64,000 bases of DNA from Narcine bancroftii. Its lineage: Eukaryota. The translations under genes and the position numbers were made by a program. The notes beneath the pieces were generated by a model, which was given only the letters and a program-made list of their open reading frames with translations, ran no database searches and was not told where the DNA came from. Of the stretch, positions 1 to 64,000 are shown in pieces. Where the stretch lies: the NCBI RefSeq assembly GCF_036971445.1, contig NC_091477.1, positions 11,966,001 through 12,030,000 on the forward strand, written 5' to 3'. The stretch's first letter is position 1. The number at the start of each line of letters is the position of its first letter.

Positions 1-240
1 TTTTTTTACATTTAGAGATACAGTGTGGTAACAGGCCCTTCTGGCCCACGAGCCCGCAGTGCTCAAATACACCCATGTGATGAATTAACCTACCATCCAT
101 GTACTTTTTTGGAATGTGGGAGGAAACCAGAGCACCCGGAGGAAACCCACGCAGACATGGGGATAAAGTACCAACTCCTTACAGACAGTGCTGGATTCAA
201 AACCCAAGTTGCTACCTTTATAACAGCATTGTGCTAACCA
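1..240 (-). mobile_element. tRNA-derived V-SINE copy
   Basis: Reverse complement contains the V-domain core (GCGTGGGTTTCCTCCGGGTGCTCTGGTTTCCTCCCACA), a degenerate B-box region and a poly-A-like tail at base 1. Confidence 0.75.
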
Positions 241-599
241 ATTAAAGTAAACAGGGAATGAACCAACTTCCTCTACATCATCGTAATGAGGTTGCAGACC
301 CTATTCAAATGAATGGTGCCATCCCTGGTGTAAAGATGAGAGGCCAGGACAGTCAATCCAGAGAGATTGGGAGGCCACATGTGCCCCCCTCTATGCTCCC
401 GTGCATTCATACTTCCATCCATCTGTCTATCTGGTAATTCTTTGTTGACCCTCCATCTAGCCAGTAGTGCCCATCGGGTGCAGCGAGTCTGTTGGAGAAA
501 GAATGGATTGAAGCTTTGGAAGCTGGTCCTTTAATTACAATTCAGCCTGACCATGACTTTTCCAACCTTGACGTAGCAGCCTGTGCTTATCATTTCCTA

Positions 600-920
600 G
601 CACCCTTTGAACGAAGAAGGATGAGAGGTGACTTAATTAATATCTACAAGATTCTAAGAGGCATAAATAATGTAGACAGCCAGTGCCTTTTCCCCAGTGC
701 AGCAAACACCAGAGGATATCTGTAAAAGTGAAGGGAGGAAAGTTTAGGGGAGATATCAGGAGTGGTGGTGGAGGCTGGAACATTCTTAGGCAGGCACATG
801 GATGAAAGAGAAATAGAGGGTTATGAGGTAGGAAGGGTTTATTTTTTTTTAGTAGGAATATATAGGTCAGCACGACATTGAGGCCGAAGGGCCTGTACTG
901 TGCTGTTGTGATCTATTCTC
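600..920 (+). mobile_element. CR1-type LINE 3' fragment
   Basis: Translates as ERRRMRGDLINIYKILRGI (CR1 ORF2 C-terminus) followed by a GGCCGAAGGGCCTGTACTGTGCTGT 3' tail. Confidence 0.75.
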
Positions 921-1149
921 TTTGCTCATTCATTCTCCTTTTATTTCCTGGGAATGATGAACATGTTCCTTTTATTTCCTGCTGTCTTGCACTAGCTTGC
1001 CATATCTCTACATTTCATTAATTACCCCATTACCAACTATACCTTTTATATGGAATAATCCTAAAATAGAATTATGTTTAGGTGGAAATGGAAATGTTTT
1101 CATTCCTCCTCAGAGACTAAATTTAGATGAGTTTCTATTTTAATTAAAA

Positions 1150-4100
1150 TTACATAAATAAATTGGTTGCATTAGCAAATATTTATGCACCTGAATGTAG
1201 ATGGGCTGGCATTTTTTGAGAAGCTTTTTTCATTCCTTCCTGATATTAACTGTTATTCATTGATTTAAGGAGGGGATTTTAATTGCAGTTTAAATACAGT
1301 TTTAGATCAGTCTTCTCCAAGACTGACTAGTCTTTCTTTTGGAGTCATGATTCAATCTTTAAAAAAAATATATATAATTATGCTGTTTCAGATATTTGGT
1401 GTTGTTTTTAAAAATCCTAATAATAGAGAATATTCCTTTTTTTTTAACCCCCAAATATTCACCATTTGTATTCTAGAATCAACTTTTTTTTTTAAATTGA
1501 CAACCAATAGATTTTTATGTGAATACCCAGGAATAGTTATATCAGATCACGCTCCTATTAGACTTTCCAGATTCATCTTTTATAAAAAGACAATGGAAAC
1601 AATATTTCATTATTTCAAAAAAAGTTTTATGGAGATGCAAATACTGTTTTTTTAAACTACTAATTCTTCTCCACTGATATCTAATCAGATACTTTGAGAT
1701 AAAATGAAGGCATATATGAGGCCAAATTATTTCTTCTATGGCTAATATTAAGACTAATAAGGAAAAATTGGAGTTAATTAACCAGATCAAACAAATTGAT
1801 CTATTAAAGGCCCAAGGCAACAATCCAGATTTATATAAAAGAACTTGAAACTAAATTTGAGCTTCTTACAACTTATCCTATTGAACAACAATTGCTGAAG
1901 AGCAGGAGTTATATTTATGATTATGGAGAAATAAAAACAGGTAAATTATTGGCTGGACAGTTAAAAGGGATATCAGCTAAAAAAAATTAACAAGATTAGA
2001 AGAAATATGAATAGATCATCCTGAAATAAATGAGATTTTAAAGAAATTTTACTCTAAACTTTATACTTATGAATTTAATAATGACATTACTGCTATGTCT
2101 GATTTATTAGACCATTTGAATCTATCAACTATTTTACAATATAAATGTGCTAGTCTTGAAGCTCCTATTTCTCAATAGGAAATATTTGTAGTTATTTCCT
2201 CCCTGCAATCTGGAAAAGCCCCAGGACCCAAGGATATCTTGTTGAATGTTATAATTTTTTTTAAATTGTTGGATCCATATCTAAGTTCTGTGTAGGATGA
2301 CTCATTTAAAGGAGAGGAAATTTCCTTCCTCTTAATGAATTTATCTCTTATTTTGAAGGGGAACCAATTGAATGCACTTCTAATAGACCCATTTCATTAC
2401 TCAATGTAGATATGAAGGTCTTAACTAAAATTTTAGCCCTAAGAGAGAATATTTTACCTTTAATTATCAATATTGATCAGACAGATTTTATCAAAAACCA
2501 TTACTCATATTACAATATATGTTGATTATTGGATATAGAACATCTTCTCTCTAACCCAAAGAATGAATGTGTGTTATTGCTAGATGCTGAAAAAGCCTTT
2601 GATCGGGTTGAATGGAAATATATGTTTGCAGTTTTAAAGAAATTTAATTTTAGCCCCATTTTTATTGTGGATTAAATGAATGTATTTATGCCCTACAGCT
2701 TCAATCCACTCAAATAAGCAACAATCAACATTCTTTTAGGCTTTATAGAGGAACAGGAAGGTTGCCCATAATGCCCTTTGTTTTTTGATCTTAGCTTAGA
2801 ATCTCTAGTGGCAGCTTTGCAGGATAGTAGAGAGTTCAATGGTATTTTCAGAATGGAATTTGAACATAACATTTCCTTATATACAGATGATCTTTTGTTA
2901 TTTACTGCTAACCACAAGACTTCATTACCGACCATATTATCATTGATTGCTTTATTTAGCAAATGTTCAGTGTATAAAATAAATTTTCATAAGAGTGAAT
3001 TACTACCCATAAACAGATCTTTGGCAGTTTATGCCAATTTCCCTTTCAAACTAGTTAAAGACCAGTTTAAATATTTTGGGAATTACAATTACAAAGAGTT
3101 CCAAGAATTTATTAAAAGAAAACTTTTTAGGCCTACTTAAACAGACTAGAGAATCATTGCCAGGATGGACACCTATGTCTATGTCAAAGATTGGACCATC
3201 AATGTAAGTAGGATGAACATTTTACCTAAATTTTTGTATATGTTCCAATCCTTACGAATTTTTGTTCCTAAAACTTATTTTGACTCATTAGATTTGACTC
3301 TTTCTTATATATGGCAGGACAAGCAGCGTCATACAAGCAAAACCTATCTTCAAAGAAATAACAGATCTGGGGGATTGTCTCTCCCAAACTTTAGATATCA
3401 TTATTGGGCAGTTAATATACAAAATTTATTATTGTTATTAAATTTTGATACTTTAGATGCAAGCTTGGGTGGAAATGGAACTAAACTTTTCAAAAAAAAT
3501 TAGCTTTGTTAGCAGTCTTAGATCTTCCTTATCTTTTTCATTTTTGAAATTAACAGATAATCTTATTAAGAGACAGATTAAGGATATAGGCACAATTTTT
3601 TTGGTCTTAATATTTCCATATTGTGTTCTGTGTTCATCATGTGTTCTGGCACCAACCCTCTTTTCAATCTTCTTCAGCATGATGCTGAACCAAGCCATGA
3701 AAGACCCCAACAATGAAGACGCTGTTTACATCCGGTACCGCACGGATGGCAGTCTCTTCAATCTGAGGCGCCTGCAAGCTCACACCAAGACACAAGAGAA
3801 ACTTGTCCGTGAACTACTCTTTGCAGACGATGCCGCTTTAGTTGCCCATTCAGAGCCAGCTCTTCAGCGCTTGACGTCCTGCTTTGCGGAAACTGCCAAA
3901 ATGTTTGGCCTGGAAGTCAGCCTGAAGAAAACTGAGGTCCTCCATCAGCCAGCTCCCCACCATGATTACAAGCCTCCCCACATCTCCATCGGGCACACAA
4001 AACTCAAAACGGTCAACCAGTTTACCTATCTCGGCTGCACCATTTCATCAGATGCAAGGATCGACAATGAGATAGACAACAGACTCGCCAAGGCAAATAG

Positions 4101-6175
4101 CGCCTTTGGAAGATTACACAAAAGAGTCTGGAAAAACAACCAACTGAAAAACCTCACAAAGATAAGCGTATACAGAGCCGTTGTCATGCCCACACTCCTG
4201 TTCGGCTCCGAATCATGGGTCCTCTACCGGCACCACCTACGGCTCCTAGAACGCTTCCACCAGCGTTGTCTCCGCTCCATCCTCAACATCCATTGGAGCG
4301 CTTACATCCCTAACGTCGAAGTACTCGAGATGGCAGAGGTCGACAGCATCGAGTCCACGCTGCTGAAGATCCAGCTGCGCTGGATGGGTCACGTCTCCAG
4401 AATGGAGGACCATCGCCTTCCCAAGATCGTGTTATATGGCGAGCTCTCCACTGGCCACCGTGACAGAGGTGCACCAAAGAAAAGGTACAAGGACTGCCTA
4501 AAGAAATCTCTTGGTGCCTGCCACATTGACCACCGCCAGTGGGCTGATATCGCCTCAAACCGTGCATCTTGGCGCCTCACAGTTTGGCGGGCAGCAACCT
4601 CCTTTGAAGAAGACCGCAGAGCCTACCTCACTGACAAAAGGCAAAGGAGGAAAAACCCAACACCCATCCCCAACCAACCAATTTTCCCCTGCAACCGCTG
4701 CAATCGTGTCTGCCTGTCCCGCATCGGACTTGTCAGCCACAAACGAGTCTGCAGCTGACGTGGACTTTTTACCCCCTCCATAAATCTTCGTCCGCGAAGC
4801 CAAGCCAAAGAAAGAAAGAATATTTCCATATCCATCCCTATTATTAAGTCATCTTTTTCAGCCTTCTATACAGGTTTTAGAGAGTCTGTCAGATTAGGTA
4901 TTAAGAGTCTTAGGGATTTATATATCTGAGGCAACTTTGCATCATTTGAACAGTTACCAGTTAAATCTAACCTTCCCAATAGGTATTTTTTTAATAGATA
5001 ATTACAAATTTGGCTCTTTGCCCAATCTAAACTTTCTAATGTTCCCCAAGTTCCCAAAACCAATGTTCTGCATTTATTTTTTGATATAAAATTTCAAGAT
5101 GGCAGCTTGATAGCTACCATTTATGAAAATTTGATGGATCTAAAAATGTTTTCAGGAAATGCAATGAGAAGAGAATAAGAAAGAGATATATTTCTATTTC
5201 AGATGAAGATTGGGATACCACTTGACTTGATTAGCAATACCTCATTTTGACATTGTCTATTGCAATTCAAAGTGGTTTATAAATATATTGGTGTAAGGTT
5301 AAATTATCCCATTTTTATTCTGACAGCAATCCAATATGTGACAGATGTAGAATTTATGAAGCATTATTGGTTGATATGTTTTGGGATGCCCAAAGCTGAA
5401 AGATTTTTGGGGATGATTTTTTCCAGATGGTTTCAGAGGATTCTTAGGATCAAGATATACCCTTGTCCTTGTATTGTTTTGTTTGAATATTCTCAACAGG
5501 AAAATATTTCCTTGAAACTAACTCAAGGGAGAGTTGTAGCTTTTACTTCGTTGATAGCCAGATGAGCAATTTCAATTAAATGGAAAGATATTTTACCACC
5601 AACACACATGTGTGGGATTCAAGCTATCATCTCTTGTTTGAGCTTGGAGAAAATCAGATATACTATTAAAGAAACTATGATGGAATACAATAAATTTTGA
5701 GGCCCATTCATGGATTACTATCACAATTTGATTACTTGGGTTTGAGTGTTCAGGGTGCTATTCACTTGATGTGTGGAGACTGAAACTCATCCCTGGCTTA
5801 TTTTCCCTTTTTTTAAATTTGCTGTTGACTATGTTTAGTGGGAGGGGTAGGATTAGTATTGGTGCGGTGGGGGGGGGGGAAATGGTTTCTTTTTCCCTTT
5901 CTCATTCTTGTTTTTCCTTTTTGTTTTCGTTTTCTTAATACATAGAAGAGATTATTTTATATAGGTACCTTATCAGATTCATATTCTAATAATAGAATAT
6001 GAACTGAAGTTCCTCTAATTAATATGATTAATGTATATATTGCACTGTATAATTAGCTTATAATGCATTAACATACAGAAATGAATCAAGATTGATGATC
6101 AATTTCTGTTCTATATAGGACATGTAATATTACTCTTTTTCAAATTAAATAAGAAATATTTTTAAAAGAAAAGAA
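1150..6175 (+). mobile_element. Decayed L1/Tx1-clade LINE ORF2 plus 3' UTR, interrupted by an RTE insertion
   Basis: Fragmented motifs in order: endonuclease (NIYAP, GGDFN, ISDHAP), RT (LDAEKAFDRVEW, ISLYTDDLLL, MNILPKFLY, GGLSLPNF), then an A-rich 3' end. Many stops and frameshifts. Confidence 0.85.
3622..4818 (+). mobile_element. Young 5'-truncated RTE-clade LINE (RT C-terminal half open to the stop at 4758)
   Basis: CVLAPTLF, LLFADD, FTYLG, QLRWMGHV and a terminal CxxC..H zinc-finger-like motif; (GAAA)n tail; 13-bp TSD AATATTTCCATAT at 3609-3621 and 4819-4831. Confidence 0.95.
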
Positions 6176-7054
6176 CACTGCACAACACATGATAATCTGA
6201 GTCCAATGTCGGAACATATCGCAGCAAATGGACTCATCGAGTTTTACAACATGGAAACACCCTTTGACCCAAATTGTCTACCTAATTTTTTTTTTCTGCC
6301 CTTTTTCACTGTTGATAGTATTATTGAAGTTTTTGATCAAATTTTTTTCATAGCCAAGGTTATTTTCAAATTTAGCTATATATAAATACCGGAAGGACAG
6401 CAATATGATTTGATTCTACTACTGTCATATTGCACAAAAATATGAAGCCACATCATTTTCCCCAGTGTTTCTCAATTCTAAATCCTATTCCTTTAAATGT
6501 GCTGACTCAGTGTGAAGTATGGCTCAAGTGTGACTTCACCCAAGTAATCTTTTTTTTTCCCTGTGCAATTCCAGATAATGAGAGTTGGCAGAAATCTGAC
6601 AATTACTGAAGATGAGCCACACTTGTTAGTTATTGTCACTTGTTAACTCTATGCATGACATTTCACTCAAAGACACCAAAACAAAATCTCTGGTCATTTT
6701 TTCAAACCACCCCCCCCGCTCACCCCAAAACATGGAGGAATCTTGAAACAGCATATCGATTTCACTGATTATATCAATTAAATCAAGGGTCTCATCATAA
6801 AATGTCCAGGGAATTCTAGGACAAACAAATCGAAGTGATGGTTTACTTACACCATTCAGAAGGATATATTTCTAACTTGCCAAGTTGTGGTTTTAATGCT
6901 TAAACAGACACACACAAAAAAATCAATAATGAAAACTGTGAAAATATGTTGATGTAGATTTGGATGATTCAGTGAGCAAACATAGAAAATTCTCAGCTGA
7001 AAGCAAATGTAAACCATAACTTCAACTTCATTTTACCTCGGATATCATTACAAG

Positions 7055-7270
7055 GTTGGTACGGTTAGCAATGCAGTTAGTGAGGTACTATTACAGTGGG
7101 GTTGAATCTGACACTGCCTGTAAGGCGTTTGTACCTTCTCCCCGATTCTGTGTGGGCTTCCTCCCAGTGCTCCAGTTTCCTCCCACCCTTTAAAAGCTTA
7201 TGGGTTTGCAGGTTAATTTGGGTGGCTTGGGCTCAAGGGTCTGTTACCATGCTCTTTGTCTGGCTATTGA
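7055..7270 (+). mobile_element. V-SINE copy
   Basis: tRNA-like head and V-domain (TTCTCCCCG..GTGTGGGCTTCCTCCCAGTGCTCCAGTTTCCTCCCAC). Confidence 0.7.
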
Positions 7271-7751
7271 TCTATGGTCACTGTTTCTTCTTTTCCCAAA
7301 CCATTTTCAAACTCTGTCCCTTTCATTCCTTTTGGCCATGTCTTGCTGGGTATATTTGTACTTAAAATAGCCCACAGAAAAGGAATTTGAAATATTTAGG
7401 TTATTTATTTTGAACTACTCGTAAACATCTCTAATGTAGTAGTGAAATGGAAATTAAGCTACATCCAAATCTTACACAAATAATTTTGTTGAAACTTTGA
7501 TTAATGGTTCAATCTATTTTGAATCATTTGGCACAGGGCTAGATTCTGATAAATGTTCAGTTACATAAACTGCCTTCTGAAAGTGCAATTTCACCTTGAC
7601 TGGCATGCAAGGTGGCTGCATTAAAAAAAAATCAAGGACATCTTAGCATAATCAAAATAGAAATTGAATAGAAAGCACAAATCACATAGAAATGTGTATT
7701 TTATTTTCAAAAAGCAGAATCTCCACTCTCATATCATCTGTTACAGGAAAT

Positions 7752-7997
7752 GGGTGGCATAGTTGGCGTAACAGTTAGTGCAATGTCTTTACAGCAATCG
7801 GGTCCGGACGGAGGTTCGAAACCCGCACTGTAAGGAGTTTGTACGTTCTCCCCGCGTCTGTGTGGGTTTACTCCATGGACACTGGTTTCCTCCCACTGTT
7901 CAAAAAAGCACTGGGGATGTAGGTGTATTGGGATAAATTGAGCAGCACAGAATCATGGGACGAAATGGCCTGTTATCGTGCTGTATGTCTAAATAAA
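7752..7997 (+). mobile_element. V-SINE copy
   Basis: A-box-like head, B-box GGTTCGAAACCC, V-domain GGAGTTTGTACGTTCTCCCCG, CR1-like tail and A-rich end. Confidence 0.8.
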
Positions 7998-9663
7998 AAC
8001 AATACTGAAACTTCGAAGTGTATCGTCCTGGCTGGGCTTTGTACAAGGACCAAAGAATTTATGAACAGAACATTTCCTTCTAAATTGCTTAAAGTTCCTG
8101 GTGAAAATAAACAAATACATTTATGTTTATGTCTGTGAGTCAAATTGGAATGGGTTCATTTGTCTGACTCATTTATAGCAGTGCAGGTGATGGTTACAAT
8201 TTTGGCAGGTCTTGTAATGTGGGAAATCTCTTGAAATGTATGATGTTAACACATTTTCAGAGATTAGTTACAAGTTATGAAAATATCAATTTTTGGATTA
8301 GAATGGGATTTGAACTTGCTACTGAACTTCAAATTCTCTTGTGCAGTAATTAGGATTTTTTTCCCCCCCCATCTCCTTGGACCTGTCCTTTCCTTGATTT
8401 TTATGCTGATGGCCAACATTTGACTTTATTCCCCATCTTATTCCCCCTCCCCCCCAAAAAAACTCTAGAATTTTCATAATTGTAAGCATAATGTTCACAG
8501 GCACAAGTTGTCTCCTTCTGAAAAAAGGCCACGGGCCATTTACTTTCCATGGATGCTGCATGACCTGTTGAGTTTCTCCTACACTTTTGTCCAAAGCTCT
8601 TTGCCTCATTGTCTCCGTGCTTGCTCTTCGAAAGAGATCTAGGTTTCACCTCATTTTCTTGTATTTCATTCACTTAGGAAAAAAAAATCCATATCTTGGG
8701 TAAAAATGATTAGGAATACTGCCTCCACCATTCTCCTAAACGCTGTGTGGGTTTGCTCCATGGACACTGGTTTCCTCAGATTACCTCAGAAATACTTTAT
8801 ACTTTAGATTATTTTCTAATTTGGGCACTGTAAATTATAGTTGTTAAAGGTGCTTTGCCTGGATAATGTCGAACTTTGAATATTGGTTGAGCTGCACATA
8901 TTCAGGCAATTGGAGAATATTTCACCACACTCTGTCCCATGTCTTGCTGAGAAGGGCTTGACAATTTAAAGTACAAACCACTTACTGCTGCATCCCAAAG
9001 TTCTGAATTGTTCTTGCAGACATTATTTCTGTAAAAGGTCTAACAAATTTGTGGTAAATGCTGACCTTCCCTCAAGATGTTTTGTGTGTGTTGTTACTGC
9101 TGTTTTTAAGTCAATCAACTTTTATTTAGACTTGCAGATGATGATTAATGATCCACTTCCTGCCTGAACTTTTTCCAGATCCTCCACGTGGGTATGGAGA
9201 TTTGAGTGCAACTGAATCAAATGTCTTAAATTATGGAATGAAACACAGAGTCCACAGTTCTATCCTGAGGAGATTCTTCTGCAAAGCCTCAAGTTTATTT
9301 GTGGCTTCTAATGTCCAGATTCATTCTTATTTTGTGACTTCATCCAGTTGAGAGTTTTCTCTCAATTCTCATTGACATTCATCTTTCAATAGCTCTTTGA
9401 AGTCATATCAATTCAAATGCTGTTTAGACGGCAAAGGCACTTCCCGCCTAGAAGTCAGCTCTTTTTTTTCCATTATTAGTCCACAATGAGGTCTGAAATT
9501 GAATATACCTAGAACAACATTTATTAAGTATCCCTGAGGAAGCATTGATCAGTGTTACTTGATAACATTGCCAGTGATCCATTTCATTACTTGTTGATCA
9601 TTGAGAGCAATCTGATTGAGTGACATTTGACCACATTAGGGGTCCCATGTTTTGCAAGCAACA

Positions 9664-10946
9664 CAGTGGCAGACTAACCATTAGGCTGTAGTCTCTGGGC
9701 CCGGAGGGCAAGATGGCCCGAGTCCCTCAGCTTCAGCCTACTCGGTAAAGGGTAACCTGGTCTTGGTTTATCATTTCACACTTATTCCAGACATGCACGG
9801 GTGAAGTCGGTGACTGTGGGCCAGAGTCGGCGTCACACCATTGCCAGGGTGATGCGCGCAATGGCTTCTGGGAGCTGGCAGTGGCGGCGGGCCGGCAGTA
9901 TGAAGATTTGCAGCTGTGGCTTGTGCAATCCTCCACCTTCCCACCAAACTACTAGCATCCTATTCGGTTAGATAAACATTAAAAATCTAAGAGTTTGCTG
10001 GGAAGGTGGAGGATGATTGGAGGGTGGGGATTGAATTAAAGAAGTTCACCCAGACCATCCAGAGGCAGTGTCCTCCCCGCTGCTGAGCGCTGGGGTCTCT
10101 TCCATGGCTCGCACACTGCCAACATGGTGGGGGTGGGAGTGTGACAAACATTCTGAACTTGCTCTGGATCAAGTTCAAATCAAGTTAAGAGTCAGAGCAA
10201 GTTCAGAGCATTTGTCACAACCCCCCACCATAATCAGCAGAGAGAAAGCCACTGGAAGAGACCCCGGACCTCAATGGTGGTAAGGTTAACCCGGACTCCC
10301 ATGCTCTGGTAGCTGTCGCAGCTCAGGCTCTGGGCATTGAAGAAGAACCAGAATGGGCCACTGGGTTTGGGGTGGGGGGGGGGGGAATTAGATCCTGCTC
10401 AGGTTTCTTGGAGCCTGTGACATCGACGTCAACCTGGCGCTGATTGTAGGATCGTTGAAATGGTTAAACCACGGTGCGGGGGTGGGGGGGGGGGATTGAG
10501 TGGGGGGAAGAGAGGGAAATCAACCATCCACATAATGGAAGAAAACTCAGATGAAAGTATTTGTGGCTTATAGTCCAATCTTTCTGTGGTTCTGTGGAAG
10601 TGGGGTAAAAGCAAAGTATGAATGGAAAAGAATTCGGGAAGCAGTCGTACAAGCCATGGGGGTGTTGTGCATCAGAGAGCTGAACAGGGACTGAATAAAC
10701 TGCCCAAATGCAGCCCTGAATGAGAGTCTGGTGATGAGATCCCTGCCAGCAGCTAGCACCAAGGCCCAACCCTTTCTCTCCCCTCGTTGCCAAGCACAGC
10801 GTACACACGCACACCCCGAGTACATTCCCAGCAGATAAATTTAGAATACATGAGGGAAGGGCATCACCGGGGAGGGGGATGTTGGGATGGGGTGGTGCTT
10901 ACGAAAGCTCAGCCTAGGGGGCCAGGTGGTAGTTAATCCGCCACTG
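9664..10946. mobile_element. Non-autonomous hAT (Tip100-like) DNA transposon with GC-rich interior
   Basis: TIRs CAGTGGCAGACTAAC / GTTAATCCGCCACTG; perfect 8-bp TSD AAGCAACA at 9656-9663 and 10947-10954. Confidence 0.9.
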
Positions 10947-11912
10947 AAGCAACACATACTTGAACAATTTTCCACTTTATTGTGTAGACACCTTGGAGGA
11001 GGATCAGGTTGGCAAAAGGCACGGTAGGTTCTTCAGTATTACTGCAATGGCGTTAATGGGTTTTTACGCCTCAGCATTATCTAGAGCACTTGCTGTTTCT
11101 GATATCAAATGGATTTGGCTGATTGGGGCCTTGGGAAGAGAACCAGATTATCTGTTGATAGATTGAGTGAAGATGATTGCAGATTCTTCAACTTTGTCTC
11201 TGACTGGACTGCAAATGAAGTCATTTGGCTTATTTGTCCATACCAGCTTTTGATAAAAGCTCATTGATTGATCCAACGATCTTGTACTTTCCACTTAGCC
11301 TTGATTTTCTTTTCCTCTTCAAGTGTTCATCCAGTTCTCTTTTGAAAGAGACTGGATTATCTTCATTCTTCCTGACAGAAAGTGTATTCCAGATCATCAT
11401 ATCATGTTGTTAAGAAATGAAAACATTCCTCATCTCACTCTGTTCATTTTGCAATTTAGAATTGAACATTGAAACTTCAGCCACTGATAACTACTTCCAG
11501 GGGTGCAGTGCTGCCATAGCTCACCGGAGCACCACTCCAACACCTAAAAAATTATTACTGCACCCTTGACTACTTCTGTTTGTTTATCCTTTCAGTTAAA
11601 CATTCCATAAATTTTACTTTAAAATCTTGGCTCCAATGAGAGCAACAAGCTTTAACCTTCTTATAAATGTATAATTACCAAACTATTGTCAGCAATAAGG
11701 TTTATAAATTCACAAATTAACACTGAGCAATGAAACACGGTTATTTCAATAACATACGAAGTTCAGTATGGCTTGTAAAACCAACAATGAAGAAAACTTA
11801 CCTTATTTGAATCCTTTATATTTTTAGCATCTCTGAACCTTGATTATTTTAATTATTTTCCAATTTTTCCAGCATCTTTCATGAAGCTTCCTACCCCCAA
11901 TATTATTTGACT

Positions 11913-12243
11913 TCTTCTTCTTTCTTTGGCTTGGCTTCGCGGATGAAGATTTATGGAGGGGTAATGTCCACGTCAGCTGCAGGCTCATTGGTGGCTGACA
12001 AGTCCAATGCGGGACAGACAGACACGGTTGCAGCGGTTGCAAGGGAAAATTGGTTGGTTGGGGTTTTCCTCCTTTGTCTTTTGACAGTGAGGTGGGCTCT
12101 GCGGTCTTCTTCAAAGGAGGTTGCTGCCCGCCGAACTGTGAGGCGCCAAGATGCACGGTTTGAGGCGATATCAGCCCACTGATGATGGTCAATGTGGCAG
12201 GCACCAAGATCTTTCTTTAGGCAGTCCTTGTACCTCTTCTTTG
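11913..12243 (-). mobile_element. RTE LINE 3' fragment (same family as 3622-4818)
   Basis: Near-identical reverse complement of the ~4475-4815 segment; candidate TSD TTTGACT at 11906-11912 and 12240-12246. Confidence 0.9.
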
Positions 12244-12475
12244 ACTAAAGGTTACTTAAAACCATCACTGGTAAAGAGTTCAAATGCGGCCAAAGTAATG
12301 AGATGAATGGAGTTTGCATTTCCTTCTTGCTTTTGCATTAGAGCATTTCATGTAATTTCATCATTTGAGTGGCTAAATTAAAATTTGTTGTTTTAAACAG
12401 TCCCCCTGATCTCCGATTCCTCTTATAGTTTATTATTTCAGCCAATATACATTTTTTTAAATTTTAAAATCAAGA

Positions 12476-13270
12476 TCATTTGGGAAGAAGGACCAAAGAG
12501 TGGCAAATGGGATTCAATTCTGACAAGTGTGAAATGTTGCACTTTGGTAAGTCAATCCACAGTTGGATTTGCATGATAAATATTTGGACCCTGGAGTGTG
12601 CTGTAGAACAGAAGGGTCCAAGAGGACAGATGTATAATTCTCCCATAGCAGCAACTCAAGTGGATTAGGTGGTGAAGGTGTTTGGCATGCTTGCTTTCAT
12701 TGGTTAGGGTATTAAGTACCAAAGTTAAGGCTGTGATTTAGCATTGGCGAGACCACACACAGTGAGCAGTTCTGGTCTCCCAACTTTAGAAAGGCACATG
12801 GAGAAGATTCAGCAGAATATTGCCAGACTGAGAGGCTTAATTAATAAGGAAAGATTCAATATGCAGGGTCTTTATTCCCTAGAGTGTGTAGGAGGCTAAG
12901 GGGTGATTTTACAGAGATTTATAAAATCATGAAAGGTCTGGATAAAGTGAACGCTCACAATCTTATATTCCTCAGGGTATTTCATTCAAGAAAGAGGGCA
13001 TAGGTGAATAGGGCAAGAGTTAGTTGAGACCTAAGAGGGAATTATTATTATTATTTTTAATTTTTTTAAACCTCAGAGTTTGGTCTGTATCTGGAATGAG
13101 TTGCCAGAGGAAGCTGCAGAAGTGGGGACAATGTTGACATTCAAAAGACATTTGCACAGATACATGGATAGAAGGACACAGACTAAATGCAGGCATGCGG
13201 GAGCAACACTGAATACCAACTTGGCTAACATGGATGAGTTGGGCTGAATGGCCATTCAAATCCTGTATTA
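12476..13270 (+). mobile_element. Decayed CR1 LINE 3' portion
   Basis: WQMGFNSDKCEMLHFG motif, RRLRGD-like segment and CR1 3' tail. Confidence 0.8.
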
Positions 13271-13409
13271 CTCAATTGATTCTACAATGTACCATCTCGT
13301 GAATTTTGGCTTTAAACATCATCTCACATTTGTGACCTAATCTACTAGAATTATTTGGTCATCAAAATTACTTTCTCAGTTTCGCTATCCAAAATTGCCT
13401 TTATATCTG

Positions 13410-13775
13410 TTGTGGCCAAGTTAGTGGCACTTCTATCAGAGTCAGATGTTTCTGATTTCAAGTTCATCTTTAGGGATCTGAGCAGAGAAATCCAAGCTAA
13501 CACTGCATGCAATACTGGGGGAGTGCTGCATTGTTGGCAGTGCTGCTTTCATGATGAAGGGTTACACTGAGCTTGTAGTGCATACAGAGATCCAATGGCC
13601 ATATTCTGAAGAGGAGCAGGGGCCTGCTATCGCTGATTGATTGTGAGAATTTACTGCGAACGAATTGGTTGCCACATTAGCAGTAACTACTCTTCCACAG
13701 AATTTTAACTGGCTGTAAAATGCAATAGGGTATTCAAAGGCCTTGATAGGACACTTTATGAAAATGCATATAATT
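13410..13775 (+). mobile_element. Ancient Deu-domain-type SINE (SacSINE1/AmnSINE1-like)
   Basis: Degenerate tRNA-like head, GGGGAGTGCTGCATTGTTGG, AGATCCAATGGC..GAAGAGGAGCAGGGG and an L2-like tail (CAGTAACTAC..TGGCTGTAAAATGC). Recognised by eye. Confidence 0.6.
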
Positions 13776-14618
13776 TTCCTGCCTACACTCAAGTTTTTTT
13801 TTTTATAAATGCATTGAGTAATAATCTGAATCCTAGCCCCTGGGAGAAACTGCAGTTGTTATATCTCCAGTTTTTAAAAAAACCATTAACCATGATTTTC
13901 CATTTCTGGTCTTTGACCATATATTCTATTCTGTATATATGCCTAAAGGGATTAATAAACTACCTGTGTCACAACTTATTAAAAGGCTTTATTAAAAATT
14001 GAATAGTATTTATTGTTTTTGCTCTGACATTATTGCTTAAAAGCCACTTCCATGAGATTATTTTGCGACTCATTACTTTTGTGAAGTAAATTAGACTGGG
14101 GGAAAAAAAGTTATAAAAGCTGAAGATGCCAATTCCATCTGATTTTTTGGTTGCCTATTTTGCATTAGCAAAGGGATTTTTTTTCCATGAGGAAATGTCT
14201 GAGTAATTTTACCGTAGTTTCCAAAACGTATCCAGAGCATAAACATCTACATAATTTGGCATGAATGTGATACCCTTGCTCAGATATGAAAAAAATGAAA
14301 ATATCACATGGATGGGACATGGTTGAGGTTGGAGGTGGCACTGATAGTTTTCTCAAGTGGAATCCATGGTTAATATTGAGCCCAACAAATGCAGATCACC
14401 ACTGACCAAAAATATATCACATGATCACAAATGGTAGATGATGTTTGTCACTGGACCTATGGAAGTTTAAGAATTATAAGCAATAATCACTTCTTTACAC
14501 GAGTTTTATTCTGGAGTGAATGTAATGTCTTTAGCAATTAAAACCTCTGGTCAGCTAAATATGATAGAGGTTTTAGGATCCAAGAAATAATTAGCCACTG
14601 CATCCTGCTATATATATA

Positions 14619-14720
14619 TGCCTGTCCTGCATCAGACTTGTCAGCCACAAACGAGCCTGCAGCTGACGTGGACATTACCCCTCCATAAATCTTCATCCAC
14701 GAAGCCAAGCCAAAGAAGAA
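14619..14720 (+). mobile_element. Short RTE 3' end fragment
   Basis: Matches 4711-4815 including the GCCAAGCCAAAGAAGAA tail; inserted in an (AT)n run. Confidence 0.85.
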
Positions 14721-15787
14721 TATATTGCACCACCTTCTATACTCAAGTATGAGTTGATTTGCCTGTAAGCATTTCATTGCATCTTGATACACATGACAAT
14801 TCATTCAAACCTGGTTCAGAAATTTAGACAGATTACCATTTGTCCTATCAAATAATTCTAGAGTCTTCATGATTAACTATGAAGACCACAACTGATGGTT
14901 GGTATTGATATTATGAGCTTTACAAAAAAATGAAAGATCAGCCTACCTTTACTAAGTTTCTCTAATGAGAAAAATTTTGATCAATGAGAAAATAAAAGGG
15001 GATACTTAAGCTAAAGTTCAATGGTAACGTGGCAACCCCTCCAGCAGAGAAGAGTGTTTTACAATCACTAACCCAATAGGAAGCATTTTAGAAATGCACA
15101 CTCTGTAAGAGTACAGAACTGATCATTTGTTTTGCTGATGTGTAGACTCAATAGTAAATGGTACTCTGTGACAAAGTGTTGGATGTAGTGAAAATAAATA
15201 TATTCCAACAAGACATCACAATGACAAAGTGACAAGATAATTTCCATCGACTTTATTGGACTAAAGATTCCCTATTTTTTTTAAAAAAACAAGGAGAACA
15301 CATCTTGCAAGTAGTATGCAAAACAGAGGAATGTTTTAAGCAATAGATTGGTATTGTGTTTTATTCAATGCAAATTCAGTTCAGTGGATAACATTTGAGT
15401 CTAGCTGTTGATAAAGAGTTCAGATAGAAGAGTTTGCCAAGTGAGATGTGCTCATCTAATTAGACACGTTGTGTCATTAATGAAACAGACTTGTTGAAAA
15501 CTAGGCATTAATCCATCTGGTGGCTTGATACCACGTGCTGCTTGTTCAATCCTCAGATTTTTCAGAAATAATTTGGAGTAAAGGCCAAGCTCATCATTTG
15601 CTTGTCACCATCCACGGTAACAACTATTAGTCGAGCAGTTAATCCCATTGCTGGGCTTCAGCAGCAACATTTTGACAACTGGGTGGGATTTCAAGTTGAT
15701 TTCCCACCCTCCCATACTGCTCTTGCATAACTAGTGATTTCGGGTTCGCTGCATTGCCGCAAACATTTCAGTGTTTGTAAATAATAC

Positions 15788-15918
15788 CTTTAAAATTCGG
15801 CCTGATCCTGGCATCGTATCCTGATGTCCTGCCCATCAGCTTGTCCAAAAAATCCGACGGAGACGGGGGTTTGGTGGCAGCTCTCGCAGCTTGTACCTCC
15901 TTAGCCTCGGCCAAACAA
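15788..15918 (-). CDS. GLRA1: Glycine receptor alpha-1 subunit, coding exon 2 (131 nt)
   Basis: Encodes (S)[43 protein letters not shown](G), the hallmark GlyR alpha N-terminus. Polypyrimidine tract plus AG acceptor at 15920-15919 and GT donor at 15787-15786. Phase is compatible with exon 1. Confidence 0.96.
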
Positions 15919-17695
15919 CTGCGTGAAGGGACACAGACAAGAAAAGTCAAATCAAAAGGACGCCCCGAAAAGCAGTCACAAAACTTGCAAATAAAATCTA
16001 AACAACATTAATATTAGTATCAACGTCATGCAGAATATCGCAGTTCGTAAAACAAAACGTGGGCGTCCATAATCCCAATAGTTTTTTTTTTAACCTTAGT
16101 GAGAAGATATTGAATTTATTAAGATCTTGCTGTTCGCCTCTAACACAAATATATATATTTCCAGACCTCACAAGGTGTCACTTGATTTACAAACACCTGG
16201 TCGATGGAGCTTTCGGAAAGGAAGTCATTGCCACTAATATTTGGGACCATTAACGAGCTGGTTAATAATTGCTATTCTGCACGGGCTATACGAACATCAG
16301 GGCACATTCCCCCATGTTCAACAGCCTGAATCCACGACTCGCTCGAGTCTAAATACGAATCGAGGTCATTACTATTTGTTAGAGTTTATTTTAATTGGAA
16401 ACTGCCCGGATTTGACTAACTGTACACACTAAACGAGAGTTATTATGGAGCTTCAGTCTACGGTTATGCAACAGTCTGACCGAGAATGTGCAACATTCTA
16501 TTCCAAAAATATACGGTATACCCGAAGCACAACTTATTTCCCAAATAATAAAACAATCGTAGTTCTCCATTTCAAATGAGAAACCCTGGGAGAGATTTCA
16601 TTTTTACCAGAGGGTGCATACCTCAGTGTTTAGAGACCAATAGGTCTTGATCACCAGGGTTAACATCAAATTGCAAATCCAAAATGCACACTATTCCAGA
16701 TAATGTTGATGACTTCCCCACCAAATGTTTCACCTATATTTTCGGAGAGGCAGATGGGCAAGTAAAGGGGCGCTACCTCTCAAACGCCTTCTCCTAGCGC
16801 GTTACACACCGGGTGCCTTTAAATTGCAGCACGAGTATCAATGCGTTATTTGCCCCATTTGAAGTCAATCTTGTCCAAGGATTGCCACAAAATGATCAAT
16901 TGGAGATGAAAAATCAGACAACGCCTGTCCGATGGAGAGGGTCAAGAAGACGCTGGCTTTATTTTTAATTTCTTAATTGACGATGCGAAGGAATAATCAA
17001 GGTTTTTTTTTAAAAAAACGAACGATCAGCCTCGTTGAACCAAGTACAGCTTCCAGTTGACGCAAGAAACACTAAAACTTTCACATGCACATTCCAGAAA
17101 ACAAGCCCGTTGCACCAGAACATGTTGCCAAAAACAAAAGGATTATTGCTACGGAATTTAACATAATTAGGGTTAATTTCACCGAATGTACTCTTGAGGG
17201 TTGCAAAATCCGATTAATGAAAAAGTGTTTTAGACCACTGTCCACGTAATTAATTCAACAGCAAGAAGGGGCACGAAGTATTCCTTTTGAAGATTTTTTT
17301 TGTAAGGAGTTCCATACACAGTTGACATGTGGCGCAGTTCATGTCCCACCGATAGTTGGCGGTGTTGCCCACCGAGCAACACTCGACTGGCAGCTTCGCC
17401 GAGCCACAGATCACTGCGGTCTAATCCAATGCAGCACAATTAATATTGTGGCTTTGGCTGCACGGTCAGAAAACCGAAACGAGCTTACGGTCGTGTCCTT
17501 TAATGGTGATTCGGTAAAGTAAATCTCTTGAAACGGGCACCGTTCTCAATCGGAGAAAGAACAATAATCCTTTATCTTTTCTTCGAGATCAGAATTTTGT
17601 CCAGCAATCACGCATAGCTTTTGTATTCATTAAACCGGCTAGTTTTCATACTGCGAGTTATTTCAGTTATGGTAACAGTGCAAAGGCGACCTTAC

Positions 17696-17751
17696 CTGAA
17701 AAATACGATGGTCTCCCACAGGTAGAGGCGCAGAGCGGCTAAGCTGTGCAT
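17696..17751 (-). CDS. GLRA1: Glycine receptor alpha-1 subunit, coding exon 1 (56 nt, signal peptide)
   Basis: ATG at 17751 encodes MHSLAALRLYLWETIVFF, then AG|GTAAG donor. LRLYLWETIVFF matches the GLRA1 signal peptide (human MYSFNTLRLYLWETIVFFS), which identifies the paralog. Confidence 0.95.
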
Positions 17752-17804
17752 CTTTGAAGCCTGGACGATGTTAGAAAGTATTGTTGATGCAGGAGTCCAA
17801 TGGT

Positions 17805-17940
17805 NNNNNNNNNNNNNNNNNNNNNNNNNNNNNNNNNNNNNNNNNNNNNNNNNNNNNNNNNNNNNNNNNNNNNNNNNNNNNNNNNNNNNNNNNNNNNNNN
17901 NNNNNNNNNNNNNNNNNNNNNNNNNNNNNNNNNNNNNNNN
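17805..17940. other. Assembly gap (136 N) in the GLRA1 5' UTR region
   Basis: Run of N. Confidence 0.99.
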
Positions 17941-17989
17941 CAAGATCTCGATTCTTTTAGCGTCCTGGGATAGGTAATAACGTGATGTT

Positions 17990-18010
17990 TTCAGCACCCT
18001 GGACAGGTCC
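17990..18010 (+). promoter_or_regulatory. RE1/NRSE (REST binding site) in the GLRA1 5' region
   Basis: TTCAGCACCCTGGACAGGTCC vs consensus TTCAGCACCnnGGACAGnGCC. Both half-sites and the 2-bp spacer are intact. Confidence 0.88.
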
Positions 18011-18479
18011 ACTCCTGGAGCGATTGATGTTTGCTCGCCCCAGCAAAGGGAGCCCACTCGCTCCCCTTTCCCAAATGATTATGACATTAAAAATGCTATT
18101 GATTTTTTTTTATTTTTAAAGAAAGATTTCCACAAGTTTTCTCCTCCCAGAGCAGCTGCTTTGCCGTCCTCCAGTTCTAAAAGTCTTTAGCGAAGGGAGA
18201 TCCATCCAAAGATGTTCGCTATGGCTCTGGATTCAGACATAGCCACGGCTGTTCCAGGTAACATTTAGGAGTTTCAAGGCTCTTGTTCCAGCAAAAAAAA
18301 ATGCAACCCCGATATTATTGCTGATGTCAAAAAAAGTCCCATCGCCCGGGGTTATTGAAGAGAAGAAGCCGAGAGGAGGTTTCATGGCATTTGCTGTTGG
18401 TGGGGCTCTGACTCCTTCGCTTTCCTATTTGCCCTACATTACTGTTGGCGGTTGAGTTATGATGGTTTTTTTTACCCAC

Positions 18480-18790
18480 TGCAGTAATTCTCAACTCTCA
18501 TGTTCCCAAAAAACTTCATCTCGCTCACTCCGCCCCCTTCGCCCGCTCCCATTGGATCGCGCACTGGGTTGACCGGTTTGGAAAAGCTCATTCGGCGTCG
18601 GGCGGACACTGCACTCTGGGAGTTGGAGTGCGCAGTCGGACTGGGCTTCCTTCCATCAAGGGCCGGCGCCGAGGACGCCGGAACTCCACCTCCCAAGACT
18701 CCGAACGGCCGGGGCTCCGGCTGCAAACCCGAGTCCGCTCTGCAGCGGGGCGCAGATGGAGTTGACTCGTGTGACGTTCCTTGAACTTTC
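18480..18790. promoter_or_regulatory. GC/CpG-rich promoter region upstream of GLRA1
   Basis: High GC and CpG density; GC box CCGCCCC near 18530, ATTGG (CCAAT on minus) at 18551-18555, CRE half-site TGACGT near 18772. TSS not determinable. Confidence 0.65.
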
Positions 18791-19499
18791 CACTTCCCAG
18801 TGAAAGAAGCACCCGAAGCTATAGGTTCAGTTTAATGGTGGGTAAGTTGGAGGATTGAATGTTCTCTGCAAATCTCCTCTTGGTTTTAGCGGGGAAAGAA
18901 TGAACTCGGGTTAGTTTCACCAGGGAAGCTCCACCCTACCACTGTTTTGAAGATCGGTGCCTTGGTGGGATGAGGTGTCGGGGAAAGGAACGCGGCGACT
19001 TTGGTTTCACGGCGATGGAATGTGCATTTGGCTGGAATGGCTTCACTCAATGGTCATCGAGAGTGATGTTAATCTTCGGCATTGGGATGGGGTGTAACTG
19101 CAGCCGTTCAAACCCACTTGCCTGGAAGGTGTTAACATTTGATCTGAGAGAGAATCTCCATAGGTCTGGAGTAATAGGCCTGGAAGCTTGTGCTGAGAGG
19201 AGTGACTTTATTGGGGGTTTAAAATCCCATTCCCGGAATTTTTTTTAAAGGCACACAGTCTACCTTGCGATTTTAGTTTGTCGTGTGGCAAAACGCTTAA
19301 AAAAACCCTATCGTTTGGCAGAACAGCACAGCGACTAGATATTGATGTGTGCTTGATTCATTTAAATGTGTGAACCGTGCGCTAAGAAGCGTGTCTCTTA
19401 AATGCAGATCACATTTTCTCGGCAGATTTCCCACACATCAGTGTTTTTGTTTGTTTAATGGCATATTGGATGAAAAGTTTGTAACTTGCTTCTTTTGCA

Positions 19500-19948
19500 A
19501 CTCTCTCTCGATAAGGCAAGATGCATGCCACGTTAAAAATTAGTGGCATCTCTCTCTCTCTCTCTCTCTCGATAAGGCAAGGTGCATGCCACGTTAAAAA
19601 TTACTGGCATCTCTCTCTATCTCTCCCTCGATAAGGCAAGGTGCATGCCACGTTAAAAATTAGTGGCAACTCTCTCTCTCTCTCCCTCGATAAGGTAAGG
19701 TGCATGCCACGTTAAAAATTGGTGGCAATTCTCTCTCTCTCGATAAGGCAAGGTGCATGCCACGTTAAAAATTAGTGGCATCTCTCTCTATCTCTCCCTC
19801 GATAAGGTAAGGTGCATGCCACGTTAAAAATTGGTGGCAATTCTCTCTCTCTCTCTCGATAAGGTAAGGTGCATGCCACGTTAAAAATTGGTGGCAATTT
19901 TCTCTCTCTCTCGATAAGGTAAGGTGCATGCCACGTTAAAAATTAGTG
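19500..19948. repeat. Minisatellite, 8 units of ~53-61 bp with an embedded (CT)n
   Basis: Unit (CT)n-CGATAAGG[C/T]AAGGTGCATGCCACGTTAAAAATT[A/G]GTGGCA. Confidence 0.95.
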
Positions 19949-20402
19949 AGATACACATGAATTAAAGTGGCATTGTGGAGCATGACTTTTACATGGAAAG
20001 TTAACTCCTGTGATTTGTTTAAAGATGTAAATACTGGGAGGCCCTGAAAAGATGGCGTGATCTGCTTAAACCCCTCGAATCTCTGCCCAAAACAGAAAGT
20101 GGTGCAAGTACCACTAGGTTCTTCTGTATTTGAGGAGAGAGAAGTAAATGCTTCAGGCCTAAGACTTTCAACCTGACGGTTCTGTTTTTTTAAAAAAAAA
20201 AGTTTTAATTTAGAACATTAACTCTTTCCACAGAAGCTACCTGAATTGTTGAGAATTTCCAGTATTTTGTTACAGATCTGCAGCTTTTAAAAAAAAAAAA
20301 TCGTCATTTGCCCACACATCTGTGAACACTGCTGCATGTGGGTATTCAGACCAGCTGCTAACCTGGGTGACAAGCTGACCTGTGTTTGATTACCTGCCTC
20401 TT

Positions 20403-21354
20403 CCTACCCCACCCTGCCCCCTACCCCACCCTGCCCCCTACCCCACCCTGCCCCCTACCCCACCCTGCCCCCTACCCCACCCTGCCCCCTACCCCACCCT
20501 GCCCCCTACCCCACCCTGCCCCCTACCCCACCCTGCCCCCTACCCCACCCTGCCCCCTACCCCACCCTGCCCCCTACCCCACCCTGCCCCCTACCCCACC
20601 CTGCCCCCTACCCCACCCTGCCCCCTACCCCACCCTGCCCCCCTACCCCACCCTGCCCCCCTACCCCACCCTGCCCCCCTACCCCACCCTGCCCCCCTAC
20701 CCCACCCTGCCCCCCTACCCCACCCTGCCCCCCTACCCCACCCTGCCCCCCTACCCCACCCTGCCCCCCTACCCCACCCTGCCCCCCTACCCCACCCTGC
20801 CCCCCTACCCCACCCTGCCCCCCTACCCCACCCTGCCCCCCTACCCCACCCTGCCCCCCTACCCCACCCTGCCCCCCTACCCCACCCTGCCCCCCTACCC
20901 CACCCTGCCCCCCTACCCCACCCTGCCCCCCTACCCCACCCTGCCCCCCTACCCCACCCTGCCCCCCTACCCCACCCTGCCCCCCTACCCCACCCTGCCC
21001 CCCTACCCCACCCTGCCCCCCTACCCCACCCTGCCCCCCTACCCCACCCTGCCCCCCTACCCCACCCTGCCCCCCTACCCCACCCTGCCCCCCTACCCCA
21101 CCCTGCCCCCCTACCCCACCCTGCCCCCCTACCCCACCCTGCCCCCCTACCCCACCCTGCCCCCCTACCCCACCCTGCCCCCCTACCCCACCCTGCCCCC
21201 CTACCCCACCCTGCCCCCCTACCCCACCCTGCCCCCCTACCCCACCCTGCCCCCCTACCCCACCCTGCCCCCCTACCCCACCCTGCCCCCCTACCCCACC
21301 CTGCCCCCCTACCCCACCCTGCCCCCCTACCCCACCCTGCCCCCCTACCCCACC
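20403..21354. repeat. C-rich/G-rich VNTR: about 14 x 17-mer then about 40 x 18-mer
   Basis: (CCTACCCCACCCTGCCC)n switching near 20635 to (CCCTACCCCACCCTGCCC)n. Confidence 0.97.
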
Positions 21355-21464
21355 AGCTGTTCTTTTCCATGGGAGATGCAACTTGCAATCCAGCAAGCAG
21401 TTTGGATGTGTAAAGCATGCAGGTTACGTTTCAAAGCTCTAAAATGGGAACAATTAATGATGCC

Positions 21465-21895
21465 AATTGGCTTATCATAGCAACAGATCTACAGTAGATG
21501 CCATCCCACAGACACTGTACAAAGTCCTGGAACATCTGGACAGTAAAGATGCATACATTACAATGGTCTTTATTGACTGCATTTTGGCATTTAACATCAT
21601 CATCCCCTCAAAACTTTTCTGCAACCTCCATGACCTGGAACTCAACACTCCACTGTGTAATTAGATTCTTGATTTCCTCATATACAGAGCACAATCAGTG
21701 AGGATGGGTAAGAACATCTCCTCCACAATCTCCATCAGTACCGGAGCACAACTGTTTACAAGTTGTGTAAATTGTGTACAAGTTTTTTTTATGCTCTACA
21801 AATAAGTGATAATTCTGCCTTTCCTGCAGGAAAAAGAATCTCCGGGTTGTATGTGATGCCACGTATGTCCTCTGACAACAAATCTGAATCTTAAA
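21465..21895 (+). mobile_element. Rex1/Babar-like LINE fragment, internally deleted
   Basis: AYHSNRSTVDAI..FIDCILAFNIIIPSKL..LCN RT motif and a TGACAACAAATCTGAATCTT tail. Confidence 0.75.
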
Positions 21896-21974
21896 GTAAG
21901 TGACTGTATATGCTGACATATATGGCCAATATGTTCATGATCATTCCACTTCCAGAGGAAATTGTTTATCCCTT

Positions 21975-22332
21975 GTTTATGAAAGGGATAGACAGAGTGG
22001 ATGTGGATAGACTATTTACGTTAAAAGGAGGAAAGATTAAAACAAGAGGACAAGAGTTAAGAATTAAGGGGCAGAGGTTTAGAGGTAACATGAGGGGGAA
22101 CTTCTTTACTCAGAGAGTGGTAGCCGTGTGGATTGAGCTTCCGGGAGAAATAGTGGCGGCGGAGTCAATTGTATTATTTAAGAAAAGGTTGGACAGGTAT
22201 ATGGATGAGAAGAAGATGGAGGGTTATGGGCATTGTGCAGGGAGGTGGGACTAGAGAGGGGTGTTTGGTTTGGTGCGTACTAGAAGGGCCTAATGGCCTG
22301 TTTCCGTGCTGTAATTGTTATGTTATGTTATA
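21975..22332 (+). mobile_element. CR1 LINE 3' end
   Basis: MKGIDRVD..TRG..RGNFFTQRVVAVW..FKKRLDRYM; (GTTAT)n tail. Confidence 0.85.
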
Positions 22333-22386
22333 AGATGGCTTGCATATTTTTAACCAGCATTAGAAGTAGGAGTAGTTCCTCTAGAC

Positions 22387-22714
22387 TAGTGGTTCTCAAC
22401 CTTTATTCTTTCCACTCTCATCCCACTTTAAGTAATCCCTATGCCATAGGGAAAAAGTTTGAAAACCACTGTTTGAATCGTACCTAATTGACTCGTTATG
22501 TGCGTGGTCTCATAACTCCAAAGGAAATGGGCCAATGACAATTTTTCTCAAGCAAACTTTTTCAGTAACAGTTGGGTCTAGAGCAGTGATTCTCAATCTT
22601 CCCTTCCCACTCACATCCCACCTCAAGCAATCCCTTACTAATCACAGAGCACCGATGGCATAGGGAATACTTAAAGTGGTATGTGAGTGGAAAGCAAAAG
22701 GTTGAGGACAACTG
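22387..22714. mobile_element. Composite hAT-Charlie-like MITE (two palindromic units around a 112-bp spacer), copy 1
   Basis: Units 22387-22471 and 22584-22714 each have CAGTG..CTG-type TIRs; outer 8-bp TSD CTCTAGAC / TTCTAGAC. Confidence 0.85.
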
Positions 22715-23599
22715 TTCTAGACTGCTTCAACATTCAATGAGCTCACTGCTGATCTGATTGTATTCCCAAATCCTCCAGACCTTTTGATACCTTCTGACTT
22801 TCCCCTAAGCTCCCACCATCACACAAGTCACTCTCGATTTCAATTCACTCTCAAGATGTCAATAAAGAGATGGGAGCACTGGATGCAATAATGTCAAGGG
22901 ACCAGATAGTATTGCCAGTTATAATACTGAAGCCTTAATTCCTTTGCTTTATTACAACCTACCTAGTCTTCTCAAATATACTTAATGGCTACTTTCAATG
23001 CCTTTTGAGAAGAGTCCAAAAGCTCTTGACCCACTGATTTAATAAAAACATCACCTCATCTCTGTCTTGTATAAGGTAGCCCCTTAATTTTTAGATTCCC
23101 TAATTCTAGATTCAACCACAACACAAAACATCCTCTTCCCATCCACCTGGTTAAGACCCATCAGGATCCATCAAAATCTTTTTAATGATCAAATACCATC
23201 ATTAGATCTCCACTTGACGTGCTCAGTTCAAAACCATTCCAGCTGCTATGTAAATAAACCACTTTACCCCAAGCATTGTATTGGTGTATCTCCTATTATA
23301 TAAGGCTTTGGCATCTTTTTGAATGAGCCATGAATTTGGAATTATACCTTGGCTGAATATATGGGCAGGCCAAGGTAAAATGTATTACACGCATGAGAAA
23401 ATATCACGTCCTTGGACTAACATCTTTTCAGTTCAGTTTGGCATGGGCTTTAAATGGAAGACTAGAGAGTTGGCAAACACTTTTTGTTGAATAAATGCAG
23501 GAGCCATTGACAGAATCAACCTTTTTTTGGTGATGGTGAATTAATGGAAAAAAGAGAAGGGGGTATAAACTAACAGTGACAGATGCATAGGTTAATGAA

Positions 23600-26500
23600 T
23601 GACAGTCAGTGTAAATTTGTTAAGGGAACTTGTCTGTCATACTTGGTGATAATCAGAATGAATGATGAGAGTTCCACATTGGCACTCTCTGTCAGAAGAT
23701 GAGATTGTTCTCATGGAGCATAGAAGCCCTGGTGTAGAAATGACCACTGCACAGTTCCTGTGGAGGTCAAGTTCCATGTACATACTGACAATACTTTCTA
23801 TTGTGTAGTGGGGGCACTACAAATATACTAAATAGGATAGACACAGGGCAGGAGCTCATCTGAGCATCTATTAGGGGCAGTGGACCAGCAGCAGCACACC
23901 ACTACAATCTGTAACCTAAGGGGCCACATTCCTCAGACTCTACCATTACCATCCAGCAGGGAGATCACCCCTGGTTGAATGAGGAGTGCAGTAGGTTATG
24001 TGGAACGATTCACAGTGCCAGCTCATTGAAGCAGGTTCACATGTATGCTAATAGCAGTAAGTGATTGCACAACCAATAGATGAGCTGGAAATTCTGCAGT
24101 TCAGTCATTTCTTGTGAGTTGTGGCGGACAATTGAAGAACTCGTAATGGTAGGAAGAACAAAGAATATCCCCTCTTCAATGGTTGTGGTGCTTCCAACCA
24201 TGTTTTACAGGAGGTGCTGATTGATGATCCATGTTGACTTTCCTCAGAATACCTGCCATCACAAATCACTTTCCATTTCAATTTACTCTCAAGATGTTAA
24301 GAAACTGATGAGAGCACTGAATGCAATAATGTCCAGGGACCAGATAATATTCCAGTTATAATATTGAAGTAAAACCCACTACAAGAGCATGATCTCCCAC
24401 AACTACTTTGACTACACCTCCCACTGGGCTCCTGCAAGGATTCCATCCCTTTCTCCAAATGTTTCCAGCATCTGTTCTCGAGGTCTTCCATTCCCCCTTT
24501 TTCAAGTAACATGACTTCCCTTCTACTGTGGTCAACACAGTCATTTTCTGCATTTCCTTCATCTTGCGGAGTTCCACTCTTAACCTCTTCCCTCCAAAAA
24601 GAACTGGGATAGGGTTCCTCTTGTCCTCATCTTTCATTCCACAAGTCTCCACATTCAACATGACATCCTCTGTCATTTCCTCCAGTTTCAATTAGACCCC
24701 ACAACCAGACACATGTACCTTGATATAGTGGGAGAAATTTAATCTAGTAACTACTATTCATTCAATCTACTCTAAATCATCAACAAAGTGAAGGAAACCA
24801 TTCTCTTCAGTGCTATCATGTGCCACTTATTCATTAATAATGTAGTCACTGATCCCTGGTTTGGACTATATGAGACCACTCTGAATCATATCTCACCAGC
24901 TAATACATCGACCAATAAGATGAATTCTAGAGGTAAAAGTGACCACAAGGCATCATTTGACCAAGTGTGGTATTACAGCATCTTGATAAAACTCCAGGCA
25001 ATGGACACCAAAGAGTAAAGATTCTAGTGGATGGAATGAAACCACACCTTGAATAAGGAAGATGGTTGCAATTCTCAAAGGTTGATAATCCCAGACCCTG
25101 GACAACACTGCAGAAGTTCCTCATGGCAGTATTCTAAGCCCATTCATCTTCACTTGCTTCGCCAATGGCTTTCCTTCATCACATCACCTGAAGTTGGGAT
25201 TTTTCATGATGTTCAATTTCACCCTGCCAATGAGTGTGGCCTGAAAATACCCTGGTAAAACTGAAGGGGTGTATACTCAATTAATTTCAGTTTACTAGAG
25301 TGTCTTAATGTCACATACAATCAAATGCCAAAGACTGTCACTCTCAGCAGCCCATGCAATAAGACCTAGATAATACTCAAGTGTGGTCTGCTTGGTGGTA
25401 AGTGACCCACTGTAAAGTGCTAGGTAATAACAATCTCCAGCAAAACTGTTCATAACTATTGTCCTTGAAATTCATAGGCATTACCATTATGAAGCCCTAA
25501 ACATCAATATTCTGAGAGATACCCTTGAGCAGAAATTCCATTAGTCCAGCACATGAATACCACAAGAGCAAGTCAGATGCTGGTATCCTGTAACAATTGA
25601 CTCATCTCCTGAGACTCTTAAAATATTTCCTTATCTCTCTGTGGCACAAACTCGGAGTGTGATGGAACCTCTCTCCTCTTGCCTGGATGAGTGCAGCTCC
25701 AAAGAGCTCAATTTCCTCCAGGATAAAGCAGCCCCACATCCATCATCATAGCAAGTCATTCATAGATTCAAAGAATGGTTGCAACAAAGAATGAGGTAAT
25801 TTGACCCATAAGGTCTGTGACACACCTGTTATGGAGCATTCACAATCTGGCCCTTTCCTTGATGTAACTTTTTTAAATTATTCACCACTAATTGGTTCAA
25901 TTCTCTCTTGAAGGCCACAGTGGGACCTCCCCCAACTACTGGTATTTATTTTTACAGATTCTCAACATGTGCTGCTTAGAAGAAAAAAATATTGCTATAA
26001 TTTCCTTCTTCCCCTTTATTTAGTACCTGTTATCTTCATTCCACCAAAAGAAAGAACCTCCTTATCTATCCAGACCCCTCATCATTTTATGTACTTCCAT
26101 CAAGTCACCCCTCAGCTGCCTCTTCAAGGAAGGCAGTCCTATGCTCTCCCATCTATCCTTGTCACTGCAATCCTTGTCACTGCAACCCTCATCCCAGGAG
26201 GTCCTCTCTCCTGCCTTCACATCTCTCCTGTAACATGCCAACCAGAAACAAAAACAATATTCCTCCTGAGGATGGAATGGTGCTTTATAAAGGTTCAGAA
26301 TAACTTGTCTGCCTGTATACTCTTTATTTCCATTGATGAAGTGCAGAAAGGACTTCTTAACTGCTTTCTAACACCTTCAATAATTATGCATGCATAACCA
26401 TCAGATGCCTCCACTTATGCACACTTTTTGCGACTATATCCTTTATATTTTCCTCTATATGATTTCAACCAACATGCATTGTCCATATTTCACTTAATCT

Positions 26501-27010
26501 TCCATGCATTTGCCATTCCACCAGCCTGCAACTTATCCTCTTTGCAATTTTCAATATTGCCAGTTGTGGCTTCTACCCCTGAACATTAACATAGCAATGT
26601 TATTGGCACCAAGCCCTGAAAAACTGACAAATCACCTTCCTTTAGTTTGAAACACGAGCATGTATCGCCTTGCCACTTGGCCCACCTCATGACTGTGCAG
26701 TCCATGTCCCCTTTCCCTTCATTAGCATTGCATTGTGGCTACAGTGCAGTTATTTGTTTAACATAACCTCTAAAACCTACCACCTCCAAAGGCAGCAAGT
26801 GTATGCAAACAACACCATCTGTAGGCTCCCTCCTAAGTTACAGCCCATCCTGTCTTGGAAGTAGCATTGCTGGGTCTAACTCCAGGAAGCCTCCAACAGC
26901 TCTGAGGGAATACCTTTTTTAGCAGGACTGCAGTGGCTCACCTTCTCAACCACAGTTAGGGATGGGCAATAATGCTGGCCTTGCCAGCAACACTAGATTC
27001 CAGATATGAA
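23600..27010 (+). mobile_element. Old CR1/L2-type LINE with a nested Penelope fragment (~24390-24720) and an antisense CR1 fragment (~25770-26530)
   Basis: Degenerate PWLN, KASFDQVW and WQV motifs and a AGGGATGGGCAATAATGCTGGCCTTGCCAG tail. Penelope-like DYTS..CKDSIPFS segment. Boundaries approximate. Confidence 0.55.
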
Positions 27011-28094
27011 GATCTATAATGGTTCATGTTGTCCCACATAGCAGATTGATCAGGAAAATGGCCATGGGATACATAGGAAATTGGCAAGTCAATTTAAATA
27101 AAAATGACTCAAGGGAGTGGGGGGGGGGGGGGGGTGGGGGTAAGAATCAAAGGTCACTTGTCAGAGAATTAAGAGCCCACAGGTTACATGGTATAGTGAT
27201 CAGGGCTTAGTTCCAAGTCCTTTGGTTTTTGTGGTAGATGCTGTTTATATGAACGTGAATAAGGAGTTTCATTATACCAAATGTAATTACATGGTTGATA
27301 ATAAGGAAGGAAGTCCTGGGTCATTGAAAGATTTTAATAGATTTATTAGATGAATAGAAAAGGAAAATAGAAATCTGCCTGGAGAAGTGTGAGGTAACAC
27401 AATTGAATGGAGAGATTACACAGTAACTTAGTAATGCAACTGTGAGAGATGGATTAGGTAGTTACAATGGCAGATGCAATGTTTATGTTTATTGGCTCTC
27501 ACAACATTGAGAAGCAGGGAGGCCATGCTAGGAGTGCACTAATAACTAGGGAGTCCACTAGATGAGTACCTCTTACACTGCTGGACACAGGACATTGATG
27601 AGAATGTTGTGAAAGCTGGAGAGTTGTAGTTTCTCAGAGAAATTGGCTAGATTAGGTGTCTGGACCTCGCTGCCTAAAAGTTTGATGAAGACAGAAATAT
27701 GTTTATTAAGTTCTTGTCTGTAAACATTAGGGATAATACTTTCTTTGTGATGGAATGGAGGTGGGGCAAGAAAATCATTTGTGTGCTGTAGATTTCTGTT
27801 TCTGCCAAAAGATTTTTCATGGTTTACAAAGACCTTCTTGAGTTGTTTGCATTTACTCTTTCTAGTTACAAAGGCAATTCTATACATTTCCTTAGCTGCT
27901 TTTTTGGGTTGAGGTACTGCTTGACTCGCTTAGTTAGTCCAGCAGATGATTTTTGTTTTGTTCACTACATCTTTTTACTGCAAACTACGCTATAGACAAT
28001 CCATTTCTGTCTATATTCTAAATATGTGGAAGGGCAGTGCTACAGTTTGCTATGGATTTTGCAGATAAAGTTCAAAATTCTATCATCACTGATT

Positions 28095-29240
28095 CAAAAT
28101 TCAATTTATTGTCATTGTAATAAAATAGTGTCACATTACAGGAAATTGGTTTTGCCTGCTGTAAGTGTAAGGTAAAACATCATGAGATGGGAATGTGTAA
28201 GGAGTTACCCTGTGCAGGGCTGTAACAAGATGTGAATGCATCCTTGTACTTACAAGATAAGAGAGACATTGATGGATTGAGAGGCAGGAAGCTAGCAGGG
28301 AAAGGATAGCAACAGTTTTAGTCATTGGACAAGTAATGATATGATGATGTTCTAAGCACGTATCCAAGGGTATAAAAAAATCACCATTTTGCTGATAACG
28401 GCAGAATGCATTCTCCGACTAACATTGTTAGTTGCAAGTGTTACAATCCGGTAATAAAGAACAAAGAACCCTGATTTCGACTCAGTCTGGTGTTTGTCTC
28501 ACTCATTCATGAACAAAGCAGACCTAACATAAGGCAGACAGACTCGCCATCAGCAGAAATTAACTGAAGCACCTCCTACAATTAGAGAAAGAGAGCCCTC
28601 CCAGAGTCACCAAGTTTCCATAGATTTGCCTTCAGCACTTCCACAGCCACATACAGTCCAGTCCAAACCATAGGCAACCCGAGCTCCAGATCCAAACCTC
28701 CGGCATGGTCAGGAACTCTTCAGCACCTTCGGCACTCCCTCGCATCCCGGTTCCTATACCTGGTACCCCTTCAGCTAGTTTTTAGCCAGTCTCCAGCAGC
28801 CCTGACCGCAGTCTCCAGCAGCCTGCAGCCTCCACGGGTTCCTCGCCTCGAGTCTCCAGCAGCCTGCCAAATGCACGGGTCTTTCAGCCACAGAGCCCCC
28901 CTCGCTGGCCCCGTGGGTTGTCACCCTGCTTCTCCTTCTCAGACGGGGGATTGGTGTTCCCGTTTTCTGATGCCCTGCTCCAGTCCTCCGCTGCCCTGGA
29001 GTCCGCAACCCCTTGCAGCTGCTGCCGATCGGAGGCGCCACCCTCTTGGGTGCAGAGTTGCGGTTTTTAAAATAAAACCACTGTTGTCTCCTTTAACGGG
29101 CTTTTCAAAGCCCGTGTGGAGCTGACAACAATTGGCTGGGCGGTTGGACGCCATGGGAGGACTGTATCTCCACTCCTCGCTCCCCGTGGGTTCGTACCAG
29201 CACTGCTGACATAGTGGCTCTTGCAGCGCTGCCATTGTTT
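28095..29240 (-). mobile_element. Non-autonomous retroelement with GC-rich body and Rex1-like tail
   Basis: Homologous to 62690-63180 on the plus strand (GCTGCTGGAGACT repeats; TGACAATAAA..TTGAAT tail). Interrupted by a solo LTR. Confidence 0.65.
28166..28529 (+). mobile_element. Solo LTR (Gypsy-like), 364 bp
   Basis: Termini TGTAAGGT...ACCTAACA; 4-bp TSD TAAG at 28162-28165 and 28530-28533; internal TATAAAA and AATAAA. The empty site is visible in the homologous host element near 63105. Confidence 0.88.
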
Positions 29241-30344
29241 CATGAAAATTTTCATTTCCAGTTGGTAGCAGCAGTTATTTGAAATTGGAGAAAGATTGAC
29301 TGATTAAAAAATGGATAGTTAGCCTTGAACTCATTAGAATACCAGCTGCCTTATCACTTGAGGGGCTCTCTAACGTCCTAACATAGCAATTGGATAATTC
29401 CTTTGATACTCTTCATAAGTAGTAGGGGTAGTGAATCCCGTTACGAGCCACAGTTAATTAAGTCAATTGAGTGCAAGACCAAAATGCCTTGTGACTAATA
29501 TGGATAAAATTTCTCCAATGTACGTGTGTATTGCTGGAGGATCGGCCAAATATCCATAAGACCATGACAAGCAGAGTATTAAGATGATTTTTAAAAAAAT
29601 GCAAAGAGATATCTTAGTGGATGAATAACACATGTATGAATAATAGGATTTGGAAAGTTGTACAAAACTGCAAACAAATCTATTCATCTGCAATGTATAG
29701 GCTATGATATGAAATAATAATTTAGGCCTATCAAATTAAAATATCTGATGCTACTTGGCTGCAATACGTTGGAACAATAATCAACAAATGACACTTTTGA
29801 ATTTTGATTTCAAAAAGGCCCTTTCAAGCCTTTATTGGGGTTTATCTCAGGTGGCTAATAAAGAATTGTAGTTTCCACTTGGCAATAAATTATCACTAAG
29901 ATTATTGACAAGACAAAATTACCCCATTCTCAATCTGTTCTCTGTTTCAATGTTGAATATTGATTGTTGTACCAAATGTCATCGATTTGAATGGTATCTT
30001 GTTAGCACTGCTGAATCATATTGTCTCGTGCACTGCCAGACTGAGACCAGTCGCAAGATGGAGGAGCAACATCTCACCTTCTGTCTGGACCTCATTGTCC
30101 ACATTGACTTGAAGAAGGCCTCAGGCCTGAAGTGTCGGTCATGTACCTTTACCTCCCATTGGTGCTGTTCCTCTAGCATTTCTTTGTGTTTTTTACTGCA
30201 ATCACCATATCTGCAGACTTCTCAGCTTCACTCCTCGGGTATATTTTAAACCACTATCATTAAAGTTGGGGTAGATGCAGACATAAACGGGACCCAGTGA
30301 GCATGCATTTATCCTCGGCATAACTATTCCTAGATTATTTGATA

Positions 30345-31617
30345 ACTGGACCACAAAGATTTTGTTTCCTGAACACTTTTGGGTGTATTTTATGGATTTT
30401 GAGATGCTGATCATGAAAATCACCTCAAAGCTTAAAATATATTTTTGTGATTTACTGTCCTATTTAAGTCTACTAGTACATTGCCCACAAAGCAAGCTGT
30501 TTTGGTCCGTCATGACACAGCCTGCCTGTGTATGCACTCAGTGCAGGTTTGAAGATCTGCTCAAGAGGCTGGAGAAAATGGCAAAGAAGGCATTTAAAGA
30601 TGTTGTTGATAATTTTCTTGGTAACCATGAGAGCACCAAACTCACAACATGCTTCAAGCATACAAAACCAAAAACATTGAAAATTCATTTTCTGTATTTG
30701 CATTTGGACTTCTTCCCTGTTGATCTTGGTGCAGTCAATGACGAACATATGAAAGATTTCACCAGGCCATTAACTATGGAAAAGTGGACTCCATCAATAC
30801 TGGCTGACTATTGTTGGGCCCTGACATGAGAGGCATGAGATGCTGAGTACAAATGAAAATCTGCAGCAAAACATTTTTAGGTCAGTTGAACTAATGTGAC
30901 GTGTCAGTGTTATTATGTGATTTTCAGCAATCTCCTTTGAAGAAGACCGCGGAGCCCACCTCAGTGACAAAAGACAAAGAAGAGGTACAAGGACTAGTTA
31001 AAGAAATCTGCCTGCCACATTGACCACCGCCAGTGGGCTGATATCGCCTCCAACCGTGCATCTTGGCGCCTCACAGTTCGGCGGGCAGCAACCTCCTTTG
31101 AAGAAGACCGCAGAGCCCACCTCACTGACAAAAGACAAAGAAGAGATACAAGGACTATTTAAAGAAATCTGCCTGCCACATTGACCACCGCCAATGGGCT
31201 GATATCGCCTCCAACCGTGCATCTTGGCGCCTCACAGTTCGGCGGGCAGCAACCTCCTTTGAAGAAGACCGCAGAGCCCACCTCACTGACAAAAGACAAA
31301 GGAGGAAAAACCCAACACCCAACTCCAACCAACCAATTTTCCCTTGCAACTGCTGCAACTGTGCCTGCCTGTCCCGCATCGGACTTGTCAGTCACCAACG
31401 AGCCTGCAGTAGACGTCGACACACCCCTGCATAAATCTTCGTCCGCGAAGCCAAGCCAAAGAACTTCAATAAAAGTTAATTTAATGTTTCTCCAACTTCC
31501 TACATGATGCAACAAATCTGAAATTATCTTGGTGTTCAGATTGAAGTTGTTTACCATAATCCCCAATTTTTTTTTCAAGAAGCAAACCTTTTGGGAAAAA
31601 AATATTGTTGTCCAGTG
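30345..31617 (+). mobile_element. Internally deleted Chapaev3-like DNA transposon
   Basis: Transposase C-terminal remnant LKIHFLYLHLDFFPVDLGAVNDEH..ILADYCW; ends ACTGGACCACAAAG / TTGTTGTCCAGTG followed by TAA; homologous to 55768-56219. Confidence 0.72.
30925..31463 (+). mobile_element. RTE 3' fragment with an internal 161-bp tandem reiteration, nested in the Chapaev3-like element
   Basis: CAGCAA.CTCCTTTGAAGAAGACCGC recurs at 30925, 31086 and 31247; normal RTE tail at the 3' end. Confidence 0.92.
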
Positions 31618-32289
31618 TAATTAATCCGAATGCAAAAGATGGGGTTCATGGCCCATATTGTACTAAGAATATAGATCAAGCCCACCAAAGAGAATTTGTA
31701 AGGTTAGGCAGAAATAAAACCGGTTCCACTCTGGTTATAATTTCAGGATTACTCCTTGTGGCACATTTGCTACTCAGCACTGTCAACACTGACTGCTAAG
31801 TTCACAAACTAGGTGAAATGTTAGACAGATCAATATTGACAGAGTATTAATCATTATGATTTTTATTATTATCACCTAAATATGTTGGCCAACGGGCTGT
31901 AGATAAATATACTCCATTTTATGGTAACCCACCCAGTTTACGAAAGCCAATTTGGTCCATGAATGTTTTTCTTACCCACTTGAATACCTGAGAGTTCATG
32001 TTGGTTGCAAATAAACTTTTGCTAAGATGAATTGAGGATTACATCCAAGTATAAACACAAGAAACTTGTTCAATCTAGACTTTTTGAGTTTAAAAAAAAA
32101 AATTATTATAGGGCTTTTAAAAAAAGGTAAATTGACTTGTCACAAAGACTTGAAGCTACTAAGTATGAGGGAAGACTTGAAAGGAAAAGGGAGTACAAAT
32201 AATAGTCTTAATGGAATTGAAGTAGCTCAGTGGTTCAGCAAAGACCAGGAGAGAAATGGCAATGAGGGGCAGAGATAAGTATTTCTATG

Positions 32290-34040
32290 GCCACAAGCAA
32301 GACTCCAGGATGAGGCATGGTTGGCGAAGGAGTTAGCAGAATGCTTTAAAAGCACTGATGATTGGGACTGGGGTTCGAATTGCATGCTATCTGTAAGGTG
32401 TTTATATGTTCTCTCTGTGTCCTCCCACCATTCAAAACATACCAGGGGTGTAGATTAATTAGGTATAAATTGAGCAGCATGGGGTAGTGGGTTGAAATTG
32501 CCTGTTACCGTGCTGTATGTCTAAATTTAAAAAAATAGTTTAAATGTTGTATTGCCTCCCAAGTGCCAGGGACAGAAATATCTCTAAGAGGGCATGGAAC
32601 ATTTTTAAAGGGAATGATGAGCAGCCAGAGGTTATGGTTCATATTGTACTAAGAATATAGATCAAGCCCACCAAAGAGAATCTGTGGTGTTAGGCAGAAA
32701 ATTGAGAATAAAACAGGTACCACTCTGGTTATAATTTCAGGATTACTCCTTGTGCCACATGCTAACAAGGGAAGATGTAGGAAGATAGTATAGACTAAGG
32801 ATAACTTCATATACATGGATCATGGGACTCTCTGAAAGTGTAGGTGGGTCATGCACAAGAAAGGTGGGCTGCATGCAAAGTGGAGGACACACATCCTCAC
32901 AGGGAGGTTTGCTAATGCTATCCAGCGAGGTTTGAGCAAATCTGGCAGGGGTGGAAACCAGGACAATCAGTCAGCAAGGAGAAGGTGTAGAATGGAAGGT
33001 AGAGGTTGTGTCATGTAAGTTTGAAAGGAAGGCACGACCAGAGTAGTGAACTAGATGGGCTGAAGTGCACTTTTTTTCAATGGAAGGAGTAAATCAGGTA
33101 AGACAAATGAACTTGGGCCTTGGATTAGTGCATAGAACTGTAGCCAGTACCAACACTTGTTTGAGGGAGGAGCAGAATGGTAGGTCTTGGGTGGTACTGA
33201 TGCAAGAGGAATTGCACTACCGATCAGGGAGAATGTCATAACAACATTTGGAGAGGACATCCTGGAGTGTTCATCCAGTGAGGCAAAATGGGTAGAACTC
33301 TGGAACATGAAAAGCACAATATGTATGATAGGCTTTCATTATTAGCCTCCCTATAGCCCGCACTAGATAGAGGAATAGATATGTCGGCAACTTAGCATTC
33401 ACAAAGCTACCCCCTCTCCCAATCAATTCTCACCTTTCCTCTACTGTCCTCTGATCCAATTCTCACCTTTTGTCTGTTAGTCTGTGCTCCTCCCCCTGCC
33501 CTTTCTTTCCTTCTCCCACAGCCTTTTTATTCAGGTGCCTGCCTGTACCTTTAAGAAGGGTGTATATCCAAAATGTTTGCTATATATCTTTATCTCCTGT
33601 GGAATCTGTGAGACCTGCTATGTTCCTCCAGCATTTTTTTTTAAACTACCCTCACAGCATCCGTAGGCCTTCGTGTTCCACCCTGTAGGTAGATGTGAAA
33701 TTGCAACAGGATTGTTGTAGTGGGTGAGTCTAATTTCCCGAGTATTAACTGGGAGTTCTTTGTTGGGTACATCCAGAAACAGTATATTAATATTTCAACC
33801 AATAAATATTGGGAAATATTATTTTAGCGGGAGAGCATTTTGGGAACAGCAATCATAATTCTGTAAATTTTCATATAGTTACAGATAAGAAGACTGAATA
33901 CTGATGAAGATGGGGGAAGGCGAATTATAACAGCAATAAACTGGAGCTTAGGGAAGTAGATGGGGAGCTGTTGTTCTTGGGCAAGTCCACATTTGATGTG
34001 GGAGTCATTTAAAGAGCAGCTGGTCAGAATTCAAGACCGC
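32290..34040 (+). mobile_element. Decayed CR1 5' portion (ORF1 esterase-like and endonuclease) with a nested V-SINE (~32313-32535) and a Penelope-like end (~33390-33690)
   Basis: Degenerate DSRM..CLP, EQPEVMVH, VIISGLL and VVGESNFP motifs. Confidence 0.6.
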
Positions 34041-34050
34041 CATTCTATAT

Positions 34051-34278
34051 GTTGCAGCACCTAATAGCCTGAATACACCTGAGGTTGTCTGATTTCTGAG
34101 CTAAGCAGGTCAGTACTTGGAGGGGAGACTGCATGGGAGCACCAGGCGCTGTAGATTTCTGTGGGGGGTGCTGGACAAAATGGTGCCTCTCTGCCTGTCT
34201 TGTGGTAGACAGAGATGAAGAACTTCATGTATGTTACATTCTAAATGTAGTGTTATGTGACAATAATGGAACCTTTAA
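34051..34278 (+). mobile_element. 5S rRNA-headed SINE (SINE3-type)
   Basis: 34051-34154 aligns to vertebrate 5S rRNA (CCTGAA..GTCTGAT..AGCTAAGCAGG..AGTACTTGGA.GGGAGAC.GC.TGGGA..ACC.GG.GCTGTAG), followed by a ~125-bp body/tail shared with 46061-46192. Confidence 0.85.
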
Positions 34279-35704
34279 CAATATAGGTTTTCTGGGTGGG
34301 GTGCGTGTACATGTATGTTGGGGATAAAAGCTTCACATCTTCCTATCCATTTATAATAATTACATGCGAACAATTGAGAGTGAACACTTCCTGCACATAT
34401 TGCATAATGCATAAAACTGTAACCCTATATATATAATAAAAAAAAGGTTTATGCCTCTAATATGCTTAGTAAATAGAGTGATTATTTCCCCTTAGAAATT
34501 ATGAACTACACTGTAATGCTAGGTGGGGCTAATTTAAGCTGTTGTTACATTCAATATAGCCTTTAATGTTTCAGTACATTCTCTCAAATGTCTACTCATC
34601 CACCAGGAAATGAGTGCTTGAAACTTTCTGGGGACAGAAAGAACATTGCCAGTGTAAAAACAAGACATCTTGGATTTATGGTAAATCCTGAGTCCCTGAG
34701 AGGTGTACCTGTTTCCATCTGTGTTTCTTTAATTATGGTTGAAATGTGTGACTATTGGAATTCATCAAACATCATTTACTTCTGCATAATGAATAGAGCA
34801 TTCATATTTTGCATGCTGTAAAATTCATTCCTGCAGAATGATTAAAAAGGTACAAGCTCTGACATTTCTATAAAGACCGAGGCTTTTTTAATTTGTTGCT
34901 GGAAGCCTCAATATTATTGCTAATTTACAAATATTTGTGATGTGTCACTGCAATTGCTGAAGTACATTTTTATTTACAGCCAATATCCTGCACCTGATAC
35001 CTATCAGTTCAACTGAAAACAGACTTCAATATTGGTGTGATTTATTCCCTAATATAAAATTTGGGTACTTTTTAAAAAGAATTTCTCGCTGCCTTCATCT
35101 GCATTGTTATTCACTAAATCAGGGTGTGTGTAAAATTCCTGCCCTTGAGTTTGTGACTTGATGAACTTTGTTTTTGATGGATTAATTTTGGGGTCTGGAA
35201 ATCTCTGGCAAGGGGAGCATTTATTGAACATCCCCAAATTGCGCTTGAGAAGGTGGTAGTAAACCTGTGTGGTTCTGGAGAAGATGCACCGTTAGTCATG
35301 TTAGAGGGGCAGCGCAAGAAAAGTAGAAAATAACTCTTGGCTCAAGAAATCCACAGCTGAGTTGATTTTTTTTCTCTCCTGACGTCGAACATTACAGGCC
35401 CTTCAGCCTGCAATGTTGTGCCGATCTTTATAAAACTTCCCAGTAACAATCTAACCCTTCCCTCCCTCAGTGCGCATAAACCTCTATTTTTCTTGCATCC
35501 GTGTGGTATCTTTTAAATGCCTATATTGTACCAGCTTCCATCACCAACTATGGCAATGTATTCCAGGCACCCACCACTCTGTGCATATTTAAAAAAAAAA
35601 TACACACCTCTGATGTCTCCTCCAAACATTCCTCCACTCACCTTAAACAGATGTCCATTAGTATTGGCCATTATCACCCAAGGCAAATGATGCTGCCTGT
35701 GGAC

Positions 35705-36975
35705 CAAAGTCAAAGATTTATTGTTAGAGAACATACAGGACATCATGTATAACACTGAGATACTTCTTCCTGTGGGTGAGGCAGAAATTGGTAGTGCAAA
35801 AAATTTACTTAAAAAGATACATATGCATGTAAATCAAGAAAGAAACATCAACAAACTGCAATACTGACAGGAAAAAAAATCAATAAAGTGCAAAAGTAGG
35901 AGTCCTTAAATGAGTCTCTAACCCCTTTTACACTTGCATCCCACTAAATCGACCGTTCAGTTACCCAGGATAGGAAGGGTGTTTTTTGTTGTTCACTCTT
36001 GACCACTCCTAACTGGTACACGGAACGCATTCACACTTGTAAGGAGCTATCCCCGGGATTAGGACTGTTCTACCTTCTACTGATGATGTCATGACACATG
36101 GAGCAATGGTGAACCTGCCCTAAATCCTGATCAATGTATTATGATCTTGTATGTGACAAAATTAATAGTACCTAATTATAACATTATTAAGCTTTATTTA
36201 CAGCACAGTATGAGCCCTGTTGTTGATGTGCCGATCTATATAAACCTTTATAAAGGACTGTGGGAAAGTGCGAGCAATGCATAGCAATAACATATAATTT
36301 TTAAAGAGGGTGGGAAAGTTGGTAGCGCTATTGCACACAATATATAAATACCCTGGAGGGGGGAAAAAGCGATGGTGGACCTTCTCTCTCCGAATGCTGT
36401 GCGGCAGAGAAAGGGCTGTATGCGTGAAGCACTCATAGAGATGTTTCTCTGCCACTCGCATTCTGGGAAATCGTGTCTGCCATCACATTTTTCCACGGTC
36501 TTTATAAATTGTGCGCTATAATGCTACCAACTTTCCCACACTGTTTAAAAATTATTTATTGGTATTTTCTCTCTCTCTCCCATCCCCCTACCCACTGCAA
36601 CTTTCCCATGGCAAAGTTTATTCCTTTATATTTTAACCTTTTCTTCCTTCATGTTCCTGCACTTGTGCAAAAACTTGGGTCATTTCTATCCCAGAATGCA
36701 ATTGCCCTTTCTATACTTGCTTGATTGCAACGCTGGTGTCTACAGATGCCAGCAATTGTGCTGGGGTCGAGGCCATCTATCCCCAGTGTGACATGACGTC
36801 ATCTCACGCCGGCATTAAGAAGATTTTCCTTTCACACTAGACTCTTTTTAGGCCGTTAATTCCTGGGACCACTTGCAAGTGTGAAAGGGGCTTCTGATTG
36901 AGTTTGTTGTTAAGGAGTCGGATAGTGGTGGAGTAGAAGCTGTTCCTGAACCTGGTGGTGCGAGTCTTATGGCCT
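35705..36975 (-). mobile_element. Rex1-like LINE 3' end, split by the Harbinger MITE
   Basis: Homologous to 46225-46530 and to the reverse complement of 41500-41810. Confidence 0.75.
35920..36892. mobile_element. PIF/Harbinger-like non-autonomous DNA transposon, 973 bp
   Basis: 19-bp TIR AACCCCTTTTACACTTGCA / TGCAAGTGTGAAAGGGGCT; 3-bp TSD TCT at 35917-35919 and 36893-36895. The empty site is seen in other copies of the host LINE. Confidence 0.85.
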
Positions 36976-39900
36976 ATCCTGATCTATATCTCTCAGATTC
37001 ATCGAATTATTTTTCTTCAGTTTTATTTCTAGTATCATGAAATGTTGGGGGGAGGGGGGGGGATTAATTTTGCCATTGACAAATTGACTTCGATCTTTGG
37101 ATATTTTTGTATGTTGAATTGCCTCCATTTAAGACTTTTTAAATAAATTGTAAAACTTGCTGTTGAGGAAATGCTTCTGGAAGCTGAAACATAGCAATGA
37201 TGAGAGATGGACCATTTCAAAAAGCGTATGATTCACGAAACACTGCCAAAGTCGCACTGTAACAAAGTGTACTGGATAAAGGAATGAAAATCATAGAACA
37301 GTAACATTAAAACAAAAAATGCTGGAAACTCTGAGGCGGTCGGGCTCCACCTATGCATGTATGAATCGGAGTTAATGACTCAGTTTGAACACTTGTCAGA
37401 ATTTAAAGCAAAAGATCTGAAGAAAGTTCTTCGACCGGAGGCGTTGACTCATTTTTGTTTGTCCTTCCACAGATTCTGCTCAGTGCTTCCAGTATTTTCT
37501 GCATTTTGATTGTTATTCGAACAATGTGCCACGTCTTCAGTTTTAAGGTGTATGCTTTGATATTTGTGTGGCAAAAACATATAAACATATTTTGAATAAA
37601 TGGAATTATTCACCAGCATAGTTACTTTGCAACATTTAAACTCTTGGTGTTAGGGCACACTGCCACTTGAGGCTAATTTCTTTGTTTCATAAAACAGGCT
37701 GCTCACCTTAAAGAATCACTCCAAGACAGGCCCGATAATAATCGTTTTATACCCTAAAGGCCCTGCGTTGTCTCTGAAAATGCAGAGTGTGGTTGGAGGT
37801 GTCCACTCATGGGCAGCATGACTGATGCGTCGCTCTGCGATCTGCAGAACTGTTTTCCTTCATCCTTTCAGACTGGATCTGCAGATGTCACCTTCATATT
37901 TTACCCTGTCTCTCAGCAATGAGAAAATTCTGTTATTTTTATGCTTATCTCGAGATGAAGGCAATGAGAAAATGTTTTGGGTCTATTATTTTATGATTAA
38001 CAATATATTTTGTGTTTTAAAACTATATAAGCAATGACACTCTGGAATTGTATGTCTGGTCAAAAAACTGTGTTGTCTGATGTAAGAGTTCCTGAGTGCA
38101 ACAGATTTGCAATTCTCTCACTAAGCTCTTTGTACTTGAATCAAAATTCCCTATTAAAGTCTGCTGAATCCAACACTAATAAGAATTTAGACAAACTGAA
38201 AAATGCACACACCAGCAGAAATTTAAAGACTTTATAATAAATTTAAACTGTTTATATTACTGCAATATAAAAATGTTCTACCTTGTCTGCATTCGCCCAT
38301 CATTCCTATTCAGGAAACATTCGTATCTCACCCGCTTTGAGTACCTGGTGTAATAATACTAAATCTTCATCCATTATTCAATCAGGAATCTGTCATTTCT
38401 TCTTTGAATTGTCAAATGAAATCCACCTTCATTGTCCTAAAAGCTATCCATTTGCTAAGTTTACAACTAAGAAATAAATGATCACTATTCAAGTTGTGAC
38501 AACTTGTCAAGTGGTTTCAATCTGGGCTTTAAATTCCAATAACTCTGAAGCTAGTTCCACCTGGTTTTCCTCTTGATGCTCCTTCCATCTCCTGGTCTGA
38601 CGACTGGAGCATAGCTCACCAATGATTTCACTGCCTCCTGGAGCCTTTCAGTGACTGCAGGCTATGTCTAACCTGGCCTCACATTTGATGGTCACTAACT
38701 GAGATTAGCTGACAACATGCACTTGTTTTGAAACTCAAATTGTGGTGATGTGACACTAGATGAAAATTGGAACTCCTGCGACCAGCGAGAAACTATTTAA
38801 ACCTTTGCAGACTATAGATAAGTTGTGAGGAATAGTGGAACAAGCTAAAGGGAGGGAGGAGAAGATGGGGAAAATTGGAGGTCTCCATTGACCGGTCATC
38901 AGAACAGTTAGCAAGTTCCTGAATCTTGATTATTTTTAATCCCCCCTTGATGGCAACACATTTCCTTTAGATTGCAATGTATGGGTTAATGCTTAAAAAC
39001 AAGGCTGGGGTTCATGAAGTTCTCTGAGCAGTTGGCAACGGCATAGTTTCTGAACAATGCAGTTCTAATTTACTGAGCATGGGACTACAAGGTTGATTTT
39101 TATTTCATTTCCCATTGCCCAGATTTCAGTCACAACAAGGTTGAGGAACAAGTCAGTTTAAAATCTATTTATTGTTGATTATTGACCTGTGATTTTTTTT
39201 TTGTTTTAGGACATCAGCAAGTTTTTGAATCTTTCAGTGCAACTTTTTGTTTCTAGCAAAAGAGTGGTTTACTGACTCAAGTATGAGTAATAAAATGACA
39301 TATCTCCTTTGCAATCTAACTTTTCAATCCTCAGTTCCTCACATAAGGAATAATTTCCAATTGTTTTCAATGCCAATTGTTCCCATAGGACTGCCAGCCA
39401 TAATATTAAATTACAAATTAATTTTCTTATTCGTCAGTTTCTTTTTCACTTGTGGTGACCAGTAATTGGAGCTGAAAATACTTTGTGATTTCAAGGATGT
39501 TCTCATTGAATCTTATTTCAGTAAGTGGCACAAACATTCCTGTTTTGTTTTTTTTTTTTGCTGGATAACTGGGCCACGATTTCCTTGTTACGTTCCTGGC
39601 AAGGCTCCATTCCTGGATGCAAGTATCAGGAGTGTTTATTTTTCAGTTGTCCAGGAATAAACAGAGGCCCAGCAGAAGGAGCCAAGATGGTCTTTCTCAA
39701 TCATTCCCTCTCCAATGCAAGTGTCTGTTCTGCACTGAAATAAATGCATACTGAAAACTGGCATTTGGTTGTGAAATATGGAGCCCATATTTACAAACTG
39801 TTGGTATTAAAATTTAAATGAATCTTGAGCATTGCCTTTCTACCATCGGTCTCTATGAATATATATATATATATATAAAAGAAGTGCTCCTGTGACCCTT

Positions 39901-40549
39901 TCCCCTTTCCCCTTTCCCAGTGGGAGAGGGGTGGGGTGGATTTAGAGGAGGTTTTTTCTTTTTGTTTTTCTTTTTGTATATAAAATACCATATGTATTTG
40001 GATTAAGTTTGAAATATGTCTGTTAAGTGGTTTTATATTAAATAAAATTTTAAAAAGCTTGCATTTGGGTTTATGCCAGTCATCTCCAGATACTGGAGAC
40101 AGTGGTTAACATCAGTACTTATGATCCTTGGAAGCAGTAAATAAGCTGTGGAACACAAGAACCAAGACATAGAAGTTGGAGTTGGTACATTGGCCCCATA
40201 AGTGCTCCGCCTTTTAACAAGATTGTGGCTGATCTTTTAGTTCGGCCTGGTTTTCTGTGCATTTCGTGACTTTCGATATCCAAAATATTATTGGTTGCTC
40301 TCTTAAATATCGTCGGTGATTGGTCCTCCACAGCTTTCTTGGACAGAAAATTCTAAAAATTGGCAAAGGAAATTCTCGTATCAGTCCTGAACGATTTGCC
40401 CTTTGTTTTGAGAATCTGACCGCTGGTCTAAACAGCCGCACATCTATCGTGAGTTCCAAAAAGAGTTGGTTTCAAGTAAATCTCTTACTTCTAAACTCTG
40501 AGGAATATACCTCCTGGGCGGTGGAGATTCCAGATTAAAATGGAAACAA

Positions 40550-41810
40550 CAAGGGACAACTGACAGCTGGGGCAGAGTCTAAATGCCATAACCTGCTACA
40601 AAACCGGTGAAGTCGCAGACGGCAAAGCTTCACTCCAAATGGAACTTAATGACTTTTACACCCGATTTGATGACAGTAATAGCAAATAAACATCCCTCCA
40701 CATCCTCACGTCCCCTGCTGATCCCTTCCTGTCCGCATCTGAGGATGACGTTTGCTGTCTTCAGGAGAGTGAATCCAGGAAAACATCTGGCCCAGATCTA
40801 ACCAAGTATTAAAAATCTGTGCAGACAAACTTATCAATGTATTCACAGATATCTTCATTATCTCACTCCAGCAGGGTATGCTATCCACCTGTTTCAAACA
40901 GGCGTCAATCATACGATGCCCAAGAAGAGTGCAGTAATCTGCTTTAATGACTTTCGACCAGGAGCACTTACATCAACGGTGATAAAGTATTTTGAAAGCC
41001 TGGTGTTGAAGCATATCAGCTCTTCTCTGAGCAGTGAATGGATTATATTCTAGTTTGCATATTGTAGCAGCAGCTCTAAGGCAGATGCCATCTCACTGGC
41101 TCAACACGAACACCTGGACATTAAAGAGCATCCTGATGAATGCATCTTTATTGACTACAGTTTGGTATTTAACATCATCATCCCCTCAAAACTGATCAGC
41201 AAACTCCAAGACCTGGGACTCAACACCCGACTGTGTAATTTCCTTACTTCTGGACCGCAAAGTGTGCTGACGAGCTGCATCACGGTCTGGTATGGGGACA
41301 CCAATACCCTTGAGTGTAAAACGGTGCAAAAGGTAGTGGACAAAGCCCAGGACATTAAAGGCAAAAACCCTCCCCACTATTGAGTACATCTACAGGGAAC
41401 ACAGCTGTTGGAAAGTAGCAGCAAGCATTAAGGGTCCATACCACCCAGCACATTCTCTGTTCTCGCTGCTGTCATCAGGAAAGAGGTATAGATGCCACAA
41501 GGGTCTCACCACCAGGTTCAGGAACAGCTGCTCCCCCTCCACCATCAGAGTCCTCAACAACAAACTCAATCAGGGACTCATTTAAGGACTCTTACTTGTG
41601 CACTTTATTGATTTTAAAAAAAAAAAATTCTCTCTATATTGCACAATTGGTTTGTTTACATTCATTATCTGTTTACAGTTCTTTATTTATTTACAAGTGT
41701 ATGCTGTGTATGGTTATTTTATTTGCGCTACCAATCCTGCCTGGCCCACAGAAAAAAGGAATCTAAGTTGCATACGATGTCATTGTATGTACTCTGACAA
41801 TAAATTTGAA
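40550..41810 (+). mobile_element. Rex1/Babar-like LINE, decayed with internal deletion
   Basis: FRRVNPGK, DIFIISL..CFK, NDFRP.ALTS, FIDYSL.FNIIIPSKL, LTSCITVWYG motifs and family tail. Confidence 0.8.
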
Positions 41811-42560
41811 GACATACTCCCTGTTCAATTTCACCACAAAGGACAAACCCCCCCTCATTCCAAGAATCAATCTGTTGAACCGTTGTTATATTCCCTCTGT
41901 TTCCTGGGTAAGAATGCCTGATATGCATTTTGCCAATCTCACTAGAATTGTATATATTTTTAATGAGATGTCTTTAGTCTTGTGTTTAATCCTTCTCTCA
42001 TTGAATGCCAAAATACTCTTGCCTTTCTAACTTAATTGCTGTACCAATATATTGATGTTCAGTGATTCATGTACAAAGACACCCAGGTCACACAATTACC
42101 TTTCAATCACTGCTCTCACATTTTTTTTACATTCTATTCAAGCTGCCATGTTTTTGGCCATTTACTTTCTGCTCTACAAGATCTTGAAGTCTTTCTACAT
42201 ATTCTTCCTACTTGTGCTGTCACTCAACTATGTGGAAAGATTACACTTGTTCATTGTCCAGTCATTGATTAAAAATAGAGAATCCCTGCACTGATTCTTG
42301 AATCACGGTGGTTTCACAGCTTCGTTTATCTTTACTGTTTTTGAGCCATTAGCTAATCTTCAATCAATGAGAATATATTACCCTAATTTCAGCTGTTTTA
42401 ATTTTGTTGAATAATCTCTTGTGAGCCATGTTATTGAAGATGTTTCAAATTTGCAAATGCATCATGTCCACTGATTTCCCTTATTTATTCTGGAAGTTGC
42501 AGTCTCAAAATTGAGAACAAATTTCCTGAACATGATTTCCTTTTCACAAGTTCATTGGGT
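41810..42560 (-). mobile_element. Decayed CR1 fragment
   Basis: Reverse-strand degenerate RT segment (QHEFV, KHLQ..H.RL, GKSILAF). Confidence 0.55.
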
Positions 42561-42869
42561 AGCTTTCCCTCCCAGGGGGTGATTTGTTATCTAGCTTTGC
42601 AACTTCTCAAGCAGGCATGAGAAGAAAGGGATTAAACAGGAATGACTGTGATTATGCTGCAAGATTCATAAGTGCTGGAGCGACTCAACACATCGTTCAG
42701 CATCCATGGGAAGTAATGAATAACCAATGTTTCTGGCCTGATCTCGTTGTCAGGGTGTGAGCAAAAAGCAGACAGGCACCTGAATAAAAAGGTGGGAGAG
42801 GAGAGGATGGAGGAAGGGGCAAGGGGAGGAGTACAGGCTAACGGGTAAAAGGTGGATATGGGTGGAAGG

Positions 42870-43804
42870 TGTAATGGATTTGTATTAACCTTTAATATTA
42901 AACAATAATTTATTTTTATAAAAAATGTCTTAGTAAATTATAGAGTTAAAATATTGTATCTGTATTCTTTGTAAGTTAGCTGTCGGTTGGTACAGGGTTA
43001 CAAGCAGGTCACAGCACATTTATAGAGAACCATTGTTTTCTGAGAAGAGTGTTCATTCTTTGAGTCAATGTGTCTTGGACAGACAGAGCTAATAGATTTC
43101 AAGTGGGTCCTTTTGAGAACTGCTGAAGGAAGCCATCTGTTTTTAATCAAAGCCACATAAGCCTCTTGAACAGAAATGAGGTCAAAAATTGTTATGGATA
43201 TGGAATGGTTTTGAAAAAGAAACAATTTTTGATAGAAATAAAACTGATGGTCACATGGTTTATAAGAATTGGAACTCACCTCAGTGATGATGTAATGTCA
43301 CATGATTTGGGGAAATAAATTACTAAATTCAGACATTTTGAAAGAATTACATTTGGAGAGTATAGAAGTTAAAATCCCCGTGACAAAGGAGTTGAAACCT
43401 TGTGAATGATTGGGTTGAGTTACAGTAACCAGAACTGGTGCTGTTGTTAGTGTGCTACCTCTAGGGAAAAAGGAACATGGAATCAGTGGCTTTTGAAATA
43501 AGGAAGACCATTTCACTGTCCCTTTGGGAAAAGAAGACCGATTTCTACTGGGTCTATTTTTGTGTGGCCACTTCATCTGGTTTGTGACTTCATTGTGGAA
43601 GATGATAACCACATTTGTTTAACCCTTGTCTCAGTATGTGGTTATTTTATTCCACAATGTGAGTAAAAAAACCTCAAGACATTATGTTTAAAAGTGCTTT
43701 ATAATTATTTCTGAACTGAGAATTTAAGACCTTCAAGCAAGATTAAAATGATGCTGAACTTTTTAAAGATTGACTTTTCAGTGTGGGACTTTAATTATGC
43801 ACGT

Positions 43805-43864
<60 letters not shown>

Positions 43865-44016
43865 GGATTAATGTTAGAGCTAAGTAAGTTTAGAGATGAG
43901 TAATAGATGTGTTATTAATAGTTTAATAAAAAAAACGATTATTTTGAACTTACTATTGTCTGGTGATTTTTCCATTGCTGTTCCTGTGTTAGTGCAAACA
44001 AAAACCCTTCATAACA
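42870..44016 (+). mobile_element. Probable solo LTR (~1.15 kb) inserted in a Penelope-like remnant
   Basis: TGTAATG...CATAACA termini, AATAAA near the 3' end, and purine-rich Penelope-type flanks continuing on both sides. TSD not clean. Related sequence at 61885-62290. Confidence 0.6.
43807..43861. repeat. (CA)n microsatellite
   Basis: About 27 perfect CA units. Confidence 0.98.
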
Positions 44017-44794
44017 TTGGAGAAGACACAAAACTGAGATTGGGGTGGGGGTAACTCCCTGAATGGAGTCGTAATGGGGGTGGGGAGTTGGAGGAAAGGG
44101 ATGAGGAAATAGAGACTTGAGGGGAGGGGTTTAATAGAAACCAGAGAAGTCCATTAATACCTTCTGCTTGGAGGATACCCAGACAGAATAAGTGTTGTTC
44201 CTCCAATTTGTGGGTAGCTTTGTTTGGCAGTGCATGATGCCAAAGATAGACATGTTGATGTGGGAATGGTGTGTGGAATTAAAATGGATAAGAGTTGGGA
44301 TTGTGGCAGTCTTGCAAAGATGTATTCGAGTAATCAAGGAGAAAAGTGGTATCCCTCCCTAGCACAGCAGTTTAGGATGTGGGTCATGTTCAGTGCTAGA
44401 TTGTGCTTGCCTCATTTTTTTTTAGGGAGCTGGCAAATATGTCCTGCTCATTCTGTATCTCATTTTGGATGTTCTCACCTCCCATTAAAGTGAGTAGGAG
44501 GTCAAGTACTGACGCACTGATCTGGGGATGGACTCTAGTCCAGTGGCAGAGCAATGATGTGCTGAGAGGAGGAAAGTATGGAAACTGCATCTTATCCCTA
44601 GGTTTCACATGGATGAGGTTGTGGACCCTGTAGAGAAAAGGATAAGTGATATAAATCATACTTCACTTTAATGCTGCCAGAATTGGCTGACCTTCTGTGT
44701 CTGTAACAGATGAGTTCCTGGTACAGAGATTCAGCCCAGTTGCTTAGTTACCATTCTGACAACTCAAATAAGAGGGAAAAAATAGTTCTGCACA

Positions 44795-45640
44795 TAGAAC
44801 CTTGGAACCATACAACATTTCAACAGAAAAATGCTCTTTGGCCCTTCTAGTCTGTGCCAAACTAATTTTCTGCCTAGTTTCACTGACCTGCACCCAGTCC
44901 ACATCCTTCCATACCCCTCCCACCCTGTCGAAATTGTTCTTGAATGTTAAAATTGAGCCCACATTCACCACTTCAGCTGGCAGCTCATTTGACACTCCCA
45001 TCACTCTCTATGTGAAGAAGTTCCCCTTATGTTCCCACTAAACTTTTCCCCCTTCACCCTTGACCTATGTCCTGTGGTTTGTATCCCACCTACCCTCAGT
45101 GGGGAAAAAAACTTGCTTGCATTTACTCATCATTTTAAATACCTTTATCAAATTTTCCCTTATTCTTTAATGTTCTAGGTGGAAAAAAAAAGTCCTAACC
45201 TGTTTAACCTTTCCCTGTAACTCAGTTCCTGAAGTCTGGGCAACATCCTAGTAAATCTGTTCTGCATTCTTTCAATCTTATTGATATCTTTCCTGTATTT
45301 AGGTGACCAAAATTGCACACAATACTCCATATTAGGTCTCCTACAACTTTGTCATAGTATCCCAACTCCTATACTCTGATTGATGAAGGGCAATATGTCA
45401 AAAGCTCTCTTTAAAACCCCATCTACCTGTGACGCTACTTTCCGGGAACTATATCCAGTATCTATAATTCCCTAATCCCTCCGTTCTACTGCACTCTTTG
45501 GTGCCTACTGTTTACCATGCATGACCTTTTTAGGTTTGTCCTTTGGAAATGTAATACCTCACACTTGTCTGTATTAAATTTGATCTGCCATTTTTCAGCC
45601 TGTTTTTCCAGCTAGTCAAGATCCCTCTGCAAGCTTTGAA
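44795..45640 (-). mobile_element. CR1 LINE 3' portion
   Basis: Reverse complement of the WQIKFN.DKCEVLHF, EYCVQFWSP and NFFT.RV segments plus a GGTTCTA-type tail. Confidence 0.8.
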
Positions 45641-45987
45641 ACTCAAGTAATTGCAATACATTTTTTTGCTCCAACTAATGACAATTTGTCACATTGATAA
45701 TTTCAATTTAGGATTTCAATATTTTCTAGTAAAAATAAATCTGGATTTAGCAATTTGCCAGCCATTGAATGTGATTTTTTTTTTACCCCTGTGAGCCGTT
45801 TTGTCAAGAATTTTGAGGCAGGGCATATTTATGGAAGGTAAAATGAGGAATAAGACGGGTCGGAAAAAAAAAGAAATACAGGCTATGGTGATATGTAATT
45901 ACCCCACTAGGTCACCAGGGGTCATCCCGGTGATCTTGTATATAAAGCAGTCCAGAGCTACGGTCTAGCCTTCCAGGTGCGTACGGA

Positions 45988-46192
45988 GGTTCTGATAGTT
46001 CAGTGGTTAGAGCACTGGCCTTGTAAACCAGGAGTTGTAAAGTTGTTCCTCACTGGGTCTGATTTCTGTGAGGGGCACTGTACAAAGTGGTGACTCTCTG
46101 TGTTCCTTATGATAGACAAAGTTAAAGAATTTCATGTATGTTACATTCTGAATGTAGTATTATGAGACAATAATGGTACCTTGGCTTTACCA
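45988..46192 (+). mobile_element. tRNA-Thr(TGT)-headed SINE
   Basis: 45988-46060 aligns to tRNA-Thr (ATAGTTCAGTGGTTAGAGCACTGGCCTTGTAAACCAGG) with a decayed T-arm. The body is shared with the 5S-headed copy at 34155-34278. Confidence 0.85.
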
Positions 46193-46224
46193 AACAGAAG
46201 GTACAGGGATTGCTTTATAGAAAT

Positions 46225-46950
46225 TAGATTTCAGATTTCAAATTTATTGTCAGAGTACATTCATGACATCACATACAACTCTGCAATTTTTTTTCCTGCG
46301 GTGAGGTAGAATTGTCAATTATTGGTAGTGCAAAAAAAATGTACTGAACTTACACATGGTAACAAATAAATGTAAACAATCTGCAATACAAAGAGAAAAA
46401 AACCAACAAAGTGAAAAAAGTAAAAGTCCTTAAGTGATTCCCTGATTGAGCTGGTGGTTGAGGAGGAGTCTGATGCCGGAGGGGTAGCAGCTGTTCCTGA
46501 ACTTGGTGGTGTGAGTCTTGTGGCATCTATACCTCTTTCCTGATGGCAGCAGGGAGAACAGAGCATGTTCTGGATGGTGTGGATCCTTGATAATTGCTGC
46601 TGCTCTCTGACAGCTGCATTCCCTGTCAATTTCCTCGATGGTGGGGAGGGTTTTGCCTGTGACATCCTCTGCTGTGTCCACTCCCTTTTCCAGGGCTTTA
46701 CACTCAGGGGAATTGGTGTCCCCGTGCTAGACCATGATGCAGCTGGTCAGCACAATTTCCATTACACATCTGTAGAGATTTGCCCGATGTCATACCAAAC
46801 CTCTGTAAACTCCTAACGCAGTAGAAGCACTGATGTGCTCTCTTCTTCATGTGTTGGGCCCAGGAAAGGTTGTCTGAGATAGTGGTTCCCAATAACTTAA
46901 ATTTGCTCATCCTCTCCACCTCTGATTTCCCCCAATGATCACTGGATCGG
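46225..46950 (-). mobile_element. Rex1/Babar-like LINE 3' portion
   Basis: FKLLGTTISDNLSW and IIKDPHHPEHALFSLLPSGKRYR motifs; TGACAATAAATTTGAAATCTGAAATCT tail. Confidence 0.85.
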
Positions 46951-47459
46951 CGAGCCAAAGGGGAAAAAAAAAAACTATCCTTTTATTTTGGATGTAACAA
47001 ATCCTGTGAAGTATTTTTAGAAATTTGGCAGTCCTGCAAAGTTATCTGTTTCCTTTTTCACTGTAAAAGCTGCTACTTCAAATCCCTTGCAAAACCTTAA
47101 AATAGACCACCTGAGATTGGTCTGTTATTATGATTGTCGTCATATATTATATAAGATGTAAATGTGCTTAAAATATTTAAAAACTGACACATTTTAATCA
47201 ATTCATTGCTGAATCATGTCATCTTTTTCAATTGTAATGTTGCTGACATTAACTGAATGATTCATTCATATTTTGACATCAAAGAAGCAGAACTTTTAAA
47301 CCCGTTGAACACGTTTGAGAAAATGTGCTCATTTACCCTTCAGTTATTGGGGGGGGGGGGGGGGGGAGTTATTTGTAGTTATTTATCCACAGTTATTTAT
47401 TTCTCTGTGAAATTATGGGCCAAATCATGAGCGCTCTTGTTAATGGCTGAAAAAAAAAA

Positions 47460-47690
47460 CACATGGCACAGTCACCCTAGTGGGTAGCGCAACTCTGTTA
47501 CTGCACCAGCGACCCAGGTTTAAAATCCAGCACTTGTCTGTAAGGTGGTTGTACATTCTCGCCATGTCGAGATGGGTTTCCTCCGGTGCTCCAGTTTTCT
47601 CCCATCGTTCAAAACGTACCAAGGTTTGAGGTTAAGTGGGAGGCACGGGCTGAAAGGGCCATGATACTGTTCTGTAGGTCTAAAACAAAA
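47460..47690 (+). mobile_element. V-SINE copy
   Basis: tRNA-like head, V-domain, and GAAAGGGCC..CTGT tail with A-rich end. Confidence 0.7.
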
Positions 47691-48009
47691 AAACATTAAA
47701 ATAGCCAATGGTTTTTCTGGATGTTAACCAACCCGTTTCATTGATTCGTCTTCCTTTCTAGGCAATCACTCAGGGCAGTGACCACTTGTTGTGCTCAGGG
47801 CTGTCGAACACGTTCAACATCTCCCTTTCTCCTCTTGCAATTCTTCTCCATTTATGAAGGAGCTATCACACCTCTTTCATCAATTACTATTCTCACTTCC
47901 TTAATCCTTTGGAAGCACCTGTCTCTCATAGTTGAATCTTTGATACAAAACTTCGCGTTAACAATGCCCAGTATGAGACAGTATTAAACCGCATTCTCCA
48001 GTCCTCAGT

Positions 48010-48760
48010 GCAAAAAAAACGATCAGAAAAACAATACTTATGCACACCAAGTATTCATGCATGCAAATAAATAAATATTGTTTCATGAATGTGAGAGTCT
48101 TGAACAGGTCAGCGGGAGCCGCTCCTTTGGTCATTCAACATTCTCACTGCCCATGGGAAGAACCTGTTCCCCATCCTGGTGGAGCTGGCTCTGACACTCC
48201 TGTATCTCTGACTTGACAGGAGCAGCTGAAGGATGCTGTCTGTGGAGTGGAAGGGGTTCTCATTGATTTTTGTGTGCCCTCTTCAGACAGCGATCCTGGT
48301 AGATCACAGTAGAGTGCCACTCTTAGGGACCTGTGGATTGACATCCGATCCATTTCTCTGCAGCAACAGCATCACCCTGTGACTCAGCCAACCAGGACAT
48401 TCTCGATAGAGGCTCCTGTTGAAGGTTGACATAATGGTGGCCAGTAATCTTACCTGCTCAGTCTTCTCAGGAAGTGCAGTTGCTGTTGTGCCTTCCCTGC
48501 AAGAGAGGAAAATTTGAGTGTCCACGATGGGTCACGTTAGGTAAACTCTAAGGAACTTGGTGCTCTCCATCCTCTCTATTATAGAGTTGTCATTGTGTAG
48601 TGGAGGATGGTCATTCATGGTCCTTCTGAAGTCCACAATCATCTCCATTGTCCTGTCCACATTAAGGCTCAGGTTGTTAGGGTCGCACCATGTTGTGAGA
48701 TTTTCCACCTCTTCTCTGTAGTGAGACTTATTCTTGTTGCTTATGAGGCCGACTACTGTT
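48010..48760 (-). mobile_element. Rex1-like LINE 3' portion (second family)
   Basis: Reverse-strand motifs resembling MIVDFRR, FLRV.L and SCFSCSCQVRDTGVS..GTGSS. Confidence 0.65.
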
Positions 48761-48829
48761 GATGCTTGCTTTCTTAATGTACCTCTTTATCCTTGCTCAA
48801 TAAAAGTCACTCCCATCAGAGACTTTATC

Positions 48830-49572
48830 AGTAAACAAGGTGGGGGGGGGGGGCGAGTAATTGTAATATTATTGTTCATTTTACAGGCAGCTCTGTGGTG
48901 GGGGATGAACCTGCAGATGCTTTCAAAGAATGTTACTGAAAGTAAATGCTACAAGGTTTATATATTCATGCAAGTGAAATTTGTTCATTGTAAGTACAGT
49001 GCAGTATTTTTGCACTTTTATACTGTTTATTCTTTTTAAAATATTTTTATTAAGTTTAATTAAAAAAATACAGTGAAACCCTGATTCAATGCGAATTCTG
49101 ATTATAATGTGATCAGTTGAGCTGCCAGCAGAAGTGGGGACCTCAGGCTTGCAGATTGATTTAAAATGTATACAGAATAACTGGGATGTTCCAAATAAAG
49201 AAGAAATGGAAATGATGTAGGTATGCAAATTTAACAGGGAAATACAGTGGAACCCCAATTTAGCATGAACTTCCCCCACCCCCCCTCCTTTTTTCCGTGA
49301 TAAGATTTTATGGACCTCAACGATTGCGTTATAATGGGGTTTCAATGTACACACAAATCCAATACATAAACTGGAATATAAGAAAAGACAGATAATTTGT
49401 ACATTTCAAATAAAAGCTTGGTCATACATAGTACAAATTACTGTTTTATACTCTTTATTCTTAATGCAGGTATATTAGTTAGGCATTATAAGGGTATGTC
49501 ACAAACAACTGGAAAATGCATTTACCTGGCATCTACCAATCCCATAGGTGCCAGATATGCGGGTTTTACTGT
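48830..49572. mobile_element. Tigger/pogo-like non-autonomous element with a nested MITE (49071-49347)
   Basis: Homologous to 60390-60662 and ends GGGTTTTACTG. The nested element is TA-CAGTGAAACCC...GGGGTTTCAATG-TA. Confidence 0.65.
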
Positions 49573-49639
49573 CTATTCCTTTGCCAGTATTTCCTTCCTG
49601 GATTTGACATCTTATATTCCAAGTTATTTGTACAATTTA

Positions 49640-50400
49640 TTCCTGTCTAAATGCTTTGGAGGAATATCAAATTTGCAGGAAAGAACTCAAGCAGGGCATG
49701 AAGAAGGCCAAAGGTGCATGAGATGTCCTTGGTGGGCAAGATTGAATTTTTGGAGGAGGTGAGGGTAAGGCAGTGGATGTTGTATACATGGAGTTTAGTC
49801 AGGCATTTCACAAGGTACTTCATGGTAGGCTGATCCAGAAGATACAGATGCAGTGAGTTAATAGTTTGGGTATGAAATTGACTGGCCCATGGAAGAGTTC
49901 TGTGCCTAGTCATGTTCTGCAGGGATGGATGTTGGGATCTAGGACATTGTAGAAAAAGGATACAGATTAATTGCAGATATGGGCAGATGGAGCTTAATCC
50001 AGACTTGTGTGAGATGTTGCACTTTGGAAGGACAAATGTAAGGGGAATATATGCATTGTATGCAGTTACTGGGCAGTACACTTAAAAACACTCTTATGCA
50101 GAAGATTTTGGGGCCATCAAGTAGATAGGGTGGCATCCCTGCCTTCATTGGCAGGACATTTAGTACAAAAACATCAAATTATGGTTCGGGCGCACTTGGA
50201 ATACTCTGCAATTCTGGAAGAATGTGGAGACTTCGGAAAGAGAGCAAAAGAGGTTTACCAGGATGTTGCCTGGTTTAGAGGGTGTGTGTGTTATGGGGAA
50301 AGCTTGAATAAACTTGAATTGTTTTGTCTGGAGCATAAGATGCTGAGGGCTAGCTAATAGAAATGGTAATAGAAGCAGGTACAATAGCAGCATTTATGAG
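49640..50400 (+). mobile_element. Decayed CR1 fragment
   Basis: AVDVVYMEFSQAF.KV.H.RL, CEMLHFG and VRAHLEY motifs. Confidence 0.75.
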
Positions 50401-50417
50401 GCCTTTATAATCTAGAG

Positions 50418-51412
50418 CAGGGGTGTCAAACTCAAATTCACGGAGGGCCAAAATTAAAAACTTGGACTAAGTCGAGGGCCGAACTAAATATTTATTGAAA
50501 ATTTTCAACAACATTGTTTTCTCTTCTTTCAACATATGTAATGTTAAACTTTTTCTTATTAAAATAAATGTTTAATAATAGTTTTGGATAAACTCTTTCC
50601 AGAAGCATTAACAAATGAGAAATAAAATATTCAATAAATAATGTTTCTCTTTAGAGGATTTGTCAAATGTTGCCAGTGTGCTGTCGAATAGTAAAATCTG
50701 AGGGCTATTGAGAATGTGGGAGAATAACATGATTCCTGAAACATTCAAATGGGTGACTGATTGTGGGCATGAACTCTAGCAGGGTTATTTGCCATGCTCT
50801 TTTTCCATTGGTACAGATATCCTTTGATTTACACACTTTTCAAGTTTTATGCCTAATGAGCTTGTTTCCAGGTGCAGGACCATTTTTAACCAGGAATATA
50901 TTTATCACTGTGACATGAAACTATTGGAAGATCGTTTTATCCTGAGATTAAAGTTCATAATCCTTACTCAGGCCTGTGTGCGGGAGGGCGGGGTTTGCAG
51001 GCGATCGGGTTGGACAACGACAGTGCGGGGGCATCGGCTCTCGCTGCAGGGCGGCATCTCGGCGGATCAGCGGCCCCGTCACCGTGAGTCGCGGGTCGGC
51101 CTGCGGCAGGGAGGGGGAGTGGGCAATGGTCCTGGCGAGGTCAGGCCCGAGGCCTCCGGTTCCGGGCGCTGGGAAGCAGCTTTGGCTTCCCCTGACACCG
51201 GCCAGGCCCCAAAACCACAGTCCACGGTGAGACCCTGCAACGTAAACAGAGGAGGTGGGGGCGATTAGCGGGCTGACGCCAATGCATTCTGGGATTTGTT
51301 GTATTACTGTGCATGCGCTATACTGGCGCGATGGCCAGCGGGCCACCTCTAATACATTTTTGAAATGATCTTGCGGGCCAAATTTGGCCCGCGGGCCAGA
51401 GTTTGACATGTG
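50418..51412. mobile_element. hAT-Charlie-like non-autonomous element with a CpG-rich interior
   Basis: CAGGGGTGTCAAACTC ... GGCCCGCGGGCCAGAGTTTGACATGTG termini. Left flank ATCTAGAG is the Charlie target consensus; the right TSD is missing. Confidence 0.75.
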
Positions 51413-53553
51413 ATAGGAACTAGCCACCTCATGTAGATATCCTCGATGGAGTGAAGTCTGGTGCCTGTGATGTCGCAGGCTGAGTTAACAACCCTCTGGA
51501 GTTCATTCTTATCCTGAGAGTTGGCGCATCTATGTCAGAAAGTTACACAACCAGCCAGAATATTCTCCACGGTACACCTGGATTACAGGATTAGGTAACA
51601 AATAGGTGGGACAAATGGGCGTTTCTCTGGTTTGCAAAGAGCGCTTAGTGAGTTGCCTCAGGCTCAGGTGTTAACGCAGGGTCCATCACTCCTCACAATA
51701 TGCAGAAATGATTTGCAGGAGGGGAGCAAGTTTAGTGCATCAAAGTTTGCTGATGTCACTAAATTGAGTGGAAAAGGGAAATGTGTAGTGGACACAAAAT
51801 CAGCAGATAGGTTAGATGAGTGGACAAAAATCTGCAGATGTAACACCATATCAGTCAATATGAGGTCATCCACCCTGGAATGAAAAGCAGTAGACAGGAC
51901 TATTATTTAAATGTTGATATCTTGCAGCCTGCTGGTGTGCAGAGAGACAAAGGAATGTTTGTGAATATCAGAGTAGGCACAGAAGGTTGTGATCTTATCT
52001 TATATCCAAAGGTTTTAAATGGACCAGAGGCTGGATATAGTGAATTTATATGGTGGCTGGTTATACTTTGGCCCTCGATGTTCTGCCGATCCATATAAAC
52101 CTACTCAACAAATGAAACCTTCTCCTTTTCACACCCATAGCTCTCTATTTTCTTGAATCCACATGCCTGAGTCTTAAATGTCCCTATTGAACTCTGTTAA
52201 AGAAAAAAACTTGCTACTGGTGATTCCCCTGAATTTGCCTCCCCTCACCTGGTACAGATGTCCTCAGGTGTCTGCTACTCTTGCCCCAGGACAAAGGTGC
52301 TGGGACATCTATTTCTCTCATAATCTTATAAACCTCTATAAAGTCACCTCTTGACCTTCTTCGTGTTATGTTTGCTTTAATGAGCCCTCCCTCTAGATGT
52401 GTTTTTCATATACAATAAAACCCCTGTTATCTGGATTTCAAGCAACTTGAGTGACCAGCAAAAATATTGCAGAAAAGAAATAAGTGAAAAATATGGAAAC
52501 TTAATATTGGTTTGGCTCGCGGTTAGTTCACCAATCACTCAAAACTCAACCTCAACCAATCAGAAAATACATGCATCTGGAATCTACTAATCCCCACAGG
52601 TGCAGGATATCAGTTTTTCTTTTTACCTCCGGTATCACATAATTTTTTTTTTAAAAGCCTGGGGTAAGGCAGAAAATTGAAATCGAAGTGAGATGTATTT
52701 AACCAGAGAGGACGAGGATGTTTGTTTACTTGTTACCTTGGGACTGCAAGGATTGTTATAATTGTTATAATGTTTGTAAATTTGCTTTCTGTTAATTGTC
52801 TGTGATATACTCAAGCATGAATTTGCAAATATAGAAAGATTAATAAATAGCAAAATGATTCTTCATGAATTCAATATCATAAAGTGAAGTAAAATATGTA
52901 TCATTGGGCAGATACAGTTCTTGTCCAGGCAAGATGTAGTCTGGCTGCAGGGCCTTAAATAATGACATTAATGGGCCAATACACCTTTTCTTGACTTTTG
53001 ATAAGAAAATCTATGACTGTCTTAAGTTATTCTTGCAATTTTTACAAATAGGCAGACATTCAGCATGTTGTGTCTACTTCAATTCTCAATTCCCCTGGGT
53101 TCCACACTATCCTTCACCCTATCCTTCAGCATCGCCAATAGAAGTTGGCTGGTGGTGGGTTAATTGGTCACTCGAGGTTATCATGAACCTTGGCGGTTGT
53201 CTGGAGCATCAGTCAGGAGTTATTAGGCATGTGGAGAGCATAGGTCGCAAGGAAATAAATGAGGAGTAGGATTGGGATTGCTGAGTAAACTAGTACAGAC
53301 TCAATGGTTCAAACGTCCTTCTACATTCTGAGAAATGAATGGATAAAATGAGCCGAACAACTGGGTAAAACACAAAAGTCTGCAGATGACATGATTGAAT
53401 GCTGGAGAAACTCAGCAGGTCAAACAGTACACTTTATATACCATAGTATAAAGATGAAGATACATAACCAATATTTTGAGCCTCAGCCCTCCAAGGTGAC
53501 TGAAGAATAGAATCAGATGGGCATAACCAAAATTACAATTTCCTGAAGTGCTC

Positions 53554-54534
53554 AATTTGCATTTTCTTCAAGGCTTGTTCCACTTCTTCTTTCATTATAG
53601 TTGGGCCCTTGTCGTGGTTGTCAATGTCAAAGTTGTCTTGGTCTTTGTTGTCGTATAGATCTTTGGTATTTTCTGACCATTTTTGCATTCTTTTTCCATA
53701 ATTGTCGAACCGCCTTTTGTTTTTATACATCCTGTTGTTAACCCGCTTTTCTTCTGATTTGTGACCTCTTTAATCTCATCGTGCATGCGTTTACTGCTGT
53801 TGGTCTTCTGCAATCGCTTTATTAACTCATATTTGTCCTTAAGCCACATTTATTTTGCTTCCTTGCACTTAGTTGTTATTTAATGCATGCAGGGATGCGT
53901 ATTTTCCTTACATTTTCTCCTTTGTTTCTTAAGATTTAGAATTTCATCTGTCATCCATTTCTTTTTTTTTTACCTTTTTTTCTGTTGTTTGGGAATCTCC
54001 TCTTGCTTGTGTTATCTCTGAGGTTTTCCCATTGCTGTTCTATAACAGTGGTGTTTTGTAGAGCCTCCAATTTGTTCTTCACTGTTACTTGGAATTCATT
54101 GGATCTCAGCTGCTACATTCTTCCTACGTTGATGTACGGCTGCAAGTCATGGACCATCACAAATGCAATGGAGGAAAAAGAATCTATGCAGTAGAGATGT
54201 GGTTTCTCAGAAGAATGCTACGCATATCGTACACGGACAGGATAACAAATGAGGAAGTTCTGCAAAGAACAAAAACAAAATGTGCATTACTTAAATGAAT
54301 CAGAAAACAGGAATCAAAATTCTCTGGACACAGCATACCTTAGAAGATTTAGTTATAACTGGACAGCTGGAAGGAAAAAGAAGCCGAGGCAGACAGAGAA
54401 TGAAAATGATAGACAGATTAACATCAGGGTTAGAAACAGGTGAGGCAACAACTACAATGCAGAGGGTCAGAGTCCATGATGGATGGAGAGACATGATTGG
54501 CCAGGCTGAACAGCAAGGCACTTGAACGAACGAA
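53554..54534. mobile_element. RTE-clade LINE insertion with an inverted 5' segment
   Basis: 53554-~54106 codes on minus (KWMTDEIL, EEVEQALKKM); ~54107-54534 codes on plus (CYILPTLMYGC, EMWFLRRMLRISYTDRITNEEVL, GQLEGKRSRGRQR) with a (GAAC)n tail; 10-bp TSD TGAAGTGCTC at 53544-53553 and 54535-54544. Confidence 0.9.
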
Positions 54535-54961
54535 TGAAGTGCTCGATAAGTTGGTCAGCAACACTTCTTCAGTCCATTGATCTGAAATCATTACTTCTCT
54601 GTTTTCAGGTGCGCCTGGGTATTTCCAGCATTTTGTGTTTACATCTTCTGCAAATAGTTGTTTTAGTTGGTAAACAAATTGTGTTTCCTTCCTTTTTACT
54701 TCCAAAAAAAGGGAAAGGACTAGTTGATTGTGCACAGCAAGGCAAAGGATATGAAATGAATTGGCTAATCCAACATTCTCCTTACGAATTTTTCAAAAGA
54801 TGTTCTTCACTTCCAACGGTGCAGTCACATGCACTGTGGAATAGGTCCAGATTTTCCCATCACGAGGAGCAGACTCCTTTCAGGGCATTTCGAATGAGAC
54901 TGCTAATTTTGTGGAAGTGTTGGTTGTTTTGCATTTGGATAGATGAATTTTTGAGAATGAA

Positions 54962-55195
54962 GGCGGCCCGGTTAGCGAAATGGTTAGCACAACATTATTA
55001 CAGCACCAGCGAAAGGGGTTAGAATCTGGTGCTGTCTCTAAGGAGTTTTTAATGTTCTTCCTCTGGATGCATGAGTTTCGTTCCACCCTTCAAAAAAAAA
55101 ATACCAGGTTTGTAGGTTAATTTAGGTGTTACTGGGCAGCATGGCCTTGTGGGCCAAAAGGGCCTGTTACCGTGCTGTGTGTCTAAATTTAAAAA
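54962..55195 (+). mobile_element. V-SINE copy
   Basis: Same head and tail as 7752-7997 and 32313-32535. Confidence 0.7.
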
Positions 55196-55767
55196 TTGAC
55201 AAGACTTCTACAAACTTTGAGAAAAGGAAATTTGCATCTCATTTTATTTCCCAAATTTATGGGTGTTTTATTTCCTTTGTGGTTAAAAAATCTCTTGTCA
55301 TTTTAACACATTAATCAAATGCTTATGACAAAAACAAATCACTGTATTCTGTTCCATTAATCAATAATTCATTTAGCAATAAAGTTTAGTATTAAATGAG
55401 GTTTTCCCATAGTAATTTTTTTGAACAAGGCCACCCTGATAGGTCTGTCATGCGTTCTTAAGAAGCAATGCAACTTTTTTTTTGTCTCTTGTGGCACGAG
55501 ATACTGACAGTTTCTGTGATCTAGTACCAGCTAAACAATTGCAGCAGATTCAATGCAACCTACTGTTTGCTTCATTGCAGATTGAAAATAAAGTTGTTGC
55601 AGGAACAGAAGAAATCTAAACCAGTTGTCCAGCTAACATGAACCTTCAGGTCATTTGAAGAGTTCTCAGTACATCTTTTCCTGAAATTGGATTTCATTGC
55701 GAGGTGAATGGGGACGGACAAATAAAGTCACGGGAAAAGACTTAATATTACAGTAAAACTCCAATTT

Positions 55768-56219
55768 CACTAGACAACAATTTTTTTTTCCAAAAGATTT
55801 ACTTCCTGGAAAAAAAAAGGGGATCATGAAAGATTACTTCAAACTGAACGCAAAGATAATTTCAGATTTGCTGTATCATGTAAGAAGTTGGAGAAACATT
55901 TAATTAAGTTTTATTCAATTTAACCTGATTAATTGCATCGGGATGCTGACACATTGTGTTAGTTCAACTGACCTAAAAATGTTTTGCCGCTGATTTTCGA
56001 TTGTACTCAGCATCTGATGCCTCTCGTGTCAGTGTCTAACAATAGTCAACCAACATTGATGGATTCCAATTGCCATGATGATGCCTTACCATGGCCACAA
56101 TGGATGTATCTAAAAAAAAGTATATGATGGGAAAATTTTAAGGTGATTTTTGTGACCAGCACCCAAAAACCATAAATGTCCCCAAAAATATTCAGGAAGC
56201 AATATCTTTGTTTTCAGTG
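55768..56219 (-). mobile_element. Short Chapaev3-like deletion derivative (452 bp)
   Basis: CACTAGACAACAA...TTTGTTTTCAGTG termini, flanks TTT/TTA; both ends homologous to 30345-31617. Confidence 0.72.
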
Positions 56220-57559
56220 TTATTAGAGGATCAGAGGCATTATGTGGGAGATTTTTTTTAAAAGTAAATATTAAATGAATTTTTTTAATGAAGTGGTATT
56301 AGTAGTAATGAGATCAACAACATGAGCACATACCTTGCTGTGTGAAGAAAGTGGAAGAATAGTTTGTATACAGCAAATTGATTGCATGGGGTGGTTTACC
56401 ATGGAGAACGGTTCAGGAACACTTGTCAGTAACGAAAGCACAGAATAGCATGCAGAAATGCGCATCAAGATTTTTTTTTCCCCCTCTGGTATAGAATTGG
56501 TACAAGCGAGATGGGTGAAATGGTCATATCTTTGCCGAAACCTTCACAATTTGTTGCGATATTTTTTTTATAAGAAAATTATTGAATCTGATCCAATTTC
56601 TTCTGCAGTGTTGCTCCAAATTATTTTTGCAATGCTATCAAGTGCCCCATATCTTGGAGCATTGATACAGTAAGCTCTATTTTGCAGCTGGTTTATTTTT
56701 GTCTTTGTTATGCAGTGGAGATTGGATGTACGATAAATTAGATTTGCTTATAATTTTTAATAAAATGTGATTGTGTGTGTTAACCCTGCAAGAAAAACAC
56801 AACTCAGATTTCATTCAAGCTTGAGGATAATCCTTCAAATGTCTTCCTGGGTCATCTGCCATTCAAGTACTAACCAGGCCTAATTATTTATGGTTTGCTT
56901 TTGAGATCAAACAGTACTGGATGCCATCAGACTAGTCGAGAAAGTTGGCATTTTAAAATTTGAATTAATTAATGAACCTGCATTAAAATATAGATAAAAT
57001 TTCAGTAGCTTTTTTTTGGAACTGCTGAATTTGCAGCATGGTAATGGAGCTTTCTGGTGCATGCATTCTGGCTGCTGCACCCATAAGATCCTATTAACCT
57101 TGTATGGCTTTGATATATAAACAGATAACATGGTATTGAAAGTATTGGTAATTCATGTTATGGTATGTGAATAGGTAGTGGAAAGATGCTATTGCAATAC
57201 ATTTATTTAAATGAAATAATCATTATAGTAAATCTTTAATATATTTGCATGAAATTCTGCCCAAAGAAATTGACAATGTTCTAAAGTTATTTTGGGACTA
57301 CGATATGCGGACTACTGCAAACTGATTTACTGAACATGGGTCTACCAATATATAAATTCTTCAGTGCTTTTCCAAAATATATACAGTATAAATATTTTAT
57401 TACAGGTGACTGTGATTTGATCGAGTATGGCATTTCATCATGGTTCTGGCTGAGCAAAATGATATTGCCATGTATTAATTCCAGCGCATATATTCTGTTC
57501 TCTAAAATGGTAGACATGCCTGCTCTGATGATGGACAGGAAGGATACTAGAGTTTGGAA

Positions 57560-58030
57560 TTATAGTTGGTCATGCTCCTTTTTTGGGATGGCCCTGGGGT
57601 CAAGAATGTCCTGCTTCCATTCTAGTTTTATGGGTTCTGAGGTGGCGAATGAAACCAAAGCAGACTCCTTGCAGGAGGTGCTTGATGTAGAGGATAGGAA
57701 GGGAGGTGGTGGTCTGTCTTCTACCATTTTTGCTGGGACTTTGCATGCTATCAAAGAAAAGACTTTGGGTTCTCAATGCCCAGCTACTCTGCCTTCATTT
57801 TGAGCATTTGTGAGTCAGGGTTTCACAAGAACCGATGAAGATGTTATGTTTTTCCAAAGATGCTTTAAGATCATCCTTATCTCTATTCACCTTGTCTTCT
57901 TTTATGCTGTGGTGAAGCTTTGGGTAAAAAGCCAATTTCTGGTGTCTTGGCTTTGTGAATGATTTAGCCCACCCATCAGAATAGAATTTGAGCAATGATG
58001 CTGGAAATGTTGGCCTGGGAGAGGATGAAG
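57560..58030 (-). mobile_element. Old RTE-like LINE 3' fragment
   Basis: Degenerate KDDLKASL and upstream RW-like motifs on the minus strand. Confidence 0.45.
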
Positions 58031-59061
58031 AAGATATCCCTGTGATGTTTCTTTTTTATTGTAATAAAGAAACTTGGGTTCTTTTAAAACAAGTATACTT
58101 TATTAGTTATAGAACTCATTCATGTCCCTGTGAAGGGATCCATTTTGAATCCAACTGAAGCTGCCAAAAACTAGTCTCTGACTCCCTCTAGTGGTCAGGA
58201 GGATCATTGGCATACAGAATGGACCTCATGGAGGGGGGCATCCATGGACCATGCCCTCCCAAATTAGTTATTGTGCCCCCCCCACCCACAACCCTAGCAT
58301 CAGTAGGGGGTTGCGGGCCATGGGAAAAGTCACCTCAGAGGCTCCACAGGGTGTGGCTCCGGCAGCGAGAGCATGTATCATCCCGAGTGTGACAGGAATG
58401 GGATAGCCTGAGAGCCCCTAGTTGCTTGAGTGACTGACACTTCTTACCCAAACATATTCACAAAGGTTGTCAATGGGGCCAAAAATAAGACAAGCGAAAA
58501 CTGACCTCAGCAGCAGCCAGCACGCAAGTGTGGATGGAGAAAGTCTGGGGGATGTGTCTGTATGTATGGGAATAAATCCAGCAATTGTTACTGGGGTCTA
58601 CCAGAACCATACAGATCTCATGGAAACCATTCTCTTGTGAATTTCAGGTGCTGACAGTCACCAGAGACCATATTAAAAGAATGAACAAACAAACAAGATT
58701 AAATTGAAAGCCATGTTCTGCACTAGCCTGACGGACATTTGTCAGCGGTGGAAAACCTCGTTGTTTGGAAGACTGCAATTTTAATTTGCAGTTGTAGATC
58801 ACTCCCCACCCACCGCACCGCTGAGAGAGTTCTCAAATGGCTGTTTGTGCCTCCCCTACCAGAACACTAATGCACCCTCCCTCCCCCCCCCCACCCCCAG
58901 ATTAGCTCTCATCTGACACCGACACTGTTAGCACTCTATCACTACACTAAGCTGACTGTGAATTCGGAACATTGCAGGAGACAGTGTGATTCCACTGGTT
59001 TGCGGTCGTCCATGATTGGAAAAACAAAATGGAGTCAAGGGATCATTGTTATTCTGTTGAC

Positions 59062-59431
59062 CAGTGGTTTTCAAACTGCCCCCCCTAAACTCACAATCCA
59101 CCTTAAATAATCCCTGTGACATAAGTGCTCTGTGATTAGTAGGGGATTGCTTAAGGAGGTATGTGAGTGGAAAGAAAAAGGTTTGAAAACCACTGTTTTA
59201 ATCGTACCTCATTGACTCGTTATGTGCACGGTTTTAGAACCAAAGGAAATGGGCCAATGACAATTTTTCTCAAGCAAAATATTTCAGTAACAATAGAGTC
59301 TAGAGCAGTGATTCTCAGCCTTCCCTTCCCACTCACATACCACCTTGAGCAATCCCTTACTAATCACAGAACACTTTTGGCATTGCTTAGGGTGGAATGT
59401 GAGTTTAGGGAGGCAGTTTGAAAACCCTCTG
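59062..59431. mobile_element. Composite hAT-Charlie-like MITE, copy 2
   Basis: Units 59062-59195 and 59306-59431 around a spacer homologous to 22472-22583; flanks CTGTTGAC / CTGTAGTC (6 of 8 match). Confidence 0.85.
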
Positions 59432-59988
59432 CTGTAGTCCATGAGATTCATGTTGGGTTTACTATTTTCCTCAGGTGGCTTGAGGATGTAGTAAAACACT
59501 GCAGGCACACGGACAGACAAAACACACATACAGACAGTGATACATAACAAATGATGCACTGTCAGAAACACTTAACTGATTTTAAAATGCTTTCTGGTGT
59601 AGAGATGGGGAAGGTACATTGCAAATGTGTATATTTTTAAAAAGATGAGAGATCTGCAGATCTGCCAAAAAATATTTTCCATTGACCAACTTCTCTCTCA
59701 CCACACCTTGTTCATTCTCCTCCAATCGGCTCTATCTGCCCAGCATTTCCCTTCTCTGTCATCTTGTTCCACCTGTCACCCACCATCCTCTGTCTCACCC
59801 TTTCTCTTCTATCTGGCAATCTACTTTCTGCACTCTTAGTTCTGATGCAGGTACTTGAACAGAGATATCAATCATCCCCATGCTTGACCTGCTGAGTTCT
59901 TAAGGATATTGCTTCAAATTGCATCATCTACATTCTCTTGTGTATCCATTCTACACATTCCTAGCTGAAATGTACATATTTAACAGTG

Positions 59989-60662
59989 CAGTAAAACACC
60001 TGTTAATCCGAATTTAAGCAACTGGCAACCTCAAATTGAGGAAAATAAATAAAAACATGAAATAAATGAAAATGTAAGTAAAGGTATTACATTGTAAATG
60101 TTCTCTGAAGTAACACATAAACCTCTGTTGAAGATGGGAGCAAATATTCAGCCAGCGGAAGGCCTTGGTCGTGCTTTGCTTGTAGCAGCAGTTGAATAAA
60201 GTTGTGTTTGAATGAAATGGCGTCGCCCAGGATGAAGAGCTGGTTAATTCTGCTCGCTGTTGGGGTGACTCTTAAAATGCCTCCTTATCCCTGCTTGATA
60301 AGGGAGGATTTTTTTTATTTGTACATTTTATCTGCATCGGTAAAATTAGGGGAGAGGGGATTAATTAAGATATGACTGTTCATCTTTCAGGCAGTTCTGT
60401 AGGTGGGGAGGAACCAACATTTGCAGCAATGGTTAAATGTTTTCAAAGAATATGACTGAAAATAAAGTGCTTTAAGGTTTATGCATTCATGCAAGTGAAG
60501 TTTGTTCAGTGTATGTACAGCATAGTACTTTTGTCTTTTAATTGGCTTATTCTTAATGCAGATATTCTTGGGCATTGTAAGAGTGAGTCTCAAGCATCTG
60601 GAAAACTCACTCATCTGGCATCTAACCATCCCCAAAGGTGCTGGATACCAGGGGTTTTACCA
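59989..60662. mobile_element. Tigger/pogo-like non-autonomous element
   Basis: CAGTAAAACACCTG...CAGGGGTTTTAC termini; related copies at 48830-49572 and ~52413-52620. Confidence 0.7.
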
Positions 60663-61884
60663 CATGTGGTAATTTATTAGAATGCAGGCATGATAATTGT
60701 AGAATTTGGGTTTCTATTACTAATCTGTTTGTTTCAGTGCAATGAATTAAATGGTCAGGGCGTATATTAAAGGTTGCTCAGGTCTGAGAAAACTAAAGGC
60801 AGAAGATTGTTCCTCTCCCATCATTAATCATCAACTGCATCATGAACAGCCCACAATAAACTCCTCAGTGTGTGAAATTGCATTTAGGTTTGTGACTGGG
60901 ACTACAGCCAAAGAGAGATTGGAGCCTCGAAATTTGTCATACATGACACATAAATTGACGTACTGTGTGGAAATTAATTAGAAGATACCAGTTGGCTTTT
61001 TATTCTCATAATGGAAGACCAAAAAAAAAGAAATAGCTTGTGAGAAATTCCAATGTGTTAATTCATGCTACAGAATTCAAATTATGGCAATCGTTTAACT
61101 GGAATTGGATCAAAATCGAAAAACTTGACGTTGAACCATTTGTGCCTTTTTTTAATGAGTAACTTGTTAAAATAGCCAGTTTCCTATTAAAACCATGTCC
61201 AGAATGAAACTGGATCCGACATTTGTAGATAGAAACGTCATGCAGTTGACGTTTTTTTCCAGTATTTTTATCGTACCTAATTATAAGTTTATTGACAGAA
61301 ATTTGTGCTTTTATTTTTAACACCTACTGAACCGTGAAGAAATCCCACAGCAAGATGATGAAGAGACGAGAACTACAGGGCCCTGAGTGGGCCTGCTTGA
61401 ATTATTAGTAGTGTTCCATTTTCACGCTTCATTGTTGGGTCTCGCACCATCTGCAGCAATTTTGGATAGGGGGGGGTGAATTGTGGTGTGATCTCTGCAT
61501 GGTAAGGGCTTTGGGGGCCACCCTGGATGGAATTTGATCTGCAAACACCACTCTGGTTTGACCCCCCTGACCACCTCCTTCAGCCAACCAAACTGGCTCA
61601 ACTTCCCTCATTCTCATGGTGAAATTTTGTGCTGTGGCTGCCAAGGAACTCCATATTAAAGCTTTGATCTACTTACAATGTCTCCTGGCAGCACAGATGC
61701 AACAGCTCCAAACATTTATGGCCTTTTAAAGCAGAAATCAGAGAGTAAACAATCAATGATTTTATTTTAAAGGGAACATTTATTTTTATTTTTATTTTTT
61801 TGACATCTTTACTTTTCCACTTAGCGATTTTGTACAAAGCAGTGGTAAAGCAAATTCAATACTGAGTCAGAGATTGGTGAGCAG

Positions 61885-62290
61885 TGTGATGGGCCCAGCG
61901 GACCCCAAAACCCAGTAGCGATAGAAATTCACCAAGACCACTGGTTGCTTAAAAAAAGTTACTTTTAATTTTCTTTAAACATAAAAACAGGATCAAACTT
62001 TAATATTACTATTAATTTGTTCCTCTTCTAATTCTAAGCGCACATGTATGTAATATGTTTATAAGTTCAGAAAAATTATTTGATTCACAGTCCAATCACA
62101 CTTTTCACTCCTCCAAGTTCACCGATATCAGGCAATTCTTGTACTGTGCACAGAATTTAACATTTATGAATCTTCACCAGGCTTTGGTGCTTGAAAGGTA
62201 AATGGTTACCATTCAGGAAGGTTTTTGTTGGTTTTCAGAGAGATTTGTTGCTCGCTAGACACATGCAACTGATTCCTTGTAACCAGCCAT
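61885..62290 (-). mobile_element. LTR fragment related to 42870-44016
   Basis: Starts TGTGATG on plus; resembles the reverse complement of the 3' part of the 43-44 kb LTR. Confidence 0.45.
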
Positions 62291-62689
62291 TACCATAAGG
62301 GGGTGGGAGGGCATGGTGTTTTAATGGAAATCGGATAAATCAATGTTAATGCCATCTAGTTGGAGGGTGCCCAGATGGAAGGCAAGGTGTTGTTCCTCTA
62401 GTTTGCAGGTAGTCTCAGTCTGGCAGTGCATGATACCATGGACAGACATGTCAGCAAGGGAATAGAATGGGGAATTGAAATGGGTGGTTACTGGATTCCA
62501 CGAGACCGGCTGAGTTCCTTCAGCACTTCTGTGTGTTTTTACTACAATTATAGCATCTGCAGACTTTCATGTTCCACTCCTACAGTCAGGCTCCAGATCC
62601 TTGGAATTGTATTGACTTTGCATTCAGTCCTTGACTGAACAGTCGAACGATGGGAGAATTAAGTTCTGTGGTGATTCCTCTCCTTCCTC

Positions 62690-63180
62690 ATCTCCATAAC
62701 TAGATCCAGGTTCACTGGAAGTGCAGGAATTGTGCAGCGGAGTACCACTGAAGAGCTCTGGAGCTGAGGAACACACAGGCAATGGGCTGTTGGTGACTTG
62801 AGTTATGGAACTCGCACAGGCTGTGGGCTGCTGGAGACTGTGGTCGAAGGATTCACACCAGGCAGCAGACTGCTGGGGACTGGTTCGAGACTGGGACGCG
62901 AGAGGATGCTGAAGGGTTCCTAATCATTTTGGACATTTGGATTGCCAATAGTTTGGACTGGAGTCTTTGTGGCTGCAGAGGCTGCAGGAGCGCTGGACGT
63001 GAATCCACGGACACTCGGTGACTTTGGAGGGACTCTCTTTTGCTTCTCCTTTTCTGACTATAAGAGGTGCCCAGCAATTCCTGCTGACGGTGAATCTGTA
63101 TGCCTTACAGCAGACTAAAGGAAATTTCATGTAATATTACATTATTTTTTATTGCATGACAATAAAGGAATCTTGAATTT
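62690..63180 (+). mobile_element. Non-autonomous retroelement, relative of 28095-29240
   Basis: GGGCTGCTGGAGACTG motifs and AAATTTCATGTAATATTACA..TGACAATAAAGGAATCTTGAAT tail. Confidence 0.65.
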
Positions 63181-63817
63181 TTGAACTAATCATTACATTT
63201 TCTACATTGCAACACCAGTACTTCTCCAAAGCACCTTTAGGACTTTAGGTCAAGCATTTGGCATATCCTAAGATCAAGAAAGACATTGCAGAAAATCTTT
63301 AATGAGGAACAGTTCATTGGGTGACATATCAAATGGTTTTCTTATCGATGGGATACTTATTGGATTCAACATTTATTGCCGGTTCCTAATTGCCCCAGAA
63401 ATGATGGTTGTGAGACCATTTCAACTGCATTACTCTGGAATCGTATATAAGACATACCAAGTAAGCTTTAGGGCAGTTGAGTTTTTATGATTATGCAGTT
63501 GATGTATGGCCACCATTTGTGTCATAGCATTTTATTTCGTGTTCATTTATTAACTTGAGGAACTGGAATTTGGATATCCCTGTTGCTGTGAGGGTATTCA
63601 AACTCGTTGACAGATCAATGGTTCAGGCTCTTAATGACTTAACCATTAGGGTTCTGCAACCTTCTGAGGCAGGTATCCCAGAATGAGACAAATGAAGATC
63701 AAAAATTCGAGAAGGAAATAATGCGAGGCGCTTTTACATAGCCTGAATTATTCATCAGTCAGGAGAAAACAGAATGCTGCATAAAGCTTTAAACGATATT
63801 TCAGGTGTAACACTACT

Positions 63818-63975
63818 TCTTTGGCTTGGCTTCGCGGACGAAGATTTATGGAGGGGTAAATGTCCATGTCGGCTGCAGGCTCGTTTGTGGCTGACAAGTC
63901 CGATGTGGGACAGGCAGACACGGTTGCAGTGGTTGCAAGGGAAAATTGGTTGGTTGGGGTTGGGTGTTGGGTTTT
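63818..63975 (-). mobile_element. RTE 3' fragment
   Basis: Reverse complement of ~4650-4810; 6-bp TSD ACTACT at 63812-63817 and 63976-63981. Confidence 0.9.
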
Positions 63976-64000
63976 ACTACTATGCAAATTGAAAAACTCT

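Follow-up and report, generated by a model that had tools for sequence, protein, structure and literature searches.

The window, that is, the whole stretch of 64,000 nucleotides analysed, carries two SINE copies with different heads and a homologous body, together with two copies of a longer non-coding family termed R (Table 1). The first-pass annotation had claimed a homologous body of ~125 bp in both elements, and a within-window comparison confirms this: positions 34154-34275 and 46061-46182 have 122 bp in common at 83.6% identity (E = 5e-33), and no other sequence in the 64-kb window matches the SINE body at that level. It had also let the homology begin right where each head ends. There is indeed one junction per family, but the true start is the TTTCTG at 34156 and 46063; the 'GA' that precedes it in both window copies is a coincidence and not shared ancestry, because the family consensuses have GG and CA at this place. 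The assignment of the heads to 5S rRNA and tRNA-Thr(TGT) was correct, as each can be aligned over its full length with true genes of this genome, namely the 5S array and the tRNA-Thr(TGT) genes L241, L244, and L245. Their Rfam matches are weak (5S_rRNA, 17.9 bits, E = 0.48; tRNA, 21.2 bits, E = 0.06) because the copies have decayed, and ARAGORN called zero tRNAs in the window. The description of the first head as near full-length 5S is right as far as the end-to-end alignment goes, but the window copy is short of 11 nt of the control region. The A box of the tRNA-headed copy is near intact and its B box decayed. Both copies are 87-88% identical to their family consensus (202/232 aligned bases for the 5S-headed and 179/204 for the tRNA-headed copy), and both are probably dead, judging from the missing part of the control region in one and the decayed B box in the other.

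Table 1. Positions and state of the SINE and R-family copies in the window
Feature	Position	Strand	Remarks
5S rRNA-derived head, SINE3 type	34053..34155	+	11 nt missing from the end of box A and the intermediate element; box C with the family-type change
Shared LINE-derived body/tail of 5S-headed copy	34156..34277	+	ends in conserved GACAATAA motif, then short ACCTTT-type repeat
tRNA-Thr(TGT)-derived head, SINE2 type	45986..46062	+	tRNA part from 45988; anticodon 46022-46024
Shared LINE-derived body/tail of tRNA-headed copy	46063..46189	+	tRNA-family states at both diagnostic sites
R-family copy, 5'-truncated	62744..63181	+	~865-bp non-coding LINE-like family; 3' end homologous to SINE body
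R-family copy, near full-length	28530..29243	-	without last ~75 nt

Both head-body combinations are dispersed families with single junctions, which refutes a chance singleton beside a 5S or tRNA pseudogene. At least 798 body candidates are found in the 3.33-Gb genome, and a 28-nt motif from the body start has 848 exact matches genome-wide (reversed control, 0). When the sequences upstream of the first 70 of these 848 matches, all on contig C1, were clustered by head type, as had been suggested in the first-pass annotation, 46 carried a 5S head, 21 a tRNA-Thr(TGT) head, and 3 were headless; in the automated scoring of these loci, three secondary hits and one merged duplicate have to be allowed for. 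Selection by the tail gave 16 loci with a 5S head, nine with a tRNA head, and five without a scorable head (30 of 447 loci). A SINE-specific 5S head motif has 404 exact matches genome-wide; the body is present in 28 of the 30 loci taken from these, and the other two break off inside the head. The junction is the same throughout each family, save for small deletions in individual copies, and no third head type occurs among 70 body-selected, 30 tail-selected, and 30 G-site-selected loci (for the G site, see below). These loci support the first of the two alternatives offered at the outset, a pair of sister families with fixed junctions.

Recapture between the motif sets puts the copy number at about 14,000-18,000. 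An evenly spaced sample of 600 kb contains four body matches, corresponding to ~22,000 copies with a Poisson range of 6,000-57,000. We are dealing with two real dispersed SINE families that jointly comprise roughly 10,000-20,000 copies, which is a rough estimate. Both headed copies in the 600-kb sample are of tRNA type and none is of 5S type, against the 2:1 ratio, but n is only 2. The families have reached thousands of sites without long target-site duplications: duplications of at least 7 nt were seen at 5.7% of 140 copies versus 1.4% of mismatched pairs, and none was of at least 10 nt. Non-CpG divergence is 7.7% in the 5S family (40 copies) and 6.7% in the tRNA family (18 copies; p = 0.26), both values being underestimates because the copies were picked by an exact motif. 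From these divergences, both families appear to have been active at about the same time and to have decayed since.

The 5S-headed family is ~245 bp long and of SINE3 type, with a 5S-derived head that includes the internal control region; its dispersed multicopy nature, uniform chimeric structure, and diagnostic changes set it apart from plain retrocopies. The consensus head and the 5S gene of this genome agree in 103 of 116 aligned bases (13 substitutions and one insertion), and box A and the intermediate element are unchanged. Box C has a fixed T-to-G change, present in 84 of 90 copies, and the T4 terminator of the 5S gene is reduced to three T in the family head. Linked subfamily markers occur inside this family (p = 2e-9). 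The head changes stabilize the fold at a p of 0.04 only, and this was set aside as evidence. We also considered the body as a read-through into the 5S spacer, and rejected it on 0 matches in 20 5S-array loci.

The tRNA-headed family is ~205 bp long and of SINE2 type, with a tRNA-derived head that contains A and B boxes. Its consensus head departs from a tRNA-Thr(TGT) gene in two respects only, an extra base inserted in the 5' acceptor strand and an A58-to-T change in the B box (39 of 46 copies), and is still predicted to fold as a cloverleaf. Three of seven exact matches of a head motif are the genuine tRNA-Thr(TGT) genes named above. The four SINE bases that follow the tRNA correspond to the trailer of one of these, L245; the body itself is absent behind all three genes, and its origin as a tRNA trailer was rejected on that ground. 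Pol III transcription of both families is predicted from their consensuses, which have the promoter boxes and are free of T4 runs. The fixed promoter changes (box C T-to-G and A58-to-T) may affect transcription and weigh against the reading preferred below.

The bodies of the two families have one start, one 4-nt deletion relative to the R2 subfamily described below, and all but two consensus sites in common. A low-stringency search revealed a related family, R, in the window and in many SINE flanks, with at least 7,461 candidates genome-wide. R is ~865 bp long, has no long ORF in its consensus, is frequently truncated at the 5' end, and ends in a 7-nt repeat. The main R subfamily matches body positions 35-121 at 73% identity (E = 4e-11), while the second subfamily, R2, seen in an unselected sample and in flanks, matches the whole body (107 of 131 aligned bases, ~82%, with one 4-nt gap) with a consensus built from only nine rows, some of them partial. 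The score of the body-R2 alignment is 168-175, versus a shuffle maximum of 79-83. Since the body aligns as a whole to the R2 3' end, each SINE consists of a Pol III head and the last ~130 nt of an R2-type element; the 3' end is in common with this non-LTR-like end and is followed by an ACCTTT-type simple repeat. For the same reason there is no room for a middle domain: by position, the R2-derived part follows directly on the head and leaves no sequence that could be a Deu-, V-, or CORE-type central domain. Nor is the body, as measured against R/R2, a bipartite one of the RTE type, composed of 5' UTR and 3' UTR pieces, as it forms one contiguous block on the R/R2 3' end. Two R 5' fragments tried as a route to a LINE (L373 and L408) lead into no LINE ORF.

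At its 3' end, the SINE tail has a predicted hairpin, the GACAATAA motif, and a short repeat. The same layout, TTTCATG-loop-TGACAATAA-short repeat, is seen at the ends of LINEs of this genome with PF09004-type C-termini (eg, L220), and we take the PF09004-bearing LINEs of this genome to be members of the Rex1 clade. A conserved 3' UTR followed by an oligonucleotide run is described for Rex1 in the available part of PMC6274825. Compared with shuffles, significant hairpin stability is found only in the R tail (z = -3.2), and not in the SINE tail (z = -0.5) or in eight LINE tails (z = +0.6 to -1.4). No ORF-bearing LINE with a SINE-type tail was found among the top 30 PF09004 loci, nearly all of which belong to one family with an unrelated tail, in 14 R-like loci read ~4 kb upstream, or upstream of the tail matches in the evenly spaced 600 kb. 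The one candidate among the 14 R-like loci, L291, with an R-type tail directly behind an ORF end, was rejected as the partner: the 39 other matches go no further than the junction, and beyond the tail the UTR of the host continues, so that this is a nested insertion. Pfam had no match for three short, decayed pieces of LINEs or for an ORF that runs antisense to R. As no ORF-bearing LINE with this tail came to light, the partner may be rare, extinct, or diverged. The Rex1-like resemblance proposed for the tail thus holds for the terminal layout, but the element that shares sequence with the tail is the non-coding ~865-bp family and not an ORF-bearing LINE. Mobilization of the 3' end by a Rex1-type LINE is possible in view of this layout, and would be the only feature that goes beyond precedent.

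The two sites at which the body consensuses differ carry the information on the order of events. At site 1, G and T are found in 81 and 3 of 93 5S-headed copies, and in 0 and 43 of 47 tRNA-headed copies (Fisher p = 1e-30), the remainder being other letters or gaps. At site 2, four and three A residues are found in 39 and 13 5S-headed copies versus 0 and 29 tRNA-headed copies, counting scorable copies only. In an independent set of 30 loci selected for G at site 1, 21 are 5S-headed, one is tRNA-headed (L277), five are truncated, and three are of R type. One 5S-headed copy, L013, has both tRNA-type states. As outgroups, 26 of 30 R copies show G at site 1, R also has the four-base state at site 2, and the R2 consensus combines G with A4. 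At both sites it is the 5S family that retains the R/R2 state, and the tRNA family is therefore likely derived from the 5S family by one head swap. A single swap from 5S to tRNA is likely, as the simplest reading of two sites that are thin evidence and of which one is a homopolymer length.

Our preferred reading, to which we assign a probability of roughly 0.6, is that of two sister families on one 127-bp LINE-derived 3' end, the tRNA-headed family having likely arisen once from the 5S-headed one, and both having likely been copied by a Rex1-type reverse transcriptase. Such a history would begin with the 3' end of the ~865-bp non-coding R family, with which the body is collinear and in which R2 is the closest subfamily. 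A full-length 5S RNA would have been joined to an R2-type 3' end, probably through a template switch in the course of target-primed reverse transcription. With the loss of one T from the 5S terminator, Pol III would read through the body. A master of the 5S family that had both derived states would then have exchanged its head for tRNA-Thr(TGT), and with it a type 1 for a type 2 internal promoter. The terminal hairpin, the GACAATAA motif, and the short repeat would serve as the recognition signal for the partner LINE.

Other histories have to be weighed against this one. It is unlikely, in our judgment, that the two families were born independently, from a headless derivative of the R2 tail with the SINE-type changes that captured 5S once and tRNA-Thr once, neither SINE being derived from the other. 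This would agree with the 3 of 70 body-selected copies that are headless, with the two heads having no common sequence, and with the four bases from the L245 trailer, which are expected if the body joined a precursor tRNA or inserted behind the gene. However, the flanks of the headless copies are unrelated, these copies do not begin at a common point, and SINE copies are often truncated close to the junction: 6 of 57 chosen by their 3' part begin within 12 nt of it. The tRNA family is, moreover, uniform for two derived states that are minority states inside the 5S family. For the preferred swap from 5S to tRNA, the 5' ends near the junction may give a weak hint that the reverse transcriptase stalled at the base of the head fold; a switch of template there would produce a clean exchange.

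A swap in the reverse direction, with the tRNA-headed SINE first and the 5S family split off from a tRNA master at an early stage, when the two derived changes had yet to be fixed, seems quite improbable. An ancestral tRNA subfamily with G/A4 would be required, of which hardly any copies are left (0/43 at site 1; 1/22 under selection for G), and the 5S family has more copies and more internal structure, with a head that has drifted further from its gene (13 substitutions and one insertion vs one and one). On the other side are the single tRNA-headed copy with G at site 1 (L277), the indistinguishable ages of the two families, and the fact that the commonest SINE heads are of tRNA origin (PMC7245038, available part). 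We see hardly any room for the second alternative of the first-pass annotation, a tail that was repeatedly joined to abundant Pol III RNAs and gave chimeric retrocopies in place of self-propagating families. Chimeric small-RNA retrocopies are known (PMC7245038, available part) and 5' ends show mild clustering at the head/body junction, but the 130 loci chosen irrespective of head contain two head types only, with no third head and one junction per family, the heads have fixed changes missing from the genes, and head type is linked to the body sites.

Sequences like the body, at 80% or more, are present in contigs of two other organisms (3,047 and 2,432 contigs) and in one contig of a third; part of these matches may be R2 and not SINE. 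In one sequencing run, guessed to be RNA, the body is found in 489 contigs, an observation that has no bearing on expression. As a rule, exchanges of SINE heads are deduced from families that are old and have diverged. In the present pair, two sites separate the bodies, both source genes and the family that donated the tail persist in the genome, and other species carry the body, which makes it possible to test when and in what order the swap took place. With two promoters in front of an identical tail, type 1 and type 2 Pol III promoters could also be compared directly as drivers of SINEs. In such genomes, rRNA and tRNA gene counts could be inflated by the thousands of 5S-like and tRNA-Thr-like heads that have decayed. 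A Rex1 partner, if true, would add a clade to the SINE3 partner LINEs CR1, I, and RTE listed in the available part of one review (PMC7245038). We tentatively put forward, at somewhat less than even odds, a bolder version of the preferred reading: this would be the first 5S-headed SINE and the first SINE2/SINE3 sister pair mobilized by the Rex1 clade, it would descend from the 3' end of an abundant Rex1-type element that is itself non-autonomous, the swap would be polarized from 5S to tRNA and datable across related species, and the A58 change in a near-intact tRNA head would be the minimal step from gene to SINE head.

The pair had been put forward as undescribed. No account of it, and none of a Rex1-type tail on a SINE3, was found in the literature searched, whose scope lies outside Repbase, Dfam, SINEBase, and most subscription journals; the available parts of PMC10886601, PMC9004415, and 10.1101/2025.06.08.657570 contain nothing on this SINE pair. 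The configuration, however, has been published for other animals (PMC5786205, PMC3747384, available parts), and the surprise is reduced accordingly. The families themselves are probably new, as a clean example of a known process, and Repbase, Dfam, or SINEBase may hold them. Addition of heads by template switching has been proposed (PMC5786205, PMC7245038, available parts).

As far as the available portions of PMC5786205 and PMC3747384 go, the published pairs of 5S and tRNA heads on one tail, CoeSINE4/5, HaSE1/3, and Ped-1/2, are all of RTE type. In the springhare, Ped-1 (5S) and Ped-2 (tRNA/ID) resemble the present case in that both heads occur in one genome, there on one partner LINE, but this partner is BovB of the RTE clade with a bipartite tail, unlike here (PMC3747384). 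The moth SINEs HaSE1 (tRNA) and HaSE3 (5S) likewise have a common 3' sequence under either head; their tail is RTE-derived and HaSE1 has a central domain (PMC5786205), whereas the families described here have no middle domain. The DeuSINEs (SINE3, AmnSINE1, OS-SINE1, and SacSINE1) are vertebrate 5S-headed SINEs with tRNA-headed relatives, and the V-SINE HE1 is a shark/ray SINE (PMC3747384). These elements have a Deu or V central domain and CR1-type tails (PMC3747384), while the present families are without room for a central domain. The only Rex1 pair in the table of that source is SINE2-5_NV and Rex1-24_NV of the sea anemone, a tRNA SINE with a Rex1 LINE (PMC3747384); SINE2-5_NV has a tRNA head only, unlike the present pair, to which it is likened by description (PMC3747384). 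In the coelacanth, CoeSINE4 (tRNA) and CoeSINE5 (5S) are, as here, a SINE2 and a SINE3 of one vertebrate genome whose similar 3' sequences derive from a LINE (PMC5786205). Their 3' part is a bipartite RTE 5' and 3' UTR (PMC5786205), whereas the present pair takes its 3' part, in one contiguous piece, from the 3' end of a non-coding family whose terminal layout is of Rex1 type, and the present bodies, unlike those of CoeSINE4/5, differ at only two consensus sites.

Two 5S-headed copies read from one contig (L078 and L119, C1) have lost the regular start of the head: in place of its first ~30 nt they carry the reverse complement of that head's 3' end. The consensus of the 5S-headed family has a longer terminal stem, and half of the scorable tRNA-headed copies (7/14) are extended by GA at the 5' end, and these added bases pair with the junction between head and body. 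The rearranged heads, the longer stem and the GA extension suggest that fold-back or quasi-palindrome copying produced them.

The genome's own 5S genes are unevenly spaced across about 260 kb of another contig (L161-L180, C15), with five sequence variants among the 20 gene copies read. Four 3-kb loci (L006, L068, L089, L149) each hold two SINE copies, above the expectation from genome-wide density, and it is possible on this basis that insertions of the two SINE families are clustered.

Other repeats of the window
Feature	Position	Strand
433-aa open frame with RVT_1 match	3457-4816	+
Piece related to the 3457-4816 LINE	11918-12243	
Piece related to the 3457-4816 LINE	30925-31463	
Piece related to the 3457-4816 LINE	63817-63975	
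Tandem array, ~57-bp period	19501-19948	
Tandem array, long, C-rich and strongly GC-skewed minisatellite	20400-21400	
R copy	28530-29243	-
R copy	62744-63181	+
Decayed LINE 3' end, presumably Rex1-type	41231-41810	+
Decayed LINE 3' end, presumably Rex1-type	46237-46950	-

R, the family whose 3' end is homologous to the SINE body, is an abundant, LINE-like but non-coding element of ~865 bp with AAGATGGCG-type motifs and at least two tail subfamilies; no autonomous parent of it is known, and it merits separate description. The window also contains a LINE whose RVT_1-bearing frame we take to be RTE-like; several copies of its 3' part occur elsewhere in the window at ~90% identity, and this LINE family is comparatively young. 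Of the two LINE ends that we assign to the Rex1 type, the minus-strand one directly adjoins the tRNA-headed SINE, and the tails of both belong to another family than the SINE tail.
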